Source: Bacteroidia bacterium (GTDB taxonomy: Bacteria; Bacteroidota; Bacteroidia; SpSt-205). Taken from it: a stretch of DNA of 64,000 bases. Shown here one piece after another: positions 1 through 64,000 of this stretch; position 1 is the stretch's first letter; every line of letters begins with the position of its first letter. The stretch covers positions 48,396 through 112,395 of the forward strand of contig JBCNVG010000013.1 of assembly GCA_039630325.1 (NCBI GenBank). Direction: 5' to 3'. The notes beneath the pieces are model-generated. The model made no database searches. It was not told the DNA's origin and was given only the letters and a program-made list of their open reading frames with translations. Made by a program: the position numbers and the translations under genes.

Positions 1-857
1 GGCTGGACATGCTGTAAGTATAGGCGCCAGGCTTCTTCTGCTCGATCGGGCAAAAGAGTCTGCATTTGCCTATGAAGCGCCTCGGGATCTGAAGGCGGCG
101 GGAGTTGAGCGAGTTTTTCAGCTTCTGGGGGTCGAAAAGCCAAAAGATGACCTATCTCGGCCGCCGAAAAGACCCTACTTTCTCGAATGTCTCGGGGAAG
201 CTCATGCCAAGCCAGTATTTCGGCGGGATTTCGGGGCTGCTTCATCCAAAATACCGAATCGGGAGTTATTCGAGCATACCAGAAGCCCCCCAGCCGAGCG
301 ATCACATCCATTTTGCGAGGATCGGGAAGGCCTTTGTCATTCAGGATGCTTTCGGCCAAGTGCAGGCGTAAGATATCCACCAAGATCAGTTGGCCAGCCC
401 CTGGTGTGTCTCCCAAGGAAATGATCTGACGAACTCGAGCTTCCATCTGTACAGGAGTACCAGCGATGCGAGGAGGACGCACCACCTCCGAAGGGAGCAC
501 CTCTAATCCCGCTCGCTCAATCTCATTCACGCCATGATCATACTCGCCCGTAGTGATATTCATGCGGGCCGCCAAGCTGTAAGGCACCAGATGGATAACA
601 CACTCTGGCACCTCTAAGAGGTTGAGATGGGTATCTTTGGGCTTGCCAGTGCGAGCACTGGTGCTTGGGGAAAAGGCTGCTACCGGCGGCTTGCTGCTAA
701 ATACATTGAAGTAGCTGAAGGGAGCAAGATTAAGGCGGCCTTCTTTGTCCATCGTAGTAACCCAAGCGATCGGACGAGGAATAACGCTACCTATCATGTA
801 GGGATGCCAATCAGGTAGCGAAAAATCAGCAGGATTAAGAGTGCGGTAGGTAGTCAT
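1..857 (-). CDS. Flavin reductase-like FMN-binding domain protein (partial, 3' end off-window)
   Basis: I translated the minus strand from an ATG at 857. The reading frame stays open to position 1 and gives MTTYRTLNPADF...PRPIAWVTTMDKEGRLNLAPFSYFNVFSSKPPVAAFSP, a flavin-reductase-like split-barrel signature. It is not in the ORF track because the stop lies off-window. The ATG overlaps the TGA of the downstream gene by 4 nt (ATGA). Confidence 0.5.
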   Translation of the reverse strand, partial: MTTYRTLNPADFSLPDWHPYMIGSVIPRPIAWVTTMDKEGRLNLAPFSYFNVFSSKPPVAAFSPSTSARTGKPKDTHLNLLEVPECVIHLVPYSLAARMNITTGEYDHGVNEIERAGLEVLPSEVVRPPRIAGTPVQMEARVRQIISLGDTPGAGQLILVDILRLHLAESILNDKGLPDPRKMDVIARLGGFWYARITPDSVFWMKQPRNPAEILAWHELPRDIRESRVFSAAEIGHLLAFRPPEAEKLAQLPPPSDPEALHRQMQTLLPDRAEEAWRLYLQHVQ

Positions 858-2065
858 ATGACTTGCAGGCGCAAACTTAAGACTCTTTTAGGTGTAGAAG
901 CCAAAACCTCCCACCGAAATCCATATGCCTCCCAGGTAGTCCCCTTAGGAGGAATGTACCCTAAAAAGTGCAGAGCTAATCCACCCAAAGTCACGGCCAG
1001 CTCCCGGGGTAATCCTAACGCATACTTTTCGTTCAAATAGTCAATCTCCAGCGAAGCGTCCAGCTCATACACGCCTGGGGCAGGTAGGCGCTCTAAATGG
1101 TTAGGCTGCTCTTCATGTTCATCTTGGATTTCGCCAAAAACCTCTTCCACCAAATCCTCAGTCGTGACAATCCCCGCCATCCCCCCCCGAGCATCCACGA
1201 CCACCGCCAAGGTAGCTTTTTCCCGAACAAGTTGTTCTAATAGGCGAGTAGCTGGCATACTTTCAGGCACAAAGCTGACGGGCTCTACCAGGTCTTGGAT
1301 AGACTTTGCTCGCTTCATCAGAGAGCGCACATACACATACCCCTTGATATGGTCTAAGTCTCCTTCGTACACCAGCACTCGCGATCGCTCAGATTTGATA
1401 AAAGTCTGGCGAAGCTCTTCCAAGGAGGCATCCAAACTGATTGCCACCACTTGGGGGCGCGGTACCATAAACTCGCGGACAGGCGTTTCATTGAGGGCCA
1501 GGGCTTTGGTTAGGACTTTTTGGAGATGGGGCTCGGGCGTCTCTACGAAATGAGATAAACCCTCGCGTGAAAGTGGCTTATAGAAAGCATGTTCACGAAG
1601 GCGGAATGCGGCATATAAACTTCGAGTCAGCCAGTAGACTATTTCCACCACGGGAAATAAGAGCGCGTACATCGCCCCGGTGAAAGGCACTACCGCTGGC
1701 AGCAGAGCGGCTTGCCAGCGACGAAATAATGTCTTGGGAAGGTATTCCCCAGCGATGAGGAGGAGTATCCCCCCTATGATCGTCTCAACCCAAAACCGTA
1801 CTTCGGCCCCCCATTCCCTCAGCGGAAAAAGGAACGCACTCAAAGCTGCTGAAAATCCTACCAAGGCGAGATTGTTAGCTATGAGCAGCGTGATGAGAAG
1901 TCGCTGAGGATGCCTGAGGAAGAACTGCACAATTTGCCAACGGCGAGGATGGCGAATTCGCCACATTTCCCAGTATAATGGATTAGCACTGATCCAAGCC
2001 ATTTCCCCGCCAGAAGCCCATGCACTCAAGAGCAGCGCCAAAAGGCCTAATAGGAGCCAGCTCAT
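854..2065 (-). CDS. gldE: CNNM-family membrane protein (DUF21 TM domain + tandem CBS + CorC_HlyC), GldE-like
   Basis: Hydrophobic N-terminal DUF21 region, a CBS pair (VREFMVPRPQVVAISLD...VLVYEGDLDHIKGYVYVRSL) and a CorC/HlyC C-terminus. The probable start is the internal ATG at 2065 (MSWLLLGLL), which overlaps the upstream gene's stop as ATGA. The track ORF extends to 2218. Confidence 0.7.
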   Translation of the reverse strand: MSWLLLGLLALLLSAWASGGEMAWISANPLYWEMWRIRHPRRWQIVQFFLRHPQRLLITLLIANNLALVGFSAALSAFLFPLREWGAEVRFWVETIIGGILLLIAGEYLPKTLFRRWQAALLPAVVPFTGAMYALLFPVVEIVYWLTRSLYAAFRLREHAFYKPLSREGLSHFVETPEPHLQKVLTKALALNETPVREFMVPRPQVVAISLDASLEELRQTFIKSERSRVLVYEGDLDHIKGYVYVRSLMKRAKSIQDLVEPVSFVPESMPATRLLEQLVREKATLAVVVDARGGMAGIVTTEDLVEEVFGEIQDEHEEQPNHLERLPAPGVYELDASLEIDYLNEKYALGLPRELAVTLGGLALHFLGYIPPKGTTWEAYGFRWEVLASTPKRVLSLRLQVI

Positions 2066-2619
2066 GGCACGGGGGATTGAATAGTTCCTCGTAGGCGTCG
2101 TAGCCGATAAGTACGAGCTTTTACATTGTATTCCAACTCCTCTCCGCGCAAAACTTCTTCCGGGGTTTCTAATCGTACCCAGCCCCGTGCTGTCATGAGA
2201 TCCTTGCCCTGTTCCCAAACCAAGTAGTCAGTCTGCAATCGAAGCCGATCTGCTGTCTCTAAGAGAACATTTTTCTCTGCCACATACACCTCGCGCTCAG
2301 GATAAGCCCGGGCGGCCTCGCTACGAAGCGTTTCTAAGGTCTCACCCCGAGCATTTTTATGGATAGCATAAACCTGACCTTTCAAAGCCCAGTAGGTAGA
2401 ATCGCCCTCTTTTACTTTCACTACCCGCTGGGCAGACACATATATGTATTCCCCAGCGGTATCTACCCATTCCAGCGTGTATCCCCGAACCTCGTAAGGA
2501 GGTATGCTTTGCCGCTGAAGTATCCACTCTGGGGAACGGGGATTCGCTTCTTTTTTGTGTGAACGGCACCCTGCACCGACCACTACAAGGACACAGAGCA
2601 TTATCGCACGACTATTCAT
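2062..2619 (-). CDS. LptC-like (OstA-family) periplasmic lipoprotein
   Basis: 185 aa with signal/lipobox-like MLCVLVVVGAGC. The beta-rich pattern (GYTLEWVD...YIYVSAQRVVKVKEGD...KGQVYAI...YVAEKNVLLETADRL) resembles the LptC/OstA fold. It sits immediately upstream of the CorC-like gene, a pairing typical in Bacteroidota. Confidence 0.45.
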   Translation of the reverse strand: MNSRAIMLCVLVVVGAGCRSHKKEANPRSPEWILQRQSIPPYEVRGYTLEWVDTAGEYIYVSAQRVVKVKEGDSTYWALKGQVYAIHKNARGETLETLRSEAARAYPEREVYVAEKNVLLETADRLRLQTDYLVWEQGKDLMTARGWVRLETPEEVLRGEELEYNVKARTYRLRRLRGTIQSPVP

Positions 2620-2730
2620 GTACTACTTGAAGGCTTCGCTCAGAGATCACCTCTCACACTGCCCAAAATAGGTAAATAGCATTCAAAACTTTACCCCCAA
2701 TCAAGATTTCTACCGTCGAGAAGTATAGCA

Positions 2731-3147
2731 TCATTGACGATGTCTTTTAGGAGGAGAGGAAGAATTGGCCTCAACTTTCTGGAGGGCATCTTCTCCAGTC
2801 CAGCAGCGGATCTCTAATCTGGCACCTTTTTGACACTCTATCTGGCGCGCTCTGATTTCTCCCTGAACATAAGCAGTCGAGGCGACTTCTATGCTCTCTT
2901 CCGCAATAATCTCCCCCGTAAAATGCCCTGCAACATGAATTTGCTTGGCGTGGATGATGCCATCTACGGTGGCGGAAGGAGCAATCACTAGGCGACCCTC
3001 CACGCGGAGCGTGCCTCGGTAGGTGCCTTCTATGCGAAGGTTACCCGGCGTATGAAGCTCTCCCCTCGTTTCACTGCCCTCTCCTAATAGAGAGAGAGCT
3101 TTTTCGTGAGCTGTACTGGTGCCAGAGTGATTTTTCCAAAAGCTCAC
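2731..3147 (-). CDS. Bactofilin (polymer-forming cytoskeletal protein, DUF583)
   Basis: 138 aa with a repetitive beta-helical core (LRIEGTYRGTLRVEGRLVIAPSATVDGIIHAKQIHVAGHFTGEIIAEESIEVASTAYVQGEIRAR) typical of bactofilins. Confidence 0.7.
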   Translation of the reverse strand: MSFWKNHSGTSTAHEKALSLLGEGSETRGELHTPGNLRIEGTYRGTLRVEGRLVIAPSATVDGIIHAKQIHVAGHFTGEIIAEESIEVASTAYVQGEIRARQIECQKGARLEIRCWTGEDALQKVEANSSSPPKRHRQ

Positions 3148-3206
3148 GCAGCAAATATACTTAGCTACTCTGATTTATTGCCTCAATCTTCTATAATCAC
3201 TGAGCC

Positions 3207-3983
3207 TTATTTTCGAGGAAAAATGCCGTAAATGCTGCTGCCACTCCCATTCATGCTGGCATATAAGGCCCCAGCGTCGTACAAGGCTTTTTTGAAAGTG
3301 AGGAGAGTCGGATAAAGCTGAAAGCTTACATTCTCAAGGTCATTGTGGAGATGCTCGCGCCACATTCCTATCCCACTACTAAGAATAGGCCGAATAGAGG
3401 TACGACTCCAATGGGAGCTTCGCAAACCGCGATACACGTGCTTAGTGGAGCAAGGTACAGGCGGAGTCAGCATAACAACCTCATAAGCGCTGAGGTCTAT
3501 GGAAAAAGGCGTAAGCCGGGTTCCTGTATCTGTGGCAAGCATGGGGCCCTCGTAGAGGAAAAAAGGCACATCACTACCCACTTGGGCTCCCACTTCATGC
3601 AAAAGGGAAGTTGGCAGCTCTAATATTTCTTGCATGATACGCAAAAACGCTCCACTATTACTTGAGCCGCCGCCTAAGCCAGCACTGATAGGTATCCTCT
3701 TGTGTAAGCGGACCGACATCGCTGGCAGGGGGCGCCCGAGTTTCTCGCGCAAGAGGCGGTAGGTGGTCTCCAGGTAATTTTCCTCTGAATCTGGTATTTC
3801 CATCCCAGTGATATGGAGCTCCAATCTGTCGTGCCCAGGCAAAAGACGCACTTCTAAGTCATCATACAACTCTGGATAGGGTACTAAGAGCGTCTCTAAA
3901 ATGTGGTATCCATCAGGCCATCGTCCGATGATATGAAGGCCAAGATTGAACTTAGCGATACTGGTAGCGTAGTAAGTAGTCAT
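3207..3983 (-). CDS. ispE: 4-diphosphocytidyl-2-C-methyl-D-erythritol kinase
   Basis: GHMP-kinase motif PISAGLGGGSSNSGA, length 258 aa, overall IspE architecture. Confidence 0.85.
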   Translation of the reverse strand: MTTYYATSIAKFNLGLHIIGRWPDGYHILETLLVPYPELYDDLEVRLLPGHDRLELHITGMEIPDSEENYLETTYRLLREKLGRPLPAMSVRLHKRIPISAGLGGGSSNSGAFLRIMQEILELPTSLLHEVGAQVGSDVPFFLYEGPMLATDTGTRLTPFSIDLSAYEVVMLTPPVPCSTKHVYRGLRSSHWSRTSIRPILSSGIGMWREHLHNDLENVSFQLYPTLLTFKKALYDAGALYASMNGSGSSIYGIFPRK

Positions 3984-4885
3984 AGCAGCTTCTGACGCTT
4001 CAAAAGATAGCGACGCAAAGGTTCAAAAAAGTCTGAGCCCATATCCACTTCTACCCAATCTATACGATGACCGATGCAAAAGGACTTCAAGCGATATTCC
4101 CACCGCTGGAAATGCATCTGATATAAAGCCTGCATTTCGAGGGGATGGATTTTTACCTCTCGGCGAGACTCCAGGTCGATCAAACGCAGAGGCTCTAAGG
4201 GAAGCTCAAAGCGCTTCTCGGTTCGCTCATCCCATATTCGGAAAAATATCACTTCATGCCCTTCGTAACGCAGACGAGCTAAGCTGCGCATGAACGCCTC
4301 CTCTGCTTCGGGAAGAACGAAACCGTCACTAAGGATTAAGACAAGGCTACGACGACGCAAACGCTCGGCTACTACCTTCAAAGCCTGAGGGAGCCTGGTC
4401 AAATGCCCCTCCCCTTTCTTTCTCCTCAGAGACTCTAACTCCAAGAGAACTTTTCGGAGCCAAGTTTGACGCGCCCGCGCCGGCAGTAGCTGATGAATCG
4501 TCTCATCAAATACATACAATCCCACCGCATCCCGCTGCTGAATAAGAAGGTAAGCCAAAGCCGCCCCCAGAAATAATGCATAGTCTAACTTCGTGTATGG
4601 GGCTTTTGGAGGATAGTTCATGGAACTGCTTGTATCTATGAGAAGATAAGCCCGAAGGTTCGTCTCTTCTTGATAACGGCGAGTATAGAGCTTCTCGCTA
4701 CGAGCGAATACTCGCCAATCTATCTTTTCAAGCCCTTCACCTGGCTGGTAGGGGCGATATTCTGAAAACTCTACCGAAAAACCCTGATAAGGACTACGAT
4801 GAAGCCCTACCAGGAATCCCTCCACAATCTGGCGGGCAATAATTTCCAGGTTCGCTAACTGAGCTGCCTGTTCTGGCCTAATCAC
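3980..4885 (-). CDS. DUF58 domain protein (vWA-like, usually MoxR-associated)
   Basis: N-terminal DUF58 signature (QGFSVEFSEYRPYQPGEGLEKIDWRVFARSEKLYTRRY...LIDTSSSM). Its 4-nt overlap with ispE links it to that gene. Confidence 0.75.
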   Translation of the reverse strand: MIRPEQAAQLANLEIIARQIVEGFLVGLHRSPYQGFSVEFSEYRPYQPGEGLEKIDWRVFARSEKLYTRRYQEETNLRAYLLIDTSSSMNYPPKAPYTKLDYALFLGAALAYLLIQQRDAVGLYVFDETIHQLLPARARQTWLRKVLLELESLRRKKGEGHLTRLPQALKVVAERLRRRSLVLILSDGFVLPEAEEAFMRSLARLRYEGHEVIFFRIWDERTEKRFELPLEPLRLIDLESRREVKIHPLEMQALYQMHFQRWEYRLKSFCIGHRIDWVEVDMGSDFFEPLRRYLLKRQKLL

Positions 4886-5604
4886 AACTCTTCCAAATCT
4901 ACACCCTCCAAGTCAATCTCCTCCTCTTCTTCCATACCTTCGGGAAAGTCCATTTGAAAATCATAATCATCTTCCAAGTCCAGTTCCTCCTCCGTTTCAA
5001 TGGAAGGAAGTGCTTCCTCTCTAAGCAGCTTGTCAGGAGGTATATCTATTTCACCCAAGTCAAGTCCCAGTCCTTCTGCCTCATTGGATGTAGTAGACTT
5101 CGTTGCATTAGAGCCTCCAGAAGCCCCAAGGGAAGGCGAAGATACCCGCCCAGACAGAACCTTCTGAGTATGAGAAGAAGGAGATGCTGGAAGAAGAGCT
5201 GACCTCAAAGCGCTGGGAGTAGGTAACTCAGCATCCGTGATATACACCCGAGTAAAGGCCAAAACGGGACGAGATTGACGGGGCGGATAAACAAAAACAT
5301 GGTAGATTCCTCTCTTGCGAAAAATCAGTCGGCCCCAGTAAAGATTACGATTAACCTTTGAGCGATACAAAGCAAAGACGGACGCTGATCTCTTGGAAGA
5401 ACGCACCACTGCCCAGAGCGTATCTGGAGCTGGTGATGCCACAAATCTGGCTTCCATCCAGAGGTATAGTGGCGCTACCCGCAGCTGAAAAACGGTATCC
5501 ACTTCTAAAAGCCGATCCTGTGGCCCTATACCTTTCCCTACCCGAAGCTTCCCCTGAGTATAAATGAAGGCAGGCAAGCAGAAAAGGGAAATGCACCAGC
5601 GCAT
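4882..5604 (-). CDS. Hypothetical protein with a strongly acidic C-terminal tail
   Basis: 240-aa ORF that overlaps the DUF58 gene by 4 nt. No recognisable domain. The C-terminus (EEELDLEDDYDFQMDFPEGMEEEEEIDLEGVDLEEL) is low-complexity acidic. Confidence 0.35.
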   Translation of the reverse strand: MRWCISLFCLPAFIYTQGKLRVGKGIGPQDRLLEVDTVFQLRVAPLYLWMEARFVASPAPDTLWAVVRSSKRSASVFALYRSKVNRNLYWGRLIFRKRGIYHVFVYPPRQSRPVLAFTRVYITDAELPTPSALRSALLPASPSSHTQKVLSGRVSSPSLGASGGSNATKSTTSNEAEGLGLDLGEIDIPPDKLLREEALPSIETEEELDLEDDYDFQMDFPEGMEEEEEIDLEGVDLEEL

Positions 5605-5657
5605 TTATTCAAATGTACAACCGCTTGGCCAGCCGTTGTGATATTTTTTTCATGTGA

Positions 5658-6434
5658 CTACTTGCGCACCAGGAGATATAACCCAATGAGAATAAGTGGC
5701 AAACTCAAAAGCTGCCCCATATTCAGCGGTAGACCTATATGAAAAGCTTCTTGCGGCTCCTTGACAAACTCTACAAGGAAGCGCGAGCCAAAAACCCATA
5801 GCAAAAATAATCCCAGAGGCTTACCTGGCTTCCACTGGAGAAAGCTCCCCCGCCAATAGAGGAAAAATAGCAGGAAAAAAAGCATGAGATAAATGAGGGA
5901 TTCATATAACTGCGTAGGATGCCGTGGATGAGGATCTACCCGCTCAAAAATAAACGCCCAAGGTACCGTGGTAATTTTTCCGAAGATTTCAGAGTTGAAT
6001 AGATTACCCAGTCGAATGAGAGAAGCCGTCAAAGCGGTCGGTATAGTTAGTCTATCAGCTAACCATAAAAAAGGCTGATTGGGCCGGCGGATCGCATATA
6101 AGTAGAGAGCAAGGAATACACCTATGGTTCCGCCATGACTGGCGAGTCCGCCTTCCCAAATTTTGAGTATTTCCATTGGATTAGCTAAGTAGTACTCTGG
6201 CTCGTAAAATAAGCAGTGTCCAAGCCGAGCCCCTACAATGGTACCCACCAAAATGTAGCCCAAAAGGGTATCTAAGTCTTTTTCAGGGCGAGCCTCTCGA
6301 CGATAAATGCGTTGCATAATGTAGAAGCCAAGCATAAATCCCGTCGCGAAGAGCAGGCCGTACCAGCGCAGCTGAATGGAGCCAATCGTGAGAAGCTCGG
6401 GACTCACATTCCATCGGATATACAAAGGGGTCAT
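5658..6434 (-). CDS. lgt: Prolipoprotein diacylglyceryl transferase
   Basis: Polytopic membrane protein with conserved Lgt motifs (YGLLFATGF..., GGLASHGG, RLGNLFNSE). Confidence 0.9.
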   Translation of the reverse strand: MTPLYIRWNVSPELLTIGSIQLRWYGLLFATGFMLGFYIMQRIYRREARPEKDLDTLLGYILVGTIVGARLGHCLFYEPEYYLANPMEILKIWEGGLASHGGTIGVFLALYLYAIRRPNQPFLWLADRLTIPTALTASLIRLGNLFNSEIFGKITTVPWAFIFERVDPHPRHPTQLYESLIYLMLFFLLFFLYWRGSFLQWKPGKPLGLFLLWVFGSRFLVEFVKEPQEAFHIGLPLNMGQLLSLPLILIGLYLLVRK

Positions 6435-7261
6435 AAACTATTGAGAAAAGTCAAAATGTCTTCGTAGACTTTTTCTCGGAAGGTCTCATGTAGTGGCTCA
6501 TGATAGGCATTTTCATAAGGAATAAGCTGCTTGTGAGCAGCAGGTAGGTGATGGAAAAATCGCTGAGTCGCTTCAGAATCGCATACTGGATCATCTTTGG
6601 GCAAAAGGAATAAATATCGACCCTCAGTCAGTCGGGGAAGGTCTTTCCACAATTCTACTTGCGCCCGCTGTACAGCCGCAAACCATCCAGCCGTCGCCGT
6701 ACGAAATACCATCGGATCCTGCGCATAAGCCAAGGCGGCTGCCTCATCATGCGTCAGGTGTTTGGGGTCTAACCCCGATGGCAGAGTTAAGGTAGGAAAA
6801 AAGCGCGCAGCCACCTGCCCTAAGGCTTTCTTCCAGGCAGGCACTTCTAAACGTAACTGAATAAGAGGTGCGCTAAGAATCACAGCCCTCGGTGACCATA
6901 GCTCAAAGTATTTCTGACAATAGCGTAGGCTGATAAGACCGCCTAAAGAATGTCCAACAAGTACCGTAGGTTCCACAAGCTTTTCTTGCCAGTGAGTACG
7001 TGTAGCCGTGAGATCATACAGATACTCCTCTAAGTCTGTGATAAAACCGCGCCTTCCCGTAGAACGGCCATGACCCCGTAAATCCCAAGCAACACTACCC
7101 CAGCCATTGGCAGATAGATATTTGATGACCGCCTCATAACGTCCGCTATGTTCCGCATAACCATGAACCCAAAGAATGCTCCCTCGCGACTTGGCAGTAG
7201 GTGGATACCAGACAGTATATAACCTCTCACCCTGATAGCCAGCGATAGTGTGAATGTGCAT
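6431..7261 (-). CDS. Alpha/beta hydrolase (lysophospholipase/monoacylglycerol-lipase-like)
   Basis: HGYAEHSGRY and the nucleophile elbow GHSLGG. The probable start is the internal ATG at 7261 (MHIHTIAG), since the track ORF N-terminus would overlap the upstream permease by about 118 nt. A 4-nt overlap with lgt follows. Confidence 0.7.
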   Translation of the reverse strand: MHIHTIAGYQGERLYTVWYPPTAKSRGSILWVHGYAEHSGRYEAVIKYLSANGWGSVAWDLRGHGRSTGRRGFITDLEEYLYDLTATRTHWQEKLVEPTVLVGHSLGGLISLRYCQKYFELWSPRAVILSAPLIQLRLEVPAWKKALGQVAARFFPTLTLPSGLDPKHLTHDEAAALAYAQDPMVFRTATAGWFAAVQRAQVELWKDLPRLTEGRYLFLLPKDDPVCDSEATQRFFHHLPAAHKQLIPYENAYHEPLHETFREKVYEDILTFLNSL

Positions 7262-7287
7262 CTCCACCTCGCAAAGGTAGAAACTCT

Positions 7288-8514
7288 TCACTCGTAGCGT
7301 AAAGCCTCTACTGGATGGAGACGAGAAGCCTCCAGAGCTGGTTGATACCCCGCCAAAATTCCTACAATGCCACTTAGAAGCACCGATAACAAGACCCATC
7401 GCCATGGCATCACGAAAGTACTCCCTATAAGTAATGCTACGACGTTCCCAATCAACAGCCCAACCAGAATGCCACCACCACCACCCAGCAAGGCAATGAC
7501 TACGGACTCCAATAGAAACTGTCGCCGAATCATCCCTCGCGTCGCTCCCAGAGCCATGCGTAAGCCTATTTCTTGGGTGCGCTCTTTGACCACCACCAGT
7601 AGAATGTTAGTAAGACTCAGGGCCGCACCAAAGAGGGTAATCAGACTGATTCCAATGGTAGCCAACGTAACGACGCGGAGCTGATCCAAAACAAAATCAG
7701 CAAGCTGCTCCCCTTGAACAATACTAAATGTATCCTGCTCTGCGGGACGCAGCCCTCTCACTACCCGCATAGCGAGACGGGCAGCTTGAATAACCTCTGG
7801 CACCTTTTCTACCGAAGGAGCACCAACATACAGCGAAACCGTGGGAAATCGGCTGTGATTTTGTGCCACCGTCCACGGCACAAAACATTCCCAGTCCAGA
7901 CTAAACCCGAATAAACTTCCCCTACGACTGAGAACACCTATTACTTTGTACAAACGCCCCTGAATGAGAACCCACCGGTGGAGCGGGGATTCATTTGGGA
8001 AAAGCTGTGCCACCAAGTTATCTCCAAGAACTATCACGGGCTGGCGGTGCAGAACCTCCGAATCAGTAAAAAATCGTCCAGAAGCCAATCTCAGTTCCTG
8101 AATACGAAAGTATTCTGGATCTACGCCGATAACTCGAACTTGAGCAGGCGTTTTGCGCGTGCCATGAAATGCTTGAGCACCGAAGCTAATCGGAATGTGC
8201 CGAGATACCTGTGCGCCTGGGTAGAAAAAAATCCGTTCAAAGCGAGCGATTTCCCATAAATGAATAGGCTCACCCTCCCCCCCCATCGAGAAGCGCCCCC
8301 GAGAGGTCCGAATGCGCACTTGAACCCCCCCACCACCCGATATGGAAAAAGCCTGGCTTCCCAACCCAGCCAGATTGCGAGCGATAAATGTACGCAGCGC
8401 CTCTAAAGAGGTCAAGATACCTACCAACGCAGTAGTACCGAATACCAATATACTCAGCGTGAGGGCGGCTCGTAAACGATATTCCCAAAGCGCCTTGAGA
8501 GCTTCGCGTATCAC
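7288..8514 (-). CDS. ABC transporter permease, MacB/LolCE (FtsX-like) family
   Basis: N-terminal TM helix, a large periplasmic domain, and a C-terminal FtsX 3-TM bundle (ERTQEIGLRMALGATRGMIRRQFLLESVVIALLGG...). No ATPase gene is adjacent. Confidence 0.75.
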   Translation of the reverse strand: MIREALKALWEYRLRAALTLSILVFGTTALVGILTSLEALRTFIARNLAGLGSQAFSISGGGGVQVRIRTSRGRFSMGGEGEPIHLWEIARFERIFFYPGAQVSRHIPISFGAQAFHGTRKTPAQVRVIGVDPEYFRIQELRLASGRFFTDSEVLHRQPVIVLGDNLVAQLFPNESPLHRWVLIQGRLYKVIGVLSRRGSLFGFSLDWECFVPWTVAQNHSRFPTVSLYVGAPSVEKVPEVIQAARLAMRVVRGLRPAEQDTFSIVQGEQLADFVLDQLRVVTLATIGISLITLFGAALSLTNILLVVVKERTQEIGLRMALGATRGMIRRQFLLESVVIALLGGGGGILVGLLIGNVVALLIGSTFVMPWRWVLLSVLLSGIVGILAGYQPALEASRLHPVEALRYE

Positions 8515-9782
8515 CCTTTAGCGATATCTGTGCGATAGTGACGCCCATCAAATGGGAGCTTTTCCAGTGCTGCATAGGCTCGAAGTCGAGCCTTCTCCAA
8601 AGTCTCATCAAATCCAACCGCAGTATAAACACGCCCACCAGTAGTACGAAGGTTATTTCCCTCCGCTGCCTCTACACCAGCCCAATATACATATGTATTT
8701 TCCCCCAAACGGCTCCCGCCTTCTTCCATAGGAGGAGGAGAGATGATATGTCCCTTCTGGGGAGCTTCAGGATACCCAGAAGTGGCAGCTACCACTCCCA
8801 CCGTGAAGCCTTGACGCAAACGAAGCTTCATCTCTCCTAACTTTTGAATGCTGTAGTAGTACAAAATCTCCTCCATAGAGTTTTCCACCAGAGGAAAAAT
8901 GAGCTGCGCTTCTGGATCTCCAAGCCGTACATTATACTCCAATACGTAGGGGTCCCCTTCTACCTTCATGAGACCAATAAATAAAAAACCATGGTACGGC
9001 GTACCTGCTTTGCGCAGGGCATGTAGGGTCGGTTCTATGACCTTCTCTTGTACAGACTCCAGCCACTGCGGCGTGTCGGCTGGGGCATAACCTCCCATAC
9101 CTCCTGTGTTAGGCCCATCATCTCCATCACCCAATCGCTTGTAGTCTCGAGCCGCAGGAAAAAGTACATATCCCTTCCCATCTGACAAAAGAATCACTGA
9201 ACGCTCTTCCCCACGAAGAAACTCTTCTACCACCACCGTGTGCCCAGAAGAACCAAACCGCCCCCCTGAAAAACATTCCCGCAGGAAAGTAATGGCCTCT
9301 TCTCGGGTTTGAGCAACGAGAACCCCCTTACCTCCCGCCAATCCACTAGCTTTCACTACGACAGGATAAGTAGCGCCATGAAGATAAGCCTCTGCATCGG
9401 CTTGCCGCAGCTTATCAAAGATCAGCGCAGAGGCGGTGGGTATACCTATCATCTCCATAAACTGCTTGGCTTTAGCCTTACTGCTTTCCAAAAACGCGAT
9501 CCTTTGTGGGGGAGCAATCACTGTAGCCAAATCATGGAGATCATCGTAAATTCCGCGAGCGATTGGCGCCTCAGGTCCGATGATGACATAGTTTATTTTG
9601 CTTCGGCGAATAAAGTCCCGCAAACGAGCGATCTCTGTCTCCTCTATAGCCACTCGCTGAATAGGTTCCTTCATTCCTGCGTTCCCTGGCGCTACGTAGA
9701 CTTCCATACCTTTGGACAATAAAGCCTTATGGGCGATAGCGTGCTCGCGTGCCCCCCGCCCTATAATCAGGAGCCGGGTCAT
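8511..9782 (-). CDS. purD: Phosphoribosylamine--glycine ligase
   Basis: MTRLLIIGRGAREHAIAHKA... and an ATP-grasp core. 423 aa. Confidence 0.9.
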   Translation of the reverse strand: MTRLLIIGRGAREHAIAHKALLSKGMEVYVAPGNAGMKEPIQRVAIEETEIARLRDFIRRSKINYVIIGPEAPIARGIYDDLHDLATVIAPPQRIAFLESSKAKAKQFMEMIGIPTASALIFDKLRQADAEAYLHGATYPVVVKASGLAGGKGVLVAQTREEAITFLRECFSGGRFGSSGHTVVVEEFLRGEERSVILLSDGKGYVLFPAARDYKRLGDGDDGPNTGGMGGYAPADTPQWLESVQEKVIEPTLHALRKAGTPYHGFLFIGLMKVEGDPYVLEYNVRLGDPEAQLIFPLVENSMEEILYYYSIQKLGEMKLRLRQGFTVGVVAATSGYPEAPQKGHIISPPPMEEGGSRLGENTYVYWAGVEAAEGNNLRTTGGRVYTAVGFDETLEKARLRAYAALEKLPFDGRHYRTDIAKG

Positions 9783-9832
9783 GTCTGCAAAAATACAGGC
9801 TCCAAATCACCCATAGTTTTCAGGGGACGGCC

Positions 9833-10531
9833 TTAGCTTCCCCTAATCAAGGAGCCGGGCCAGCGCCTCAGTAACCGCTCTAAGATCTCGATGGAATGCA
9901 AATCTTTCAGATCAGCCTGATAGTTTAGAATTTTTCCACTCTCGGGACCTGTTTCTCTAAGTTTCCACTTATCTACCTCCACCAGCCAATTCCATCCCGC
10001 CAGAGTGAAGTATACGCGACCTACAGTACGAAACGCTGTCCGTATTGCAGACCAAGGTGTTTGGCTAGTGTAACTCTGAAATGGCTCGGGCTCATGCATG
10101 ATCACCCATAAGATGATATCCACAGATTTAGTTTCCGAAAGCGTAAAAAGCTGCTTAGGTGTGATGCAGCGCCCCATGTCAAGCCAATATCGCTCAGCCC
10201 AGGTTTTTACCTCTACGCCCACGAAAAGACTTTGAGGCAGATGGAGGATAAAGTCGGGCTTGTGCCCTTCCACTTCCGGCTGACGAAAGTAAGGTATAAA
10301 GTCTACTCTACTCTCTGTGAGCCACTTTTCTACGGCAAGCTCCCCCAAAGCCCCACGCAAATGCGTCATAGGAAAGTTAGGATAATGGAACTCCTGGCGG
10401 TCTCTCCAGCGCTCAAAACGGCCCTGGGCAAGTGGAAGCCCCTGTTCCATGATCTCCGCCTGGGTGAGATATACCTGAACAGGCTTAGCTACGGGCTGAC
10501 TTGAGGGCTCTGAGAGAGTTCTTTTATCCAT
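9833..10531 (-). CDS. Hypothetical protein with a PD-(D/E)xK-like nuclease motif
   Basis: 232 aa. The KPDFILHL ... VGVEVKTW spacing fits a PD-(D/E)xK (D...E-x-K) active-site arrangement. I recognise no other domain. Confidence 0.35.
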   Translation of the reverse strand: MDKRTLSEPSSQPVAKPVQVYLTQAEIMEQGLPLAQGRFERWRDRQEFHYPNFPMTHLRGALGELAVEKWLTESRVDFIPYFRQPEVEGHKPDFILHLPQSLFVGVEVKTWAERYWLDMGRCITPKQLFTLSETKSVDIILWVIMHEPEPFQSYTSQTPWSAIRTAFRTVGRVYFTLAGWNWLVEVDKWKLRETGPESGKILNYQADLKDLHSIEILERLLRRWPGSLIRGS

Positions 10532-10565
10532 AAGAACTTCCGGCTCAAAGAATCGGTCAAACCGC

Positions 10566-12005
10566 TCAGTGTTCCAGGGCCTTATCCAGAAAGTCCTCTA
10601 CAAGCTTTTCAATAGAGCCTTGTTTGGGAATCGCAGCCATCATGCCATACAGGGCGGCCGTGCGGCGAGGTGGTCGGTCTGATTGAGCCGTCCGACTGAT
10701 AAGCCGGGCCATACCCCGTACCCACCGCTCTGGAAGGACAGCCAACCCGGTGCGCAGTAACGCTCTCCCGGCACGCCGCTGCCAACCACTTTTGCGCATC
10801 CGTTTTTTTTCCTCTTCTACAACTTCTGTTAGGTCTTGGATAAAGGTTTCCACCACTCGAGCATGGCCGGCTGTGACCGTCAAGTGCAAGCTGGCCGGAT
10901 TTTGCTGACGATCTAAGAACCACCCGCGCTGAGCGAGGCCATCCCCTATTCGATAGATATCCAGCGGAGAATGAGCCCCAATCGCAAGAATAGTAGATGA
11001 AGGGTTCCCCACAATATAAAGCTCTGGTATCGCTGCTACGGCCGAACGAATTCGCTGGGTCGTCTCCCAAGCGAGGCGCGCTGCTTCTTTGTACCCAGAT
11101 TCGCCAAGGTATTGAAGCACAGCCCAAGCCGCAGCGATAGCCCCAGCCGAACGGGTCCCAGAAAAAGTCGCCGAAGCATATATCCCTCCCGACCACCCTC
11201 CATAGATGAAGAACTGGGCTCGTCGCAAGCGCCTTTCTCGGTATATGACGACAGAGGCGCCCTTAGGTGTATAGCCATATTTGTGAAGGTCTGCCGATAT
11301 GCTGGTGACCCCCTCCACCCGAAAATCATACGGTGGTAGTTCTACGCCATTTTTCTCTAAAAAAGGCAGAATAAAGCCCCCCACACAAGCATCTACATGA
11401 TAGAGAAGTTGATACTTCTGAGCTAACGCTGCAATGTCCGAAATAGGGTCAATCACCCCATGCGGATATGAAGGCGCTGACCCAACAAGCATAATTGTCT
11501 GTTCAGAAATCGCCGCTTCCATAGCTTTTACGTCGGCTGCCCCCGTAGAATCTACGGGGGTATGCACTATTTTGAGACCAAGGTAATGGGCTGCCTTATC
11601 AAAAGCGGGATGAGCTGAGACAGGGACAATAATCTCGGGCTGAGAAAGATAAGGCTTCTGCTGGCGAGAATAATCTCGAGCTGTCTTGACCGCCAGGAAA
11701 ATACTCTCAGTACCTCCGCTGGTCAGCGTACCGGCCGCTTCAGGCGGGGCATGGAGGAGGGATTTCACTATCCCAAGTATCTCGTTTTCCATTCTGCGCA
11801 AGCTCGGAAACGCCATGGGATTGAGGGCATTCTCAGAGATGTAGTAGGCATAAGCCTGCTGAGCCAAGCGTAAAAGCTCTTCACTATGATAATATACCAG
11901 GCTCCACAAGCGGGCACTGCCGCTATCGGTATCTTGAGATTTACGAGTGCGTAGCTCCGACAAGATATCTTCAGCAGAACGGCCTACGGTGGGTAGCATA
12001 TGCAT
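10566..12005 (-). CDS. PLP-dependent group II decarboxylase-fold enzyme, sphingosine-1-phosphate-lyase-like
   Basis: The PLP-lysine region SADLHKYGYTPKGASVVIYR closely matches the SPL/GadB family, along with GGTESIFLAVKTARD. The start is set at the internal ATG (MHMLPTV) so it does not overlap divergent rbfA. The track ORF extends to 12041. Confidence 0.65.
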   Translation of the reverse strand: MHMLPTVGRSAEDILSELRTRKSQDTDSGSARLWSLVYYHSEELLRLAQQAYAYYISENALNPMAFPSLRRMENEILGIVKSLLHAPPEAAGTLTSGGTESIFLAVKTARDYSRQQKPYLSQPEIIVPVSAHPAFDKAAHYLGLKIVHTPVDSTGAADVKAMEAAISEQTIMLVGSAPSYPHGVIDPISDIAALAQKYQLLYHVDACVGGFILPFLEKNGVELPPYDFRVEGVTSISADLHKYGYTPKGASVVIYRERRLRRAQFFIYGGWSGGIYASATFSGTRSAGAIAAAWAVLQYLGESGYKEAARLAWETTQRIRSAVAAIPELYIVGNPSSTILAIGAHSPLDIYRIGDGLAQRGWFLDRQQNPASLHLTVTAGHARVVETFIQDLTEVVEEEKKRMRKSGWQRRAGRALLRTGLAVLPERWVRGMARLISRTAQSDRPPRRTAALYGMMAAIPKQGSIEKLVEDFLDKALEH

Positions 12006-12039
12006 AAATCTAAGGTACAAAATATGCGTACTTTTGGAC

Positions 12040-12429
12040 ATGGCACGCCCACCGAATCTCCGTCAGCAGCGTTTCGCCGCTGAAATGAAGCGTGTTTTAT
12101 CTGATATCATTCGGGAAGCGAGTGATGAGATCCCTGAGTTAGCTGGCTATCTTATAGAAGTGAGCGATATCCGAGTCACAGCAGACCTCCAGCAGATACG
12201 AGCTTATATCTTAGTATCTCCGCCAGAGAAGCAGGAGTTTGTGGTCCGACTTCTAAATCAGTATCAGAAAGCCATTCGATATCGCCTTGCACAGCAGATA
12301 CGCAATCAAGTAAAGGTCATGCCCACCGTTCAGTTTTTCACGGATGAAGTGGAGCTTCGTGCCCGTCGGATAGAAGAGATACTTAGAAATCTTCCCCCAC
12401 CTGCAAAGGATAGCTTTCCTGAAAGTTGA
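12040..12429 (+). CDS. rbfA: Ribosome-binding factor A
   Basis: KH-like RbfA core (QQRFAAEMKRVLSDIIREASDEIPELAGYLIEVSDIRVTADLQQIRAYI). The start is placed at the ATG at 12040 (MARPPNLRQQ). Confidence 0.75.
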   Translation: MARPPNLRQQRFAAEMKRVLSDIIREASDEIPELAGYLIEVSDIRVTADLQQIRAYILVSPPEKQEFVVRLLNQYQKAIRYRLAQQIRNQVKVMPTVQFFTDEVELRARRIEEILRNLPPPAKDSFPES

Positions 12430-13631
12430 GCCCCTATATGGGTGCTCTGATTTGGCGGTATCTACTTCGCAGTCCACGACCTGTCATTCGGTGGTTGCTA
12501 CGATTGAGCTTTGTCGGACTAGCTTTGTCTGCTTGGGCCTGGATAGTAGTAGCATCGGTTTTCAATGGATTCAGTACCTTTTTGGAGGAAGTTTTTCAGC
12601 GCGCAGATCCGCAGGTTCGCTTAGTTGGACAGGGATTGTCAGACTCTCTTCGTCAAGCGCTTGAACAGTACCCAGAGGTGGCGGCAGCTTCTGGTATTTT
12701 GGAGCGCATCGCCCTCCTGCGATATGGCGGCCGTCAGGCAGTGGTCAGACTGCGCATCGTAGATCAAAAGTTTGCTCAGGTGAGTCAGATTGGCTCTCAG
12801 CTTCTCTGGGGAGAGGCCTTTCCCCTGCGTCCCAAAGGTGTACTCATGGGAGCTGGTGTGGCCGCCCAGTTAGCCGTAGCAGATGTAGAAGAAATGCCTC
12901 TTTGGATTTATGTCATCCATTCGGGAAAAAAAATCGCTTTTACAGGCATAGAAGGGCTCCAACGGCAAAAGGGTATTATCCAGGGTATATTCAGCGTCCA
13001 GAAAGAGTACGATGAATCATGGGTAATCGCCCGACAGGAGGATTGGCCTACGCTGCGCTCCTCTACTTATGAAGCTATTGAGCTGAGGCTTCGCTCAGGC
13101 TACTCTATTGAGCCATTTATCAAACGACTCCGAGCCATTTTACCCGTGCAGATTCAGATCCAGGACCCTAAGCAGCAACATGAAGGTTTGTATAAAGTCC
13201 TTCTCCAAGAGAAATTTCTGGCCCGAATAGGTCTATTTTTTCTCATCATATTGACATTGACCGGTGTCATTAGCACCCTTTCGGCTTTCTTGCTACTTGG
13301 ACGGCGAGACTGGGCCTTGTATCAAGCATTGGGCGCCCCCCGAGATTGGATAGAGCGCTTGCTCCGGCGATTGAGTCTCACTTTACTCATCACGGCCGTC
13401 AGCACAGGTCTGCTGCTTGGCACTGTGACAGTCATCTTACAAGACCGATATCACTTGGTCAAACTACGAGGGGGCGAGGGTTTCTTGATTGAGCATTTCC
13501 CCGTTAGGCTTGCTGCAGAGGACTACCTTTGGTTGATTGGATTAGTCGGCGGAGCTTTTATCTTGCTATCCGCTTATTCTAAGTATCAACTGCGGCAAAT
13601 AGATTTGCGAGCATCTTTACAGGGAGATTAG
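12426..13631 (+). CDS. FtsX-like ABC-type permease family protein
   Basis: N-terminal TM segment, an extracytoplasmic domain, and a C-terminal FtsX-type TM bundle (LIILTLTGVISTLSAFLLLGRRDWALYQALGAPRDWIERLL...). It overlaps rbfA by 4 nt. Confidence 0.65.
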   Translation: MSPYMGALIWRYLLRSPRPVIRWLLRLSFVGLALSAWAWIVVASVFNGFSTFLEEVFQRADPQVRLVGQGLSDSLRQALEQYPEVAAASGILERIALLRYGGRQAVVRLRIVDQKFAQVSQIGSQLLWGEAFPLRPKGVLMGAGVAAQLAVADVEEMPLWIYVIHSGKKIAFTGIEGLQRQKGIIQGIFSVQKEYDESWVIARQEDWPTLRSSTYEAIELRLRSGYSIEPFIKRLRAILPVQIQIQDPKQQHEGLYKVLLQEKFLARIGLFFLIILTLTGVISTLSAFLLLGRRDWALYQALGAPRDWIERLLRRLSLTLLITAVSTGLLLGTVTVILQDRYHLVKLRGGEGFLIEHFPVRLAAEDYLWLIGLVGGAFILLSAYSKYQLRQIDLRASLQGD

Positions 13632-13633
13632 GT

Positions 13634-15943
13634 ATGGACTGCTTATTTGTACTCCTTCTATCAAGTGTACTATGGGCTCAGCTACCTTCTGATAGTCTAC
13701 GGCGACCTCGAGTAGGCTTAGTACTCTCTGGGGGTGGGGCTCGGGGCGCTGCTCATGTAGGCGTAATCCAAGCCCTGGAAGAAGCAGGCATACCGATTGA
13801 CTACATCACGGGTACCTCCATGGGCGCAATGGTAGGGGGATTCTATGCAGCTGGGTATTCCCCTGCTGAAATGTTCCTTCTCCTTATGCGTGAAAATCGT
13901 CAATGGCTTAGTCCTGGGCCTTTTTTTCGAGAGCATACCTATTACTCCCCCACTCGCCCCCATGATATCACCAGTTGGGAGATCCCATTGGAGTTTTTGT
14001 CAAAAGGAGACCTCCCTTTACCTGAGCAAGTTGTATCTGACTTTGAAATCAACCTTGGCCTAACTGAAAAGCTCAATAGCGTAAGCTTGGGAGTAAAGGG
14101 CAACTTCGATAGCCTCCTTGTGCCATACAGAGCTATTGGTGCTGACCTTTATCAACGGCGCCCTATTATTTTTCGCCGAGGAAGCTTGCCCTTAGCTGTG
14201 AGGGTTTCTATCTCAGTCCCCATATTTTTCTCCCCTCTCACCACCCGAGAATACACCAATTTAGTAGACGGCGGAGTCTACGATAACTTTCCCGTGGAGC
14301 CGATGAAAAGGGAATTCGCCCCTGATTACATCATTGGGGTTCATGTAGGCTCGCCTCCTATGACCTTAGAAGAGTTTAGAGAGAAAGGCTACTATATCCG
14401 ACTTTTTTCCCACTTGGCTGATCAAATGTCTTGGCAAAAGCTTCCTGCTACGAACAGCTTTTTCATTCAGCCTGATTTAGGTGAGATGAGCAGCACTGAC
14501 TTCTCTTCCAGCGCCCTATCTTTTGCGGTACGACGCGGATACGAAGCGGGCATAGCTTGTATAGACGAGCTAAGAGAACAGCTTGGGCCATGGCGGGCTG
14601 ATTCAGCCAAGATAGCCCTTCGTAGACGAGAGTTGCGTCAGCTTAGAAATAGACCCGTGACAATCAGCACTATAAGCTTTCATCCGGCCACCCCATCTCA
14701 GAGTTTCTTCTATAGGCAAGTCTTGGGAATAAAACCTGGGGAAACTCTGACTGGGGAGAGACTTCGACGCCGATTTTTCGCCCTACGACGCGCTGCATCG
14801 TTTTATAGCATTTTTCCTGAGTTTGTCCCTGACTCGCAGGAGGCTAATAAAGCTAAACTGACTGTTCTGGTTCGGCCTCAAGGTACAGCGTTTCTTCGGG
14901 TGGGATTAGGGGTATTTTCACCCTCGGGATATACCATTCAGGTGGGTACCCGCTTAGAGAAGGTCTGGTGGGCGGGATGGGAAGGAGAAGCCTTTCTTAC
15001 GCAGGGTTCCTTCGCTCAAGGCGTAGAGTTCAGAATGGGAATCCGTCCACCTCTGCCGATAGATGTACGATTTTTTGGCACGAGCCAAATCAACCGCCTT
15101 ATCTATCAAAAGCTGGGTGAGTATTGGCTACCCCTCCCCCGTCAAGCAGATGTGTTTACGAGCTTCGATTACTTAGGAATTGGGATGCAGTTTTCAATCA
15201 AACGCTTTGAAGCTCAGATCGGGCTGGGACGCTACTCCATATCCGAAAGTCATGGTAACCCGAGTACAGACACACGCATACGGGCCTTAACTAGTCATCT
15301 GCGCCTACTCATAGATACCGAAGACGATCGTCAGTATCCCATTCAAGGCACCCGCCTGTACGCAGCGGTATATCTGAATCACGCAGTAGAAAACCCTTTA
15401 TTTTCTCAGGCCCTTTACATTAAGGCTCAGCATTTTTGGCCGCAGCTTATTCTCCGGTATCGTCAGAATCTTCCCGTGCTACGAGCTCTCAGCATAGGAC
15501 TACGATTAGAAGGAGGGCTTTCCCTTCAAGCTCCATACGCTGACTCTGTCGCCAGCATCCTCGCTTCTCCCAGTTTTTATCCTTTTCCCGAAAGTGCAAC
15601 CCTATACCTACCACCGCTATATCAAAGAGGGTTTGCCGCTCTAGGTGGACATCTAACGATTCGCCTAAAACACAAACTCTTCCTCCGAGCAGAAGGATAT
15701 GCCCATCAGCCCTTTTTGAATCTAAGCTTTCCCACGCCAGACCAGCCACAAGGGCAAGTCAGATTTCCTCTAAGCTGGAGAGAAATTCCCCCTCTTCAAC
15801 GCTACTTTATGACTGGCATATTCTATCGGACGTTTATAGGTCCATTAGGAGCCTTCATTTCATATTACGAAAAGCAGCCTCAACCTTTGCGGATATTTAT
15901 TCATCTCGGCTATACACGCTTCTTAGAGCGGCCCTGGCAATAA
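13634..15943 (+). CDS. Patatin-like phospholipase fused to a C-terminal Omp85/surface-antigen-type beta-barrel (PlpD-like)
   Basis: Signal peptide followed by the patatin motifs GGGARG, GTSMG (GxSxG) and DGG. The long C-terminal half is rich in alternating aromatic beta-strands, consistent with an outer-membrane barrel. Confidence 0.75.
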   Translation: MDCLFVLLLSSVLWAQLPSDSLRRPRVGLVLSGGGARGAAHVGVIQALEEAGIPIDYITGTSMGAMVGGFYAAGYSPAEMFLLLMRENRQWLSPGPFFREHTYYSPTRPHDITSWEIPLEFLSKGDLPLPEQVVSDFEINLGLTEKLNSVSLGVKGNFDSLLVPYRAIGADLYQRRPIIFRRGSLPLAVRVSISVPIFFSPLTTREYTNLVDGGVYDNFPVEPMKREFAPDYIIGVHVGSPPMTLEEFREKGYYIRLFSHLADQMSWQKLPATNSFFIQPDLGEMSSTDFSSSALSFAVRRGYEAGIACIDELREQLGPWRADSAKIALRRRELRQLRNRPVTISTISFHPATPSQSFFYRQVLGIKPGETLTGERLRRRFFALRRAASFYSIFPEFVPDSQEANKAKLTVLVRPQGTAFLRVGLGVFSPSGYTIQVGTRLEKVWWAGWEGEAFLTQGSFAQGVEFRMGIRPPLPIDVRFFGTSQINRLIYQKLGEYWLPLPRQADVFTSFDYLGIGMQFSIKRFEAQIGLGRYSISESHGNPSTDTRIRALTSHLRLLIDTEDDRQYPIQGTRLYAAVYLNHAVENPLFSQALYIKAQHFWPQLILRYRQNLPVLRALSIGLRLEGGLSLQAPYADSVASILASPSFYPFPESATLYLPPLYQRGFAALGGHLTIRLKHKLFLRAEGYAHQPFLNLSFPTPDQPQGQVRFPLSWREIPPLQRYFMTGIFYRTFIGPLGAFISYYEKQPQPLRIFIHLGYTRFLERPWQ

Positions 15944-15967
15944 GCCCAACCCATTACCTTTGCAGAG

Positions 15968-16822
15968 ATGAAATCCATCCTACATCTTACGGACTTTTCA
16001 GAAGTCGCCCAGAATGCATACGCTTATGCTATAGCGATTGCCAAAAAGTACGGTGCTGAGCTGCATGTTGCCCATATCTATGATCGACCATATGCAAGTA
16101 TCGCTTATCAAGGAGGCCTATCCGCTGTGGTAGATGCTGAAATGGATGCTAAAATCCGCCGTGAACTTCTCAAACATTTAGAGAGTTATGTCACCTCTGC
16201 TCCATCCGATGGAGTGCGAGTGCTAATGCATTTATGGGGCGATCAGACTGTTTGGCGACCAGACCAGTACTTGAACAAGGTCCCAGGGACAGAGCTGATA
16301 GTGATGGGTACTCGCGGTGCCACAAGCTTATGGCATGGAGGGCTATTCGGAACAAATACAGCTCGCCTCATTCGGCACAGTCCTGTACCAGTTCTTGCAG
16401 TTCACGCGAAAAACACCTATACCGACTACCAAAAAGTCTTACTGCCCATAGATATTTTTGATGAGGCCACTATACCGCTGCTTCAAGCTGCGCTGCAGTT
16501 TTTGCATCCATGGCCGAATGCAAAGTTCATCCTCTTAGTGATTAACACGCCATATGTTTTCTACGACACCCCCTCCATAGATAAGTTCCTGGAAGAGGTC
16601 AAAGAGAAAGTCAGACGCCCCAACATAGAACTTCGGGTATATAATGATATCTCCGTAGAAGAAGGACTGCGACAAGCCATGGATGCAGAAAAAGCCGACC
16701 TCCTCGTGATGGGAACCCACGCTCGCAAAGGGCTGGCTCAGCTTCTATTTGGAAGCATCACCGAAAATGTAGCTCAGCATTTAGAATATCCTCTATTAGC
16801 TTTTCCTTTGAGTAAAAGCTGA
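15968..16822 (+). CDS. Universal stress protein, tandem UspA domains
   Basis: Two USP repeats (ILHLTDFSEVAQNAYAYAIAIAKKYGAELHVAH ... LLVMGTHARKGLAQLLFGSITENV). Confidence 0.8.
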   Translation: MKSILHLTDFSEVAQNAYAYAIAIAKKYGAELHVAHIYDRPYASIAYQGGLSAVVDAEMDAKIRRELLKHLESYVTSAPSDGVRVLMHLWGDQTVWRPDQYLNKVPGTELIVMGTRGATSLWHGGLFGTNTARLIRHSPVPVLAVHAKNTYTDYQKVLLPIDIFDEATIPLLQAALQFLHPWPNAKFILLVINTPYVFYDTPSIDKFLEEVKEKVRRPNIELRVYNDISVEEGLRQAMDAEKADLLVMGTHARKGLAQLLFGSITENVAQHLEYPLLAFPLSKS

Positions 16823-16895
16823 AACTGCGGGGGCAATCGTCCCTACACCCTCACCTGCAGCTAAGGAGGATATAAACTACGCCAGGGCGTTAGTT

Positions 16896-16950
16896 CCCAA
16901 ATAGCTACGGGGGTGCGTCTGCACCCCCGTAGCTATTTGGGAAAGATTTT
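16896..16950. terminator. Bidirectional rho-independent terminator (perfect 21-bp stem, 4-nt loop) between convergent genes
   Basis: cccaaatagctacgggggtgc-gtct-gcacccccgtagctatttggg followed by aaagattttt. It lies between the stop of the USP gene and the stop of the giant minus-strand gene. Confidence 0.6.
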
Positions 16951-16957
16951 TGCTTGC

Positions 16958-19900
16958 TCAGGGGACAAGTTTGAGTAGCTTGAGAGATATTTCCTCGCCA
17001 TCCTTGAAAAACTGAAGAGTGTAGATACCCGTTGCCCAGGAGCGAACATCTATCTGGACTTCGTGAAATCCAGCGGAATAACTCTGCGGTGTGATGTAAG
17101 AGACCAACGCACCCTTGGCATCATATACCCTCACCTCGACATACTTCTCCTCGGATAGACTAAACTGCACTGTGAGAAGCTCCGTCACTGGATTAGGGAA
17201 GGCCCTGACCAGCTCCTGGATAGGCCCTGAGACCTCTCGAGGGAATCTAACTTCTGCTAAGTTACTGTACGCCACCTCCCCTCCCAAGTGTTCGCTCACT
17301 ACTCGGTAGAGGTTAGTTTGCTCGAAGCTAGGGAAGCTGTCTATCCAACTAAATGAGGTGGATCCTTGAACGGGATATCTGTATACCTCCACCCACCCCG
17401 TATCCACACGCTTCTGCAAAAGCGCATACTGGATGGGGACATTCGTTTGCCATAAGAGGCGAATATGAGCCTCGGGCGTCGGATAAGCGGCCAATACACT
17501 TTGTATAGCAGGGAGGGGTGAGCAGTTAGTGACATTTACAGTCTGCTGGACAGTATCAGGGCAAGCACCAGGAGCACTCACCACCATAGTTATCGTCTTC
17601 GTGCCTGGTGTACTCCAAGTGCAAGATTGGGAACCGCCAGAACTCCAGGTTGAGCCATTATCACAGCTCCACTGGACATTCCCGCCAATCACTGGTGAAC
17701 TGGAATAAACCTGAAACTCCCCGAAAGTAGGAGCATTTGCCGCCTGCACATCAAATTCTAACCGCCATAGATGCGCAAAAATAACCTGGGTCTCCGTGAA
17801 AATGCCGCTGTCGTAGACATAACTACCTGGGGTAAAGGAGAAAGTTTTGGCCAACTTCCATCCCGAACCGTCATTGTAATAAAGACGAGCCCGTCTCGGA
17901 AGGCGCTGGGCCGCATTTGGACAGGACTGGCATGCCCAGAATACGATTCTATTCACGCTGCGCGGTATAGGGTACCGCCACATGGCCCATTGAGTGCTGG
18001 CTCCTGGGTTATTGGCTGTCCAGGCGGTACCGTTTTGATAGATACCATCTCCAAGCTGAGCAAAGTTAGCTGTTTGGACAGAGGAAAAAGTGAGCTGACT
18101 CATGTTGGGGACAGTTCCATGGATACCGAATCCAGTGATTAGGGTACCGAAGCTCGGTTGGCTCGGCCCTGAAACGAGGGTTTGATTGGTAAAGGTTACT
18201 GGCTGTCCTGTGCAATAAGGAATAGGGCTAATAGAAAACTGCCCATCTATCCGAGGCAGAGCAATAGCGGCTATCGGCACTCGCTCTGCGGAGCAGGAAT
18301 TTTCCACCCAATATAGCTGAGACTGCGTCAGAGATGATATGACGAGGGTAGGCGTATTTGAAGCGATAGGTGTCCCGCTAGAAGGGGTGAGATACCAGTT
18401 AGAGGGAACGCCGGCTTGGAGCGTGAGGGAGCTCCCTGCACATACGGCGGTATCTTTTTCCTGAGCTAAAAAGTTGGTCGTGTATGCCGTTGCCGCCCCA
18501 TCATAAGGTCCGCCAGCGATGGGAAGAGGACATCCTGATAGAACTATCTGCGTTGCCGCCCCATCATGCGGCCCCCCCACATAACTAAAAGTCGGACAAC
18601 TCGCTAACACCACCCCACTCGCAGACCCATCATAGGGACCTCCCGCAATTGGCATCGGGCAGCTCGCTACAATCACCTGCGTCGCAGACCCATCATACGG
18701 ACCTCCTACATAACTAAATGTCGGACAGCTCGCTAACACCACCCCACTCGCTGACCCATCATAGGGACCTCCGGCGTACGGAAGCTCAGGAAGGGGACAG
18801 TTTATTATCGCAGCGACGGCAGCCCCATCATAAGGACCACCAGTGTATTCCGTGATATCCCAACAAATAGCCCCTACAAACGCTGTCGCCGCCCCATCAT
18901 ACGGCCCCCCTGCATAGCTCAGTGTCGGACAGTTCGCAAGGAGTACTTCACTCGCAGACCCATCATACGGCCCGCCAGCAATCGGCATCGGACAACTTGC
19001 CACAATCACCTGCGTCGCAGAGCCATCATACGGACCGCCTACATAACTAAAAGTAGGACAGCTAGCTACCACCACTTCCGTAGCAGACCCATCATACGGC
19101 CCACCCGCAATCGGCATCGGACAGCTCGCCACAATCACCTGCGTCGCAGACCCATCATATGGGCCCCCTATATAACTCAATGTAGAACAACTAGCCAAAA
19201 CTACCGCCGTAGCTGAGCCGTCATAGGGACCACCAGCTCTTGCAGGCCATATCACATCAAACTCTATGCAGAAGGTAGAGTCGCATAAAGTGCCATTTGT
19301 CACCGTAACGCATACACGCTTTCGCCCCGGTATAGTGTAGCTCACAGGAGGAGGTACAGGGCCGCTATAGTCTATTTGCGAGGCGCCACACCCAGCACTG
19401 CCATTTGCACAGAAGTTCCAGTAAATATTTGCCCCCGTTCCATTTACAGTATCTACATAAGTGGGCGAAAAGGTAATAGGAATCCCAAGCCAAACTGGTG
19501 AAGGAGGACTCATGGTAACACTCACCCCTGGCATCGGATAGATGATCAAGTAGCGACATGCTGTATCCGCCTGGGTACCATTACTCACCCGCAGACATAC
19601 CAAGTATGTATCTGCCACTGTATAAGTATGTTGCGGCTGAAAATGGGTAGAAGTATTTCCATCCCCAAATAGCCAATAGTACTGAATCCCAGGACCCACT
19701 GAGGAATAGTTTAGAAACTGGATGGACTGTCCTGAGCAAGAGCCTACAAAATCAAAGTTAGCTCTTGGTCTATCAGGATCAGGCGGAATGCACGTTTGCT
19801 GGATAGGATTTGCTGTAACATGCACAGTGATATCTCCTGTGGCCCATTCCGGCATCACGACTTGTATCCAGAAACTTTTGAGCGGAGGGCGGCATTTCAG

Positions 19901-22900
19901 ATGCAGCGTAACATACGTCCCCTCAGCGACACACTCCTCCTGGTTCATGGTGTTACAATCCCCCGTAAGTACCCGATAGAGCACCTGACTACCCAAGGCA
20001 GTTGTATTTTCCACGATCTGCACGTCAAAATCCATCGTATCAGGCGTGAGGTTATTCACGAGCACCCAGGCAGACTTCTTCCCTACAGGGGTGCCAAAAC
20101 ATGCCATGATTGTGTCGGCCTCTCCAGCACCTTCACCGATAGTGAGGCAGTTTATGAGCAGATTGGTAGAATACGGCCCCCCCGCAGCAGCCACAGATAT
20201 AGTCACGGAGTCTTGACAGAAATCCCCTGGATGCCTTTGGAGCCATATGCGGGGGACCACTAATCCGAGATGATTACACCCTGTGAACATAATATAGTAC
20301 CGCCCTGGCCGAATACATCCTCTACCCCAATAGCGGTATCCCAAAGTAGGATGCGTCTCCCACACCCCCGTCAGAGGAACCCGAACCAACCCAGTGGAAG
20401 AGGAATCGCCAGGTACAGCTTGATAATAAAGCTGTATATCATCGGGATGGTAGTTATACTGATTCACGCCAGGACGGTCATAGTTGAGAAAGACATAGCC
20501 TGTGATTGCTGATTCAAAAGCATACCAAATGGTTCGAGTTCCGCAAGCATTTTGGTCTGTGGGGTCTTTGGTAGCACAGGTAAGGTCTCCTTGACAGCCC
20601 GTGTAGGTACCAGCTGAAAGTGCCGCCCAGGTGTAAGGCAAGTCACATTGAGTAGTCGGATTAGCAACTATGACATTAGCCTCAGAATAGTGGTCGTAGT
20701 TTACGCCCCCTCCCGGCAAAGGTTCCAAACGCACTCCAACTTCCACCTGTATATTCGGTTCTTTACCACAGGTATTACGATACACTACTACGTAATATCG
20801 CTTTGGAGGCTTGCAGGCATCTCGTTGAAAGCTCACAGTAGTGTACTGGTCACAACACCACCACCAACCTTGCGAAGAGGCAACCAATGTGAGTCCATTA
20901 GCTATTGTTGAATCCACACTCGTCGGGAATGCCCCCGGAGGGTCATCGCTTTCATACACAGCAAACGCCGGCTGCCATCCCGTACCAGGGGTCTGAGCAT
21001 AAACACTGACATGTACGCGAACATTGCCCCCGGCTACGAAAGTATACCACAGATTACGACGCCGATCAGGTAGGGTCGTGGGGGGAGAAGCAGAACCAGG
21101 GTTGGTATTAACTACCCCCAGAGGACAGTTGGCAGAGGGATCTGTGCTGAAGGCGTCTGTAGTGCAGAAAATAAAGTCTGTACTCCCAGGCCGCCCGTAA
21201 GGTCCCAGGGGATCTCCTGGTCGGGTTCTATACTCCGTATTGTCTGGGGGAAGCGTGCCAAAATCATACGCATGAACAGCGTAATTATGCAGAGAATACC
21301 CTACCGAGTCCACATAGATAGTCGGCGTGTAAGTGGATCCGATACACCCATCACCTGCAAAAGTTACCAGGGTATAAGTCCCAGGTGGCACCCAGCATAT
21401 GCGCCCAGTACCCGAGAAACAATCATGAATAATGGTGTAAGGGGGAGCGTTGGCTGTAATGTCACCCTGATACAGGCGAGAAGAGCCATAGCAACCATTC
21501 TGATAGATGACGAGGTAACTGGGACGAGTAACAGAAAATACCCGATAGCTCACTCTATTCTGGCCTCCGCTACACGGGGTGATGCCAGAAGGAAAAGGTA
21601 AATTATTAGCACAGCCCCAAAACTCCCAATCCAGTGTATAGCTACGATGCTGATTAGGTGCGTAGACATAGTGAGGTACCCAGTCTAAGTTGCCAGGTCG
21701 GTCAGCCGTGGCAAAGGTGCCGAACTTCTGAACCCTCGGATCACGAGAGATAGTAAACCATATGCGATTTCCTATGGCCCCGCCCCTTCCGCTGGTATAT
21801 GAAGGGTTAGTGTATGTACCTCCCACCGCATATGCTACGAAAGTGTACCAGCCAGGCTCCATACACACTGTATATCCCCCATGACAGTCCATGAAGAGAG
21901 AAGTAAGGGTATTATTACTTATCCGTCCCCGAAAGGTTCGCCAACCGGTAACGCCCAGCTCTGGCCAGGCTACATAGGCATACTGCGGAGAGAAGGTTAC
22001 CAAGCTCGGTTCAGCGATATAAACTTCCCAATAAAACTGCTTAGTGGCACCGCCACACGGAGCATACCCTAAGATGGTTAGAGGATTATCATGGCAAGTA
22101 ACACGAGTCCAAGTCGCCGTCAAAGAGTGCGTAGCCCCCCCTATCGTCCCAACCTCCTCCACATTCGGACGGGGATCCGGATTCCCCGGCAGGCTCACAG
22201 GGGCTGTGGGGGTGTAAAATCGCCGCTCTCCAGGCGGGAATACATGAAAGCGAAACCATGGACGATCCCTTTCCCCAATGTCCGAGTCGTCACCAAAGCT
22301 TACCAAGGTATAGTAGCCAGGAGTTACACACACCTTGACAGGGTAGTAAAGGTCCTGACACCCCACCTGGTCAATCAAGTTCTGAATACGACCTCCTACA
22401 ATAGGTTCTACACGAGCATCCCCGCGGTAGAGCCTATACCTAAATCGCCACCAGTTCCCCCCACCCACTTCTAAAATCCCCTCTTGATCTACTCGGATAA
22501 TCCGATAAATAGCGCGATTATTACCTCCACCGCATACATCCCCAGCTGGTAGAACGGTGGTTCGGCAGTCTAAGGTATCCCACTGAGCGTAGTAAGTTAC
22601 CCCCGGAGTCAGGGGAAGTCCATTATTGATAGAGTCAGCTTCTTGAGGACGGATGTGAAGACCGAAATTCTGCTCAGGCGTGGAGCCTAACTGTACATGG
22701 AAACTAACGGGCAACCCCATAGCAGAATAAGGTGACCTGCAAGCCCCCCACAGAGCTGAACGATTGATGCGAGCCAGCACCTGTACGGTATAAGTTCCAG
22801 CTGTGAGACAATTCACCCACCCATCATTATCCACGACGGCTTTGAGAGGGAGATTGCATCCATTTATCGCGGGCGTGCCTTCAAAAACCCTAAATCGCAC

Positions 22901-24151
22901 CGTACCCATGCAGTACCACCAATCCCAGGGCCAGGGATAAGAGTACCAAAATCGCACATGCGCCGCCCCTGTCAGAGTAAACGTGTAGTACAGGGCTAAA
23001 TCAAAATCTCCTATTGTATCATCTGGGGTAACGGCACTACCAAAGGTGCCACAGGGATTATCAACGATACGGCTCTGACATCCCCAAAAGTCGCTGACTG
23101 TAAAAGTTGGACCAAAGGATAAAGTTCCTAAGTGATGAGTGCCTGGAATACTAAGGGGATTGTAGGATATCGCAGCTTGGCTACCGCGCTCATACAAGCG
23201 CAACCGAACCCTATTGGCGTAATTGGTACGCCCTAAAATTTTTATGGAATAATAGGTATTCGGCTGAAGCTGACACAACCTGTCATAACGAGCACCCGTA
23301 CTGCTATTGTTCTGAACCATGGGAATGCAGCCTTGGATGAGTGTCAGGCCGGCTGCCGAGTCAGTTAGCGCATTGCCCTGGTAGATGAAGAGCCGCCATT
23401 CCCTTGGGGAGGGATTAGAACTATTCCAAGGGTCCTCCATGAGCTCTATACCTACCCAATCCACATAAGCGTCGGTTCGGAATACATGCCATGTGGATTT
23501 ACTCCAGCTTGAGTCATTATCACAAATCGTCTCACCTTGACTCACAGACTGACAAGCGTAGTCAAAAGTGACATCCTTGAGCAAAACGGAACTTGCAGAA
23601 GTATTAAGGACCCCGAGGTTTTGAGCTGTGGCCATATGGTCATATTCCGCCTCCGCTCCTGCACTGATTGAGGGAGCGGATACGATCAGTTCTAAAAATA
23701 TTTGACCACTGACTGCAAGGTTAGCTCCCACCTGCACCATATACCAGCCCCGTTGAAGGCAGGCGTGTGTGTATCCCTCCATGAGGACTATGGGCGGGTC
23801 TACCCGTTGAGCTGGACCGGGTAAGCAGGTATTGCCCCGATAAAGTGTCCAACCCACATGCGTAGGGTCAATAGAATTCCCCACTTGTCGAAGGATGATG
23901 CGTACTGTCCGCGTCGTGGGTAGGTAGAAACGATACCATACACTTTTTCCATTCGGAACTCCAGGGGGAATATACTCACCCGCTTGGAGTGTAGCATTAG
24001 TGATATTTACGGTATCGCTGTAGAAAGTACCCACCCCATATGGACTATGCGGATTGCCGAAAGCGACGAAGGATCCATTAGCGCAGTTATCGTTCGAGGG
24101 GGGCTGGGCAAGTACTATGCTTACCCAGCCTATGACCCACACATGGCGCAT
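16958..24151 (-). CDS. Giant secreted cell-surface protein (2397 aa) with T9SS C-terminal sorting domain, PKD and F5/8-type-C (discoidin)-like domains, and an internal tandem-repeat array
   Basis: N-terminal signal peptide. The C-terminal about 80 aa match the Por secretion tail (PNPVTELLTVQFSLSEEKYVEVRVYDAKGALV...GIYTLQFFKDGEEISLKLLKLVP). A PKD-like motif (YYWLFGDGNTSTHFQPQHTYTVADTYLVCLRVSNG) and a discoidin-like block (WAMWRYPIPRSVNRIVFWACQ...) are present. About 12 GGPYDG repeats are also present. Confidence 0.85.
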   Translation of the reverse strand: MRHVWVIGWVSIVLAQPPSNDNCANGSFVAFGNPHSPYGVGTFYSDTVNITNATLQAGEYIPPGVPNGKSVWYRFYLPTTRTVRIILRQVGNSIDPTHVGWTLYRGNTCLPGPAQRVDPPIVLMEGYTHACLQRGWYMVQVGANLAVSGQIFLELIVSAPSISAGAEAEYDHMATAQNLGVLNTSASSVLLKDVTFDYACQSVSQGETICDNDSSWSKSTWHVFRTDAYVDWVGIELMEDPWNSSNPSPREWRLFIYQGNALTDSAAGLTLIQGCIPMVQNNSSTGARYDRLCQLQPNTYYSIKILGRTNYANRVRLRLYERGSQAAISYNPLSIPGTHHLGTLSFGPTFTVSDFWGCQSRIVDNPCGTFGSAVTPDDTIGDFDLALYYTFTLTGAAHVRFWYSYPWPWDWWYCMGTVRFRVFEGTPAINGCNLPLKAVVDNDGWVNCLTAGTYTVQVLARINRSALWGACRSPYSAMGLPVSFHVQLGSTPEQNFGLHIRPQEADSINNGLPLTPGVTYYAQWDTLDCRTTVLPAGDVCGGGNNRAIYRIIRVDQEGILEVGGGNWWRFRYRLYRGDARVEPIVGGRIQNLIDQVGCQDLYYPVKVCVTPGYYTLVSFGDDSDIGERDRPWFRFHVFPPGERRFYTPTAPVSLPGNPDPRPNVEEVGTIGGATHSLTATWTRVTCHDNPLTILGYAPCGGATKQFYWEVYIAEPSLVTFSPQYAYVAWPELGVTGWRTFRGRISNNTLTSLFMDCHGGYTVCMEPGWYTFVAYAVGGTYTNPSYTSGRGGAIGNRIWFTISRDPRVQKFGTFATADRPGNLDWVPHYVYAPNQHRSYTLDWEFWGCANNLPFPSGITPCSGGQNRVSYRVFSVTRPSYLVIYQNGCYGSSRLYQGDITANAPPYTIIHDCFSGTGRICWVPPGTYTLVTFAGDGCIGSTYTPTIYVDSVGYSLHNYAVHAYDFGTLPPDNTEYRTRPGDPLGPYGRPGSTDFIFCTTDAFSTDPSANCPLGVVNTNPGSASPPTTLPDRRRNLWYTFVAGGNVRVHVSVYAQTPGTGWQPAFAVYESDDPPGAFPTSVDSTIANGLTLVASSQGWWWCCDQYTTVSFQRDACKPPKRYYVVVYRNTCGKEPNIQVEVGVRLEPLPGGGVNYDHYSEANVIVANPTTQCDLPYTWAALSAGTYTGCQGDLTCATKDPTDQNACGTRTIWYAFESAITGYVFLNYDRPGVNQYNYHPDDIQLYYQAVPGDSSSTGLVRVPLTGVWETHPTLGYRYWGRGCIRPGRYYIMFTGCNHLGLVVPRIWLQRHPGDFCQDSVTISVAAAGGPYSTNLLINCLTIGEGAGEADTIMACFGTPVGKKSAWVLVNNLTPDTMDFDVQIVENTTALGSQVLYRVLTGDCNTMNQEECVAEGTYVTLHLKCRPPLKSFWIQVVMPEWATGDITVHVTANPIQQTCIPPDPDRPRANFDFVGSCSGQSIQFLNYSSVGPGIQYYWLFGDGNTSTHFQPQHTYTVADTYLVCLRVSNGTQADTACRYLIIYPMPGVSVTMSPPSPVWLGIPITFSPTYVDTVNGTGANIYWNFCANGSAGCGASQIDYSGPVPPPVSYTIPGRKRVCVTVTNGTLCDSTFCIEFDVIWPARAGGPYDGSATAVVLASCSTLSYIGGPYDGSATQVIVASCPMPIAGGPYDGSATEVVVASCPTFSYVGGPYDGSATQVIVASCPMPIAGGPYDGSASEVLLANCPTLSYAGGPYDGAATAFVGAICWDITEYTGGPYDGAAVAAIINCPLPELPYAGGPYDGSASGVVLASCPTFSYVGGPYDGSATQVIVASCPMPIAGGPYDGSASGVVLASCPTFSYVGGPHDGAATQIVLSGCPLPIAGGPYDGAATAYTTNFLAQEKDTAVCAGSSLTLQAGVPSNWYLTPSSGTPIASNTPTLVISSLTQSQLYWVENSCSAERVPIAAIALPRIDGQFSISPIPYCTGQPVTFTNQTLVSGPSQPSFGTLITGFGIHGTVPNMSQLTFSSVQTANFAQLGDGIYQNGTAWTANNPGASTQWAMWRYPIPRSVNRIVFWACQSCPNAAQRLPRRARLYYNDGSGWKLAKTFSFTPGSYVYDSGIFTETQVIFAHLWRLEFDVQAANAPTFGEFQVYSSSPVIGGNVQWSCDNGSTWSSGGSQSCTWSTPGTKTITMVVSAPGACPDTVQQTVNVTNCSPLPAIQSVLAAYPTPEAHIRLLWQTNVPIQYALLQKRVDTGWVEVYRYPVQGSTSFSWIDSFPSFEQTNLYRVVSEHLGGEVAYSNLAEVRFPREVSGPIQELVRAFPNPVTELLTVQFSLSEEKYVEVRVYDAKGALVSYITPQSYSAGFHEVQIDVRSWATGIYTLQFFKDGEEISLKLLKLVP
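18481..19248 (-). repeat. In-frame tandem repeat array (about 12 units of 63-66 nt, i.e. 21-22 aa) inside the giant gene
   Basis: The DNA motif gacccatcatacggacc recurs about every 60-70 nt. It encodes GGPYDGSATQVIVASCPMPIA alternating with GGPYDGSASGVVLASCPTFSYV. Several units are identical at the protein level. Confidence 0.8.
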
Positions 24152-24186
24152 AATATTTCTAAGGTTTCAAGCCGCAAGACGCTGAA

Positions 24187-25689
24187 TTATCGGGCACCTC
24201 GGCCACCAACATGGTGATGTCTATGAGAAGGATTGCGATTATTTGAACACCCATGGTTAGGGAACGAGCAGTTCCGAGCGGAAACCCTATGCTCGCGCCA
24301 GTCATTACCCCATGAGCCTCCTCTGAGCCCAAATCCCGCAGGGTTTCCTAAGGGCCAGGAGGGTTGATTAGCCGCTCCGGTCCCCCAATCCAACACTCCG
24401 TCTCCCCAATTGCCTGTATAAGTAGGCGAGCCTACTGTCCCATCGGGTGCCGAAACCATTACCACCATCTCCCACACGTTTCCGCTCATATCCATAACTC
24501 CATAGTACGAGGCGCCGCTGGCTTCCCTATTGGGAGAACCTGGCTTAGCATGAATCCCCACCCGAACAGGTCCTTGGCCGCCATCTCCACCACTGTAGTT
24601 CCCCCCAATCCACCCCGTACAGTTAGCATTTGAGGGAGCACTAAAAACCTCGGTTCCGTTTTCCGGTGTAATGCTCAAAGTAGTGCCGAAATTAATGTTC
24701 GTAGAGCCCCATGCATATTCCCCCCTAACTTCAGGGAGCGCCCCCCTGCATATTTTCTCGTATTCCATTTCCGTGATAGGGCGTAGAGCCGCCCAATCCA
24801 GATAAGCACAGAGATCATGCCAGGATAGGTAGTTTTGTGCTCTATCCTCTCTATCAGAAAAGTACTGAGAGGGATAGACCCCAGTATTAGCTAACCTGTT
24901 ACGATAGCTATTGAATGACCCTAAATATCTTAGTGAGGCGGCACCTGCGGGTAAAGTGTTCAAAAAAGCTGCATACTGACCTTGCGATATTTCATATTTC
25001 ATTACGTGGAAAGCCTTATAACCCTTCGGGAAACTGGTAGGAACATTTATGGAAGTAGAGCCTGAACCAGCCCATTTGAGAGAAATAGCTGCTTCTGAGG
25101 TAATGTTATAGGGTATGTGAGGATTACCACTATTCCCATTCTGATCAAAAGCACGGGCTGCTTCATCGCTCCAATCATGCCACCCATCTAAAGTACCTAA
25201 GACGTAAGCTCCCTCGGGTATAAACACCATCTCTATCCCAAAAATCCTAAAGTCATACTGTCCAGTCGTAGGCAAATTCGTTACCTTAAGAGTAACGCTG
25301 TGAGGTCCGAATGTCGCATAGGTACCCGCATTTGCCGGGCGGAGCATGATGCCCAGATTATTCGGCGCAGGATCTACCCCTACTCCACTCCCATCAGCTA
25401 AAACTGGCTCTAACGCGGCGGGTATCGTGTGATCGCTCAGCGTTGTACTTATCTGTCCATGAGTCCATGGGTCAACAAACTGATTACACGCCCTAAACTT
25501 TACAAAAATCCAAACGGCATCCCAGTTAGCTGGGGGTGTGGTGAGACGCCAGGCATTCTGCCAGCTTACTTGAAAGGAAACGGTCTGGTTAGCTTGGTTT
25601 ACAGTAAAATTCGTTATTTGCAGGTTATTCGCCAGCAGAGAAAGGCTACTCAGTAGCCCGACAGCTATATAGTAGCAGCTCCGTGTCAT
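24187..25689 (-). CDS. Secreted FGE-sulfatase (SUMF1/EgtB/PvdO) domain protein with an N-terminal beta-rich extension
   Basis: Signal peptide (MTRSCYYIAVGLLSSLSLLA). The FGE-domain motifs are IEMVFIPEGAYVLG, YEISQGQYAAFL, GNVWEM and RGGSWGNDW. It lies 35 bp upstream of the giant T9SS cargo gene in the same direction. Confidence 0.75.
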   Translation of the reverse strand: MTRSCYYIAVGLLSSLSLLANNLQITNFTVNQANQTVSFQVSWQNAWRLTTPPANWDAVWIFVKFRACNQFVDPWTHGQISTTLSDHTIPAALEPVLADGSGVGVDPAPNNLGIMLRPANAGTYATFGPHSVTLKVTNLPTTGQYDFRIFGIEMVFIPEGAYVLGTLDGWHDWSDEAARAFDQNGNSGNPHIPYNITSEAAISLKWAGSGSTSINVPTSFPKGYKAFHVMKYEISQGQYAAFLNTLPAGAASLRYLGSFNSYRNRLANTGVYPSQYFSDREDRAQNYLSWHDLCAYLDWAALRPITEMEYEKICRGALPEVRGEYAWGSTNINFGTTLSITPENGTEVFSAPSNANCTGWIGGNYSGGDGGQGPVRVGIHAKPGSPNREASGASYYGVMDMSGNVWEMVVMVSAPDGTVGSPTYTGNWGDGVLDWGTGAANQPSWPLGNPAGFGLRGGSWGNDWREHRVSARNCSFPNHGCSNNRNPSHRHHHVGGRGAR

Positions 25690-25814
25690 ATCAATGCAAA
25701 CCTAAGATAGAAAATGTACTTCGGCGAAACCACATTTTTACCCTTGGTAAACAACTTGAAGTTCATATTATCTTTACAAGATCAGCACATGACTCAGAAA
25801 CAGGTAAACAAATG

Positions 25815-27239
25815 GGACGACTTCAAAGATACCTACGAAGCCTCACCCCTTCAGAATGGGAATCGCTTTACACCGAAGCCCAGAAGGAACTAAGAGGTCA
25901 CAAGATGCGCTCCCTACTGGAGCGTTTACGCCGCACCAGCGCCCCCCAAGTTCTAAACCCAACGGAAAAAGAACTCGCTAAACGCATAGAGCGTTGGATA
26001 TGGAAGCATGCCTTTATTCAGGCGCACAAGTCTCATCCCATATACGCTTCCCCTCCGATAGAATGGATTAGTAAAGGGGCTCTCCTCTATCATGCCAAGG
26101 GATTGTCCACAGATGCCCTTGCCTTACTGCGCGGTGAGGTCCATTTACCCCTGGAAAAATTGACACTCCTTTTCCTCAGACTCAAAATTCAAATAGAATC
26201 CGGCGCCGCTAAGAAGGCATCTAAAACTCTGAGGGAAATAGAGCACATCAGCGACCATTTGAGAAGATCTATCCAGCGCGAACGGCTCCAGCTTACCCTT
26301 TGGCGTCTCCTAAATGAATATGGGGGCTCCTACACTGAAATCGGTCAGCGCTTTTTGAGAAGATTAGAAAAGCACCCTTATTGGAAGCACACTCATGGTA
26401 CAGCCTCAGAAGAGAGTGTGGCAGATACTAACCTTCGGATATTATATGCCTTAGCGAAAGGAAACCCCATGGAAGCATATAAGCTGTGCCTTGATAAAAC
26501 CGCTCAATCCCATCCCAGCATCCTCCTCAACCGATGGCTATGTAGTATCATGCTAAAACATCCTCTAAGTGAATATCTATCCTACGACACCTTGTATACA
26601 ACCAAGCTCTCAGAATATGACAAAGCCACTCTCTTAAATCGCGTACTCTTAACCCTCCTGATTTACGGGTCGCCAGCTTACTTGACCTCTAAGCTATCTC
26701 TATTGGAGCATTGGTATTTGAGCTCCGGTTTCCTTCCAGAAAATGGTCTCGTGTGGCTACAACTGCTTTGGCTCTGCGGAAAGTCTGAAGAAGCTATCAA
26801 GCTATCAGAGAACCTATTAGAGAAAGTAGAAGGCAAACCCTTCACTTACATTCAAGTGGCACTTATGCTTCTGTTGATTTATGCTGAAAATCACAAATGG
26901 AATAAGCTCGTACAACATCTTCGGAGATTGCTTTACTGGCTAAAGAGAGTAGAGAAGTTCATCGCTTCAGCACCCGTAATGCATAAACTGCTCAGGCAGC
27001 TCTATCAGGCTCGATTGCGCCCACAGGTCCTTTCAGCAGTGGCTGAGAGGTGGAAAAAACATCTTGCCTCATACCCTACCGAACGCTACTTCTGGGAAAT
27101 TACCCTATTACCAGATTGGATTGAAGCCCGTCTCAGCCATCAAGGAATCATCGGATATCGCCAAAACGCCCACCGGGCTTCAGTCACCGATCTTGAAGCT
27201 TTGATTCAAAAAGCAACCCGGGTATTTCCTCCCTTGTGA
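25815..27239 (+). CDS. Hypothetical alpha-helical protein
   Basis: Long ORF with good coding character but no recognisable motif. The start is set at MGRLQRY (25815) because the track start at 25683 would overlap the divergent FGE gene start. Confidence 0.4.
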   Translation, partial: GRLQRYLRSLTPSEWESLYTEAQKELRGHKMRSLLERLRRTSAPQVLNPTEKELAKRIERWIWKHAFIQAHKSHPIYASPPIEWISKGALLYHAKGLSTDALALLRGEVHLPLEKLTLLFLRLKIQIESGAAKKASKTLREIEHISDHLRRSIQRERLQLTLWRLLNEYGGSYTEIGQRFLRRLEKHPYWKHTHGTASEESVADTNLRILYALAKGNPMEAYKLCLDKTAQSHPSILLNRWLCSIMLKHPLSEYLSYDTLYTTKLSEYDKATLLNRVLLTLLIYGSPAYLTSKLSLLEHWYLSSGFLPENGLVWLQLLWLCGKSEEAIKLSENLLEKVEGKPFTYIQVALMLLLIYAENHKWNKLVQHLRRLLYWLKRVEKFIASAPVMHKLLRQLYQARLRPQVLSAVAERWKKHLASYPTERYFWEITLLPDWIEARLSHQGIIGYRQNAHRASVTDLEALIQKATRVFPPL

Positions 27240-27385
27240 TATATATAAATGCCACTCCCCCTGCTTGCCTCAGAACTGTCCCTTCTCGGGAAAGCAAGCC
27301 GACCCATACTTGGCTGCAAGGGAGTAGATTAGCTTCAATCGTAACCTAAGCTCCTCATATCGGGGCTTCCCAAATCTAAATACAT

Positions 27386-30352
27386 TTGCGTCTCATGAAG
27401 AGTGTTTTGCTTTTCGTAGGAACTGTACTGCCCCTTTTAGCCCAAGAAATTCTTCTGAGAAGGGTTCAGAAAGCTTCAAATCCAGCTTCTCAAACTCCTC
27501 CAGTTGAGAGCCAAGCCCCCCTTTATCTCAAAGGAAAAGTGGTTGACGCAAATACTCGCGAACCCCTAATGGGAGCGTATATTAGAATTCCTGGCAGTGT
27601 CGTGGGAGCTATAACCGATTCTCACGGGGAGTTTCGTATCCCCACGACTCTCACAAGCCCAATATCAGTAGAGGTTCAATACCTCGGATATCAGACGCAG
27701 CAGGTACTCCTCCATCCAGCAAAAGAAAATGCTGCTTCAACTGAGATTGCTCTAAAAGAAGAAGAAATCGTTGGTCAAGAGGTGGTAATCTCAGCTTCTC
27801 GGATAGAAGAGCAATTCATGAAAACCCCTGTCCAAATCGCTCAGCTATCAAGCTTGGCGCTACGAACAAGTCCCAGCCTCCTATCAGCTCAAACTTTATC
27901 CTTTCTACCTGGGATAGATGTGGTGCACACCAGTCTTACCTTCCCGGTGGTAAATAGTAGGGGGTTCAACTTTACTCAGAATCCTCGCTTCATCAACCGC
28001 GTAGATGGAATAGAAATGCAATCTACAGCTCTAAATGTACCTGTTCTCACCTTCACAGCACCTCCTGAAATAGATATAGCGAATGTAGAAGTAGTCGCTG
28101 GCCCTGCTTCTGCTCTATACGGCCCCAATGCGTTCAATGGAGCGATGATAACGACCCTAAAAGACCCTTTCCAATATCCAGGCCTGTCTGCCCATGTGAG
28201 ATTAGGTATAAACCACGTAGGAAACTCTCAACGAGGTAACGCAGCCCCTTTATATGACTTTCAAGCTCGATATGCTCGGAGTTGGAATAATCGACTGGGT
28301 GTCAAGGTGGCTTTACATGGACTTTCAGGAGAGGATTGGTGGGCCACAGACCGTTCCGATCGCGGCATATATGCTGGTGCGTCCTATCCCTACGACATAC
28401 CTGGGCCCCATAACCCTGGCTATGTACCTCTCAACGGATATGGGTATGATGCCCGAGTACTTTTACGCAACTTTCCTTTGCCCTTCTTCGATGGCACTCG
28501 CATGCCTGACTTCTATCTGAGTCGGACAGGCTACATGGAAACCGAGTTGGTCTCTAACAAAGTTCAAATTGCGAAGATTACGGGGGGCCTATTTTACCGG
28601 TTTTCTGACCAGCTCATGGGTCAGCTAACCTTTCATGTAGCGAATGGCCGCACCGTTTATCAAGCTAATACCCGATATTCTTTAGAAAACTTTCTTTTCC
28701 ATGCCTATAAAGCGGAAATAACCCACTCCAGGGGATTTTTACGGCTTTATACGATACAGGAGAATGGAGGACGCTCTATACCTCTTGGCCTCTTAGGGGT
28801 GAATCTTCTGCAAGCTGTCAAACCGCATTCGGACTGGTTTCCGCAGTATTTAGTCACCTATGCAGGTTTCTTAGATGGAATGATCTCTGCCCAAGACCGA
28901 GCGGCGTTTGAAGCCTACTATGGCCGTCCTGTTCCACAAATGGGAGATCACGCAGGGGCTCGATGGCTTGCGGACAGCGACACCCGGTTTTTAGCGACCC
29001 TTCCGTCTGCGGCTCCGGTAGTAGCTATCCTTGGCGGACGATGGGATGTAGGGCGAGCCCGTCCTGCCCCCAATAGCCCTGAACTGCGCCGCCTTGTAGA
29101 TTCTCTGAGTCGCATACCCATCACGCAAGGAGGGGCTCTCCTTGTAGATAGGTGCGCCTTACATCACGCAGAAGCTCAGTATGAGTTGCCCTCTATTTGG
29201 AATCTGCAAACCGTAGTTGGTGGCAGCTTCCGTCTATTTGAGATAAACTCTCGCGGCACCATTTTTGCTGATACCCTCGGAAGGCCCATTTACAACTGGG
29301 AAACCGGGGCTTACATTCAAACTCGGCGCCACCTTTGGGATGAGAGGCTTCAACTCACCCTGGGGCTACGATATGATTACAGACAATATTTGATTGGACA
29401 AATCACTCCTCGCACTGCCCTCAGTTGGAGCTGGGACCGAAAGAATAACCACATTCTCCGTCTGACCTATCAAATGGGCTTTCGTAATCCAACAAGTGAA
29501 GCCCTATTTATCCATCTCCAAACAGATGCCCTCCTGATCGGAGCGCTTCCTCAAACAGATAGAGCGTTGGGCATCGCAGGATTGAATAACTACACCAAGT
29601 CGTCCGTAGAAGCTTTTCGAGCGGCTCGAGCCCAAGGTGTCCCAATCGATGAAGCTGCGAAGCTCCTTCGCAGCCTCCCCATAAATGGTATTCGGCCCGA
29701 AAAAGTCCAGAGTTTAGAAGTAGGCTCACGCCATCTTCTTTTTGACCAGAAACTTCTCATAGATGTAACTTACGCTTATCAGCGATATAGAGATTTTCAT
29801 GGAAACGTCCGAATATATGGGCCAGCCGATAAGGTCAGCCAACTTTCACCGCAAGATGTTGAAAATGATCGTCTTTCTCCCCTCTATGGTCGTTACTTCA
29901 ACATTCCAGGAACCCCCCAAGCCCAGTTCTTTACTATTGCCCTCCAGTACCGAATCAACCGTTATCTCCTAGCCAATGCCAACTATACCTATGCCCAAGC
30001 TTGGGGATTAGAGGAGACAAAGAGTCTAGACCCTGGCCTAAACATGTTCTTCAACACCTCTCCTCATCGGGCCAATGCAGGTATCTGGATACAAAATCTG
30101 GGTCGCTGGAATGCCCAGTTATGGTATCAGTGGGTACATGCGTATCTTTTTGAGTTTCCCAACTATAAGGGTATTGTCCCGACTTACAACCTTCTCCATG
30201 CCCAGGTCAGTTATCGTCTGCCGCGATGGCATAGTGAAATACGGCTTGGGGCCCAAAACTTGTTGAACTTTTATCACATTCAGGTGCCTGGCGGCCCTCG
30301 CATCGGTGCTGTCTATTACATTCAGTACAGCTTTGATAGTTTGAGCCTGTGA
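27386..30352 (+). CDS. TonB-dependent outer-membrane receptor (carboxypeptidase-regulatory-like domain + plug + barrel)
   Basis: Signal peptide, then CarbopepD_reg signature (LKGKVVDANTREPLMGAYIRIPGSVVGAITDSHGEFRIP). Plug motifs follow (NSRGFN, VDGIEM, IANVEVVAGPASALYGPNAFNG), then a long beta-barrel region. Confidence 0.7.
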   Translation: MRLMKSVLLFVGTVLPLLAQEILLRRVQKASNPASQTPPVESQAPLYLKGKVVDANTREPLMGAYIRIPGSVVGAITDSHGEFRIPTTLTSPISVEVQYLGYQTQQVLLHPAKENAASTEIALKEEEIVGQEVVISASRIEEQFMKTPVQIAQLSSLALRTSPSLLSAQTLSFLPGIDVVHTSLTFPVVNSRGFNFTQNPRFINRVDGIEMQSTALNVPVLTFTAPPEIDIANVEVVAGPASALYGPNAFNGAMITTLKDPFQYPGLSAHVRLGINHVGNSQRGNAAPLYDFQARYARSWNNRLGVKVALHGLSGEDWWATDRSDRGIYAGASYPYDIPGPHNPGYVPLNGYGYDARVLLRNFPLPFFDGTRMPDFYLSRTGYMETELVSNKVQIAKITGGLFYRFSDQLMGQLTFHVANGRTVYQANTRYSLENFLFHAYKAEITHSRGFLRLYTIQENGGRSIPLGLLGVNLLQAVKPHSDWFPQYLVTYAGFLDGMISAQDRAAFEAYYGRPVPQMGDHAGARWLADSDTRFLATLPSAAPVVAILGGRWDVGRARPAPNSPELRRLVDSLSRIPITQGGALLVDRCALHHAEAQYELPSIWNLQTVVGGSFRLFEINSRGTIFADTLGRPIYNWETGAYIQTRRHLWDERLQLTLGLRYDYRQYLIGQITPRTALSWSWDRKNNHILRLTYQMGFRNPTSEALFIHLQTDALLIGALPQTDRALGIAGLNNYTKSSVEAFRAARAQGVPIDEAAKLLRSLPINGIRPEKVQSLEVGSRHLLFDQKLLIDVTYAYQRYRDFHGNVRIYGPADKVSQLSPQDVENDRLSPLYGRYFNIPGTPQAQFFTIALQYRINRYLLANANYTYAQAWGLEETKSLDPGLNMFFNTSPHRANAGIWIQNLGRWNAQLWYQWVHAYLFEFPNYKGIVPTYNLLHAQVSYRLPRWHSEIRLGAQNLLNFYHIQVPGGPRIGAVYYIQYSFDSLSL

Positions 30353-32442
30353 AAAAGGTATTTCTATATCTCACAGGGATAAGTATAGGATGGGGGGGGC
30401 CTTGCGAATCCTGTCAGGATGACGTTCTTTGTCTAAGTCGCTGCGCATATCAAGCCCTCTCTAATGCCCAGTCTAAGGAAGAGCTGCATGAGGCCACCCT
30501 TCTCTTGGCTTATAGCTGGCTTAGAGGTGATTTCGTGGAGGGGGTGCCTCGCCTGGTTTTCCCAGTTTTAGATGATCCGAAAGCCTCGGATTCCCTCCGC
30601 TTACAGGCCATATTGTTTTTAGCTCAAGCGCATTACAAGCTGGGACGACTCGACTCAGCAACTGTGTGGTATGAGCGAATAATTGAACGCAGCCAAGCTT
30701 ATCCTTTTCTAAAAGCACGAGCGCATTTGGGGTTAGCTGCCCTCTTAGCCAAGCGCAATCTCATGCAGGCTCTTAGCCAAGCGTCGGAAGCCAGCGAGAT
30801 CGCTGACCGAATCCAGTATCCTCTCCTGGTCGCTGTTGCTTACACCCAGTTAGCCTATCTCATGGCAGAGCAACGCAACCGGTCCCTCGCTCTTCAATAT
30901 GCTGAAAAAGCCGTTCAGGCCGCTCAAGTCGCACTTGATCAAAATCAACGCCACCTCCTTCTAAGCTCTCCGATGGAGACTTACCTAGCAGCGGTGGCTA
31001 ATTTAGCCTCATTATATGCTGAAGTCGGACGACAAAAAGAGGCGGAGTCGCTGTATCGTCGCATTTTATCTGAGGCTAAAAGCGATAGCCTTGCTATAGG
31101 CCAAGCTGTGATTGGATTAGCTTTACTTCACCTTCAAAATCGTTCATATGGAGAAGTAGAGCGCCTTCTGACATCTTATCATCCCCTTTTTAGCGCCTTG
31201 CCTTACGAACTTCGTAGGGAAGCCTTACGATTACAAGCCCAGCTTTACGTAGCCCAAAACCGCTTGGCCGCCGCTTTGTCTATCTATGAAAAGCTTTTAG
31301 AACAAGCCGAAACACAGGGCATGCAAGCACAGACCAATCGTATTGAGCAGCTTCGGACCTTAGCGGGCATAGAAGCTCAAGAAGCTCAACTGCGCAGTAT
31401 GGAGAATGCTCGCCGTAAAGAAAGGCTGCTGTACCTTAGCTTAGGAGGAATCGGAGTTCTGCTATTAGCTGTCATGGGATGGGCTACTTACATAGCCAGG
31501 AAACGAGCTTCTGAAGAGCGAAGCTTCCGAGATGTTATCGCTACTCAAGCTCAAAAGATACAAGAACAGACTCGGATGTTAGAGCAGCAAAATGCCGAGC
31601 TAATCCGAATCTCAGAGGTAATGACAGAGGCGCTGACCACAGTACAAGAATCTTACGCGGCCGCCCGACGGTTGCAAAGGGCTATCATGCCAGACATAGA
31701 AAAACTGATATCAGGTTCAGCCCTCTATTATCATCCCATGCAAGAAGTAAGTGGAGATTTTTATGTGCTTGCTTACGATCCCTCCACTGCACGCATTCTC
31801 GTCGCAGTTGGAGACGCAACCGGTCATGGAATCAGCGGAGCAATATTGGCGGGTATTTTTTCCTCTACCATACAAAATCTTTTTTATCGTAACCCTTCCC
31901 AATCTCCTCAATCTCTATTGAAGGGCCTACTAAAATCAATGCAAAGTTTTCTGAACTTAGATCCAGGGAGCAGAGCTGCTCCGTTGCGCGAGGGAGCAGA
32001 TTTAGCTGTTGGAATTGCTGACTTCCGCTATAAAAAACTGTATCTGGGATTAGCTGGAAGACCTGTTTGGCTACTCACACCAGAGGGATTGAAAGAGTTT
32101 GAAGGAGGGCGGCGTGGCATAGATAGTTACACGCCGCTTGATTACGAGTTTCGTGAGTATGAAGAGTCTTTGAATGAAGAGAGCTCTATTTTCCTTTTCA
32201 CAGATGGTATTTCTGATGCTCTTAGCCCAGATGGAAAGAAACTTGGTATCAAAGCTTTACGTGCTCAAGTAGAATCTGAAAGCTTTCTCACATCCACCGC
32301 AGGAGAGCAGCGAGATAAGATTGTTACTTTCCTGAATGAGTGGACCCAAGGAAGGCCTCCGAACGACGATGTCACTATGATTATTTTACCAATTCGATCA
32401 CTGTATGAATATGCCCAGGCTCGACTCTTGAAACAATCTTAG
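30349..32442 (+). CDS. TPR-repeat sensor fused to a PP2C/SpoIIE-family serine phosphatase, single TM
   Basis: N-terminal TPR region, a TM helix (LLYLSLGGIGVLLLAVMGWATYIA) and a C-terminal SpoIIE/PP2C domain (SGDFYVLAYD...VAVGDATGHGISGAILA...NDDVTMIIL). The GTG start overlaps the TonB-receptor stop (GTGA). Confidence 0.8.
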   Translation: MKKVFLYLTGISIGWGGPCESCQDDVLCLSRCAYQALSNAQSKEELHEATLLLAYSWLRGDFVEGVPRLVFPVLDDPKASDSLRLQAILFLAQAHYKLGRLDSATVWYERIIERSQAYPFLKARAHLGLAALLAKRNLMQALSQASEASEIADRIQYPLLVAVAYTQLAYLMAEQRNRSLALQYAEKAVQAAQVALDQNQRHLLLSSPMETYLAAVANLASLYAEVGRQKEAESLYRRILSEAKSDSLAIGQAVIGLALLHLQNRSYGEVERLLTSYHPLFSALPYELRREALRLQAQLYVAQNRLAAALSIYEKLLEQAETQGMQAQTNRIEQLRTLAGIEAQEAQLRSMENARRKERLLYLSLGGIGVLLLAVMGWATYIARKRASEERSFRDVIATQAQKIQEQTRMLEQQNAELIRISEVMTEALTTVQESYAAARRLQRAIMPDIEKLISGSALYYHPMQEVSGDFYVLAYDPSTARILVAVGDATGHGISGAILAGIFSSTIQNLFYRNPSQSPQSLLKGLLKSMQSFLNLDPGSRAAPLREGADLAVGIADFRYKKLYLGLAGRPVWLLTPEGLKEFEGGRRGIDSYTPLDYEFREYEESLNEESSIFLFTDGISDALSPDGKKLGIKALRAQVESESFLTSTAGEQRDKIVTFLNEWTQGRPPNDDVTMIILPIRSLYEYAQARLLKQS

Positions 32443-32533
32443 ATGAAAATGTGTGAAATTGCCGAATATCCTCATTCAAAAGCAGATAGCCTCGACAGCA
32501 AAATAGAGAGTGGGCAGAAGCCCTTTCCAAGTT

Positions 32534-33091
32534 TCAGTTCTGACCTCTATTCATGATAGGTCTCTGTGCAGGTGCGCGTGACGGCACGGTCGCAGGGCGC
32601 CTATCAGCAGTAGTGTAAGAACACTCAGATTCTCCTTCGTAGGAGAAGTTATCGTCTTTCACAGAGACTCGCATCCGAATGATGAGCTTACCTCCCTGCA
32701 AGACGCCTGTACCCTCCTGTGTCTGACCAAGAACGCCCGTTTGCGAAGGAAACCGTAGCTCGGTAGAAGAGACCACATCGGCTACAAGGGAGTCTTCCAT
32801 GGATGCAGAAGCGGTACCACCAGGACCGCTTGAGCTGGCCTGCGCACGACTGAGTAAAATAAGACGCTTAGGATTTTGTGGATCCTTTCGGATACTCAAG
32901 ATTCCACTTGCAGTGTGTTGACTACCTGTATCATCCATGGGCTGAGAGGACTTGATAACCCGATTCTTACAGGGACCTTCCAATCGCCAAGTGCCCACAA
33001 AGGCATCGCGCAGATCCTGCTGCGCCCACAGAGCCGCTGCACCGAGTGCCACGGCATACAAACCGAATCGAACGATGGAATGATGTATCAT
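32534..33091 (-). CDS. Hypothetical secreted protein
   Basis: Clear signal peptide (MIHHSIVRFGLYAVALGAAALWAQ). No recognisable domain. Confidence 0.4.
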   Translation of the reverse strand: MIHHSIVRFGLYAVALGAAALWAQQDLRDAFVGTWRLEGPCKNRVIKSSQPMDDTGSQHTASGILSIRKDPQNPKRLILLSRAQASSSGPGGTASASMEDSLVADVVSSTELRFPSQTGVLGQTQEGTGVLQGGKLIIRMRVSVKDDNFSYEGESECSYTTADRRPATVPSRAPAQRPIMNRGQN

Positions 33092-33890
33092 AGGCTTGTA
33101 GATTTACCATTTCTACGAGGTAATATTGAGTCGAATTGGACTGGACCTTTGGATCATTTGAATAGCCGTCGCTACGCACTTCTAAGAGACAAGCATTTGA
33201 GCGTCCCGGCACGCTCCGCAAACTGAATGTCCCACAGAAATACAGGCCATTTTTGGCATCTTCTCGAAGGACTCCCGCTTTCCGCAGCATCATTCCGACT
33301 CCTTGGTCAGCTCGCTTAGATCTATCAAACCAGCCCTGATCTAAGTTAGCGATTATGATTGGCTCCTTAGGATTGGGTACGAGGACCATGATTTCGCGAC
33401 TGGGGCCAGAGAAATAACTAACTGAGGTTCCACGGGGATGTTCTATTTCCAGACGGAATCCTCCATCCCTGCATAAAGTACTCCTTCGCTTCACTTTATC
33501 CCCTTCACAACCGCGATCATAATAAAGCCCCTGAGCTAAGATTAGCTCAATTCCATTCACCCTACCTATATGAAAGCTCTCGTACTTGTTAGCCACATGA
33601 GGTACAGGAGGGGGGGAGGGATCATTGACCAAATGCTCATCTTCAGGAAAACCGAATTCGATGGTAGAGGACTTGACTACATACTCCCTTTTGGGTTGTC
33701 CAGCTAAACAGCGGATGGCAAAGGTTCCGGTAGTTTTCTGGATGGGCGTTACGGGGGTGAAAGAAATACGCTGCCACATCGTACCAGAGAGCTGCTGGAG
33801 TTCCGACACACTCACTGACCGAATACGCACCTGGGCATGAATAAGAGCTATGATAGCTCCCCCATAGCGCATGAAGTAAACGAAGCGCAT
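32967..33890 (-). CDS. Hypothetical protein
   Basis: 307-aa ORF. Its 3' end overlaps the downstream ORF by 125 nt in another frame, so the boundaries or integrity are uncertain. Confidence 0.3.
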   Translation of the reverse strand: MRFVYFMRYGGAIIALIHAQVRIRSVSVSELQQLSGTMWQRISFTPVTPIQKTTGTFAIRCLAGQPKREYVVKSSTIEFGFPEDEHLVNDPSPPPVPHVANKYESFHIGRVNGIELILAQGLYYDRGCEGDKVKRRSTLCRDGGFRLEIEHPRGTSVSYFSGPSREIMVLVPNPKEPIIIANLDQGWFDRSKRADQGVGMMLRKAGVLREDAKNGLYFCGTFSLRSVPGRSNACLLEVRSDGYSNDPKVQSNSTQYYLVEMVNLQAYDTSFHRSIRFVCRGTRCSGSVGAAGSARCLCGHLAIGRSL

Positions 33891-33915
33891 GATCTGGAGG
33901 CTGCATTGAGGTTGT

Positions 33916-34464
33916 TTACTGGAACGTAACCTTGAAGCTTCCTTCGGTTACTCGAACTGAGTCTGTGGGATTGAAAGCGCTGCCTTGTCCTAATCCCCCG
34001 TACAACATACCGCTAAAAGTTCCTTCTGCTCGATTGCCTCGGACATTGACGGTGAGAGTGAGATTAGCACCAGAAGCAGTCGGATGAGGGGCAGAATATC
34101 CGCGTCTCCCTTGTGGTCCATGATGAGTGTAAAGAAGCTGAGGGGTTCTATCTGAGCCGGAATCTCTACCTGTGAAAGTATAGGAGGTATCAGAACCCGT
34201 AGTCGGAAGAGGAAGATCCGTGATAGTGATAGAGAATGTATCTCTGCCTTCATATAATATCCCTATCAAACCCCCATAGTTGTCTCTTTGCATCGCCGAT
34301 ACCATGGGGAACTGCTTCAAAGTTCCTTGGATTTTGGCTTGAAGGGAGTTGTCCCCTAACATGCCTCCGCCAGTCGGGGAGTTGGGGTCTTTTTTATCCT
34401 TCTTACAGGCAGAGAAAGTCAGCAAGCTGACCACCGCCACTATGTTCGTAATACGCCTTCTCAT
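33916..34464 (-). CDS. Hypothetical lipoprotein, member of a tandem paralogous triplet (A)
   Basis: Lipobox at internal start MRRRITNIVAVVSLLTFSAC-KKDKKD. C-terminal motifs AEGTFSGMLYG and TDSVRVTEGSFKVTF are shared with the two upstream genes. Confidence 0.55.
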   Translation of the reverse strand: MRRRITNIVAVVSLLTFSACKKDKKDPNSPTGGGMLGDNSLQAKIQGTLKQFPMVSAMQRDNYGGLIGILYEGRDTFSITITDLPLPTTGSDTSYTFTGRDSGSDRTPQLLYTHHGPQGRRGYSAPHPTASGANLTLTVNVRGNRAEGTFSGMLYGGLGQGSAFNPTDSVRVTEGSFKVTFQ

Positions 34465-34465
34465 A

Positions 34466-35032
34466 TCAAAATCGGATTTGGAACTCTCCATCTGTGATTT
34501 GGAGCGAGTCAGTAGGCTCTGCGGCATCGTAGACCCAACCTGAAAAACTGCCTTGAGCTGTATTGTTAGATACCGACACCTGCATGGTAAAGCGAGGCGG
34601 CTTGGAGGCTGTATGCGAGGCGTAAATGGAGTCACCTCTGGAGCGGACGATAGAAAGGATAAAAACGAATGTACTAGTTTGGGCAGGCGTAATATTTACA
34701 GTGTAGTTGGTATCAGGACGACTTTGGGGATAGGCAAAAGAAATGGTGCATTCAAGCGTATCGGTGGGGCGATTTAGCCTGTGGGAGAATGCGTGAGCGC
34801 GACCATACATATACCCAGACTCCTCCACATAAAACTTGAGCAGTTCGCCGCGCAGCCTAAACTGGATCGTACCCAAGGAGGGGTCTCCGCCACTACCGCC
34901 TCCCCCTCCACCACCGCCACCAGAGTTCTGTCCAGAGCCTGGATCATCTTTATCCTTCTTCTTGCATGCGGGGCTACTTACTACAAAAAGTCCAAACAGC
35001 CCCCATAGAAGCATTTTCGAATATCGCCTCAT
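34466..35032 (-). CDS. Hypothetical lipoprotein, tandem paralog (B) with poly-Gly linker
   Basis: SSPAC-KKKDKDDP lipobox, a G9SGG linker, and the shared motifs PQSRPDTNYT, AQGSFSGWVYD and TDSLQITDGEFQIRF. Confidence 0.55.
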   Translation of the reverse strand: MRRYSKMLLWGLFGLFVVSSPACKKKDKDDPGSGQNSGGGGGGGGGSGGDPSLGTIQFRLRGELLKFYVEESGYMYGRAHAFSHRLNRPTDTLECTISFAYPQSRPDTNYTVNITPAQTSTFVFILSIVRSRGDSIYASHTASKPPRFTMQVSVSNNTAQGSFSGWVYDAAEPTDSLQITDGEFQIRF

Positions 35033-35046
35033 AAGAATTAGAGCTT

Positions 35047-35580
35047 TCAAAATCGTAAGCGAAACTCTCCATTTGTAATGCGCACTGAATCAGACGCCTC
35101 CCAATAGTTGTACAACAACCCACTAAAAGTTCCCTGAGCTATATTACCTGATGAGATTCTAAGCTGCACATCTAAACGAGAATAACGATTCCCATGACGA
35201 GCACTGGTGATGTAATACTTGCGCGCTGGATACAAAACTACTCGGAACTCCCCTCCCACTACGTCATTTCGGGCATTAAGTTGATAAGAAGTATCTGTGC
35301 GACTGGTCGGAAGAGGGAAATCAAGGACGAACTCAATCGTATCGCTGCCTACGATTAGGGTGTCTGTAGAGTGAATATACTCCGGTCCAAACCCCGCTGC
35401 CTTGTAGCTTAGAAAGGGAGTATAGGTAAAGGTTCGGCCATTCGCTTGGAAGCTTACCCGATTATCCGTATAAAGCCCTGATCCAGTCCCTCCACTCGCC
35501 GGCTCATCTTTCTCCTTCTTCTTACAGGCCAAGCTCCCTATCATAAGGAACCCAAGAAGGTAGACCTGATAGTGCCTCAT
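35047..35580 (-). CDS. Hypothetical lipoprotein, tandem paralog (C)
   Basis: GSLAC-KKKEKDEP lipobox and the shared motifs PLPTSRTDTSYQ, AQGTFSGLLYN and SDSVRITNGEFRLRF. Confidence 0.55.
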   Translation of the reverse strand: MRHYQVYLLGFLMIGSLACKKKEKDEPASGGTGSGLYTDNRVSFQANGRTFTYTPFLSYKAAGFGPEYIHSTDTLIVGSDTIEFVLDFPLPTSRTDTSYQLNARNDVVGGEFRVVLYPARKYYITSARHGNRYSRLDVQLRISSGNIAQGTFSGLLYNYWEASDSVRITNGEFRLRF

Positions 35581-35638
35581 AGCCCAGCGAGGCAAGTGGC
35601 TACAAAGGGTTACTGGTGAGAGACGCATACATCGAGCT

Positions 35639-36166
35639 CTATTTTAGGTTTTTGCCAGAGGAGCCACACTCTCCCACATATTCTCCTATCATTCGATAGC
35701 TCATGACCTCCGCTTCACCACGCCAAAGCTTGTATTCGCCCTCAAACTTTGTTTCGGAGAAAGTAATGTCTATCTCCCCTCGCATATTAGGGCAGACCAG
35801 ATCATAACGCATACGACCATCCTGAATGCGCAGATTTTCAAACTTGCAGTCAGGAATAGGGGACTGACCGTCAGAAGGTACCCCACCAAATGGAGCCCGC
35901 TTTGCTTGCGCCATCATTTCATCCATGCAGAACTCTGTCTGCATTTCTGGGAGCATTACCTTTAGCCTCATTTTCTCAAAGCTCTCTATGCGCGTGCGCA
36001 CTCGCCAGAGGCCCGTCTTGAAGAACATCGATGCTCCCTTGGAAGTATTGATTTCTGCTAACGAGGAAGATTCGTCTCTCTTGTACTCGTTGGCCTTTTC
36101 CGAAGAGGAACAGGCCCCTGCTAAGAGCAAAATACCCAAAAATCCTGTCAACTTAGCCCAGCTCAT
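35639..36166 (-). CDS. Small Cys-containing lipoprotein (DUF3617-like)
   Basis: Lipobox LLLAGAC-SSS with conserved Cys spacing (FCMDEMM...PDCKFENL...DLVCPNMRGEIDITF). Confidence 0.45.
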   Translation of the reverse strand: MSWAKLTGFLGILLLAGACSSSEKANEYKRDESSSLAEINTSKGASMFFKTGLWRVRTRIESFEKMRLKVMLPEMQTEFCMDEMMAQAKRAPFGGVPSDGQSPIPDCKFENLRIQDGRMRYDLVCPNMRGEIDITFSETKFEGEYKLWRGEAEVMSYRMIGEYVGECGSSGKNLK

Positions 36167-36169
36167 ATC

Positions 36170-37279
36170 TCAATAGGTTCTTTTTTCTTTCGGAAGCTGA
36201 GCATTTAGGTTTTGACAAAGGGGACGACGCTCACGACCCCATTTTTCATATTCTGCACTGCCTAAACCCGCTGCAACGGCTCGCTTATACCACTCCTCGG
36301 CTTTGTCTACTTCGCAGAGCGCATCATACAGCACGGCAAGATTATAAGCGGCGCGTTTGGCAGGGGTCTTTTTACCAGAGTTCGCTTCCTGTTCCCATAT
36401 ACGGATAGCTTCATTCCAGTGGCGTCCAACAACGGCAGCCTTCGCTTGCTCCAGCGCAGGAGAGCCTTTCACAAAAAACCGCACCGTCATGTCTTCGTAA
36501 AATGGGAAGCAAGGACAGATGCGGTGGATATATTCCTCTACTGCGTAAGTATGGGCTTGGGAGGCAGCCCCTGAATAGCCATAATAACTACCCCGAGCAC
36601 TACCCGTAGTGGTAGCTTCATCTATTACCTTGCCTGTCTTAGGATCATACAGACGAAACCCAGCCAAAACCTCTGGTCTTTGAGGGGAGCCCCCAGGGAG
36701 CAGACTTTCTAAGACCAAAATGGCTTGAACATCAGGAACCTTCTTGTGAATCTTTTTGAGACTATCTAAGGGCAAGGGAGGCGGAAGGGAGCCTTCAGTG
36801 CTGCCGGCCCATTTGAGCTCTTGGCCCGCCATGAGAGGCTCGAAGCGCCCACAAGCTTTGAGTCGATCGTGAAGCTGCTGGAGGGCCAGTTGAGGCGCTC
36901 GCTCCAGCCACTTTTCATCTAATATGCCGGTCAACGCTCCACTCGTCGCCCCATAAGCTGCTCCTGTCACTCCTCCCGTAAGAGCCCCATATACAGCTCC
37001 CTGGGCTACCCCTCGGTTTTTGTATTCCTCCATGATGCGCTTGCGCTCAGCTTCAGGTATCGTGCTGCGATTGACCAAAGCAATCTTCTTGATATCCTTA
37101 GGAAGCTCTATCTCAGAAGGTCGCCACTCTCGAATACGCGCAGAATAGTACGGATTGCACCCCCCCATCATCCATATTAGTCCTACAAGGAATACCCGAG
37201 CCTTTCTACTTCTACTCAATCCAGACTTGATGCTATCAGTGGGATTAGCTATCGCTGAGACAGGTACATATGGTAACAT
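36170..37279 (-). CDS. Hypothetical lipoprotein with glycine-zipper segment and C-terminal TPR-like helices
   Basis: MMGGC lipobox-like site, a GAVYGALTGGVTGAAYGATSGALTG glycine zipper, and a C-terminal helical repeat (AAYNLAVLYDALCEVDKAEEWYKRAV). Confidence 0.45.
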   Translation of the reverse strand: MLPYVPVSAIANPTDSIKSGLSRSRKARVFLVGLIWMMGGCNPYYSARIREWRPSEIELPKDIKKIALVNRSTIPEAERKRIMEEYKNRGVAQGAVYGALTGGVTGAAYGATSGALTGILDEKWLERAPQLALQQLHDRLKACGRFEPLMAGQELKWAGSTEGSLPPPLPLDSLKKIHKKVPDVQAILVLESLLPGGSPQRPEVLAGFRLYDPKTGKVIDEATTTGSARGSYYGYSGAASQAHTYAVEEYIHRICPCFPFYEDMTVRFFVKGSPALEQAKAAVVGRHWNEAIRIWEQEANSGKKTPAKRAAYNLAVLYDALCEVDKAEEWYKRAVAAGLGSAEYEKWGRERRPLCQNLNAQLPKEKRTY

Positions 37280-37562
37280 ACCGTGGTCAAAGTTAGAAGG
37301 CTATGAAGGCCAATGATGCATGCATTTTGAATGCACTGTGAAGCTCAGGAAACAAACTACTTTATCACAATAAACTGTTTTTCAGCATTTTGCAATGAAA
37401 ACTTGTTGATTCAGTCATGGGCTAACCTACTCGCTAATTCCTGCGCTTATATCCAAATAGCTCAGCGTGCAGAGAAGAAGCTGGCTTTCAACCGTAGCCA
37501 GCTGGTATTTCTGCTATCAGGTCTGTAAGTCTGATTGCGATTCAGGCTGTTCTAAAAAGCAG

Positions 37563-37943
37563 TCAAAGAGAAGCGGAACGCTGCTCTTCTTTGTATTTAG
37601 ACGGGCATTTCATGAGAATTTTTTCTGCATAAAAGGCAGTATCCTGATAACGCCCTATCAGTACCACCCGCTGAGCTGCATCGAAGTTTATAGGCTTAGG
37701 ATCTGGGTAATGCACCCATCGTACCGTTCCGAGCGTATCTTTGGCTTGAAAGGAAAAGAGGTCCTTCTGGGGATCGTAGTAACTCTGCTCTCTATTTACC
37801 CATTCAGCGACAATATGGTAGGATTTGGAAGGGTTCTTTTCCGCAGTGCGAAAGTCTGAGTATATCGTAAGCTCATCTCCCAAACTCATGAGAAGGAAAA
37901 CGAGCACTCCAGCCACAGCGATGGCCCCTATCAGAAGCCGCAT
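37563..37943 (-). CDS. CcmE-like OB-fold protein (cytochrome c maturation heme chaperone family), CxxxY variant
   Basis: 126 aa with an N-terminal TM anchor, a soluble OB-like domain, and a C-terminal ...KILMKCPSKYKEE in which CPSKY takes the place of the canonical HxxxY heme-binding motif. Confidence 0.4.
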   Translation of the reverse strand: MRLLIGAIAVAGVLVFLLMSLGDELTIYSDFRTAEKNPSKSYHIVAEWVNREQSYYDPQKDLFSFQAKDTLGTVRWVHYPDPKPINFDAAQRVVLIGRYQDTAFYAEKILMKCPSKYKEEQRSASL

Positions 37944-37994
37944 GACGCGAAGTAAAACATTATTGAGGCTGAGTGTGTACCTTTGTTCAAAGTA

Positions 37995-38078
37995 GCCCAG
38001 ATGGCGGAACAGGTAGACGCGCCAGTCTCAAAAACTGGTGGAGGCAACTCCGTGCCGGTTCGAGTCCGGCTCTGGGCA
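37995..38078 (+). tRNA. tRNA-Leu (anticodon CAA)
   Basis: The sequence folds as a cloverleaf by hand. Acceptor GCCCAGA/TCTGGGC+A, anticodon stem CCAGT/ACTGG with loop CTCAAAA, a long variable arm, and a TTCGAGT T-loop. Confidence 0.85.
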
Positions 38079-38135
38079 CGAGCCCTCCGAGGACTAAAAA
38101 AAACTCTCGTCAGAGCCCTCCTACTAATAGGCATT

Positions 38136-41100
38136 TTGTGGGCTACTCTACTGGTAGGGATTTACCTCCTTCTCTCCACCGAGACGGGGCATAATATCAT
38201 TCGCCAGCAAGTCGTCCGCTCTATTTCAGAAGCGCTTGATACGGAAGTAGAAATACAGAGCCTTCGCCTCTCTGGGATAGCCAGTATTTCCATAGAGGGT
38301 TTTGTCCTCTACGATAAAGCCTGTCAGCCCTTCATCCGTGCGCCTGAGCTGCGAATAACTTGGTATCCATTCGCATTTTGGCAAGGTCTGTGGGTAGGAC
38401 GAAAGCGAATTCCATTTTCAGCCATAGAACTGATTAGGCCCCAAGTGTATATATACACTGAACGCGCTTCTAAGCTAACGAATGTAAATCGCTTATTCGC
38501 TACCTCCGATACTACCCCCTCTAAGCCGAGTGAGTGGAAAGTGAGCCTTCCCTCGGTGGAGCTCCACAATGGACAGTTCATATGGATAGATTCCACCCTA
38601 CCTGCCTTGGAACTCACCCCCAGGCCAGGTTTTCTGCGATACGGCCACCTGCGAATGGATTCAATATTTTTAGAAGCCAAAGTAGAATGGAGTGGAAAGG
38701 GTATCCTTTTTACCCACATAAAAAGCCTTCAGCTCATAGAATCCAACTCTGGTATGCCCCTTCACCAGCTTAGCCTTACCCTTCAAGCTTATCCAGACAG
38801 CGTCCGAATCCCGCATTTATTCATTCAGCTACCGAAGAGTAAGATAACAGGCAAGGGGTATTTCCCCTATGAAGGTTTAGACAAACTCTTCAAGAGCACC
38901 GAGACTAAGCTATTTTATGCCGAGCTTACTGGCCAAGTAGACTGGTCAGAGATAGCTGCTTTGGTGGGAAATTCTCTACCCTTACGGGGGGTGTGGGAAA
39001 CTCACATCCATCTCCATGGAGATCTATACCGATTTCACGCAGACAGCTTTTATGCTCGCATCTCCTCCCAAACTTTCCTAAGAGGAAGCGGGGAAATAAC
39101 CCGCTATGCTAAACCCAACCTGATGCGATGGAATGTTTTTACCATGGAAGCAGAATTCACATGGAATGATCTCGCTGCGTCTATTCCTGAAATTGGTCCT
39201 CCTTTACCCGATTGGCAGGGAAGTCATGTGTGGAAAATCCGAGGCAGTCATGAGGGACGGCTTGACTATTACACAGCCGATGTGTACAGCTTAGGCGCCC
39301 ACATTCAGGGTGCGCTTCGTAGGGACACGGCATGGAACTATGATCTGCATGCAGAATTCAATCATTGGCAGCTACCCCCTATCTTAGAAACGCCCATCAC
39401 GACGATTGCCAATGGCACCATCCATCTTCAGGGTACAGGATTCAGCTTAGAAAACCTCCAATCTGAACTCCGCTCTGATCTTACTCTCTTGGACACCGCG
39501 GGAAAAGCCTGGGCCGTACAAATCCAAGCTGACCTTCGAGAGGGCACGGCAGATGGAAAATTTTCTCTGCATACCCCCTATGGAAAACTTAACTATGCAG
39601 GACAACTGCCTCTAAGCGTCTCAGGGACCTATCAGGGCTCAGGTACTTTCGCTGACATTTCAGGCTCCTTATGGGGAGGCAAAGGCACCCTTAGTGGCAA
39701 CTTCAAGGTAGAAGGGAAAGACATACCATGGAAAAATGGAGCTGCCCAACTTTATCTCAAAGACTTGCTCTGGCAGCAAATAGACACTACCTACGAACTG
39801 GGAGCAGGCTCATTGTCTGTACGCAATGGCAATGCTTATGATCTCCAGGCAGAGGGGCTCTCCCTGTCAGCGAAAACAAATGGCGCTTGGCTCAAAGCGC
39901 TATCCCAATGGCTAAGCTATTGGATTCTGAACGATACGATCCACCTTGACTCCCTACCGTCCTCATGGGCGATCCAAGGCAACTTTCATCTAAGAAATCC
40001 AGCCTGGATAGCGGTCTTTGGACTGCCTCCTGAACTTCGCCTACACAACTTATCTGTCTCTATCGCTATACAAGCAGAGGCTACCTTCCCCGCAGGAGAG
40101 CTTCAGGCCACAATTGACAGCCTAAGGTACGCAGACTTGATATTCCACTCGCCCCATCTCTCAGCGCATCTGAGAGGAGATTCCCTAAATGTACAGTTTG
40201 GCTCAATTCATGGAAAGGCTTATCTTGAGTACAAAAGTCTGCACGGTAGCTTGACGGGGACATGGCGCAAGGGTAGTCTTACTATCGGTACTCACTTCCA
40301 TGAATGGAATGACTCAGCAAGACTGGCGTTGGAATGGGATTACTCCCCTCCCATGCTCAGCGTACAGCTAAATAAAGAAGCCTCTGCCTTGATGCTTGGA
40401 GGGTACCCTTGGCAATTTATTGAAGCATTTCCTCTACTCTTCAATACCGAAAATGGAGAATGGGAGCTCAAAAGCCTACGATTAGAAGGACTCCAAGCCC
40501 AAGTAAACCTTTATCGTTTAGAGCGACGGTTATTTTTAAACATATCACGATTTCCCTTATCAGTAGGTGGAGAACTTCTGGGACTAAAGGCTTCCATCGG
40601 AGGGGACCTTTCCCTTCTCTGGGAAGCCTACGAAAGAGGTGCACGATTTGCCCTGGAGATAGACTCGCTTCAGTATGAGCAGCAGCAGTATCCACACATT
40701 CAAGTGGTAGGCGTGCCTTCAAACGATTCCATTCCCTTTCAACTTTTTATACGTGATGAGAATAGCACGTGGATGACAGGGCAAGGCATTTACAAGCTGA
40801 ACGATACTGTATCCCCAATATACGCAGAGCTCCGTTCTATACGAATACCTGTGCGTTGGTTTGATCCTTTCATAGGAGAGTACATTCAAAATATCAAAGG
40901 CACTTTACTTTCTCAGCGGCTCATTCTACAAGGGAAGCCCAATAGTCCCAATATCTACGGTGAGCTTTTTTGCAATAATGTCAGTTTCTACCTGCCTATC
41001 ACAAGAGTAAGCTACACGGTGGAGGGAGTGCTTCGTTTACGAAAAGATACGATATTTTTTCCGAATGTAGAGCTGCGTGAAGCTCAGGGTAAACGAAGTT

Positions 41101-42413
41101 ACATCAACGGTACCATCAACTTGCGCAGCTGGCAATCACCCTATTTAGAGCTTACGCTTCGACTTAAGGACAGGCCGTTTCTCATGGCTGCCTCTTCAGC
41201 AACAACCGATGCCTATTTATATGGCCGCGCTGAGTTGGAAAACGGCTATCTCTCCATCACAGGCCCTTGGAACAAACCTTTCCTTCGGGGGGAGATTACA
41301 TTTTCCGGTAGTACTGAACTTACCCTCCCTTTACGCACCTATGAGAGAAATATAGGAGCCGAACATGTGCGATTTGTAGCCTCTAAAGATACTACAGACA
41401 CTACCCTCATTCCCCCATCTCCCACAGCGCCATCAGGTTTAGATATCCGAGTAGCCATTCGATCAGTCCCAGAAGCTAAGTTTAGATTGCTCTTTGACGA
41501 ACGAACGGGTGATGAAATTATAGCTCGAGGGGCATCCAATTTGCTATTCTCCATCGATCGAATGGGCCAAATAAGCCTATCAGGGGCTTATGAAATTCAA
41601 GATGGGGAGTACCGAATCAACCTGCAAGGCATCGTTTCTAAACGGCTGCAACTGGAACCCGGGAGCCGAATAAGCTGGGATGGCGACCTCTACCAAGGCC
41701 AAATGAATATCACAGCCACCTATCGAACCTTCTCCTCTCTGCGAATGATCGATACTACTTTTACTCAGACTATTCCAGTAGAGCTGAGAGTAATTTTGAG
41801 GGGTAGTTTACTCTCTCCAGTGATGAACTTTCAGATTGATATACCCTCACTCTCTGGCACGCCCACCCCTATGGTGAATCTTTTTCTCCAAAGGTTAGCT
41901 ACGGACGAGCAGGAGCGTAACCGCCAAGTCTTCGCCCTACTTGTCCTGGGGACTTTCGTACCATTAGAACAAGGTTTTGGTTCTCAGCAGGTAAGGTCAG
42001 GGGTAAGCTCTACTTTGGCTGAGTTTATTTCTGCTCAACTTGCTAGCTGGGTTGGGCAAATGTTGGGAAGCCAAGTAGGAGTAGCATTTGCTCTTGGGGA
42101 GTGGAATGAGCTATCCGCCCAGCTGCGCATCTCCCTGGGTCAGCGCCTCACGATAGAAAGAGATGGCGTGCTGATTTCTCCTGGCCAAAGTGCCGCCAAC
42201 ATAGGTAATCTTTCCGCCCGCTATCGCCTAATACCTAAGAGAGTCACCCAACCCACCCAGTGGCAGCTGGAAGCCGAGGGATTCAGCCGACAAAGCTTTA
42301 TGTGGGGAGCAGCGGGAGCTACCAGCCAAGGGGCCGGACTGCGTCTGCGAAAAAGCTTCTATCTACCTCCTCGCCGGCAGAACCGAATAGGCCAAGAAGA
42401 AAAGAGAAAATAA
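38136..42413 (+). CDS. TamB/AsmA-like translocation-and-assembly module protein (DUF490 C-terminus)
   Basis: About 1450 aa, beta-rich, with an N-terminal signal-anchor helix (LIGILWATLLVGIYLLLS) and a C-terminal DUF490-like region. The start is uncertain. The track ORF begins at a TTG inside the tRNA. The candidate starts are a GTG at 38052 (inside the tRNA) or the TTG at 38136. An A8 run lies at 38096-38103. Confidence 0.6.
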   Translation: MWATLLVGIYLLLSTETGHNIIRQQVVRSISEALDTEVEIQSLRLSGIASISIEGFVLYDKACQPFIRAPELRITWYPFAFWQGLWVGRKRIPFSAIELIRPQVYIYTERASKLTNVNRLFATSDTTPSKPSEWKVSLPSVELHNGQFIWIDSTLPALELTPRPGFLRYGHLRMDSIFLEAKVEWSGKGILFTHIKSLQLIESNSGMPLHQLSLTLQAYPDSVRIPHLFIQLPKSKITGKGYFPYEGLDKLFKSTETKLFYAELTGQVDWSEIAALVGNSLPLRGVWETHIHLHGDLYRFHADSFYARISSQTFLRGSGEITRYAKPNLMRWNVFTMEAEFTWNDLAASIPEIGPPLPDWQGSHVWKIRGSHEGRLDYYTADVYSLGAHIQGALRRDTAWNYDLHAEFNHWQLPPILETPITTIANGTIHLQGTGFSLENLQSELRSDLTLLDTAGKAWAVQIQADLREGTADGKFSLHTPYGKLNYAGQLPLSVSGTYQGSGTFADISGSLWGGKGTLSGNFKVEGKDIPWKNGAAQLYLKDLLWQQIDTTYELGAGSLSVRNGNAYDLQAEGLSLSAKTNGAWLKALSQWLSYWILNDTIHLDSLPSSWAIQGNFHLRNPAWIAVFGLPPELRLHNLSVSIAIQAEATFPAGELQATIDSLRYADLIFHSPHLSAHLRGDSLNVQFGSIHGKAYLEYKSLHGSLTGTWRKGSLTIGTHFHEWNDSARLALEWDYSPPMLSVQLNKEASALMLGGYPWQFIEAFPLLFNTENGEWELKSLRLEGLQAQVNLYRLERRLFLNISRFPLSVGGELLGLKASIGGDLSLLWEAYERGARFALEIDSLQYEQQQYPHIQVVGVPSNDSIPFQLFIRDENSTWMTGQGIYKLNDTVSPIYAELRSIRIPVRWFDPFIGEYIQNIKGTLLSQRLILQGKPNSPNIYGELFCNNVSFYLPITRVSYTVEGVLRLRKDTIFFPNVELREAQGKRSYINGTINLRSWQSPYLELTLRLKDRPFLMAASSATTDAYLYGRAELENGYLSITGPWNKPFLRGEITFSGSTELTLPLRTYERNIGAEHVRFVASKDTTDTTLIPPSPTAPSGLDIRVAIRSVPEAKFRLLFDERTGDEIIARGASNLLFSIDRMGQISLSGAYEIQDGEYRINLQGIVSKRLQLEPGSRISWDGDLYQGQMNITATYRTFSSLRMIDTTFTQTIPVELRVILRGSLLSPVMNFQIDIPSLSGTPTPMVNLFLQRLATDEQERNRQVFALLVLGTFVPLEQGFGSQQVRSGVSSTLAEFISAQLASWVGQMLGSQVGVAFALGEWNELSAQLRISLGQRLTIERDGVLISPGQSAANIGNLSARYRLIPKRVTQPTQWQLEAEGFSRQSFMWGAAGATSQGAGLRLRKSFYLPPRRQNRIGQEEKRK

Positions 42414-42526
42414 CTACAGATAGGGGAGCTCAAACTTGATAGGCGGGCTTGAAGCATTGATGAGTATGAGACTGGTAGTTTTTTAGGCACTTATTTCATA
42501 GGATAAAAGCAGAAGGACGAGTTTAT

Positions 42527-43336
42527 TCAGCTCCTATGCCTTATTTTCTCTATTGCGGCACGCAGACTTTGCGTTTCTCGGAGAAGGGTTTCGGCCTCTG
42601 CCTCAGGGAGCTGAGCCGCTTCACAGAGATAGCGAATAGCTCGCTGCCAGAGCTTTTTATTCACCAGTTGAAGGTCTATCATGCGCCCGCCCCGCACGCG
42701 TCCCAAGCGAGCAAAGGCACTCGTGGTTATCATATTCAAAACAAGCTTGGTAGCGGTACCAGCTTTGAGCCGAGTACTCCCCGTGAGTACCTCAGGGCCA
42801 GTAAGCACCACAATCGGATACTCCACTAAGGCCTCTAATGGCGTATCTGGATTAGCAGTAAATCCGCCGGTGAGAGCACCAATTTGACGAGCATAGTGCA
42901 GCGCAGCTAATACATATGGCGTTCGGCCACTGGCGCTGATACCAAAAACAGCGTCCTTTTCCTTGAGGTTCAACTCTCCGAGGTCTTTTTCTGCGGCGGA
43001 TTCATCATCTTCGGCAGCTTCTACGGGTCGCCGCAAGGCTGGTTCTCCCCCAGCTATTAGTCCGATTACCTGCGTCGTTCCGAATGTAGGAAGGCACTCC
43101 GCAGCATCTAAGACGCCGAGCCGGCCACTTGTCCCTGCCCCTACATAAATCAAACGCCCTCCGGCGCTGAGCTTAGGAATAAGCGCTTCTACAAAGGCTG
43201 CTATTTGAGGTAGTGCTTTCCCGACAGCCTCCACCGCTTTTTTATCCTCCGCATGCATTACCTCTAAAAGCGCCAAAGTCTCCCACTCCTCTATCGCCCC
43301 ATATCCAGCATCTTCTTCGGTGAGCCAGCGGCTCAT
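42527..43336 (-). CDS. murQ: N-acetylmuramic acid 6-phosphate etherase
   Basis: SIS domain (LIYVGAGTSGRLGVLDAAECLPTFG), length and termini typical of MurQ. Confidence 0.85.
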   Translation of the reverse strand: MSRWLTEEDAGYGAIEEWETLALLEVMHAEDKKAVEAVGKALPQIAAFVEALIPKLSAGGRLIYVGAGTSGRLGVLDAAECLPTFGTTQVIGLIAGGEPALRRPVEAAEDDESAAEKDLGELNLKEKDAVFGISASGRTPYVLAALHYARQIGALTGGFTANPDTPLEALVEYPIVVLTGPEVLTGSTRLKAGTATKLVLNMITTSAFARLGRVRGGRMIDLQLVNKKLWQRAIRYLCEAAQLPEAEAETLLRETQSLRAAIEKIRHRS

Positions 43337-45195
43337 ACCGGGCTTCGTTCGTATGAGCGGCTGACCAGTTTGCCTTCGTAGAACTGCATAAAGGAAAGGT
43401 TCACCAGCCGATAGCCGCCTGGCGTCGGATAGTTGCCGGTGAAATACCAGTCTCCCCGATGATTAGGCAAAGCTTTCGCTAAATTTTCAACAGGCTGATA
43501 GACAATCGTCAGAGGGATATCCATTTCCACTGGCCGAACTAACTCTGCGACTTTGGCGGCTATTTGCGCCTCAGTGAAGGGGGCATATAAAGCTTTGACG
43601 AAATTATTACGCGAAAACTCTTCTGTCCCATAGCTACGCTGGCACAGCGCATAGGTATGGTCTATGACTTCCGTCATGTTGTATTCTTTGAGAAGGGCAA
43701 TCGCTGCTTGAAATGCTATGAGATCGTGAAGAGAAGCCATGTCTATCCCGTAAAAGTCTGGATACCGAATCTGTGGAGCTGAAGAAGCAATAATTAGACG
43801 AGCAGGTCGTAGGTGGCCCAAGGTGCGCAACAAAGTCTCGCGCAGGGTTGTACCTCGTACGATGGAGTCATCCAAACAGACCAGCGTATCTTTCCCAGGT
43901 TGGACGATATTGTAGATCACATCGTAAGTGCGTCGAGACATCTCTCGGCGTAGCTCAGGTGAGGAAATGAAAGTCCGGCTCTGGGTGTCTTTCCACACGA
44001 GGTATTCAGCTCGGATACGTTGTTGAAGAAGGGCGCGCAGTTCTTCTTCTGACAGTTTTTGAGATTGGATTTGACGGAACTGCCTCAGGATGAGAATGTT
44101 TTCCAGCTCTTTGAGCAGTCCCCAGAAGGCTGCCTGAGAGGTATTGGGGATGTAAGTGAATATGGTGCGTTCGAAGTTGTAATCTAGCTGTCGAGCGATT
44201 TCATGGGCCAGGAGGGCACCCAGCGTCTTGCGCTCCGTATAGATATGGGGAGAGTTGCCACGAGAGAAATAAATACGCTCGAAGCTACAACGAGCTGGCT
44301 TAGGCGCTGGCGTAGTGAAAGGTTCGATGCGCCACTGCCCCTCTGGCGACACAATCAAGGCATGACCAGGGGGAAGCTCTTGAACCTTCTCGGGCGGCGT
44401 CTCAAAGACATTATGCAAGGCGGCTGCCTCGGAGGCCACAGCCAGTGCCTCCTCAGTCGCCAAGTAATACGCCGGACGAATCCCTAAAGGATCCCGCATG
44501 ACAAATCCCCATCCATTCCCGATCCACCCTGCAATCACATACCCGCCATCCCATCGACGAGCACTCCGACCAAGCCACTCTGGAATCGATAGATGAGTAC
44601 GGATATAATCACTGGCTTCTCGTTTAGAAAGCCCCTGGGCTTTGGCTTGCTGATAGGTCGCCTCTACATATTCATCCAGAAAATGGCCCATCCGTTCGAG
44701 CATAGTATAAGTGTCACCATGATGGAGTGGATGCTGCCCCATCTCAGTCAACCGATCAAAAAGCTCTTGGGTATTAGTGAGGTTAAAGTTGCCTGCAATA
44801 GCTAAACTGCGACTGGGCCAGCTATTAAGGCGAAGCACTGGATGCGTATCCTCTAAGCCGTATCCACTAAATGTACCATAGCGTAGATGAGCCAAATACC
44901 CTTCTCCGATGTACGGAAACTCATACGTAGGGGCTTGATGCTTTTGCCAAGCATCCCATTCAGCCCAAATTTCTTCCAAGAGAAACTTCCAGGGAGGGAC
45001 TGGTCGAACGCGTTTTTTCACATAAAAGTACGGCTTGCCTGGCGCCACATGCGCTTTATAACATAGTAAGCCCGCGCCATCTTGGCCTCGGTTGCGCTGC
45101 TTCTGCATGAGTAGCCCCACCTTTTGAAGCCCCCAGACGGGGGTGGGATACGCCTCAATCGGACGAAGTAGCCGCAACCACACAACTCCACACAT
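43333..45195 (-). CDS. purF: Amidophosphoribosyltransferase-like class-II (Ntn) glutamine amidotransferase, long Bacteroidota type
   Basis: Catalytic N-terminal Cys after the internal start MCGVVWL. C-terminal PRTase motif VCLDDSIVRGTTLRE. The track ORF carries an upstream extension to 45387. Confidence 0.7.
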   Translation of the reverse strand: MCGVVWLRLLRPIEAYPTPVWGLQKVGLLMQKQRNRGQDGAGLLCYKAHVAPGKPYFYVKKRVRPVPPWKFLLEEIWAEWDAWQKHQAPTYEFPYIGEGYLAHLRYGTFSGYGLEDTHPVLRLNSWPSRSLAIAGNFNLTNTQELFDRLTEMGQHPLHHGDTYTMLERMGHFLDEYVEATYQQAKAQGLSKREASDYIRTHLSIPEWLGRSARRWDGGYVIAGWIGNGWGFVMRDPLGIRPAYYLATEEALAVASEAAALHNVFETPPEKVQELPPGHALIVSPEGQWRIEPFTTPAPKPARCSFERIYFSRGNSPHIYTERKTLGALLAHEIARQLDYNFERTIFTYIPNTSQAAFWGLLKELENILILRQFRQIQSQKLSEEELRALLQQRIRAEYLVWKDTQSRTFISSPELRREMSRRTYDVIYNIVQPGKDTLVCLDDSIVRGTTLRETLLRTLGHLRPARLIIASSAPQIRYPDFYGIDMASLHDLIAFQAAIALLKEYNMTEVIDHTYALCQRSYGTEEFSRNNFVKALYAPFTEAQIAAKVAELVRPVEMDIPLTIVYQPVENLAKALPNHRGDWYFTGNYPTPGGYRLVNLSFMQFYEGKLVSRSYERSPV

Positions 45196-45264
45196 GAAGC
45201 AAAGATAGAAAGGAGTGCATCGTCGCTTCGGATTTTGGAGCGCTATAGCCATTGAGAAAGTCCG

Positions 45265-47367
45265 ATGGCAAGCGTAAAATTGAGGGTAGTGAGATGGGGC
45301 TTTTTTGTATGCATGAGCCTCCTTTGGGCTCAGATTTTGCCCGATACGATGGAGGCTGGTCTGTGGGAGCTTCAACTGGAAGATCAAGCTGAAAGCAGTC
45401 CAGAGGGCGTAGACTGGACGCAGCTCGCTGACCTTTATGAAGAGCTGGTGCGTCGCCCTCTTAACCTCAACTCAGCTTCGGATGAGGCCCTTTTACGAGT
45501 GCCTGGCATGACCCCCCAGCTAGTACGAGCTTTGAGACAACATCAAGCTCGTTATGGTCCCCTTCTCTCTATTTACGAGCTGCAGGCAATCCCAGGCTTT
45601 ACCGAACAAGTCTTCCGAACGATCCGTCCCTATGTGACCGTTCGCCCAGCCACGGAACTGGACATTGGCGAGGGACCGACCCAACTTCCCACTCTTGCCC
45701 AGATTAGGGCCAGCAGTAGACTTACTTATATCCAGCGCATCCAGCGATCGTGGCGGTCGATCTATGAAGGAAATTCCTGGCAACAGCAAACTTTCCCGCA
45801 GGCTACTGGCGACCCTTATAGGTTGTACACCCGGCTGTGGTTTCAATCCTCGCCCTACCTATCCGCTGCGATCATCGGAGAAAAGGACGCTTATGAGGCT
45901 CTGTCATGGCAGCCCGCTAAGCGGTATTACGGCTATGACTTTGTAAGCGGACACTTAGCCATCGGCCAAATAGGACCTCTTCGGCGCCTGATCGTAGGAG
46001 ACTACATCATCCAAGTAGGACAAGGATTAGTTTTCGCTCGGGGGCTGGGCTTCGGTAAAGGAGGAGATCCCATCTTGACGCTCAAGCAGCCCAGCTACGG
46101 CCTCCAACCTTACACCTCGGTGAATGAATACCAATTTTGGCGAGGTATCGCAGCGAGCGTGCGCTTCTCTGAGAGGTGGTCATTCACTGCCATGCGGGCT
46201 CGCCTATACCAAGACGGCACATCGGATACGACAATAGCTGACTTGAACAGCGAGGAAGTGATATTCATTCAGACGCTCCTCACTTCTGGACTTCACCGCA
46301 CCCCCAGCGAACTGGCCCGCAGACGCAAGCTCAGGCAGGATGCATGGGGAGGCGTTCTGACTTGGCAGAAAAAGTGGTATACCGTTGGCGCCACCCTCCT
46401 ATACCAGACCTTCTCGCCGCCGCTGAACTTAGCAGGTAGCGAACCCTATCGCTACTTTGGCTTTGTAGGTAAAGCGAATCTTCTCGGCAGCGCCTTTTGG
46501 GACATTACCGCAGGGAATGTCAATCTCTTCGGAGAGGTGGCCCGCAGCCGCTTAGGCGGTACAGCGCTTACAGTCAGTACCATCGCTGCCCTTCACCCTA
46601 AGTTAGATGTGGCTGTGCAACTCAGGCATTTCGCCCCTGACTTTCATTCCTTCTACAGCTACACTTTTGCGGAGCGCCCCTTCTCTCCTGAGAACGAACA
46701 GGGAGTCTATTTAGGCCTTCGCTTGCGCCCCAGGTCGCGCTGGGAAATCTGGGCCTTCCAGGATATTTACCGTTTTCCTTGGTATCGGTACCGAGCCCAT
46801 GCTCCTACGGAGGGACATGAAAGCCTCTTGCAAGTCAGCTATACTATTCGACGGCGACTCCAAGTCTATTGTCGAATCCGATACGAGACTAAGCCATACA
46901 ACATAAGTTCCAATTTCACCCAGGCCTATATCTACGAGCTCATCCCCCATACGCGCCTATACTGGCGCTTACACGGCGCTTATGAGATAGGGCCTACCTG
47001 GCGGTATCAAGCCCGCATAGAAATAAGCCGCTATTGGCGTGAGACCAAAAGCGCCGGAGTTCTTTTGTATCAGGATATTCGGTGGCAGCCGAGTTTTGAG
47101 TGGAGTATCAGCGTGCGGTGGGTAGTATACCGAATCAGCAGCTATGATGCCCGCATATACACTTACGAAGCGATGCCGCCGACGACATTTTTCATCCCAG
47201 GTTACTACGGAAATGGCCAACGCTTTTATGCCATGGTGCGTTGGCGCCTTGGTCGGCACTGGACTGTATGGCTGCGAGCAGGACGCAATCTTTTTCGTCC
47301 TCCGGGAGAAAAAGGGATTCGCCGAGACTTAGAGGGGCTTCTCCAGATTCGGTATCAGTTCTCCTGA
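45265..47367 (+). CDS. Helix-hairpin-helix (ComEA-like) domain protein with a large C-terminal beta-rich, probable outer-membrane domain
   Basis: Signal-like N-terminus, an HhH pair (LNLNSASDEALLRVPGMTPQLVRALRQHQ...LQAIPGFTEQVFRTI), then about 550 aa rich in aromatic beta-strand residues. Confidence 0.5.
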   Translation: MASVKLRVVRWGFFVCMSLLWAQILPDTMEAGLWELQLEDQAESSPEGVDWTQLADLYEELVRRPLNLNSASDEALLRVPGMTPQLVRALRQHQARYGPLLSIYELQAIPGFTEQVFRTIRPYVTVRPATELDIGEGPTQLPTLAQIRASSRLTYIQRIQRSWRSIYEGNSWQQQTFPQATGDPYRLYTRLWFQSSPYLSAAIIGEKDAYEALSWQPAKRYYGYDFVSGHLAIGQIGPLRRLIVGDYIIQVGQGLVFARGLGFGKGGDPILTLKQPSYGLQPYTSVNEYQFWRGIAASVRFSERWSFTAMRARLYQDGTSDTTIADLNSEEVIFIQTLLTSGLHRTPSELARRRKLRQDAWGGVLTWQKKWYTVGATLLYQTFSPPLNLAGSEPYRYFGFVGKANLLGSAFWDITAGNVNLFGEVARSRLGGTALTVSTIAALHPKLDVAVQLRHFAPDFHSFYSYTFAERPFSPENEQGVYLGLRLRPRSRWEIWAFQDIYRFPWYRYRAHAPTEGHESLLQVSYTIRRRLQVYCRIRYETKPYNISSNFTQAYIYELIPHTRLYWRLHGAYEIGPTWRYQARIEISRYWRETKSAGVLLYQDIRWQPSFEWSISVRWVVYRISSYDARIYTYEAMPPTTFFIPGYYGNGQRFYAMVRWRLGRHWTVWLRAGRNLFRPPGEKGIRRDLEGLLQIRYQFS

Positions 47368-48480
47368 GGCGGTGTAAGTCCTTCCTTTCCACTGAAAAGG
47401 GGGACGTCTGAGCGCTAAAATCCCCACATACACTTGGTAGATCGGATATAGTACCAAAGCGAATAGCCAGCGCGGCCAGGGAGGCGGAGAGCTCTGAGTG
47501 TAGTAAAAGCCGCGCCAGGCGATGCCCACTTGCAGGGCCCATATGATTAGCCAAGCAAGCAGAATGCTCGGTGGCGCCCAAATCACAGACAGAATCAGAG
47601 ATAGATGAGCCAATCCCACCACCATGAGCCCCCATCGGGTTCGAGCTACAGGATACAAGTGCCGTTTAGAAAGCCAGCGGAGCCGCTGCTGAATGAAAGC
47701 ATGGAAAGTAGGGACGGGTGCTGTCTCAACTACTGCCCTACTGAAAGCCAGTGCTTGAGAGCCGAAGTATAAGCTAATGCGCTGCACCAGGAGGTCATCA
47801 TCTCCACTGGGGTGATATTCAGCGTCACCCCAGCCGCCAACCGCCTCAAATGCTTGGCGGCGGTAAGCCAGCAAAGCGCCATTCGCCGTGATAGGCTCGC
47901 CTCGCATCCAGCTGCCAGCGGTGAGCGTAAGCAGCCCAGCTACTTCTATTCTCTGGAAATCTGTCAGCCACTTGCCATCCTGAGAAAGCCGAATCCACCC
48001 CCCCACCACTTGAATTTCAGGCCGCCTAAATGGCCGAATCATGTGCTCAATCGTATACGGAGGATGCCACGTGTCGGCATCGGTCGTTAGGATGATTTCC
48101 CCGCTGGCACACCTAATCCCAAGCCGAAGGGCAGCTTTCTTGCCCCGCTCGCCGGGAGAAAGAGAGGCTACTCGGATGTGAGGATGCTGCTGAGCATAGG
48201 CTTTTGCCACTTCGACGGTGCCGTCTTCGCTGTGGTCATTGATGACCCATATTTCATCAGGCTGATAAGTCTGAGATAAAAGAGACTCTAAGCACCGCGG
48301 CAGCGTGCGAGCTTCATTGCGCGCAGGGATGAGTACCGAAACTTTCAAACGGGGAAAGTCTGCTTGATCACCTTCTTGAAAGCCTCCCATAGAGAAAAAT
48401 CCCCAGCGCCACAGAATGTATCCATACCCCCCCCATAGAACGCATAATAGAACTACTAAAAGCCCTTCCCCATATGCCAT
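47329..48480 (-). CDS. Family 2 glycosyltransferase, membrane-integrated
   Basis: VSVLIPARNEARTLPRCLESLLSQTY, a DAD-type motif, and C-terminal TM helices. Confidence 0.75.
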   Translation of the reverse strand: MAYGEGLLVVLLCVLWGGYGYILWRWGFFSMGGFQEGDQADFPRLKVSVLIPARNEARTLPRCLESLLSQTYQPDEIWVINDHSEDGTVEVAKAYAQQHPHIRVASLSPGERGKKAALRLGIRCASGEIILTTDADTWHPPYTIEHMIRPFRRPEIQVVGGWIRLSQDGKWLTDFQRIEVAGLLTLTAGSWMRGEPITANGALLAYRRQAFEAVGGWGDAEYHPSGDDDLLVQRISLYFGSQALAFSRAVVETAPVPTFHAFIQQRLRWLSKRHLYPVARTRWGLMVVGLAHLSLILSVIWAPPSILLAWLIIWALQVGIAWRGFYYTQSSPPPWPRWLFALVLYPIYQVYVGILALRRPPFQWKGRTYTASGELIPNLEKPL

Positions 48481-48535
48481 CTACCAGCTCTCAAAAAAGG
48501 CACCCTATGATAAAAGGAGACACAGAGACTCAGAC

Positions 48536-49918
48536 TTATCTAAGGGCAGAGCGTGAGGGTATTTCAGCGACTTTTTCATAGAACCGAATGGCTGCATGGA
48601 TGCCTTTGCGAAGTTGGCTCAATCGGAAGTGTTCGTTTGGACTATGGACTGCATCGGAGGGGAGCCCAAATCCCATCAGGATCGCCGGAGCCCCCCCTAT
48701 GCTCCGCTGGAGAGCGGAGAGGATGGGAATAGAGCCTCCTTCTCTGGTAGGTATGGGGCGCCGGCCGAAAGCCTCCTGGACTGCCTCCTCTGCCGCCCGA
48801 TAATAAGGAGAGCTGATGGGCGTTTCAAAAGCAGGAGCGGGCTCATGAAGCAGGCGAACCTCAACCGTAAATCCAGGGGGCGTGACGCTTTCTACATAAC
48901 TCTTGAAGAGATGCCAAATCTCCATAGGCTCTTGATCTGGCACTAAACGCATAGACACTTTGGCCACAGCTACGGCGGGTATGATAGTCTCAGAGCCTTC
49001 ACCGATATAGCCACTGTACATGCCATTTACATCGAGGGTAGGACGACTCCCTATGCGTTCCAGGGGAGAAAAGCCAACCTCCCCTACTGCTGCCGAAGCT
49101 CCCATAAGCCGAACATAATGGGCGTCATCTGCTGGAAGGGAACGCCAAAGTTGACGCTCAGTAGAGTCTACGGGTCGAACTTTATCATAGAAGCCTGGAA
49201 TCCGAATACGCTGGTCAGGCCCCTTCAGGGCGGTGAGAATAGCAGCCAAGCCAAAGGCAGGATTAGGAGCTACGCCTCCAAAGCTACCTGAATGAAGGTC
49301 TCGCGCAGGCCCCCGAACCGTGATCTCTCCATATACAATGCCACGCAAACCTACTGTAAGAGTGGGGATTTCCTCTGAAAAAAACGCGGTGTCAGAGACT
49401 ACCACTACATCACTTTGCCACTCAGAGCCGCGAGCCGCCAAAACTTCATACAGCGTCTCACTTCCAGTTTCCTCCTGCCCCTCTATCACGACACGAAGGG
49501 AAATAGGCAATCGGCCATGAGTTTGAATGAGATATTTCCAGGCCGCTAAATGGGCAAATACTTGACCTTTATCATCGCATGCGCCCCGAGCGTAAATCGC
49601 GTCATCTACTACCTCCGGAGAAAATGGGGGAGATTTCCATAGTTCCAAAGGGTCAGGGGGCTGAACGTCATAGTGCCCGTAAAAAAGGGCTGTCGGAGCT
49701 CCCATAGGCCCTTGATAGTACCCATACACTACGGGCGGCTCTCCAATCAGCTCCACTGAAAATCCTAAGCCTTCTAAATAGGCTTTGAGCCAGTTCGCTG
49801 TAGCTTGCAGTTGCGCTTTGTATTCGGACTGCGCACTAATGCTGGGAAACCTTAGAAACTCTATAAGCTGCCCCAAAAGCTCCGTGTAGTTTTGAGATAT
49901 CCACTCGCTGGGCTGCAT
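48536..49918 (-). CDS. M20 family metallopeptidase (dipeptidase/DapE-ArgE-like)
   Basis: HYDVQPPDP...ARGACDDKGQ, metal-binding Glu/His pattern, and a dimerisation domain. The start is set at MQPSEW (49918). Confidence 0.8.
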   Translation of the reverse strand: MQPSEWISQNYTELLGQLIEFLRFPSISAQSEYKAQLQATANWLKAYLEGLGFSVELIGEPPVVYGYYQGPMGAPTALFYGHYDVQPPDPLELWKSPPFSPEVVDDAIYARGACDDKGQVFAHLAAWKYLIQTHGRLPISLRVVIEGQEETGSETLYEVLAARGSEWQSDVVVVSDTAFFSEEIPTLTVGLRGIVYGEITVRGPARDLHSGSFGGVAPNPAFGLAAILTALKGPDQRIRIPGFYDKVRPVDSTERQLWRSLPADDAHYVRLMGASAAVGEVGFSPLERIGSRPTLDVNGMYSGYIGEGSETIIPAVAVAKVSMRLVPDQEPMEIWHLFKSYVESVTPPGFTVEVRLLHEPAPAFETPISSPYYRAAEEAVQEAFGRRPIPTREGGSIPILSALQRSIGGAPAILMGFGLPSDAVHSPNEHFRLSQLRKGIHAAIRFYEKVAEIPSRSALR

Positions 49919-49937
49919 TGTCTCAAAAGTAGGATTT

Positions 49938-50552
49938 CTAAGGGGCTGCATAGAGCCGACGAAGCTGGGCGATATCACCCTCCGCTACCCATCCCGTCTG
50001 TTCCAAGAAGCTGATTATAGCCCGTAGTACCTCGGATGAGTATCGGCGCTTGTAAAGTTCGGCGTTTCTTAGCAGGAGGCTGGTAAGGGTAGTCAGGTCG
50101 TCTCGAGCCTCTTTTCGCTTCCCTAAAAAGAAAGGGAGGTAGTAGTAAAAGCTTCCCCTAATAAACCGCACTTCGGGCTCTTGAGGATACTGCTTCACTA
50201 TGGCATCCATTTCATCGACTGCCTGAAAGAAGTAGTCTTTTTTGTCAAATGGATTGAAAGTATATCGTGCTTTCAACGCAGTGATGCCGGAGAGGTATAT
50301 CTGCAGAGCAGGATGCGGCCCATATTTACGAATGAGGTTCTTGAAGGCATTCTCGGCATCAGATAGAAAGACCTCTGATTGCACGGCGAAAAAGTACAGC
50401 TTCTGAGCCTGCCTGTAGGCAGGGTCAGCATACATATCGGCGGCTGACTGCGCCTGCACGACCATATTAAGGAGGAAAACAAAACTACCCCGCCAACCGC
50501 CTAAGAAGGTAATGAAAGCGTATCTAATAAGTCTCTGGAAGTCAAATGCCAT
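49938..50552 (-). CDS. Hypothetical protein (possible signal peptide)
   Basis: ORF wedged between the M20 and epimerase genes. No recognisable domain. The start is ambiguous (50465-50600). Confidence 0.3.
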   Translation of the reverse strand: MAFDFQRLIRYAFITFLGGWRGSFVFLLNMVVQAQSAADMYADPAYRQAQKLYFFAVQSEVFLSDAENAFKNLIRKYGPHPALQIYLSGITALKARYTFNPFDKKDYFFQAVDEMDAIVKQYPQEPEVRFIRGSFYYYLPFFLGKRKEARDDLTTLTSLLLRNAELYKRRYSSEVLRAIISFLEQTGWVAEGDIAQLRRLYAAP

Positions 50553-51478
50553 TCGATCGTACGATCTAAACCTGTCCAAAAATCTACTTGTGGTGTCCAA
50601 CCTAAATAAGTCTGCGCCTTCCGAATCTCCGCCTGCGTATGCATGAGATCAGCCTTGGGGAAAGGGTGCCTGAGGATTTGAGCTTTTTTACCTACTCGCT
50701 TTTCGATATGAGCTATGACTTCTATCAGCGAAGTGGGAGCTTGTCCCCCCCCAATGTTGAAGATTTCGTAACCCTCTACGGAAAGGGCAGCCGCAGTAGC
50801 AGCGGCCACATCCTCTACATAAGTGAAGTCCCTCGACTGACTCCCATCTCCATACAAGTGAAGCGGCTCACCTCTGTACACCCATTCTATGAACCGAAAG
50901 ATGCTCATGTCCGGCCTACCCGCAGGACCATATACCGTAAAATAACGCAAGATAGCTGTGTGAATCCCGAAATGGTAGTGATAGGTATAAGCGTACATTT
51001 CAGCCGCTTTCTTAGAAGCGGCGTAGGGGGAGATGGGTGTATTTACCGGACGATCTTCCGTGAAAGGAAGAGGAGTACCTGCATATAAGGACGAAGTTGA
51101 GGCCAAAATGTACCGAGGAACGCCATATCGGCGTATAAGCTCTAATAGATACAAGCTACCCGTGACATTTGTGTGGTGGTAAACGCTGGGGTCTTGCAAG
51201 CTGGCTCTCACCCCAGCCCGAGCCGCCAGATTAATCACCGCATCAATCGGCATAACCAGCTCAAAAAGTCCAGATAAACTGAGCCAATCTGAAATATCTA
51301 CGGCATGAAAGGAAAACCTTTCATACTCATGTAGCCGTTTTAGACGATATTTTTTTAGAGCGGGGGCATAGTAGTCATTAAGGTTATCTATTCCAATGAC
51401 CTCGTGTCCATCCTTCAAGAGCCGCTCAGCGGTGTAACTGCCGATAAAGCCTGCCGCTCCTGTGAGTAGAATACGCAT
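50501..51478 (-). CDS. NAD-dependent epimerase/dehydratase (UDP-glucuronate 4-epimerase-like, SDR family)
   Basis: MRILLTGAAGFIGS Rossmann start and YxxxK catalytic region. Confidence 0.85.
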   Translation of the reverse strand: MRILLTGAAGFIGSYTAERLLKDGHEVIGIDNLNDYYAPALKKYRLKRLHEYERFSFHAVDISDWLSLSGLFELVMPIDAVINLAARAGVRASLQDPSVYHHTNVTGSLYLLELIRRYGVPRYILASTSSLYAGTPLPFTEDRPVNTPISPYAASKKAAEMYAYTYHYHFGIHTAILRYFTVYGPAGRPDMSIFRFIEWVYRGEPLHLYGDGSQSRDFTYVEDVAAATAAALSVEGYEIFNIGGGQAPTSLIEVIAHIEKRVGKKAQILRHPFPKADLMHTQAEIRKAQTYLGWTPQVDFWTGLDRTIEWHLTSRDLLDTLSLPS

Positions 51479-51501
51479 ATTTGTGGCCAAATGTATCACA
51501 A

Positions 51502-52419
51502 ATGCACGGCACCGTAGTCAGGACAGCGGGGGAACACGTGTATATCCGCACAGAAACAGGAAGTACACTACCTGCTACCTTACGAGGAAAGTTCAGGTTA
51601 GAGGAACACAACTTCACTACACCTGTAGCGGTAGGTGATGTGGTGAAAATCCGCATAGAAGAGGGCATTGCGGTGATAGAAGAAATCCTCCCCCGACGAA
51701 ACTGGCTTGTTCGTGTAGATCCCAGCAATCCTTACAAACGGCAAATCTTAGCGGCGAATATAGATCAGGCGTTGCTATTGGTCACCGTAGAGTCACCTTT
51801 TACACCCTTGCGTTACATAGACGGATTCTTAGTACTCTGTGAGGCCTACGATGTTCAGGCGGCTCTGGCTTTCACCAAAGCTGACCTTAGACTCAAACCC
51901 CGCGATCAGAAAAAACGAGCGGACTTCATACAACTGTATCAATGCATTGGATACCCCGTCTTTTCAGTCTCCGCTCATACAGGCGAAGGCATAGATGCCC
52001 TGCGAGCCCATCTGAAAGACAAGCGTACCTTCGTTACAGGTCTGAGCGGAGTAGGCAAAAGCTCCCTCATCAACTACCTCATCCCTGGTCTTAACCTCGC
52101 TACCCAACCCTTAGTACGTCTGACGCAGCGTGGCAGGCACACTACCACCTACACTGCCCTTTATGACCTGAGAGAAGGAGGAGAGATTATAGACTCGCCC
52201 GGCTTCGGTGAGTTTAGAGCAGGAGATATAGAACCTGCCGAGCTCTCACACTACTTCCGCGAGATGCGCGAGCGCCTGCCTCAGTGCCGATTCAATAACT
52301 GCCTTCATGTGGACGAACCCGGCTGCGCCGTCATAGAGGGAGTTCAGCGGGGTGAGATTCCCCTTTCTCGGTACCACACCTACCTGGCCCTATTAGAAGA
52401 GCTCAAAAGTACCGATTGA
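51502..52419 (+). CDS. rsgA: Ribosome small-subunit-dependent GTPase A
   Basis: Circularly permuted GTPase motifs (GLSGVGKSSLINYL, DSPGF) and a C-terminal zinc-finger Cys cluster (CRFNNCLHVDEPGCAV). Confidence 0.85.
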   Translation: MHGTVVRTAGEHVYIRTETGSTLPATLRGKFRLEEHNFTTPVAVGDVVKIRIEEGIAVIEEILPRRNWLVRVDPSNPYKRQILAANIDQALLLVTVESPFTPLRYIDGFLVLCEAYDVQAALAFTKADLRLKPRDQKKRADFIQLYQCIGYPVFSVSAHTGEGIDALRAHLKDKRTFVTGLSGVGKSSLINYLIPGLNLATQPLVRLTQRGRHTTTYTALYDLREGGEIIDSPGFGEFRAGDIEPAELSHYFREMRERLPQCRFNNCLHVDEPGCAVIEGVQRGEIPLSRYHTYLALLEELKSTD

Positions 52420-52422
52420 GGG

Positions 52423-52866
52423 ATGCGATTGCTTATTCAGCGGGTATCTCGTGCCTCCGTAGAAGTCGAGCATGAGATAGTAGGGGCCATACATCGCGGC
52501 CTTTTAGTGTTAGTAGGTTTTCACCACGCTGATACCATAGACAAACTTCCTAAAGCGGCTCACAAGCTTCTGAATTTGAGGGTATTTCCAGATGAAACAG
52601 GCAAAATGAATCGCTCTGTTCGCGAAATAGGCGGGGGACTTCTCATTGTGTCGCAGTTTACGCTATATGGACGCCTGGAAAAAGGATTTCGTCCTTCTTT
52701 CATAGAGGCGGCTCCTGGGGTCGAAGCGCTAAGGTTATACGAGGCTTTCTTAGAGGAGCTGCGAAAGCAGGCTAAAGAAGTCCCAGTGGCTTCGGGAAAG
52801 TTCGGTGCCATGATGCAGGTCAGCTTGATAAATGATGGTCCAGTTACCCTGCTCTTAGAGTTTTGA
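52423..52866 (+). CDS. dtd: D-aminoacyl-tRNA deacylase
   Basis: 147 aa: MRLLIQRVSRASVEV...SGKFGAMMQVSLINDGPVTL. Confidence 0.9.
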   Translation: MRLLIQRVSRASVEVEHEIVGAIHRGLLVLVGFHHADTIDKLPKAAHKLLNLRVFPDETGKMNRSVREIGGGLLIVSQFTLYGRLEKGFRPSFIEAAPGVEALRLYEAFLEELRKQAKEVPVASGKFGAMMQVSLINDGPVTLLLEF

Positions 52867-52953
52867 TCGCTCTGGCAATTTTTCGTCGCTTACTGAAAGC
52901 GTTTGACTGTGGCAGTCTGTTCCTTTTCTCGGAGCATCCGTTGGATAGCCGTT

Positions 52954-53649
52954 CTAATACTTCCACTGGGCTTTGAGTACGCTGAGGAAAAAGATAGCAG
53001 CTGTCTCAGCCCGCAAACGCAAGTGCCCAAGGGAAACCCCCTGTACTTGACGCTCCTTTAGGAGACGAAGCTCTTTCTCGCTAAAATCACCCTCCGGCCC
53101 TACGATCCACAGCGTAGGCGCAGGGGTGAGCGGCAGCGCTTCTTCTAGAAAAACTGTGGCTCCTATCTCGCCCATCAGATGATGGACATACCCCTGCCAG
53201 GGGACAGCCTCCCATGAGTGTAGAAGTCTGATTTCTGGTAAAGTGCTTCGCAGATTCTGCTTTAGGGCGGCAATAGCCACTCGCTCTAAGCGAGAAACAT
53301 CTACGCGCCGCGACACAGACCGCTCCATGGGTAGAAGGTAAATAGCCGTCACGCCAAGCTCTACGGCTTTCTCTACGAGCCAATCTAAGCGAGCTGGCTG
53401 CCGAAGGGGCGGAACTACCACGCCCACAGGGGCGGGCGGCTCCCCCGGCCTTTCCAGTCGCTGAATCACCTTTACCTCTGCTACCCCCCGGGAGATCCAC
53501 TGCACTTCTCCAAGGGCCAAAAGACCCTTTCCATCTGTGAGCCAAACCCTTTCTCCTACTCGTATCCGCAGACTCCGAGTAAGATGATGGTACTCCTCAC
53601 CCCTAATCTCTACCACATCGCTGAGATAGGGAGCATATACAGCGCTCAT
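52954..53649 (-). CDS. rsmE: 16S rRNA (uracil1498-N3)-methyltransferase
   Basis: RsmE C-terminal SPOUT motifs (LWIVGPEGDFSEKE...SLGHLRLRAETAA). Confidence 0.85.
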   Translation of the reverse strand: MSAVYAPYLSDVVEIRGEEYHHLTRSLRIRVGERVWLTDGKGLLALGEVQWISRGVAEVKVIQRLERPGEPPAPVGVVVPPLRQPARLDWLVEKAVELGVTAIYLLPMERSVSRRVDVSRLERVAIAALKQNLRSTLPEIRLLHSWEAVPWQGYVHHLMGEIGATVFLEEALPLTPAPTLWIVGPEGDFSEKELRLLKERQVQGVSLGHLRLRAETAAIFFLSVLKAQWKY

Positions 53650-53663
53650 ACCCCCCCAAGTTA

Positions 53664-55052
53664 TTGTTACCTTTGCAGAGTATGGCGTACAAAATGGACA
53701 TCTCTCCTTTGATGGTGGATTCCATCCTCCAAAGGCGGATCTTGCGCGATGGGCTGGATATGGTCATGGACTTAGAGAAAAGCCGCGGTGTCTGGATATA
53801 TGATAGCAAGCATAAACGCGAAATATTGGACTTTTTCGGCTGCTACGCGACTATCCCGCTGGGCTACAATCACCCCAAGATGGTAGAAGATGAGAGCTTT
53901 CTTCAGCATCTTTTGCGCGCGGCGATTATCAACCCTACGAATGCCGATATTTATACCCAGGAGTATGCCCACTTCATAGAGACATTTGAAAGAGTTGCAA
54001 TTCCATCCTACCTGAAATATGCATTTTTCATCACAGGAGGGGCTTTGGCTGTAGAAAATGCCATAAAAGTTGCTATGGACTGGAAAGTTCAGAAAAACTT
54101 TGCCAAAGGCTACCGGCGAGAGGTGGGTACTAAGGTCATTCATTTCAGAGAGGCTTTTCACGGCCGCTCAGGCTATACCATGAGCCTCACCAATACGGAT
54201 CCTTTGAAGGTCCAGTATTTTGCCAAGTTTTCAGACTGGCCTCGCATTCTGAATCCCAAGCTCCGCTTTCCCTTGACCCCAGAAAACCTATCCAAAACCA
54301 TAGCAGATGAGGAGTTAGCGATTCGCCAGATCAAGCAAGCTTTCGTGGAGCATCGTGATGATATTTGCGCGATTATTATAGAGCCCATTCAATCAGAGGG
54401 CGGAGACAATCACTTCCGTCCTGAGTTTATGCGGGCGCTGCGTCAGTTGGCGGATGAGAATGATGTGATGCTCATTTACGATGAGGTACAGACGGGAGTG
54501 GGGGCGACGGGCCGCTTCTGGGCTCATGAACACTTCGGGCCAGATGCTCTCCCAGACATTATCGCCTTTGGCAAAAAGATGCAGGTGTGCGGTATTCTCG
54601 TTGGCCCTAAGGTAGATGAGGTTCCTACCAATGTATTCCGAGTGCCCTCTCGCATCAATTCCACTTGGGGCGGAAACCTCGTAGATATGGTGCGGGCTGA
54701 CAAAATCTTATCCATCATGGAGGAGGACAGAGTCGTAGAGCATGTAGAGAAAGTCGGCTTACACCTCAAGATGAGAGTGGAAGAGCTGAGTCAAGAGTTT
54801 CCGGAGCTAATCAGCGGCGTACGAGGTCAAGGCCTCATGGTAGCTTTTGACCTACCTACCAAGGAGCTGCGAGACAAGCTGGTCAAAGACGCCTTAGAAA
54901 AAGAAAACCTTTTGCTTCTCAAGGCAGGTGAGCGATCTATCCGGTCTCGCTCGCCTCTGATTATCACTGCGGAAGAAATAGATGAGGGCATAGAACGCCT
55001 CCACCGCCTTTTAGCTTCCTATAAGGTCTCTCAAGCCATCGCGCTCTCGTGA
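53664..55052 (+). CDS. lat: Class III aminotransferase, L-lysine 6-transaminase-like
   Basis: Class-III PLP fold with DEVQTGVGATGRFWA and FGKKMQVCG, which is similar to Lat-family enzymes. The stop overlaps the hisG GTG start (GTGA). Confidence 0.6.
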   Translation: MLPLQSMAYKMDISPLMVDSILQRRILRDGLDMVMDLEKSRGVWIYDSKHKREILDFFGCYATIPLGYNHPKMVEDESFLQHLLRAAIINPTNADIYTQEYAHFIETFERVAIPSYLKYAFFITGGALAVENAIKVAMDWKVQKNFAKGYRREVGTKVIHFREAFHGRSGYTMSLTNTDPLKVQYFAKFSDWPRILNPKLRFPLTPENLSKTIADEELAIRQIKQAFVEHRDDICAIIIEPIQSEGGDNHFRPEFMRALRQLADENDVMLIYDEVQTGVGATGRFWAHEHFGPDALPDIIAFGKKMQVCGILVGPKVDEVPTNVFRVPSRINSTWGGNLVDMVRADKILSIMEEDRVVEHVEKVGLHLKMRVEELSQEFPELISGVRGQGLMVAFDLPTKELRDKLVKDALEKENLLLLKAGERSIRSRSPLIITAEEIDEGIERLHRLLASYKVSQAIALS

Positions 55053-55894
55053 AGCCTATTCGGATCGCCCTGCAAAGAAAGGGGCGATTAGCCGAGGACT
55101 CGCTACGGCTGCTCTCCGAAGCCGGCATAGTGATTCCGAATGCAGGGGAGCGCCTACGGGTGCCAGCGATGAACTATCCCATAGAGGCTTACTTGCTGCG
55201 CGATGACGACATACCCGCTTACGTAGCTGACGGAGTGGCAGATTTAGGGATTGTCGGGGAAAACGTAGTTCAAGAGTCCGAACAGCCAGTAGAGAGCATT
55301 CGCAAACTGGGCTTTGGGCGCTGCCGTCTTTCTCTTGCGGTTCCGCGAGATAGCGCTATCCAACAGGTGGAAGATTTGCAGGGTAAGCGCATAGCTACGG
55401 GCTATCCCCGTTTGGCTCATCGATACCTCTCCCAAGCAGGGGTAGAGGCCACGATACATACGCTCCACGGCTCCACTGAAATCGCTCCCAGTTTGGGTTT
55501 AGCGGAGGCTATTATAGACATAGTCGCCACTGGCAGTACTCTTCTGCTTCATGGCCTGCGGGAAGTACATACCTTTCTGCACAGCGAAGCGGTGCTCATA
55601 AGGCGTCGGGGGGACACAGAGAGCTATGAGGACTTTCTCTTCCGAATAGATGCGGTACTTGCCGCCCGCCAGCAAAAGTACATTCTATTCAATCTGCCAG
55701 AAAGTGCCCTCCCCGAAGTTCTCAAATTGCTCCCAGGTCTCAAAAGTCCCACTGTCATGCCGCTGGCTGAAGCGGGATGGATCTCAGTTCATACAGTGGT
55801 GGAAGAGAAGCTATTCTGGGAGATAGCCCAGCAGCTCCAGCTATTAGGCGCGCAAGGGCTTTTGGTAATGAACATAGAAAAGCTAATCCGATGA
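55049..55894 (+). CDS. hisG: ATP phosphoribosyltransferase (long form)
   Basis: MKPIRIALQRKGRLAEDSLRLL..., length 281 aa with the C-terminal regulatory domain. Confidence 0.9.
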   Translation: MKPIRIALQRKGRLAEDSLRLLSEAGIVIPNAGERLRVPAMNYPIEAYLLRDDDIPAYVADGVADLGIVGENVVQESEQPVESIRKLGFGRCRLSLAVPRDSAIQQVEDLQGKRIATGYPRLAHRYLSQAGVEATIHTLHGSTEIAPSLGLAEAIIDIVATGSTLLLHGLREVHTFLHSEAVLIRRRGDTESYEDFLFRIDAVLAARQQKYILFNLPESALPEVLKLLPGLKSPTVMPLAEAGWISVHTVVEEKLFWEIAQQLQLLGAQGLLVMNIEKLIR

Positions 55895-57156
55895 AATGGC
55901 GCCATTATCGATGGGCTCCTGGATTTCCCGCCGAGGAGCTGCGAGCGGCTCAGCCGCCCCTGCCCTCCGTAGAAGCGATTTTTCAACTCGTGGAGGAGAA
56001 AGGGGACGCCGCTCTATACGAACTCACCCAGCAATATGACGGCGTTCAACTTTCTACCCTCCGTATACCTGAAGAGGAAATCCAAAAAGCCCAAGTCCCC
56101 CCTGCACTGGCTGAAGCGATTCAAACCGCCTACGAGAATATTTGGAGTTTCCACCTGCGCCAGCGCCCCCAGGAAATCGTAGTAGAGACCCAAAAAGGGG
56201 TATTATGCGGGCTTCGCTATGTGCCTCTTCAGCGCGTAGGTCTATACATACCAGGTGGCACAGCACCACTTATCTCGACTGTGCTTATGCTGAGCATACC
56301 AGCGAAGGTGGCAGGGGTACCTCAAATAGCTTTGGCTACTCCCCCTACCTCTAATGGCCGTGTACCCGAAGCACTCCTTTACGCAGCGAAGGTATGCGAA
56401 GTCTCAGAGGTATATTGCGTAGGCGGTGCTCAGGCCATAGCAGCTTTTGCCATAGGGACTCCCAGCATTCCTTCTGTACATAAAATTGCTGGCCCTGGGA
56501 ACCGTTTCGTGCAGGCTGCTAAGTTGGAGGCAGCTCGCCGAGGAGTGGCCATAGATATGCCAGCTGGGCCTTCGGAGGTCATCGTGCTGGCAGATGACAG
56601 CGCTTCTCCTGAATGGGTGGCAGCTGATCTCTTAGCTCAAGCAGAACATGGCTCGGACAGCCTCGTGGGGCTTATTACGACGCATGAGCCTCTCGTCCCC
56701 GCCGTAGAGGCGGCTATTGCCAGCCAGCTCTCACGCAATCCTCGCCGTCCGTTCATAGAAGATACCCTCAGCCGAAGTTGGACTTTGACTGTGCCAGACC
56801 TCCTGACTGGCATAGAAGTGATTAATGCGATTGCTCCCGAACACCTCATCCTGGCTTGTGAGCAGGCTGAGACTTACCTTTCCTACCTCTACCATGTAGG
56901 CTCAGTCTTTTTAGGGCATCTCACGCCTGAAAGCGCTGGCGATTATGCCTCTGGCACTAATCACGTACTGCCTACGGGGGGGATGGCACGCAGCTTTGGC
57001 AGCTTAACGGTACTAAGCTTCATGCGCAGCTTCACTTACCAACAGCTCACTCCGGAGGGAATCAAAATCCTTACGCCTGCGGTTCTTCGTCTCGCCGAAG
57101 CCGAGGGATTACCCGCTCACGCCGAAGCTATGCGCCTTCGCTATGCGGCGATTTAG
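55891..57156 (+). CDS. hisD: Histidinol dehydrogenase
   Basis: HisD motifs (GGAQAIAAFAIGT, AGPSEV, HLTPESAGDYASGTNHVLPT). The start is placed at the ATG at 55891, which overlaps the hisG stop (ATGA). Confidence 0.9.
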   Translation: MKWRHYRWAPGFPAEELRAAQPPLPSVEAIFQLVEEKGDAALYELTQQYDGVQLSTLRIPEEEIQKAQVPPALAEAIQTAYENIWSFHLRQRPQEIVVETQKGVLCGLRYVPLQRVGLYIPGGTAPLISTVLMLSIPAKVAGVPQIALATPPTSNGRVPEALLYAAKVCEVSEVYCVGGAQAIAAFAIGTPSIPSVHKIAGPGNRFVQAAKLEAARRGVAIDMPAGPSEVIVLADDSASPEWVAADLLAQAEHGSDSLVGLITTHEPLVPAVEAAIASQLSRNPRRPFIEDTLSRSWTLTVPDLLTGIEVINAIAPEHLILACEQAETYLSYLYHVGSVFLGHLTPESAGDYASGTNHVLPTGGMARSFGSLTVLSFMRSFTYQQLTPEGIKILTPAVLRLAEAEGLPAHAEAMRLRYAAI

Positions 57157-58219
57157 GCCTCACCTCCTGAATGTTCCACCTTATACCAGCGCTCGTGATG
57201 AATACGCTGGGACGGCCGAGATTTTCTTAGACGCTAACGAAAATGCCTTTGCTTCTCAGTGGAGTGCCCCCTACCATCGCTATCCAGACCCTCACCATAC
57301 CGAACTGAGGGCTGCACTGGGAGCATACTTAGGCGTCTCTCCCGACTCCATTATGTGCGGTGCAGGTAGCGATGAGCTGATAGACTGGCTCCTGCGCGCG
57401 GTGTGCGAGCCAGGTCAGGACGAACTGCTCACTATCACCCCAACTTACGGCGTGTATGCCACCTATGCCCGAATTCATGGGATTCACATCCGAGAAATCC
57501 AGTTAGGAGAAGGGTTCTCTCTGCCCGTAGATACTCTTCTCCGGGCTGCAGGCCCCCGCACACCAATAGCGATTCTCTGTCGCCCTAATAACCCTACTGG
57601 TACCCTATGGCCCGCCGAGGAAGTTCAGAGATTCATAGATCAGTTTGACGGCTGGATTGTACTGGATGAGGCCTACATAGAATTCTCTGACGAGCCCGCT
57701 GGATGGCTACCCCGACGGAGCTCAGGAACAGTCATTCTGCGTACTTTCTCTAAGGCATGGGGGCTGGCTGGCTGGCGAATCGGATACGCCGTAGCAGAGC
57801 CCGAGGTGGTTTCTCTCTTTTATCGCACTAAGCTCCCTTACAACCTCAGCGGTCCCGCTCAGGCGGCGGCTATCGCAGCGCTCCGAGATCAGGAGCGTAT
57901 CCGCCAGTCTATAGAAGAGGTGCGTCGAGAGCGCCACCGAGTATCGGAAACTCTTCGGAATCTCCCAATCGTAGAAGAGGTTTTCCCCTCACAAGCTAAC
58001 TTTATCCTGGTTCGGTTTCAAGCAGCGAAGTCTATCTACCAGGCCTTGGCAGAACGGGGTATCATCGTACGCTATAGAGGCAATCTCCCTCTATGCGAAA
58101 ATACCCTGCGTATCACAATAGGGACCCCTGAGGAAAATGACAAACTCATACATGCCCTACGAGAACTGTCTGCACAGGCAGCCAGAGGGAAAATACTCAA
58201 AACGGAATCGCAGCATTAG
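57143..58219 (+). CDS. hisC: Histidinol-phosphate aminotransferase
   Basis: Class-II aminotransferase with the HisC N-terminus (VPPYTSARDEY...) and a PLP-lysine region (FSKAWGLAGWRIGY). Confidence 0.85.
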   Translation: MRRFRPHLLNVPPYTSARDEYAGTAEIFLDANENAFASQWSAPYHRYPDPHHTELRAALGAYLGVSPDSIMCGAGSDELIDWLLRAVCEPGQDELLTITPTYGVYATYARIHGIHIREIQLGEGFSLPVDTLLRAAGPRTPIAILCRPNNPTGTLWPAEEVQRFIDQFDGWIVLDEAYIEFSDEPAGWLPRRSSGTVILRTFSKAWGLAGWRIGYAVAEPEVVSLFYRTKLPYNLSGPAQAAAIAALRDQERIRQSIEEVRRERHRVSETLRNLPIVEEVFPSQANFILVRFQAAKSIYQALAERGIIVRYRGNLPLCENTLRITIGTPEENDKLIHALRELSAQAARGKILKTESQH

Positions 58220-58234
58220 CGCTAAATTTGGGGC

Positions 58235-58324
58235 GGAGAGATGCCGGAGTGGTCGAACGGGCCTGACTCGAAATCAGGTAGCTCGCAACAAGCGGGCTCG
58301 GGGGTTCGAATCCCCCTCTCTCCG
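58235..58324 (+). tRNA. tRNA-Ser (anticodon CGA)
   Basis: Acceptor GGAGAGA/TCTCTCC+G, anticodon loop CTCGAAA, a long type-II variable arm, and a GGGGG-TTCGAAT-CCCCC T-arm. Confidence 0.8.
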
Positions 58325-58416
58325 CACCGAAGCATCCCTCTTTCCAAAGTCTAAGCCCATTTCCTCAGCCTACGCTCCCTGATTGGAGTCTGAGCGATGC
58401 AGAAGGCTGCCTCGGC

Positions 58417-58953
58417 TTACCGTGGGTAGGAGACAATCTGAATAATCGGTGCGCCGAAGGGTTCTAAGGCTTTCCTCCCTCCCAGCTCTTCCAAAGTGAT
58501 GAGGAAACCGAAGCCAGCCACTCTCGCTCCTATTTGCTGGACTAACTTCGCTGCTGCGGCCGCTGTCCCCCCCGTCGCCAGCAAATCATCATGAATCAAT
58601 ACTTCATCCCCTGGGAAAATCGTATCCCTTGCAATCTCCACTGTAGATGAGCCATACTCCAGCTCGTAAGAGACGCTCGCAGCGACCTCTGGGAGCTTTC
58701 CTTTCTTACGCACAATCACAAATCCTGCATTGAGCTGCTGGGCTATCATTGGACCCAACAAGAACCCCCTACTTTCTATTCCTACCACTTTATTCACATC
58801 TCGCACTCGGAAGTGGCGCGCTATCTCTTCTACGCAGCGCTCCACCAAACGAGGCCTCAAAAGCACGGGAGTAATATCTTTGAAGAGAACACCTTTTTGG
58901 GGAAAGTCAGGAATCTCACGAATAGTCTGGCGCAGCTCATACTCTAAAAGCAT
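58417..58953 (-). CDS. apt: Adenine phosphoribosyltransferase
   Basis: PRTase motif (VLIHDDLLATGGTA) and typical Apt length. Confidence 0.9.
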   Translation of the reverse strand: MLLEYELRQTIREIPDFPQKGVLFKDITPVLLRPRLVERCVEEIARHFRVRDVNKVVGIESRGFLLGPMIAQQLNAGFVIVRKKGKLPEVAASVSYELEYGSSTVEIARDTIFPGDEVLIHDDLLATGGTAAAAAKLVQQIGARVAGFGFLITLEELGGRKALEPFGAPIIQIVSYPR

Positions 58954-58962
58954 GGGGCAAAG

Positions 58963-59964
58963 TTATTCGCTCGTGAGATACGGAATAAGCTTTGAACGCA
59001 CCGAGTCAGGCAGCCAAGCCGACCATACTTCGGTCGGGATCGGCTGTTCGCCCCATGCCTGCCGTTTTCGAACCAGATACCGAGCCAATCGCCACGATAT
59101 ATAAGGATGGGCAGCCAGCTCTTCCACAGAAGCTTGTCTCAGTGACAGCTTGGGTTTAGGCCGATGACGAATATACAGATATGGGAGAGCTTTTTCAATA
59201 TTTTCTGAGCGAATGCCCCAGATCTCTCGAAGCTGTTCCACAGAAACGAAATAACCGCCCAACTTCTCTCGGTAGGAAAGGATGCGTTCAGCGGATTTGC
59301 GCCCAATCCCAGGCAACTTTTCCAGCTCTTCAGCAGTCGCCAGATTGAGATCTATCAGCGCATATGGGGGAGATAAAGAGCGAGATGGGTCTACCACCTT
59401 CTCCCCTAAATATCCATAGGTCCTGAGTCGATATCGCTCTATGGGATGTAAGCTGCGGAAAGAGTCTATTTGGGCCCAAGAGCGGAAACCTCTCACTTTA
59501 TACCGATACCGAATCAAGCTTCGGGCTACACTTGGACGACAAAGCATAGACTGAGCAAGGCTAAGGCTATCAATAGTGTTCAGGTCTACTCGCTCCACGG
59601 AATCCCGCAGTTTGCGCACAAATACCTCTGAGGCGAGGCGAGCCCAGTCGGCACTATCTAAGGCCAAACGCACCTCATTGGTATCCCAGAAACCTCCCAT
59701 GCCTTGACGCAGAGCCAGGAGACGATTCACCTTCCCGGGCGAGAGTCCAGGAAGGGCCAAAAGAGTCAGACTATCAGCGCTATTGATGTCAATCGGCTCA
59801 GGCGGAAGGGCCCCCCCGGCCGAATCCCAATGCAGGCTAAATCTGCCCAGCGTGAAGAGCATGACTATACTACCCCAGCCCAGGAAGCTCCACCAGGAAG
59901 GTGACCTTCGCAGACGCAGTCGAAGCGAAGCCCGCTGCGCTGGGGACTGATAGTCTGACATGGC
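58963..59964 (-). CDS. ComEA-family DNA-binding protein with three helix-hairpin-helix modules
   Basis: Three HhH units: IDINSADSLTLLALPGLSPGKVNRLL, IDLNLATAEELEKLPGIGRKSAERIL and LSLRQASVEELAAHPYISWRLARYL. The N-terminal TM segment follows the internal start MSDYQ. Confidence 0.55.
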   Translation of the reverse strand, partial: AMSDYQSPAQRASLRLRLRRSPSWWSFLGWGSIVMLFTLGRFSLHWDSAGGALPPEPIDINSADSLTLLALPGLSPGKVNRLLALRQGMGGFWDTNEVRLALDSADWARLASEVFVRKLRDSVERVDLNTIDSLSLAQSMLCRPSVARSLIRYRYKVRGFRSWAQIDSFRSLHPIERYRLRTYGYLGEKVVDPSRSLSPPYALIDLNLATAEELEKLPGIGRKSAERILSYREKLGGYFVSVEQLREIWGIRSENIEKALPYLYIRHRPKPKLSLRQASVEELAAHPYISWRLARYLVRKRQAWGEQPIPTEVWSAWLPDSVRSKLIPYLTSE

Positions 59965-60031
59965 AAAGATTTCTCCCAAGTATAAGCAAAAAGCTGCCTC
60001 ATCAAGTAGCGCCCCGAGCAGGCCGATGAAC

Positions 60032-61069
60032 TCAACTTGGCACTTCTTCAAATAGGTTTGCCTGCCCCCCCCGACGAAATAGAGTGAGATTGAAGGGGGG
60101 CATGGGTGGAGCGTGTCTCAGATAGCGAGCCACACCTGCTTGAAAGGTCCGTTCAATCGTAAGGGCTACGGTACCAGCTCCTCTTATGCGCCGCCCCCAG
60201 CGAGTATCATTGAGATGGCCATCGTGGCACTGAGCGATGAGATGGAGAATCCGCTCGGCCCTATCGGGAAGCTTTTCACGCAGCCAGGTTTCAAAGATTT
60301 CAGCCAGTGCTCCATTCAAGCGAACTATGGTATAAGCAGCTGCTTGGGCCCCGGCCTCACCTGCGGCTTTGAGTATGGGCAGGATTTCGTTGTCGGTGAG
60401 GCCAGGAATTATCGGTGCTACCATCACGCCGGTGGGAATCCCAGCCGCACGAAGCCGACGAATCACTTCTATCCGGCGGGCCCCAGCCGCCGTTCTCGGT
60501 TCTAAAATCTGCCGAATCTCCTCCCGCAGCGTCGTTACAGTAATGTACACATGAATCAGATCTAGACGGGCCAACTCGGAGAGTAAGTCTAAGTCGCGCA
60601 AGATGAGTGCATTTTTAGTGATGATGCTCACAGGATGCCGATAAGCCAGTAAGACTTCCAAGAGCTGGCGAGTCAGCCGATATTCTCGCTCAATAGGCTG
60701 ATAGCAGTCCGTATTTCCAGCCAACATGATAGGATAGGGTCGCCAGCTTGGATGACTAAGCTGCTCCCTTAGTAGCTGGGGGGCATTTTTTTTGACGAGT
60801 AGCTTCGTCTCGAAGTCAATCCCCGCCGAAAACCCCCAGTATTCGTGACTATTGCGAGCATAGCAGTAAATACAGCCATGTTCGCAGCCCGCATAAGGAT
60901 TCATAGAGTAGACAATCGGGAGATCAGGGCTCTCTATTTGATTGACTATGGAGCGCGCCTGTACAGGGATAATTTGCAGACGGGCTTGGTCAGGTGTCAG
61001 CTTTACTTCATACTCGTAGGCCAAAGGATCAAACCGAATATCAGGATTGTGCCGGGCACCGCGACGCAT
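60032..61069 (-). CDS. Radical SAM protein, spore-photoproduct-lyase (SPL/'DNA repair photolyase') family
   Basis: CxxxCxxC cluster motif NPYAGCEHGCIYCYARN. The size and context are typical of the SplB-like family. Confidence 0.65.
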   Translation of the reverse strand: MRRGARHNPDIRFDPLAYEYEVKLTPDQARLQIIPVQARSIVNQIESPDLPIVYSMNPYAGCEHGCIYCYARNSHEYWGFSAGIDFETKLLVKKNAPQLLREQLSHPSWRPYPIMLAGNTDCYQPIEREYRLTRQLLEVLLAYRHPVSIITKNALILRDLDLLSELARLDLIHVYITVTTLREEIRQILEPRTAAGARRIEVIRRLRAAGIPTGVMVAPIIPGLTDNEILPILKAAGEAGAQAAAYTIVRLNGALAEIFETWLREKLPDRAERILHLIAQCHDGHLNDTRWGRRIRGAGTVALTIERTFQAGVARYLRHAPPMPPFNLTLFRRGGQANLFEEVPS

Positions 61070-61124
61070 AAGTGTAATAAGCGAAAAGCTCGCCGACAGG
61101 CTGTGGATAAAATGTGTAGAACTC

Positions 61125-62210
61125 TTATTGGGCGAAGGCTGTCCGAAAGGCTTCTACGTACTGACTAGCATTAGCTCGTACGGAATATCGGGCTTCTACC
61201 GTGTAGCGCGCCGCCTGACCCAGTTGCGCTCGTAGAGTGGGCGATTCAATGAGGAGGGAGAGCTTATCTACCCACTCCTTGAGTGTGCGAGCCCATAGCC
61301 CATTGACGCCATCCTGCACCACTTCTCTATTCATTCCGATGGGGGAGACCACGGCGGGAATGCCCATAGCCATGTAGAGGAGGGCTTTTAGGGCGCATTT
61401 CCCCAGACTCCATTCGGTGTCGGGGAGAGGCATGATTCCGATGTGCATCCGCCGAAGGTGAGAGACCTCAGTCCGCGGCGTCCACGGCAGAACCTCGGCT
61501 GGAAAAGGCGGACGATAATTCGGCGCTCCCACGAAAAGAAATCGAATCTGATCCCCATACTTAGCATGCAGAGACCCCAGGGCTTCTTCCACAGTCAGTA
61601 GATGGGCTAAAGTCGTAGGACTACCACTCCACCCAATGACTATGGGAGATGAGGCTCTGAATGCGGGAGGTTTATACACTTCTGTATTTACAGTGGTGGG
61701 TATAATCCATACCTCCTTAGCGTACTGCCTCGCATAGGAGGCTAAGTATTCATTGCAGACCGTAACCAGCCGCGCCCGTCTCAGAAGAAGGGCGGTTTTC
61801 CTTCGACTCTTCAGCCAAGCAAACCTCCTAAACTGCTCAGATGTATCTAGTAGCCATATCGCATCATCAAAGTCCATCAGGACAGGCAGACGCCGCATCC
61901 ACAGAAGCTCTACTATCGGTAAACCCAAGAAGGTTGCTTCTCGGTACAGATAGACTCCGTCTACTTTGTCTCTCATCAAAGCTTTGATCAGCAGTTTGAA
62001 AAACCCCGCCGAGAAAATGGCCCCTTTCCTCCACAGGGAAGTTTGAGGAGATAAAAAGCGCTCATAAGCATGCAAGGAGAAAAGGCTATGCCATTCTACC
62101 TCAAATCCAGCCTCATGCAGAATCGGCAAGTAAGACTCTATTCGGTAGCGAGTACCTGGTATTCGATTAGGCGGATATACGGTGAGGAGGGCTATTTTCA
62201 CGCAGTGCAA
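61125..62210 (-). CDS. Family 1 (GT4-like) glycosyltransferase
   Basis: C-terminal GT-B motif (MGIPAVVSPIGMNREVVQDGVNGLWAR...). Confidence 0.75.
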   Translation of the reverse strand: MHCVKIALLTVYPPNRIPGTRYRIESYLPILHEAGFEVEWHSLFSLHAYERFLSPQTSLWRKGAIFSAGFFKLLIKALMRDKVDGVYLYREATFLGLPIVELLWMRRLPVLMDFDDAIWLLDTSEQFRRFAWLKSRRKTALLLRRARLVTVCNEYLASYARQYAKEVWIIPTTVNTEVYKPPAFRASSPIVIGWSGSPTTLAHLLTVEEALGSLHAKYGDQIRFLFVGAPNYRPPFPAEVLPWTPRTEVSHLRRMHIGIMPLPDTEWSLGKCALKALLYMAMGIPAVVSPIGMNREVVQDGVNGLWARTLKEWVDKLSLLIESPTLRAQLGQAARYTVEARYSVRANASQYVEAFRTAFAQ

Positions 62211-62320
62211 AGCAAAGGGGAATAGGCAAGAGAGAAGTGGCCAAACCCTTTTTCAGACACGCTCACCTTTACCGCAGTCTACTGCTTGGCCGCAGAATCT
62301 TATGAGTAATACCAGCACCC

Positions 62321-63754
62321 TCAGTTTCCCAAAGATGAAGGAGAACCTGAAGCTTTGGATACCCTAGCTTTACGACTGAGAAAACGCTTCCAAAACTCTA
62401 CCCCATTAGCGAAGCAAAACCGATAAGTAAGCTCCACCGGAGAAAGTCCTGTATCTGCAAAGGTAGCGTACTCGCGCTCAAAAAACTTTTCCAGCCCAGG
62501 CCATAACACCTTGGGATATTCTAAGGTGGTGGGAATAGCGTCAATGGGATCTATAAATCCATCAAAGTCGCTCCCGATACACAAGGTAGAGAAGGCCTCA
62601 AGCGGAGATAGGCCAGCCTCTACCAATGTCGTATAGATGTAACGAATCTGCTGAAAAAGGGGCTCTAAGGGATGCACCTGACCAGCCCGAACCGCCTGCA
62701 AAAGCTTCTCTCCTGCCAAGATTCGCTCGTCCATGATAATACCGATGAGTCCATGACTTTGAGCGATAGCTATTAGGTCTTCATCGTGGAGGTTTATATC
62801 CCACGGATTGAAGGTATTGCTTTGAAGGCGATGCTTAGGAAGGTCCACACTAACCCTTCTGGTACGGCGAGCGTGACCCGAGGCGGCTACATGCGAAGCC
62901 AGTACTGGCATTTCATATTCCCGGGCGATCTCATAGACTTGCTGGCGCGTGGAGAAGTCACAATGCTTTACATCGATCAAAATATGACGGCGATAGGCTT
63001 CCTCCACAAAATAAGCCCCAAAAGCCGTAAGCCCGCGAAATCGCCCAACTTCCCTGAGACTGCGTATGGGATTAGGAAGGAGGCGCAGAGCCCCCCGCTG
63101 TTCTATCGCCTTGGCAGGAGTGCCCAAATGATTATATACCATGTGAAGAAGGGTAATCAGGTGAATGCCGCGTTCGGCTGCCCATTGCAACCGCTCGCGT
63201 ATGGCCTCTCGCGCCAGAGGCAAAAACTTCTCGTAAACGAAGCCCCGAATCGCAGGCAACTTATATCCACGATATTCAAACCCCAACGCATGAGCCCCCT
63301 CAATCGAGAGAATAGCCGCAATCTTATGAGGAGAAGCCAGCGCTCTATCTATATCCTCTGGCGAGCGAACAATAATCACTTCCCCTTCTCCATCTGGCTG
63401 GCGCAGATAAGCAGAGAGCAGATTGTATTCCTGCTGCAGAATCACAAAAGGATTTCGTTGTAGCACCTGCCTGACTCGCTCTAATCGCATCCGAAAAACA
63501 AGCGCATACATTACTGGACGGGTGACGAGAGAGGCTATCAAGTAGCGTTCTATGGGGTGCAAGGCAATCGTGACGACTCGGGTACCTGAACGCAGTAGTT
63601 TAGAAAAGTCACTCGCCGTGAGACGAGGGGTACGCCGCACTCTTTCTTCTGGGGTGGCCTGGTCATAATCTTCCCAGGGTGAGTCCACCGCGCTGAGCAT
63701 ATAAGGCTTCAGCGTACTGTGAACATGCAGATCAAAAAAGAGAGGAGTGGTCAT
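62321..63754 (-). CDS. Amidohydrolase-superfamily protein, M19 membrane-dipeptidase-like
   Basis: N-terminal metal-binding FFDLHVHS and a C-terminal CIGSDFDG motif characteristic of M19 dipeptidases. 477 aa. Confidence 0.45.
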   Translation of the reverse strand: MTTPLFFDLHVHSTLKPYMLSAVDSPWEDYDQATPEERVRRTPRLTASDFSKLLRSGTRVVTIALHPIERYLIASLVTRPVMYALVFRMRLERVRQVLQRNPFVILQQEYNLLSAYLRQPDGEGEVIIVRSPEDIDRALASPHKIAAILSIEGAHALGFEYRGYKLPAIRGFVYEKFLPLAREAIRERLQWAAERGIHLITLLHMVYNHLGTPAKAIEQRGALRLLPNPIRSLREVGRFRGLTAFGAYFVEEAYRRHILIDVKHCDFSTRQQVYEIAREYEMPVLASHVAASGHARRTRRVSVDLPKHRLQSNTFNPWDINLHDEDLIAIAQSHGLIGIIMDERILAGEKLLQAVRAGQVHPLEPLFQQIRYIYTTLVEAGLSPLEAFSTLCIGSDFDGFIDPIDAIPTTLEYPKVLWPGLEKFFEREYATFADTGLSPVELTYRFCFANGVEFWKRFLSRKARVSKASGSPSSLGN

Positions 63755-64000
63755 CGGTATCGATTGAAAAGAACTTCTTGCGGATTGTCAGAGAGTGGAA
63801 CCTCCCTCCCTTCCAGCCAGAGCCGTAGCACACGAGAGGAAGCTACATCCGTAATATCTCCCTCACATAGAACCAGAGAGGCCTTATACCCCGGGGCAAT
63901 CAAACCGACTCGATCCAATCCAAGCCACCGAGCCGGCACACTGGTAAGCATAGCCACCGCCTGCTCAGAAAACACCCCATAAGCCGAAGCAGTACCTGCT
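63751..64000 (-). CDS. Amidohydrolase family protein (partial, 5' end off-window)
   Basis: The frame is open through to position 64000 upstream of the tracked GTG. The C-terminal motif ...LTSVPARWLGLDRVGLIAPGYKASLVL is typical of amidohydrolase C-termini. It overlaps the downstream gene by 4 nt. Confidence 0.4.
   Translation of the reverse strand, partial: AGTASAYGVFSEQAVAMLTSVPARWLGLDRVGLIAPGYKASLVLCEGDITDVASSRVLRLWLEGREVPLSDNPQEVLFNRYR

Follow-up and report, generated by a model that had tools for sequence, protein, structure and literature searches.

The most informative feature of this locus, overlooked in the preliminary description of the sequence, is that a gene encoding a secreted FGE-fold protein travels with a tandem GGP[YH]DG repeat array, and not with the rest of the giant surface protein in which the array resides. 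This pairing suggests that the repeat and the adjacent FGE-fold gene constitute a two-protein unit that nobody has described. The locus lies within a 64 000 nt stretch of DNA (the window) from an uncultured Bacteroidia bacterium, and every carrier of the giant protein family is likewise an uncultured MAG.

The giant gene (16958..24151, minus strand; all coordinates below are on this strand unless noted) starts with ATG and encodes 2397 aa, and is the longest ORF of the region, as had been stated. Our analysis confirmed that the ORF is real and encodes a predicted surface protein with the main features first described, and the preliminary interpretation as a whole was partly supported. Module order and full length are kept in 49 species-level genomes across Bacteroidia, which points to a specific conserved role. 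A predicted Sec signal peptide, read from the sequence, covers aa 1-16 (MRHVWVIGWVSIVLA, followed by QPP; 24104..24151), and equivalent hydrophobic N-termini ending in AQ were read in the orthologs. At the other end, the T9SS C-terminal sorting domain that had been reported is of type A (aa 2318-2397, 16961..17200): Por_Secre_tail (PF18962) matched aa 2318-2390 with 42.5 bits against a cut-off of 27, and TIGR04183 scored 31.6 bits against a cut-off of 23. These signals mark the protein as predicted Sec-exported cargo with a type A sorting domain.

The N-terminal region was found to consist of nine tandem, disulfide-rich beta-sandwich modules with the fold of PPC domains and of the collagen-binding domains of collagenases (19802..24103). 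The modules span aa 17-162 (M1), 163-325 (M2), 326-490 (M3), 491-640 (M4), 641-805 (M5), 806-950 (M6), 951-1145 (M7), 1146-1308 (M8) and 1309-1450 (M9). Each opens with an (N/Y)D(N/H)xxxA-type segment, contains a [WY]Y.F and a G.Y[TY].V motif, and is conserved one-to-one across orthologs. The reported richness in Trp, Tyr, Cys and Gly is borne out by the composition of aa 1-1450 (W 3.1%, Y 6.0%, C 3.1%, G 9.8%). The preliminary description had proposed about eight diverged beta-sandwich modules; the repetition stands and the number is nine. In profile–profile comparison with hhalign, 17 of the 36 module pairs reached at least 80% probability, amongst them M4-M6 (98.6%), M4-M5 (97.9%), M3-M5 (97.0%), M2-M3 (96.9%), M1-M8 (94.7%), M7-M8 (94.1%) and M1-M9 (93.8%), against a ceiling of 5.1% in 27 negative-control comparisons with unrelated domains.

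The suggestion that the modules are PPC-like held for the fold and failed for the sequence model. The PPC Pfam model (PF04151) did not match at E<=1 anywhere in the giant protein, aa 1-1450 gave no Pfam or NCBIfam match at E<=1, and a profile of module 1 found nothing amongst PDB sequences. AlphaFold2 modelled aa 17-640 with a pLDDT of 88.4 and a pTM of 0.73, and the modules share their fold with PPC and collagen-binding domains of known structure. Compared with the PPC domain and the collagen-binding domains of ColG and ColH, which are ~110 aa in length, the modules are longer (142-195 aa), carry 3-6 cysteines each and go unmatched both by the Pfam model for PPC and in profile searches of PDB sequences; unlike in ColG/ColH, nine of them stand in a row, without a protease domain, at the N-terminus of a T9SS cargo protein. 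Polymer binding by ColG is calcium-dependent. The modules represent a divergent, cysteine-rich branch of the PPC/collagen-binding fold that sequence models miss.

Between the modules and the array are two PKD domains, the second being an addition to the preliminary description. PKD domain 1 (aa ~1460-1535, 19547..19774) was matched by Pfam over aa 1472-1531 (PKD_4, PF18911, 47.4 bits against a cut-off of 27; PKD, PF00801, 41.8 bits). The second (aa 1540-1635, 19247..19534) was assigned by fold: AlphaFold2 modelled it with a pLDDT of 77-92, and in Foldseek it aligned to PKD domains from PrtV and from ColG at target TM scores of 0.74-0.79, including 0.79 against 4l9d. Downstream of the array, an Ig_7 domain of the CHU_C-associated, Ig-like type (PF19081, 32.8 bits against a cut-off of 27.3; aa 1899-1966, 18254..18457) is followed by a divergent discoidin or F5/8 type C-like domain (aa ~1975-2150, 17702..18229). 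The earlier F5/8 type C assignment was recovered from the orthologs and not from the giant protein itself: F5_F8_type_C_2 matched 6 of 13 orthologous segments and F5_F8_type_C 5 of 13 (best E 7e-7), whilst the giant protein's own copy matched neither PF00754 nor PF22633 at E<=0.1, and a profile search of PDB sequences with this region returned nothing. A PKD-like segment (aa ~2151-2210), for which weak PKD_4 matches were recorded in orthologs, and a beta domain (aa ~2215-2310) then lead to the sorting domain (17222..17701, boundaries approximate); from sequences and consensus read by eye, the beta domain is common to small repeat-bearing T9SS proteins.

The predicted signal peptide and the Por_Secre_tail, PKD and Ig_7 domains are shared with the large, multi-domain type A T9SS cargo of Bacteroidota, and the giant protein also has the size and modular beta architecture usual for that class. 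Unlike known cargo of this class, the giant protein has an N-terminal 1450 aa and an array that fall outside curated families, and is co-encoded with a dedicated FGE-fold gene. No ligand or catalytic domain was found in it, and its architecture suggests a putative adhesin or carbohydrate-binding protein.

The array itself (aa 1640-1900, 18452..19234) was delimited by regex scan and TRF. Exactly 12 GGP[YH]DG motifs occur between aa 1640 and 1880, in units of 21-23 aa, where about 12 had been estimated. The motif spacings of 22, 21, 22, 21, 22, 23, 23, 22, 21, 22 and 21 follow a (22,21)x2 + 22 + 23 + 23 + (22,21)x2 layout, and the underlying DNA repeats in tandem as well, at periods of 63-66 and 129 bp. 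Units 1-11 each contain a single Cys, at position 15-16; the claim of one Cys per unit holds for these and breaks down at the 12th motif, after which the sole Cys lies 25 residues on, where Ig_7 starts. Orthologs with an array all have between 5 and 18 copies of the unit. The array is a unit separate from the rest of the giant protein.

In keeping with the preliminary statement that the repeat belongs to no recognised family, the array remained below threshold for every Pfam and NCBIfam model. The best and only curated model to come near was DUF7930, which scored 25.2 bits where the cut-off is 27; no single stretch was significant, and the match covered only 14 of the 75 positions in its profile; none of 101 small repeat proteins matched DUF7930 at E<=1e-3. 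Literature searches found nothing on DUF7930, nor on GGPYDG, GGSYDG or GGNNDG. An exhaustive profile search of 1.84e9 representatives identified 193 clusters at E<=1e-3; a word-indexed homology search with the array had found two proteins only and missed the orthologs, for which candidate ranking or bias filtering are likely causes. Members of the family repeat roughly every 20-28 residues, with GGxxDG followed by a short hydrophobic strand, and only the G, G, D and G positions are near-invariant. Most of its occurrences are in small T9SS cargo proteins: 64 of the 101 small members have a Por_Secre_tail, in none does a Pfam model match the repeat, and many are essentially repeat and export signals alone, with those of 250-550 aa holding little beyond the repeat. 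The arrays of two members, P0061 and P0080, are of a GGNNDG type that lacks Cys. The ~22-residue GGxxDG repeat is an undescribed repeat without a curated model.

The predicted structure of the array is probably a beta-solenoid. AlphaFold2 modelled two short strands per unit (pLDDT 48-79), a pattern that an antiparallel meander would show identically. The repeats of one family member, P0037, match Pfam Beta_helix (E 3e-11) and NosD (E 1e-12), and the giant protein's array matches neither PF13229 nor PF05048. Foldseek searches with the array model returned mostly PKD matches from the flanking domain and one weak alignment, to the pectate lyase PelI, and no structure emerged from PDB sequence searches, whether the query was the array or P0037. 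The ~22-residue period, Gly-rich, Asp-containing turn and short strands resemble those of parallel beta-helices (PbH1, PF13229, NosD) and of the RTX beta-roll; the RTX motif, GGxGxD, differs from GGxxDG.

Directly upstream of the giant gene, 35 nt away on the same strand, is the partner gene (24187..25689), which encodes a 500-aa secreted FGE-fold protein (PF03781). A scan revealed no terminator-like site in the 35-nt gap. Just past the stop codon of the giant gene, between convergent genes, the same scan identified a hairpin with a 20-bp perfect stem (16896..16941, no strand assigned), which is probably a bidirectional terminator closing a two-gene unit. The predicted partner has a signal peptide with no Cys directly after it, an N-terminal beta-rich domain (aa ~20-220) and an FGE-sulfatase fold at aa 225-472 (PF03781, 47.1 bits against a cut-off of 23.3), with weak sequence matches to FGEs in the PDB (E 1e-4). 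The scaffold motifs SW.D..AYLDWA.LRP.TE.EYEK.CRG and YYGVM.MSGNVWE are retained. A lone Cys in the N-terminal domain, Cys68, is conserved across 42 syntenic orthologs. The partner lacks both a sorting domain and a lipobox, which counts against its staying with the exported cargo.

Wherever an array gene had enough flanking sequence, a partner gene, always of the one secreted FGE-fold subfamily, adjoined it; this was the case for 34 giant proteins and 11 unrelated small proteins. Of the GTDB giant loci, all 24 that carry an array and have sequence available upstream of it had 1-3 partner genes directly upstream, and the partner gene was found beside none of the 12 array-less relatives. In metagenomes, it was present at all eight giant loci that were informative and at the informative non-giant ones as well, in a scan with an explicit degenerate DNA pattern that samples only arrays of 22-aa period. 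The gene lies upstream of the unrelated small repeat proteins P0031, P0034, P0037 and P0096, and immediately downstream of the Cys-less P0061 and P0080 (partner HMM E 1e-85 and 1e-78). In the reverse direction, both of two arbitrarily chosen partner homologs adjoined an array gene. Within the giant family the presence of array and partner tracks phylogeny, such that independent evidence comes only from the ~11 non-giant proteins.

This distribution bears on a rival account of the locus, in which the array is a mere spacer in an ordinary large adhesin and the FGE-fold gene sits beside it through shared regulation or hitch-hiking. Surface proteins commonly contain low-complexity repeat spacers that vary in copy number, as the 5-18 copies seen here would fit, and a direct interaction of array and partner is putative. 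We nevertheless consider a spacer very improbable, given that adjacency tracks the repeat across at least 11 proteins with no other relationship, whichever gene comes first, that array-less giant homologs are without the partner, and that many cassette proteins contain almost nothing besides repeat and export signals.

Public databases name the partner family 'formylglycine-generating enzyme' or 'SUMF1/EgtB/PvdO family nonheme iron enzyme', in at least 2257 clusters. These names are probably wrong, because the catalytic cysteines are absent and no sulfatase lies nearby. The partner has the PF03781 fold and T9SS context in common with the FGE family, which includes PorK, GldK and GldJ. It differs from FGE in that the catalytic, copper-binding Cys pair after the RGGS motif was not conserved in the 42 syntenic orthologs, and in that neither a sulfatase nor a CxPxR substrate is at hand: no sulfatase was present among the neighbouring ORFs scanned, and the (C/S)x(P/A)xR substrate motif does not occur in the array, its sole occurrence in the giant protein being CSAER at aa 1953. 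The reading of the partner as a true FGE that targets the cysteines of the repeat was rejected on the grounds of the unconserved catalytic Cys, the lack of CxPxR and the retention of the partner by Cys-less arrays.

A broader enzymatic role deserves separate consideration. The partner could modify each repeat unit in the periplasm, with the array as a multi-site substrate that functions in its modified form; the target might be the per-unit Cys, oxidised or cross-linked, or else the invariant Asp or the Tyr in GGxYDG. Enzymes that act on short peptide motifs are the best-known bearers of the FGE fold, and the public names agree with such a role. Array and partner are strictly adjacent in both directions, one to three tandem partner paralogs occur per locus, the single Cys of units 1-11 has a fixed position, and the signal peptide would place the partner in the compartment that the cargo crosses. 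Against this, the two catalytic cysteines that bind copper are not conserved, the DinB-type iron domain that EgtB has is missing, the array offers no CxPxR-type motif, and near-invariance is limited to G, G, D and G. Moreover, cysteine cannot be the target in every case, since GGNNDG arrays without Cys are still accompanied by a partner from this subfamily. We regard repeat modification as rather unlikely overall, and the partner may yet be enzymatic through residues other than the FGE cysteines.

The FGE fold also invites comparison with gliding motility, since GldJ, GldK and PorK are FGE-fold proteins. The giant protein might be a gliding adhesin of the SprB/RemA kind, and its FGE-fold neighbour a GldJ/GldK-like adaptor to a moving periplasmic track. 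Disulfide bonding links GldK to adhesin-carrying partners in the outer membrane (PMC12635249), and the FGE-fold neighbour has its lone conserved Cys. The most distant homologs of the giant protein, P0029 and P0030, resemble SprB in having a sorting domain of type B (CHU_C), and one of the most distant family members bears the JGI label 'gliding motility-associated-like'. However, the giant protein itself has a type A and not a type B sorting domain, SprB repeats were not found in it, no PorP/SprF-like gene was seen adjoining its gene, and the same cassette occurs with proteins of 250-550 aa. The partner differs from GldJ, GldK and PorK in that it is not a lipoprotein and has an N-terminal domain of its own with the lone Cys. 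Its direct assignment as GldJ or GldK was rejected: there was no match to these or any other NCBIfam model at E<=0.01, no lipoprotein Cys follows the signal peptide, and PorK was not matched amongst PDB sequences. Taken together, we judge a gliding adhesin improbable.

The explanation that we prefer, with confidence evenly balanced for and against, is that the giant protein is a surface-anchored binding rod whose beta-solenoid array is served by a dedicated FGE-fold partner for binding or assembly. The sorting domain would be removed, as in other type A cargo, and the C-terminal end attached to the cell surface, leaving a rod tens of nanometres long. At its distal end, the nine PPC-like modules would bind an insoluble polymer or another surface, and the array would form a beta-solenoid-like stalk that either docks to its partner or undergoes maturation by it. 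Because the partner is without the FGE copper-binding Cys pair, it would probably be a dedicated binding or assembly partner and not a formylglycine enzyme. Partner and array would meet in the periplasm, before export, and could be joined through Cys68 and the per-unit cysteines. There is precedent in that PorK has a sulfatase-modifying-enzyme fold, that FGE-fold proteins are structural in the T9SS, and that GldK is disulfide-bonded to SprF and PorG (PMC12635249). Co-variation of Cys68 with the repeat Cys amounts to about two independent losses, and P0096 is an exception, with Cys in most units and yet Ser at the Cys68 position of its partner.

More tentatively, and as a possibility that we hold to be somewhat doubtful, GGxxDG arrays and their dedicated secreted FGE-fold partners would together make up a two-component module, so far undescribed, of T9SS cargo in Bacteroidota. 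Either the partner would become joined covalently to the array, Cys68 to unit Cys in the manner of GldK with SprF and PorG, or it would perform a new repeat-directed modification, and the giant protein would be this module fused to a nine-domain binding rod. The small cassette proteins of 250-550 aa lend themselves to co-expression, mass spectrometry and structural studies. PorK, GldK and GldJ are core structural parts of the T9SS and of the gliding apparatus; a cargo-specific FGE-fold partner, if true, would extend the FGE-fold theme from the T9SS machine to its substrates.

The giant open reading frame (16958..24151, minus strand) encodes a 2397-aa protein in which Pfam models matched a PKD domain (aa 1472-1531), an Ig_7 domain (aa 1899-1966) and a Por_Secre_tail sorting domain (aa 2318-2390) above their cut-offs; the NCBIfam model TIGR04183 also recognized the sorting domain. 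AlphaFold2 modelled a second PKD fold at aa 1540-1635 (pLDDT 77-92), with a Foldseek target TM of 0.79 to the PKD domain of PrtV. No Pfam or NCBIfam match at E≤1 was found for aa 1-1470, the repeat array or the block that the preliminary description had called discoidin-like. The latter proposal survived in part: aa 1975-2150 had no Pfam match in the window copy, but F5_F8_type_C_2 matched 6 and F5_F8_type_C 5 of 13 orthologous segments (best E ~7e-7), and the region is best described as a putative divergent discoidin-like domain. The window DNA is ordinary chromosomal sequence, with ~50% G+C and housekeeping genes.

The N-terminal region had been read as about eight diverged beta-sandwich modules, possibly PPC-like. 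The ortholog alignment was split into nine segments (M1, aa 17-162, to M9, aa 1309-1450), which were compared profile versus profile. A probability of ≥80% was reached by 17 of 36 pairs, linking all nine modules in one network (M4-M6, 98.6%; M4-M5, 97.9%; M3-M5, 97.0%; M2-M3, 96.9%; M1-M8, 94.7%; M7-M8, 94.1%; M1-M9, 93.8%), whilst all 27 control comparisons with the PKD, discoidin and C-terminal regions gave ≤5.1%. The AlphaFold2 model of modules 1-4 (aa 17-640, 26 sequences) was all-beta, with a mean pLDDT of 88.4 and a pTM of 0.73, and Foldseek aligned it to multi-domain jelly-roll proteins at low TM-scores, as expected for a four-domain query. The repeated beta-sandwich architecture was thus borne out, with nine modules rather than about eight. 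The predicted fold of modules 1-4 is the PPC / collagen-binding fold, to which modules 5-9 are assigned through their profile links to other modules; neither the PPC HMM nor PDB sequence profiles detected the modules.

A search with the N-terminal 1468 aa retrieved 30 proteins. All come from uncultured Bacteroidia, and almost every one is full-length (~2200-2570 aa). Amongst GTDB species representatives we identified 49 loci; over the first 624 residues the alignment is end to end and identity is 27-90%. The nearest, at 90%, belong to hot-spring Bacteroidia MAGs; other carriers are Marinilabiliales, Bacteroidales, Chitinophagaceae, Sphingobacteriales, Flavobacteriales and Saprospiraceae. This end-to-end alignment, together with column-by-column conservation of cysteines and aromatic residues, indicates that the architecture is old and co-linear, as opposed to a fast-shuffling repeat. 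The most distant members, P0029 (loci L003 and L004) and P0030 (L005), keep the nine modules, and their C-terminal half consists of Ig-like repeats and a type B (CHU_C) sorting domain, with neither array nor partner gene. In two genomes, KatS3mg026 (L009, L013) and HK-STAS-BACT-47 (L014, L027), the giant gene is present as two diverged paralogs, every copy with its own upstream partner gene.

The array (18452-19234, minus strand) contains 12 GGP[YH]DG motifs within aa 1640-1880, spaced by 22, 21, 22, 21, 22, 23, 23, 22, 21, 22 and 21 residues; at the DNA level it likewise forms a tandem repeat (periods, 63-66 and 129 bp). The earlier count of about 12 units held, but the claim of exactly one cysteine in each applies to units 1-11 (position 15-16), since the next cysteine behind motif 12 is 25 residues away and is part of Ig_7. 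At the centre of the array, two 23-aa units are constant, whilst the (22,21)-aa super-units flanking them differ in number. Orthologs (L006-L032) have 5-18 copies, and three units of the window array are identical, a combination that suggests ongoing unequal recombination.

As the preliminary description had supposed, the repeat lies outside curated families: no Pfam or NCBIfam model reached threshold on the array, and DUF7930 fell short (25.2 bits against a cut-off of 27, a sum of individually insignificant pieces). The repeat is present, in 5-18 units at periods of 20-25 aa, in every ortholog whose sorting domain is of type A; the two most distant relatives (type B) have no array. Searched alone, the repeat proved to belong to a wider family: a two-unit profile run against 1.84 billion representative proteins found 193 at E≤1e-3 and 63 at E≤1e-10, most of 200-700 aa. 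A typical small member has a signal peptide, 5-13 repeats, a beta domain and a sorting domain; Por_Secre_tail was found in 64 of 101 small members and a Pfam model on the repeat in none. The motif varies from GGPYDG and GGSYDG to GGNNDG, with a cysteine in ~57% of units. In P0048, a 1359-aa repeat-bearing T9SS protein, aa 827-875 gave near-threshold matches (26.6 versus 26.8 bits) to APOBEC2 / AID-like deaminase Pfam models; this cassette protein may bear a deaminase domain acting as a secreted toxin.

The AlphaFold2 model of aa 1540-1970 shows two short strands per unit at moderate pLDDT (48-79). Three weak lines of evidence suggest a beta-solenoid: matches of the repeats of P0037, a small family member, to Pfam Beta_helix and NosD, one weak Foldseek alignment of the array model to the pectate lyase PelI, and the ~22-residue period.

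The partner gene (24187-25689, minus strand) lies 35 nt upstream of the giant gene on the same strand, and no terminator-like site was found in the gap. Its 500-aa product has a signal peptide, followed by an N-terminal domain and an FGE-sulfatase fold. A hairpin with a perfect 20-bp stem (16896-16941), between the giant-gene stop and a convergent universal-stress-protein gene (15968-16822, plus strand), probably serves as a bidirectional terminator. A 518-aa ORF (25683-27239, plus strand) without a Pfam or NCBIfam match runs divergently from the partner gene, which its called start overlaps. Beyond the cassette of array and partner genes lie a SusC/TonB-dependent receptor-like gene (27386-30352, plus strand) and a TPR-SpoIIE phosphatase gene (30349-32442, plus strand); the orthologs at L001 and L002 are likewise flanked by TonB-dependent receptor genes.

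A coincidental neighbour is one of the less likely explanations of the partner, as the adjacency was consistent at all loci that could be checked. All 24 GTDB giant loci with an array and upstream sequence have one to three partner-type genes directly upstream on the same strand, compared with 0 of 12 array-less relatives. In metagenome contigs sampled by sequence pattern, a partner gene was present at 8 of 8 informative giant loci and at all informative non-giant loci. The small unrelated repeat proteins P0031, P0034, P0037 and P0096 have a partner gene upstream, and the Cys-less GGNNDG proteins P0061 and P0080 have a partner-type neighbour immediately downstream which, without Pfam annotation, matched an HMM of 42 upstream partners at E 1e-85 and 1e-78. 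In the reverse test, both arbitrarily picked partner homologs on long contigs adjoin an array gene. The adjacency was seen in both gene orders and with at least 11 otherwise unrelated proteins. Presence beside unrelated array proteins and absence from array-less relatives indicate that it is the repeat, rather than the PPC-like modules, with which the partner is associated. At many loci (L016-L025, L030-L032, L044, L062, L082, L097), two or three tandem partner paralogs precede a single array gene.

The main rival reading is that the partner is an enzyme modifying the repeats. Its PDB sequence matches are weak and to true FGEs; 42 orthologs show no conservation of the catalytic Cys pair that follows the RGG motif in FGEs, the array lacks a (C/S)x(P/A)xR motif, and no sulfatase gene was found amongst the neighbouring ORFs scanned. 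A GldJ/K-like motility adaptor is less likely: GldJ and GldK models do not match, the lipoprotein cysteine is missing and PorK was not amongst the PDB sequence matches. Public sources give the family generic names only. There is a precedent for a structural function of this fold: in the machinery of the T9SS and of gliding, FGE-fold proteins act as structural components and form disulfides (PMC12635249). Across the 42 orthologs, Cys68, in the N-terminal domain, is the sole well-conserved partner cysteine and has no conserved mate in that domain. It is missing in the partners of both Cys-less arrays (P0061, P0080) and in that of P0096, whose unit cysteines occupy a different position. This co-variation with the array cysteines is suggestive, with very few independent events behind the pattern.

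We infer that the giant protein is a surface-anchored T9SS cargo rod, which would display nine PPC / collagen-binding-fold modules at its distal end. The PPC fold is already known, and PKD, Ig and discoidin domains are commonplace in large T9SS surface proteins; new here are the divergent nine-module PPC-like array and the uncurated repeat family. The chief novelty is the strict pairing of this repeat family with a specific FGE-fold subfamily, of which no description was found in Pfam, NCBIfam or the searchable literature. Embedded in the rod would be a copy of a separate two-gene module, comprising the array and a secreted FGE-fold partner that most likely acts in the periplasm and there binds, chaperones or assembles the solenoid-like array, possibly by way of a disulfide.

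Follow-up and report, generated by a model that had tools for sequence, protein, structure and literature searches.

The window analyzed here, a stretch of 64,000 nucleotides of Bacteroidia DNA, contains a giant gene whose product carries a tandem array of GGPYDG-type units, the subject of this report (Table 1). A second gene on the same strand, 35 nt upstream, encodes a protein with an FGE-sulfatase-like domain, and a terminator scan found no terminator-like site between the two. At the other end, a hairpin separates the giant gene's stop codon from a convergent usp-like gene. As far as a consensus scan can indicate, this hairpin is probably a bidirectional terminator that closes the unit formed by the FGE-like gene and the giant gene.

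Table 1. Coordinates of the features at the array locus, in window positions.
Feature	Coordinates	Strand	Description
Hairpin	16896..16941	none	Perfect 20-bp stem followed by a T-run; consensus scan only
Host gene	16958..24151	-	2397-aa secreted giant protein; ORF call plus Pfam/NCBIfam
T9SS type-A C-terminal sorting domain	16982..17200	-	aa 2318 to ~2394 of 2397
Ig_7 (CHU_C-associated Ig-like) domain	18254..18457	-	aa 1899-1966; caps the C-terminal end of the array
Whole array	18452..19234	-	aa 1640-~1900; 12 GGP[YH]DG motifs; in frame in ORF 16958..24151
Terminal partial unit 12	18452..18514	-	GGPYDGAATAYTTNFLAQEKD; without Cys; runs into Ig_7
Units 8-11	18515..18772	-	Types A-B-A-B
Central "keystone" pair, units 6 and 7	18773..18910	-	23 aa each: GGPYDGAATAFVGAICWDITEYT, GGPYDGAAVAAIINCPLPELPYA
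Units 1-5	18911..19234	-	Types A-B-A-B-A (22, 21, 22, 21, 22 aa)
PKD-like beta-sandwich	19235..19549	-	aa 1535-1639; directly N-terminal of the array
PKD domain	19559..19738	-	aa 1472-1531; Pfam PKD_4 47.4 bits, PKD 41.8 bits, both above cutoff
Partner gene	24187..25689	-	500 aa; signal peptide, conserved N-terminal domain (ANNLQITN...), FGE-sulfatase-like C-terminal domain ending GGRGAR

Full-length orthologues of the 2397-aa protein are present in Bacteroidia MAGs at 38-79% identity. Residues 1 to ~1400 matched no family model in Pfam or NCBIfam. They are followed by the PKD domain, a second PKD-like domain, the GGPYDG array, Ig_7, more beta domains, and the T9SS type-A sorting domain. The PKD-like domain (aa 1535-1639) contains 4-5 conserved Cys that form invariant columns in the alignment. 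Its AF2 model has a pLDDT mainly of 72-90, with one block at 62, and Foldseek matched it to the PKD domains of collagenases and PrtV. The Ig_7 domain scored 32.8 bits in Pfam (cutoff 27.3), with an AF2 pLDDT of 75-88. The sorting domain was recognized by Por_Secre_tail (PF18962; 42.5 bits, cutoff 27) as well as by TIGR04183 (31.6 bits, cutoff 23), and the N-terminus, MRHVWVIGWVSIVLAQPP, appears signal-like when judged by eye. With these two features the ORF is, by its sequence, a T9SS type-A cargo.

The original prediction placed an ORF-internal tandem array at 18481-19248. We found the array in frame on the minus strand with closely similar limits, units 1-11 extending from 19234 to 18515 and the terminal partial unit from 18514 to ~18452. 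The expected number of about 12 motif copies was also recovered: the predicted 17-mer occurs 12 times at ≤3 mismatches, compared to 0.15 occurrences by chance, with 1 exact copy. TRF reported periods of 63, 66, and 129 nt and scored 129 highest (score 400, 83% matches), in agreement with the proposed true period of ~129 nt. The two described subtypes, a 21-aa unit ending in ASCPMPIA and a 22-aa unit ending in ASCPTFSYV, do alternate, but the alternation is broken at the center by two distinct 23-aa units, which had gone unremarked. Most of the listed orthologues, down to those at 38% identity, keep this central pair in both position and sequence type; the pair is absent from P0008 and from the short 5-motif arrays P0013, P0014, and P0016. 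Compared to the closest relatives (P0005, P0001, P0003, and P0004), the block of units 1-5 contains an additional A-B pair. In the closer orthologues (P0001-P0012 and P0014) the motif listing and the alignment show the unit-12 type at the end of the array, and in more distant orthologues the only common feature at this position is that the terminal unit is free of Cys.

Several units are identical in protein, as had been noted: units 2, 4, and 9 are the same, and so are units 8 and 10. The description of the DNA repeat as near-perfect did not survive comparison, with TRF matches of 68-83% and a longest exact repeated word of 29 nt. DNA identity is 87-94% between units of the same subtype and 55-75% between different subtypes. 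Among units 2, 4, and 9, 6-8 of the 21 codons differ, and between units 8 and 10 it is 4 of 22; every one of these changes is synonymous. Because protein-identical units differ only synonymously, we infer that purifying selection acts on the amino acids of each unit and that the identical units are old duplicates under selection. In 47 double units taken from 27 proteins, neither the GGPxDG motif nor the single Cys of each unit varies. All units are 63-69 nt long, in multiples of 3, so frameshift switching is impossible.

Emphasis had also been placed on a conserved single Cys in each unit, always in an ASCP context. One Cys per full unit is indeed invariant in this orthologue family. The ASCP context, on the other hand, is limited to this lineage, and across orthologues it is the Cys alone that does not vary. 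The number of array Cys may be odd (11 in the window) or even, depending on the protein, and three related arrays (P0092, P0108, and P0110) are free of Cys.

We found 5 to 14 motifs per array among 24 orthologues and paralogues. The full set of numbers seen was 5, 8, 9, 10, 12, 13, 14, and up to 23, some of them only in distant GGxxDG relatives, and these counts come mainly from short-read metagenome assemblies, in which repeats may collapse. Clean indels in the alignment correspond to whole A-B pairs (43 aa, 129 nt) at varied positions on both sides of the central pair. Thus P0005, the closest relative at 86% identity and, like P0018, truncated within the array, has one A-B pair fewer than the window before the center. 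P0012 and P0010 carry 10 and 14 motifs, respectively, and outside the array they are 94.8% identical N-terminally and 98.8% C-terminally. P0015 and the small array proteins show expansions of one unit type. The suggestion of a length-variable locus is therefore borne out over evolutionary time, with 5-14 motifs and indels of A-B pairs, but not as fast switching, since four relatives that are 95.4-99.8% identical have 14 motifs each. Judged from the proteins compared, the array is length-variable in evolution and not hypervariable.

The repeat is rare. An exhaustive profile search assigned 143 of 1.84 billion cluster representatives to the family, and a scan of 185,579 species genomes yielded 13 convincing loci, all of them in MAGs of uncultured Bacteroidia/Bacteroidota. 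A further scan hit, Sphingopyxis locus L022, had neither an array nor an FGE-like gene and was discarded as a chance pattern match. When 5.8 billion proteins were searched by word index with the repeat alone, a double-unit profile gave 1 match and the 273-aa array gave 3; the informative relatives came from searching with the full-length protein and from the exhaustive profile search. On the array, nothing in Pfam or NCBIfam scored above cutoff. One lead, Pfam DUF7930, reached 25.1 or 23.2 bits against a gathering score of 27 bits, with no stretch passing alone. Although DUF7930 matches 3 of 13 orthologue regions (best E=1.9e-9), we dropped this identity because the window scores are below cutoff, no individual stretch is significant, and neither the arrays of distant orthologues nor the small array proteins match the model. 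GGPYDG and DUF7930 were also searched for in the literature, with no result.

Structure prediction of the repeat block had been proposed as a check. An AF2 run on the array alone, made from a shallow alignment of 16 sequences, gave a strictly periodic model with two strands per unit by DSSP (mean pLDDT 79.4, pTM 0.75), in which confidence drops at the central pair (pLDDT 56-66). We used this run in place of an earlier one that included the flanking domains (13 sequences; array pLDDT 30-68), whose Foldseek matches reflected the PKD and Ig domains alone. The 50 best PDB neighbors listed by Foldseek for the array model were all beta-solenoids, including TAA heads, CbpF, LpxA/GlmU, CsgA, and tapirin, with no match at E<1e-3. 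The top superposition, on MpAFP (3p4g), had a TM of 0.52/0.49 over ~295 columns, which is similarity of fold class only. The prediction thus provides a periodic two-strand model, with neighbors that all have E>1e-3 and TM≤0.52. One member of the repeat family, P0072 (double-unit profile E=2e-40), passes Pfam Beta_helix (43.7 bits) and NosD (48.3 bits). Neither the window array nor its orthologues match these two models, so the link to beta-helix families is only transitive. Taken with the AF2 model, these observations suggest that the array most likely encodes ~12 stacked beta-solenoid coils within a giant secreted surface protein.

Known solenoids offer useful comparisons. MpAFP region IV is a Ca2+-dependent beta-helical domain of the giant Marinomonas primoryensis ice-binding adhesin. 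Like the predicted array structure, it consists of short coils in tandem, each with one Gly/Asp-rich turn, and forms an internal rod-like module of a giant surface adhesin. RTX and MpAFP turns (GGxGxD, xGTGND) bind Ca2+, and GGPYDG resembles them. By analogy with RTX rolls and MpAFP, the GGxxDG arc may be a Ca2+-binding turn; relatives of the P0072 type, which have GGxxNG instead of GGxxDG, weaken the case for an obligatory role of the Asp in Ca2+ binding. The array nevertheless shows no significant sequence similarity to MpAFP or RTX. Its period is 21-23 aa, compared to 19 in MpAFP and 9 (18 per turn) in RTX. In further contrast to both, it has one Cys per coil and two alternating coil subtypes, and its protein is exported by T9SS rather than T1SS. 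An RTX nonapeptide beta-roll does not fit the array, which has one GGPYDG per 21-23 aa, and Pfam gave no RTX/HemolysinCabind match even at E≤10. Right-handed parallel beta-helices (PF13229, PF05048, PbH1) share the coil length of ~22 residues, whereas the array model has two strands per coil and not three, and a catalytic groove is not expected.

Could the array instead serve rapid contingency or antigenic variation, with its copy number switching inside populations? Such a role would suit a tandem in-frame repeat within a surface protein, copy number does differ among relatives at ~95% identity, and two assemblies break inside the array. Against it are the longest exact repeat of only 29 nt, unit identities of 55-94%, and the purely synonymous differences between protein-identical units, which point to old, selected duplicates. 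Motif number is also stable among the closest relatives, as in the four 14-motif proteins, and independent MAG proteins inside two 90%-identity clusters have a uniform length of 2351 aa. With 63-69-nt units and TRF matches of 68-83%, the array lacks the marks of a phase-variable locus, and we consider this explanation very unlikely. We give almost no credence to the idea that the array is an unstructured linker, either flexible or of low complexity. Its richness in Gly, Pro, Ala, and Ser, the missing family-model match, and the low array confidence in the first AF2 run are features that a linker might have; yet the motif and Cys are invariant in relatives down to 38% identity, duplicate units show 0 non-synonymous versus 4-8 synonymous codon differences, the array-only AF2 run was confident, and P0072 matches beta-helix models.

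A defined but different fold is proposed by a third alternative, in which A-B pairs, each of 43 aa and four strands, would be Kelch-like blades and the array would close into a toroid instead of extending as a rod. Kelch beta-propellers have four-stranded blades of 44-56 aa arranged in a closed toroid with a fixed number of blades. Two strands per unit make four per pair, a length of 43 aa approaches that of a Kelch blade, and the array profile matches the designed Kelch propeller SAKe6FR (E=1.3e-10). There is also a weak match to Keap1 through the common motif (I)YAxGGYDG, the hydrophobic-Y-A-x-G-G-Y-D-G being shared by Kelch and the array. The motif recurs, however, every 21-23 aa and not every ~47 aa, and the HMMER alignment requires large gaps. 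Propellers, which are abundant in the PDB, are absent from the 50 best listed neighbors of the AF2 model. Motif numbers from 5 to 23 and the single-unit-type expansions in P0015 and the small proteins likewise clash with a closed ring; the array is predicted to be open and linear, with a variable number of units. We therefore rejected the propeller as highly improbable on period, predicted fold, and unit number, the likeness being at the motif level only.

The upstream gene may provide a functional context for the beta-solenoid reading. It is the only FGE-like gene in the window, and its FGE-sulfatase domain (PF03781) scored 47.1 bits against a cutoff of 23.3 over aa 225-472. The same pairing recurs elsewhere: at about 27 loci with enough flanking DNA, covering several unrelated architectures, every array gene adjoins 1-3 or more members of a single FGE-sulfatase-like subfamily. 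Next to the array gene and in the same orientation, the FGE-like gene is present in the window and at L001-L007, L009, L011-L020, L023, L024-L028, L032-L036, and L038-L040. Cys-free arrays (P0092 and P0108) are paired in this way as well. Locus L008 encodes a homologous giant protein without an array, and the FGE-like neighbor is absent there. None of the searched sources describes a pairing of array and FGE-like genes.

This strict adjacency at all informative loci raises the possibility that the unit Cys, or another unit residue, is a substrate of the FGE-like neighbor (by conversion of Cys to formylglycine or by cross-linking), which would make the array a multi-site modification scaffold. 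FGE-family proteins bind extended peptides, each unit in the orthologue family offers one invariant Cys that is often followed by Pro, and many polar residues are conserved among the FGE-like proteins of the subfamily. Catalysis by FGE depends on two Cu-binding Cys in a C-terminal RGGS-x-x-C-x4-C, and its substrate motif is CxPxR. The catalytic Cys pair after RGGS(W) is missing from the partner, which reads RGGSWGNDWREHRVSAR, and none is conserved among 30 subfamily members; similarity of the subfamily to genuine FGEs amounts to only 24 bits, and the CxPxR recognition motif is absent from the array units. Moreover, given that the Cys-free arrays P0092 and P0108 retain the same gene partner, the Cys is neither the defining functional element nor a common target, and the earlier suggestion of inter-repeat disulfides or a modification site at this Cys is only half supported, by its conservation within the orthologue family. 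For these reasons Cys-to-formylglycine conversion was rejected as the main reading, and we regard modification of the units by the neighbor as unlikely. A further argument against it is that PorK, GldK, and GldJ use the FGE-like fold non-catalytically in Bacteroidota (PMC12421860).

These proteins suggest a different role for the partner. Papers from 2025 describe the FGE-like fold of PorK and GldK as a docking hub, disulfide-linked to partners in the T9SS and gliding machinery; PorK-like proteins dock partners by this fold, and GldK links partners via a conserved Cys (PMC12421860, PMC12635249). As in PorK, GldK, and GldJ, the FGE-like domain of the partner lacks the active-site Cys, and the partner is encoded in Bacteroidota beside a T9SS cargo. 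It differs from them in that it ends in GGRGAR, carries a conserved N-terminal domain of its own, and lacks a lipoprotein Cys, with no lipobox Cys at the signal-peptide end in 10 subfamily members. NCBIfam gave no match to the partner at E≤1e-5, and thus neither the GldJ nor the GldK model. Unlike in a gldKLMN-type operon, one to three or more copies of its gene lie in tandem beside the cargo gene. By analogy with PorK and GldK, the FGE-like protein would most likely serve the solenoid non-enzymatically, as a partner for docking or maturation, a role read from gene adjacency, which is compatible with docking and catalysis alike.

Overall, we favor with moderate confidence a reading in which the array forms a beta-solenoid rod in a T9SS-exported protein, evolves by A-B coil pairs, and works with the upstream FGE-like protein. 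The sequences show directly how the repeat is built, that it varies by pairs, that it bears a signature of selection, that the protein has a T9SS signal, and that the two genes are paired; the solenoid fold, Ca2+ binding, the Cys ladder, and the role of the partner are inferred. In the predicted structure, each 21-23-aa unit would form one coil that passes from the GGPYDG arc through a 6-residue strand to a Cys arc (xASCPx) and then a 3-4-residue strand. Approximately 11.5 such coils would stack as a rigid rod, roughly 55 Å long, between the PKD-like and Ig-like domains of the giant, T9SS-exported protein, which would be anchored at the cell surface. The invariant GGxxDG arc would be the structural signature of the fold, and the single Cys residues of successive coils may form a ladder on the opposite edge. 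Through unequal recombination between A-B pairs of coils, two-coil modules (129 nt, ~9.6 Å) could be added or removed on either side of the central pair, so that rod length would differ between lineages, while purifying selection would maintain the amino-acid sequence of each coil.

By itself, the array is an ordinary finding, another length-variable structural repeat of a bacterial surface protein. Rib/alpha-like repeats, SprB repeats, and RTX adhesin extender domains are likewise in-frame tandem repeats of giant surface proteins that vary between lineages through recombination. Compared to these, the array units are predicted to be single solenoid coils and not autonomous domains, and the array changes by two-coil modules around a fixed central pair, with low DNA identity between units. 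What goes beyond the ordinary is the combination of a rare repeat type outside Pfam and NCBIfam with an unusually well-defined architecture of alternating subtypes, a fixed central pair, and two-coil steps, which would yield a natural series of rods of graded length.

The second unusual aspect is that, whatever the remaining protein architecture, array genes at the informative loci adjoin one non-catalytic FGE-like subfamily. A tentative extension, which we consider possible but doubtful, is that GGxxDG solenoid-repeat proteins and soluble FGE-like proteins make up a two-component surface module of Bacteroidota, for which we found no earlier description. Here, an FGE-fold protein related to PorK and GldK would specifically recognize the coils, either docking stoichiometrically along the rod or acting as a periplasmic maturation or modification factor before T9SS export, and the number of coils would set the number of partner molecules bound. 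A second, cargo-linked FGE-like family of this kind would extend the docking theme of PorK and GldK, and the proposal is directly testable.

Twelve GGP[YH]DG motifs lie in the frame of the giant ORF, between residues 1640 and 1885, at spacings of 22, 21, 22, 21, 22, 23, 23, 22, 21, 22 and 21 residues (coordinates are collected in the table). The original prediction read this region as a near-perfect tandem DNA repeat of two alternating subtypes. Its 17-mer occurs 12 times at ≤3 mismatches versus 0.15 expected by chance, so the array and its two-subtype alternation are real and far beyond chance. The near-perfect character did not hold: only 1 copy of the 17-mer is exact, exact repeated words reach 29 nt at most, and Tandem Repeats Finder, which recovered periods of 63, 66 and 129 nt with the top score at 129 nt, gave matches of only 68–83%. 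DNA identity is 87–94% between units of the same subtype and 55–75% between subtypes. The alternation is present but is broken by two distinct 23-aa central units. Units described as identical in protein and nearly so in DNA are indeed identical in protein (units 2, 4 and 9, with the same 21 residues, and units 8 and 10), yet differ at 6–8 of 21 codons and 4 of 22 codons, respectively, every difference being synonymous.

Positions of features in the window
Feature	Position	Strand	Remarks
Universal-stress-protein-like gene	15968..16822		convergent to giant gene
Hairpin with T-run	16896-16941		perfect 20-bp stem; between giant-gene stop codon and convergent gene
Giant-protein ORF, 2397 aa	16958..24151	-	contains array region
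Terminal partial unit	to about 18452	-	motif listing in ORF frame
Units 1-11	19234..18515	-	motif listing in ORF frame
Central units 6 and 7	18773-18910		23 aa each
N-terminal two-thirds of giant protein	19952-24151		aa 1-~1400
FGE-like partner gene, 500 aa	24187..25689	-	35 nt upstream of giant gene
518-aa ORF	25683-27239	+	divergent from FGE-like gene; helical by sequence reading

In 47 double units, taken from 27 proteins, neither GGPxDG nor the single Cys at its constant spacing ever varies, and the motif Tyr is more than 90% conserved. The ASCP context of the Cys, noted in the original prediction, is peculiar to the lineage of the window; elsewhere it reads SNCNVNIF, EDCDTLNFF or QQCVSYA. 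Some relatives lack the Cys and carry a GGSNDG...NQNPL type instead. The inter-repeat disulfides or modification site originally suggested for the Cys are putative and probably secondary.

The motif number ranges from 5 to 14 in 24 orthologues and paralogues, counted mostly in metagenome assemblies. The arrays are built as [A(22)-B(20/21)]n - A - C(23) - D(23) - [A-B]m - terminal unit, where A and B are the alternating subtypes and C and D the central pair. The window has n=2 and m=2, compared with n=1 and m=2 in the relatives' proteins P0001, P0003 and P0004, n=1 and m=3 in P0002, and n=2 and m=3 in P0007, P0009, P0010 and P0011; P0008 is without the C-D pair. The closest relative, P0005 (86% identity), runs A-B-A-C up to its contig end and has one pair fewer than the window. 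A MAFFT alignment of the orthologues contains clean 43-aa indels at several array positions. Within one lineage, A units are more alike than positional counterparts across lineages, and in several arrays identical units follow one another, which points to repeated lineage-specific duplication or conversion.

Length variability, as originally proposed, is borne out on an evolutionary scale but not as rapid switching. With the array excluded, P0012 (10 motifs) and P0010 (14 motifs) share 94.8% identity over the N-terminal part and 98.8% over the C-terminal one. P0007, P0009, P0010 and P0011, at 95.4–99.8% identity, have 14 motifs each, and independent MAG proteins inside two 90%-identity clusters share the same length of 2351 aa. 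The locus is length-variable between lineages rather than a rapid switch. Two partial proteins, P0005 (1725 aa) and P0018 (1658 aa), stop inside the array; the contig carrying P0018 is 351 kb long, so its truncation need not reflect a contig break. Copy-number comparisons call for caution, as this repeat may interrupt some short-read assemblies.

Pfam and NCBIfam place a PKD domain at residues 1472–1531 of the giant protein, an Ig_7 (CHU_C-associated) domain at residues 1899–1966 and a T9SS type-A sorting domain at the C-terminus. Neither the N-terminal 1400 residues nor the array matched a model above cutoff in these databases, and no sequence relative of the array was found in the PDB. Full-length orthologues (38–79% identity) came only from uncultured Bacteroidia/Bacteroidota MAGs and metagenomes. 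These data indicate that the array is one of the internal modules of a giant surface protein exported by the T9SS. The N-terminal two-thirds is 27–31% identical to the N-termini of giant CHU_C/type-B-sorting proteins (P0028-P0038 and locus L008), several from Chitinophagaceae-type bacteria (Ferruginibacter, Terrimonas); the array is absent from all of them. The hairpin beyond the giant-gene stop codon is probably a bidirectional terminator.

A first AF2 run, on the array with its flanking domains, modelled the flanking domains well and the array poorly. A second run, on the array alone with a 16-sequence alignment, gave a mean pLDDT of 79.4 and a pTM of 0.75. Its pattern is strictly periodic: a six-residue strand right after GGPYDG and a three- to four-residue strand before the next GG, with the Cys in the arc between the two. 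Searching the PDB with this model, Foldseek returned no match at E<1e-3; the 50 best neighbours listed are all beta-solenoids, including trimeric-autotransporter heads, CbpF, LpxA/GlmU left-handed helices, curli CsgA and tapirin. The top superposition (TM 0.52/0.49) was with 3p4g, the Ca2+-dependent beta-helical antifreeze domain of a giant Marinomonas adhesin. Independently of the model, the small protein P0072, which the double-unit profile matches at E=2e-40, scores above the Pfam cutoffs for Beta_helix and NosD. The array profile also matches a designed Kelch propeller (E=1.3e-10) via the motif IYAxGGYDG. The array period is 22 residues versus about 47 in Kelch, no propeller is among the 50 best structural neighbours listed, and unit numbers of 5 to 23 are unsuited to a closed ring; the propeller reading was therefore set aside.

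From the model, one unit is read as one solenoid coil, and the best description of the array is a coil repeat of predicted beta-solenoid fold, not catalogued before, which changes length in two-coil modules inside a T9SS surface protein. Given that beta-solenoids usually rise ~4.8 Å per coil, the window rod would be ~55 Å long and each A-B pair would contribute ~9.6 Å. By analogy, such a rod may bind Ca2+ at its GGxxDG arcs, and its Cys residues may form a ladder. Most orthologues conserve units 6 and 7 as a pair, whereas the units on either side are replaced over time, and AF2 confidence drops at the pair; this pair could form a kink, bulge or binding site in the predicted rod.

Of 1.84 billion cluster representatives, an exhaustive HMMER search with the double-unit profile matched only 143 at E<=1e-3, and 42 at the stricter E<=1e-10. 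The matches form two groups, the giant orthologues/paralogues and many small proteins of 130–1360 aa, laid out as signal peptide, Q[YF][KRT]GG..DG repeats of 19–27 aa, an LP(I/V)ELL Fn3-like domain and a T9SS sorting domain. A species-level pattern scan (185,579 species, one genome each) gave 14 loci, 13 in uncultured Bacteroidia/Bacteroidota MAGs and 1 spurious. The motif was found in no paper in the literature searched. In the small array proteins (L024-L036, L009, P0072-P0110), the repeat follows the signal peptide directly and opens with Q[YF][KRT]GG. Bacteroidota favour Gln after signal-peptide cleavage, and the N-terminal Gln fits this preference.

The strict pairing of the repeat with a dedicated FGE-like protein family is the lead that most deserves pursuit. 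A terminator scan found no terminator-like site between the FGE-like gene and the giant gene. The same FGE-like gene lies upstream of the orthologues in every fetched orthologue locus, while the remaining neighbourhood varies. We surveyed all fetched loci with an HMM built from the FGE-like protein. FGE-like genes, in one to three or more copies, lie directly upstream of the array gene in 11 of 13 convincing loci from the genome scan (in the other two, L010 and L021, the contig end is too close for a call), in 10/10 metagenome-scan small-array loci having upstream DNA, at the 1359-aa P0080 (L040), at P0026 (L007), a distant paralogue, and at the small protein P0072 (L009). Two Cys-free arrays have the partner immediately downstream. 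Wherever a partner is missing beside an array gene, that gene is at a contig edge. In the window itself, a single array ORF is accompanied by a single FGE-like ORF. As a control, L008, the one locus checked among the array-less homologues, encodes a giant protein homologous over the N-terminal ~1500 aa, with a type-B sorting domain and no array, and has no FGE-like neighbour. Since this array-less homologue lacks the partner and varied array proteins have it, the pairing tracks the repeat, not the remainder of the protein.

The partner combines a signal peptide with an FGE-sulfatase-like domain. Its similarity to genuine FGEs is only 24 bits, its RGGSW is not followed by the catalytic Cys pair, and 30 subfamily members show no conserved Cys pair there, though many other residues are conserved. 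PorK, GldK and GldJ likewise have an FGE-like fold without active-site cysteines and form a docking hub (PMC12421860), and GldK is disulfide-linked to partner proteins (PMC12635249). The array partner differs in matching no NCBIfam model, GldJ and GldK included, and has no lipoprotein Cys. By this likeness, the most economical reading is that it would help the solenoid to dock or mature in a non-enzymatic way; an enzymatic role is less probable. As Cys-free arrays keep the partner, specificity for Cys can be discounted.

The divergent 518-aa ORF has no Pfam or NCBIfam match, and its GTG start overlaps the FGE-like gene start by 7 nt, making the start call doubtful. Its homologues are limited to the closest orthologous loci (L001-L004), a distribution that suggests synteny within the lineage and not membership of the wider module. 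At L016 (1-4922), and also at L005, L009, L013, L018, L034 and L040, two to four tandem FGE-like paralogues precede a single array gene.

Follow-up and report, generated by a model that had tools for sequence, protein, structure and literature searches.

The FGE-like protein encoded on the minus strand at 24187..25689 of the window (the whole 64,000-nucleotide stretch of DNA analysed) most likely serves a repeat-bearing surface protein as a binding subunit or helper, judging from its sequence and its gene neighborhood: it has lost the catalytic cysteines of the formylglycine-generating enzyme (FGE), and it is encoded just upstream of a T9SS cargo carrying an array of short repeats. A preliminary description of this DNA had placed a Sec-signal, non-lipoprotein FGE-domain protein 35 bp upstream of a giant T9SS cargo, and both open reading frames and the gap between them were confirmed exactly.

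The FGE-like gene and its product

24187..25689, minus strand: FGE-like protein gene, 500 aa, ATG start (open reading frame list; Pfam FGE-sulfatase)
25630..25689, minus strand: Sec (SPI-type) signal peptide, aa 1-20, MTRSCYYIAVGLLSSLSLLA (translation, low-pLDDT helix, family conservation)
25246..25629, minus strand: all-beta N-terminal domain, aa 21-148, family-specific, with motifs SWxNxWR and NWDAxWxFVK (DSSP, alignment)
24190..25245, minus strand: FGE/C-type-lectin-fold domain, aa 149-500, lacking the catalytic cysteines of FGE (Pfam, hhalign, Foldseek)

The product is identical to the NCBI MAG protein MEN3040317.1 (P0173) and belongs to a family of at least 1171 clusters at 50% identity, with at least 589 copies in species-representative genomes. 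Signal cleavage is predicted between LLA and NN, and family conservation starts at Asn21, directly after this site. No lipobox is present in the protein, and its sole early cysteine, Cys5, precedes the hydrophobic core and is unconserved in homologues. The AlphaFold2 (AF2) model (pLDDT 87.7, pTM 0.91) opens with a low-pLDDT helix at aa 6-19 corresponding to the signal peptide, continues with DSSP-assigned strands throughout aa 22-157, thereby bearing out the beta-rich N-terminal extension described previously, and ends with the FGE fold. The assignment of the latter is secure at several levels: Pfam FGE-sulfatase (PF03781) spans aa 225-472 (E=3e-12), hhalign to human FGE yields a 97.3% probability over ~160 columns, and the best Foldseek matches of the model in the PDB are bona fide FGEs, with E values down to 3.5e-9. 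A sequence search of the PDB with the C-terminal 111 aa gave no FGE match. The beta-domain is N-terminal in every one of the at least 1171 clusters, has no match in sequence searches of Pfam and the PDB, and carries near-invariant W43, N45, W47, D57, W60, and K64 across 77 diverse sequences.

Loss of the catalytic cysteines

Cys336 and Cys341 of human FGE align into a family loop of the form GGSW-xxxx-xxx-RVSxR, and none of 39 family members has a cysteine at either position. The human loop, GGS[YF]xCHxSYCxRYR, has a family counterpart that is three residues shorter and hypervariable, and no conserved cysteine or histidine occurs in the former active-site segment. This analysis employed a motif-anchored MAFFT alignment, with the human active-site sequence validated against the PDB, because the hhalign alignment ends at GNVWE. 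Outlier family members likewise lack the Cys pair. On this alignment, the FGE-like protein is not a formylglycine-generating enzyme, the place of the Cys336/Cys341 loop being taken by its most variable segment. The preliminary description, which had called for inspection of the catalytic residues, entertained three roles: modification of the cargo, an accessory or chaperone function, or a non-enzymatic FGE-fold protein. Absence of the Cys pair favors the last of these, and the evidence as a whole leans toward a binding or accessory function over an enzymatic one.

The genomic surroundings are congruent with this assignment. FGE acts on CxPxR in sulfatases. All six frames of the 64-kb window are free of sulfatase signatures (PROSITE-type patterns, CxPxR), in agreement with the earlier statement that no sulfatase gene lies nearby, and CxPxR is also absent from the 2397-aa cargo. 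Nor does the protein belong with the T9SS core: an NCBIfam search returned no family at E<=0.01, hence no GldJ/GldK match, which together with the missing lipobox upholds the previous view that it is not a GldJ/GldK (PorK) lipoprotein. The gldL/M/N (porL/M/N) core genes are not among its neighbors in the window or in the sequence flanking more than 80 related loci, where the genes are unrelated and the repeat cargo is the sole constant neighbor. The DinB-like helical domain with an iron-binding His triad, typical of EgtB/OvoA, is absent as well, the N-terminal domain being all-beta in the AF2 model and without a Pfam match. Nevertheless, database entries name the family "formylglycine-generating enzyme family" or "SUMF1/EgtB/PvdO nonheme iron enzyme".

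A conserved pairing with repeat-bearing T9SS cargos

16958..24151, minus strand: T9SS type-A cargo gene, 2397 aa, the "giant" (open reading frame list, Pfam, NCBIfam)
16970..17200, minus strand: T9SS type-A C-terminal sorting domain (CTD), aa 2318-2394 (Por_Secre_tail E=8e-11; TIGR04183 E=1e-7)
18467..19246, minus strand: repeat array, 12 units of ~21-22 aa, giant aa 1636-1895 (direct repeats, motif positions, repeat HMM)
24152..24186, minus strand: 35-bp intergenic gap without a terminator- or promoter-like site (sequence, scan)
16895..16942, no strand assigned: perfect 20-bp GC-rich hairpin between the convergent giant and Usp genes (terminator scan)

The giant consists of a signal peptide, ~1400 aa of unassigned beta modules, a PKD domain, the repeat array, an Ig_7 domain, further modules, and the CTD. 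Its array units follow the consensus [YI]xGGPYDG[SA]A..V..ASCP.., a variant of a more general [YF]xGGxxDG repeat that has no Pfam or NCBIfam model; the GG..DG core, the preceding aromatic residue, and a nearby cysteine are strongly conserved. An HMM of the repeat matches the giant array 12 times and nothing else in the window. AF2 renders the array as a regular beta repeat with two strands per unit at moderate confidence (pLDDT 69, two of five models), and its nearest PDB folds, albeit weak matches (E 9e-4, TM ~0.36), are the beta-helices of TibA (4q1q) and Ag43. The units probably form a beta-helical or solenoid stalk. Co-transcription of the two genes is plausible, since the gap contains no terminator and the hairpin, likely a bidirectional terminator that would end a two-gene transcript, occurs only after the giant gene.

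The preliminary description took the giant to be the sole evident partner of the FGE-like protein and suggested examining synteny in relatives. The pairing proved real and strongly conserved, so the adjacency is not coincidental; what is conserved, however, is the repeat at giant aa 1636-1895 and not the giant itself. Full-length giant orthologues follow FGE-like genes only in close relatives (loci L010, L011, L015-L021, and L028), while the partners in distant relatives share only giant aa ~1640-1890. The conserved downstream element is the [YF]xGGxxDG repeat, in a T9SS cargo of any size: partners range from 139 to ~2500 aa, carry 1-18 copies of the motif, and lie 12-143 bp from the FGE-like gene at orthologous loci. 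In 830,000 residues of six-frame open reading frames, the repeat HMM matched 50, of which 38 were outside its training set; all 50 lie directly downstream of an FGE-like gene on the same strand, with no off-target match. By locus, it was positive in 46 of 71 informative cases; about one third contain only degenerate, GGSGSG-like units below its threshold, and some Verrucomicrobiota-labelled members have no repeat partner. The linkage is reciprocal. A search with the array alone recovered P0239 and P0240, each directly preceded by an FGE-sulfatase gene, among only three matches in the big database, a number probably depressed by saturation of the word index on repeats. Nine of ten partners tested from other loci carry a type-A CTD.

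Three further arrangements illuminate the pairing. The minimal partners (L067, L086) comprise a single unit between a signal peptide and a ~25-aa linker that leads to the CTD, with no passenger at all. In a natural in-frame fusion, P0339, assembled identically in two sequencing runs and confined to a single lineage, one polypeptide joins the FGE-like protein, repeat units, a passenger, and a CTD; inclusion of the FGE-like moiety in a T9SS cargo is thus feasible. The linker of P0339 resembles a remnant signal peptide, suggesting recent loss of a stop codon. Finally, two to three tandem FGE-like paralogues with different tails are found in 11 of 79 loci. A divergent ~475-aa gene (25812-27239) was considered as a third member of the module and rejected, since it is kept only in the closest relatives (L001-L004). 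The pairing itself recurs in dozens of unrelated genomic contexts. Literature searches on it and on secretome occurrences of the family name yielded no pertinent reports, and the two-gene module appears to be undescribed.

A lone cysteine that co-varies with the repeat

Cys68 (codon 25486-25488) is the lone conserved cysteine of the N-terminal domain; neither it nor the hypervariable loop treated below figured in the preliminary description. Its presence tracks that of the single cysteine of each repeat unit: 46 loci have both, nine have neither, and four are discordant, two of which are truncated open reading frame calls. On a neighbor-joining (NJ) tree, the co-variation corresponds to at least three state changes, only two of them with partner data. 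Its pattern points away from Cys314 as the partner of Cys68, which co-varies instead with the repeat cysteine. Since the module persists in lineages without either cysteine, Cys chemistry is not its core function.

A hypervariable loop at the former active site

24208..24315, minus strand: hypervariable C-terminal loop, aa 459-494, SWGNDWREHRVSARNCSFPNHGCSNNRNPSHRHHHV, where FGE has its active-site loop (alignment, entropy)

This loop is framed by invariant scaffold residues, RGG...R472...GGRGxR. Within clusters of at least 90% identity, it is two to five times as variable as the protein body, and its column entropy at aa 461-480 reaches 2.7-2.8 bits (10-aa block means), equal to that of the signal peptide. 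In sequence pairs with identical bodies, all differences are confined to it. It also varies in length and accepts insertions, one of ~150 aa being tolerated in Brumimicrobium. Rates of change in the tail, and likewise in array residues between the motifs, exceed those of the respective host proteins. Fast evolution of tail and array, tandem paralogues with different tails, and tolerance of a tail insertion were counted as subunit-like behavior. In a comparison of tail and body by dN/dS and for a nucleotide-level DGR signature, synonymous sites proved saturated (pS 0.8-0.9), so that neither measure discriminates. Hypervariability may reflect relaxed constraint on a defunct active site; strict retention of R472, R490, and GGRGxR, on the other hand, implies that the loop is maintained, not decaying.

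A DGR acting locally was rejected. An A-tolerant ungapped scan for a template-repeat copy, covering both strands of the window and six related loci, returned self matches only, and a direct-repeat finder detected no template repeat in the window. No RT motif (YxDD/IGNxxSQ) occurs in the 64-kb window, where the lone YVDD match sits in an S41 peptidase, or in the six related loci, and no RVT gene was called within +/-10 kb in nine loci (L001-L009).

Proposed mechanism and alternatives

The explanation that we favor, and hold tentatively at somewhat less than an even chance, is a conserved T9SS surface module in which a non-enzymatic FGE/C-lectin-fold subunit docks on the repeat array of its cargo. 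Sec would export the FGE-like protein to the periplasm, the protein having kept the FGE/C-type-lectin fold, gained a family-specific N-terminal beta-domain, and converted its former active-site loop into what would be a hypervariable surface loop. There it would physically engage the [YF]xGGxxDG units of its cognate cargo, as gene linkage suggests, and become a subunit held either non-covalently or, in most lineages, by a putative disulfide between Cys68 and the single cysteine of a unit. T9SS export and anchoring at the surface would depend on the CTD of the cargo, whose unit number (1-18; 12 on this giant) would set the valency. Attached to the cargo, the FGE-like subunit would probably exit the periplasm and contribute a lectin-like, fast-evolving binding surface. 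The most ambitious form of this proposal is unlikely. It envisages a widespread, hitherto unrecognized two-component T9SS system in which a dead FGE/C-lectin subunit, docked on a beta-helical repeat (mostly through Cys68-Cys, in an echo of GldK-SprF) and exported without a CTD of its own, builds a multivalent array of lectin-like heads whose loop diversifies rapidly without a DGR. A literature search found no precedent for T9SS hitchhiking by a CTD-less protein.

Of the alternatives, the one that fares best, somewhat improbable though it is, casts the FGE-like protein as a periplasmic enzyme that modifies or matures each [YF]xGGxxDG(..C) unit before T9SS export. The fold family does include enzymes whose substrates are small or are short peptide motifs (FGE, EgtB/OvsA, CalU17, ToxD), and the FGE-like domain keeps many invariant charged residues in the family alignment. 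The conserved GG..DG, aromatic residue, and nearby cysteine are what one would expect of a recognition motif. TibC and Aah modify every repeat of TibA and AIDA-I from an adjacent upstream gene, a logic mirrored here both by the order of the genes and by hyper-glycosylated TibA (4q1q) being the nearest structure to the array. Against such an enzyme, the only catalytic site known in this fold is here the most variable segment and keeps neither Cys nor His as a conserved residue; the iron-binding DinB-type domain of EgtB/OvoA is missing, the N-terminal domain being all-beta; and the module survives in lineages missing both Cys68 and the repeat cysteine. A catalyst would also less typically occur as two or three tandem paralogues per cargo, or fused in frame to it, than a subunit would.

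A periplasm-only chaperone or holdase, which would bind aggregation-prone repeats, keep them export-competent or cap them, and be released at the translocon with its loop an unconstrained relic, is quite unlikely. It draws on the same linkage and binding evidence as the docked subunit, accords with a protein that has a Sec signal and neither CTD nor lipobox, accommodates loop hypervariability as relaxed constraint, and dispenses with unprecedented co-export. The P0339 fusion, however, places the FGE-like moiety inside a CTD-bearing cargo, where it would be exported, and the single-unit, passenger-less partners at L067 and L086 offer little to chaperone. The strictly kept scaffold framing the loop does not sit well with a relic, and a disulfide lock, if real, would suit a permanent subunit better than a transient chaperone.

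Far less probable is that the loop is the variable region of a DGR, as in Treponema TvpA, whose RT and template repeat reside elsewhere in the genome. Known DGRs do include some whose targets lie over 100 kb away and some that serve several FGE-sulfatase targets (PMC5758913). The FGE-type C-lectin fold, variability concentrated in the final ~45 aa and flanked by conserved scaffold residues, several FGE-like paralogues per locus, and a match of the human FGE C-terminal peptide to TvpA (2y3c) all fit this scheme. In addition to the missing template repeat, RT, and RVT gene over the regions given above, the residue spectrum speaks against it: variable columns often hold W, E, Q, K, or M, which lie beyond the reach of AAY (AAC-templated) mutagenesis. 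So do the length variation and insertions of the loop, as does its stability, the tail being identical in three independent assemblies of the lineage of the window and stable across many samples in other clusters.

Lastly, a genuine FGE, or a T9SS core or track paralogue of GldK/GldJ/PorK adjoining the cargo by chance, is essentially refuted despite the database names, the Pfam match, and the fold common to GldK, GldJ, and PorK, given a Cys pair absent family-wide, a window free of sulfatases, no lipobox or NCBIfam GldJ/GldK match, and an adjacency conserved in dozens of unrelated contexts. A true sulfatase downstream at the Verrucomicrobiota-labelled locus L070 was likewise rejected as evidence of FGE function, the homologue there also being without the pair.

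Significance

Thousands of Bacteroidota and Ignavibacteriota proteins bear an FGE-type name, which this analysis indicates to be wrong family-wide. The [YF]xGGxxDG repeat and the new N-terminal domain are new sequence elements that together mark a specific class of T9SS cargo. If the docked-subunit model is correct, the use of the FGE fold as a docking hub with a conserved cysteine would extend from the T9SS core machine to cargo-specific accessories; if its most ambitious form is, the module would provide the first case of T9SS hitchhiking export and a retroelement-independent counterpart of DGR variable lectins. The questions raised are whether T9SS exports hetero-complexes and how environmental Bacteroidota build and diversify their surface adhesins. 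Cultured hosts exist, among them Flavobacterium dankookense DSM 25687, F. mekongense, and Saprospira grandis DSM 2844.

Comparison with known systems

The closest parallels are PorK, GldK, and GldJ, which share with the FGE-like protein the phylum, the secretion system, the fold, and the loss of the catalytic cysteines. In these proteins, Bacteroidota reuse the FGE fold, with its insertion-tolerant loops, as a non-enzymatic docking hub (PMC12421860). The invariant, exposed Cys343 of GldK forms disulfides with its clients SprF and PorG (PMC12635249), paralleling the lone Cys68 that co-varies with the repeat cysteine, except that the candidate cysteine here is in the N-terminal domain, not in the FGE domain. 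Unlike these lipoproteins of the core machinery, the FGE-like protein is not a lipoprotein, carries a family-specific beta-domain of another kind at the N terminus, comes with individual cargos, often as two or three genes in tandem, and has as its partner a cargo repeat instead of PorN or PorP-family proteins.

With FGE itself (SUMF1 and bacterial FGEs), the protein has in common the core fold, the motifs W-x-D-A-x-A-Y..WA, GN.WE, RGGS[WY], R..R, and a G-x-R C-terminus, and descent from proteins that recognize a short linear peptide motif. It differs in lacking Cys336/Cys341, in its 3-residue loop deletion, and in having no sulfatase nearby and no CxPxR in its partner. TvpA of Treponema denticola (2y3c) is likewise a non-enzymatic FGE-type C-lectin fold with a variable extreme C-terminus and a scaffold ending in G-x-R, and in this class the variable segment is presumably the ligand-binding surface (PMC5758913); the loop described here may serve a similar role. 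In contrast to DGR proteins, the FGE-like locus has no nearby RT or template repeat, its residue spectrum is incompatible with adenine mutagenesis, and its tail variation accrues between strains, not within populations. The extra N-terminal domain and the obligate repeat-cargo neighbor are not DGR features either.

Two further systems resemble the module in gene organization. A helper gene upstream of its adhesin is the order in TibC-TibA and Aah-AIDA-I, where, as here, a dedicated helper directly precedes a repeat adhesin; the self-associating TibA/Ag43 autotransporters also resemble the partner array in its predicted short-period (~21 aa) beta-helix. The secretion systems (T5SS vs. T9SS) and the helpers (a glycosyltransferase vs. 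an FGE fold) differ, and the repeat sequences are unrelated. The sprB-sprF pair likewise places a cargo-specific accessory gene of the SprF/PorP family next to, and co-oriented with, a large T9SS adhesin, the accessory being needed for cargo handling and anchoring (PMC12635249). SprF, however, is an outer-membrane beta-barrel encoded downstream and associated with type-B CTDs, whereas the accessory described here is soluble, encoded upstream, and paired with cargos bearing type-A CTDs.

A two-gene unit and its surroundings

Two reverse-strand open reading frames (ORFs), one for an FGE-like protein and one for a giant T9SS cargo, are separated by 35 bp, exactly as the preliminary description had them:

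24187-25689, reverse strand: FGE-like gene, 500-aa ORF
16958-24151, reverse strand: giant gene, 2397-aa ORF
18467-19246, within the giant gene: repeat array, 12 units of ~21-22 aa, [YI]xGGPYDG[SA]A..V..ASCP

The FGE-like protein matches the Pfam FGE-sulfatase domain over aa 225-472 (E=3e-12), and the giant carries PKD, Ig_7 and T9SS type-A C-terminal domains (CTD; Por_Secre_tail / TIGR04183). An NCBI protein from a Bacteroidia bacterium MAG, MEN3040317.1, is 100% identical to the FGE-like protein and bears the database name 'SUMF1/EgtB/PvdO family nonheme iron enzyme'. The remark that no sulfatase gene lies nearby holds, in that no frame of the window contains a sulfatase signature and the giant contains no CxPxR motif. 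A terminator scan found no terminator-like site in the 35-bp gap; a perfect 20-bp GC-rich palindrome or hairpin lies beyond the giant gene's end, at 16895-16942. This palindrome, the region's strongest terminator-like structure, separates the giant gene from a convergent tandem-Usp gene (15968-16822).

Several neighboring features are recorded here. Giant aa ~20-1470 (19739-24090, reverse strand), ~1400 aa upstream of PKD, have no Pfam match and appear to form repeated ~130-150-aa beta modules, each opening with an NDNC...WYRF-type motif, at 31-80% identity among orthologues. A divergent gene (25812-27239, forward strand) encodes a ~475-aa protein lacking a Pfam or NCBIfam match and a signal peptide; its listed ORF begins at GTG 25683, overlapping the FGE-like start, 474-aa homologues fit ATG 25812, and it is kept beside the module only in the closest relatives (loci L001-L004). 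Direct repeats D2-D4 (34000-35630, reverse strand) mark two adjacent paralogous ~193-aa ORFs, 34466-35050 and 35047-35628, which with the related stretch 33916-34635 make up a small tandem gene family. The 1476-aa TamB/YhdP-like outer-membrane biogenesis protein at 37983-42413 (forward strand) is unrelated to the module.

An FGE fold without the catalytic cysteines

The confident AlphaFold2 model of the FGE-like protein, computed with 40 homologues (pLDDT 87.7, pTM 0.91), runs from a signal-peptide helix through an all-beta region (aa 22-157) to an FGE fold, in agreement with the Sec signal, beta-rich extension and FGE domain read earlier from sequence. In a Foldseek search of the PDB, genuine FGEs rank first (E down to 3.5e-9), followed by CalU17, OvsA/EgtB, pFGE and ToxD. 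Judged from its sequence the protein is, as previously stated, not a lipoprotein, because Cys5, which homologues do not conserve, comes before the hydrophobic core, and conservation in the family begins only at Asn21, behind LLA|NN.

The human FGE sequence used for comparison matches 1y1e at 100%, and the C336S/C341S mutant PDB entries locate both catalytic cysteines within GGSYMCHRSYCYRYRCAAR. The hhalign alignment of the family with the FGE core (97.3% probability) ends before this segment; the C-terminal alignment was anchored on the motifs RGGSW/KGGSY, RVSxR/RCAAR and GGRGxR/GFRCA (family/human FGE). The loop to which the anchored alignment assigns Cys336 and Cys341 has three residues fewer in the family, and none of 39 members has a cysteine in it; non-Bacteroidota outliers also lack the pair. 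Since loss of the pair was the preliminary description's own mark of a structural rather than enzymatic protein, its absence points to a family that is not a working FGE, and to a non-enzymatic role at least as regards FGE chemistry; a genuine FGE is unlikely. In a Verrucomicrobiota-labelled MAG, a genuine sulfatase with a CTPSR motif (L070:11526-13235) lies downstream of an FGE-like homologue, which lacks the catalytic pair despite this neighbor. Several Verrucomicrobiota-, Omnitrophota- and Brocadiaceae-labelled loci could reflect contamination during binning, or else a subfamily of their own.

Obligate pairing with a repeat unit

At least 589 relatives turned up when species-representative genomes were scanned, with Flavobacterium dankookense, F. 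solisilvae, F. mekongense, Saprospira grandis and Brumimicrobium salinarum among the cultured hosts and others in Ignavibacteriota. In loci with unrelated outer flanks, a ~2300-2500-aa PKD/CTD protein follows the FGE-like gene on the same strand; the pairing persists to 43% identity, and some loci have two tandem FGE-like genes. Synteny, proposed at the outset as a check on chance adjacency, is thus conserved. Nearly all of 79 related loci have a close same-strand downstream ORF, within ~250 bp in most. By tblastn with the giant, full-length orthologues are confined to the closer clade and distant relatives match only giant residues ~1640-1890. The suggested partnership therefore stands as a pairing, but what distant relatives conserve is the repeat segment, not the whole giant.

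Large and small partners alike carry between 1 and 18 copies of a [YF]xGGxx[DGS]G unit, repeating every 21-28 aa; the first copy often stands at the mature N-terminus itself, behind a signal peptide ending in Gln. In the partners at L039, L067, L086, L072, L058 and other loci, with which giant aa 15-17 are grouped, the predicted mature N-terminus is a Gln directly ahead of the first unit (A|Q[YF]xGG...), which fits the Bacteroidetes 'Q-rule' of pyroglutamate formation after signal peptidase I. An 18-column HMM of the unit (threshold at least 10 bits) was run on all six-frame ORFs 60 aa or longer in the 79 loci and the whole window, ~830,000 residues. All 50 ORFs matched, 38 of them outside its building set, lie on the FGE-like gene's strand directly downstream of it or its tandem paralogues, with zero matches elsewhere in that search space. 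Among the 71 loci that have 600 nt or more of downstream sequence, 46 pass the threshold; in most of those that fall short, degenerate GGSGSG-type units can be recognized by eye. A type-A CTD is present in nine of the ten partners tested for it, and the smallest (139-142 aa) have little else: after the signal peptide comes a single unit, which a linker of ~25 aa joins to the CTD. Conversely, P0239 and P0240, proteins retrieved with the array alone, have an FGE-sulfatase gene directly upstream.

Searching with the N-domain alone gave 1171 clusters at 50% identity. Because the domain is N-terminal in all of them and full-length matches are ~450-590 aa (shorter ones are probably fragments), the architecture is, on these sequences, fixed. 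One protein departs from it: in P0339 (1184 aa) a complete FGE-like protein is fused in frame to two repeat units, followed by a passenger and a weak CTD; its assembly is identical in two sequencing runs, and its linker, resembling a remnant signal peptide, suggests recent stop-codon loss.

Some loci deserve separate mention. P0360 (1055 aa) is a double FGE-like protein, a single polypeptide holding two complete copies, each with its N-domain and FGE fold, and with no repeat and no CTD. Loci L011 and L026 lie ~556 kb apart on contig BPGV01000001.1, one a giant-type module and the other with a partner, read as a split ORF, that packs 14 units into 409 aa and is almost all repeat; with two modules in one genome, cognate specificity between subunit and array may matter. 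At L012:11501-19078 (KatS3mg026) the giant orthologue is split into several ORFs (674 aa plus fragments), all parts present, reflecting either a pseudogene or assembly frameshifts.

The array and Cys68

The array is modeled, with moderate confidence, as a regular beta repeat to which each unit contributes two strands (pLDDT 69, pTM 0.63, two of five models); its best PDB matches, which are weak, are the TibA and Ag43 beta-helices. Among close orthologues it evolves faster than the whole giant (56-68% versus 74-81% identity); unit number varies (10, 10, 12, 18) and the GGPYDG core and Cys are fixed. Cys68, the lone conserved cysteine of the family's N-domain, is not obligatorily paired with Cys314, each being found without the other. 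Across loci it tends to occur where the units of the partner have a Cys: 46 loci show both, nine neither, and four are discordant (Fisher p ~1e-8), two of these being truncated ORF calls. Because a neighbor-joining tree leaves at least three state changes, two with partner data, this co-variation is suggestive only.

The hypervariable tail

In homologues that share 72-85% identity over their whole length, the final ~45 residues fit the pattern RGGxWxxxx-xxxRVSxRxxxxPxHxx-xxxRNPxxRxxxxGGRGAR, an invariant scaffold with scrambled positions in between. Tail identity among close orthologues is 55-69% versus 75-86% for the body, tail variability within clusters of at least 90% identity is 2-5 times the body's, and one pair of proteins, the same throughout a 439-aa body, has different residues at two positions of the tail. 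In a set of 77 diverse members, aa 461-480 have a mean column entropy of 2.7-2.8 bits per 10-aa block, as high as in the signal peptide. Synonymous sites are saturated, so that dN/dS does not separate positive selection from relaxed constraint. The Brumimicrobium tail tolerates a ~150-aa insertion, between KGGSW and GGRGVR in P0293 (L049:9950-11929, B. salinarum), reminiscent of the insertion hubs described in PorK.

In this the tail is like the variable region found in DGR proteins of the FGE type, TvpA among them (PMC5758913), and the C-terminal peptide of FGE matches TvpA 2y3c. A local DGR was nonetheless rejected: neither a template repeat nor an RT motif occurs in the window or in six related loci, variable positions often hold W, E, Q, K or M, and the window's tail is identical across three independent assemblies. 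No RT gene is called in nine loci (L001-L009) either, and a remote DGR beyond the 64-kb window is also unlikely, for all the likeness to TvpA.

A proposed T9SS surface module of two genes

On the best-supported reading, the two genes make up a T9SS surface module: a non-enzymatic protein with the FGE/C-lectin fold would engage its cognate cargo by the repeat array. In most lineages a disulfide between Cys68 and the unit Cys may lock this contact. The cargo would contribute export, anchoring and valency; the FGE-like subunit, presumably co-exported with it, would contribute a fast-evolving loop, itself possibly ligand-binding, at the ligand-binding site of FGE and TvpA.

Two main rivals are weakened. 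A repeat-modifying enzyme, following the TibC/TibA logic, would have to work with a fold whose only known active site is the variable loop, and the module outlives loss of both cysteines. A chaperone confined to the periplasm fits poorly with the P0339 fusion and with partners that have a single unit and no passenger.

The finding corrects a widespread annotation, provides a marker by which one class of T9SS cargo can be recognized, and opens direct experiments in cultured hosts. The family, its N-domain, the [YF]xGGxxDG repeat (which has no Pfam or NCBIfam model) and the obligate pairing are absent from Pfam, NCBIfam and the searchable literature, where no precedent for hitchhiking through the T9SS was found either. 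Reuse of the FGE fold and cargo-specific accessory genes are known T9SS themes: PorK, GldK and GldJ of Bacteroidota are FGE folds that lack the catalytic cysteines and serve as docking hubs (PMC12421860), and disulfides of GldK Cys343 join SprF and PorG (PMC12635249).
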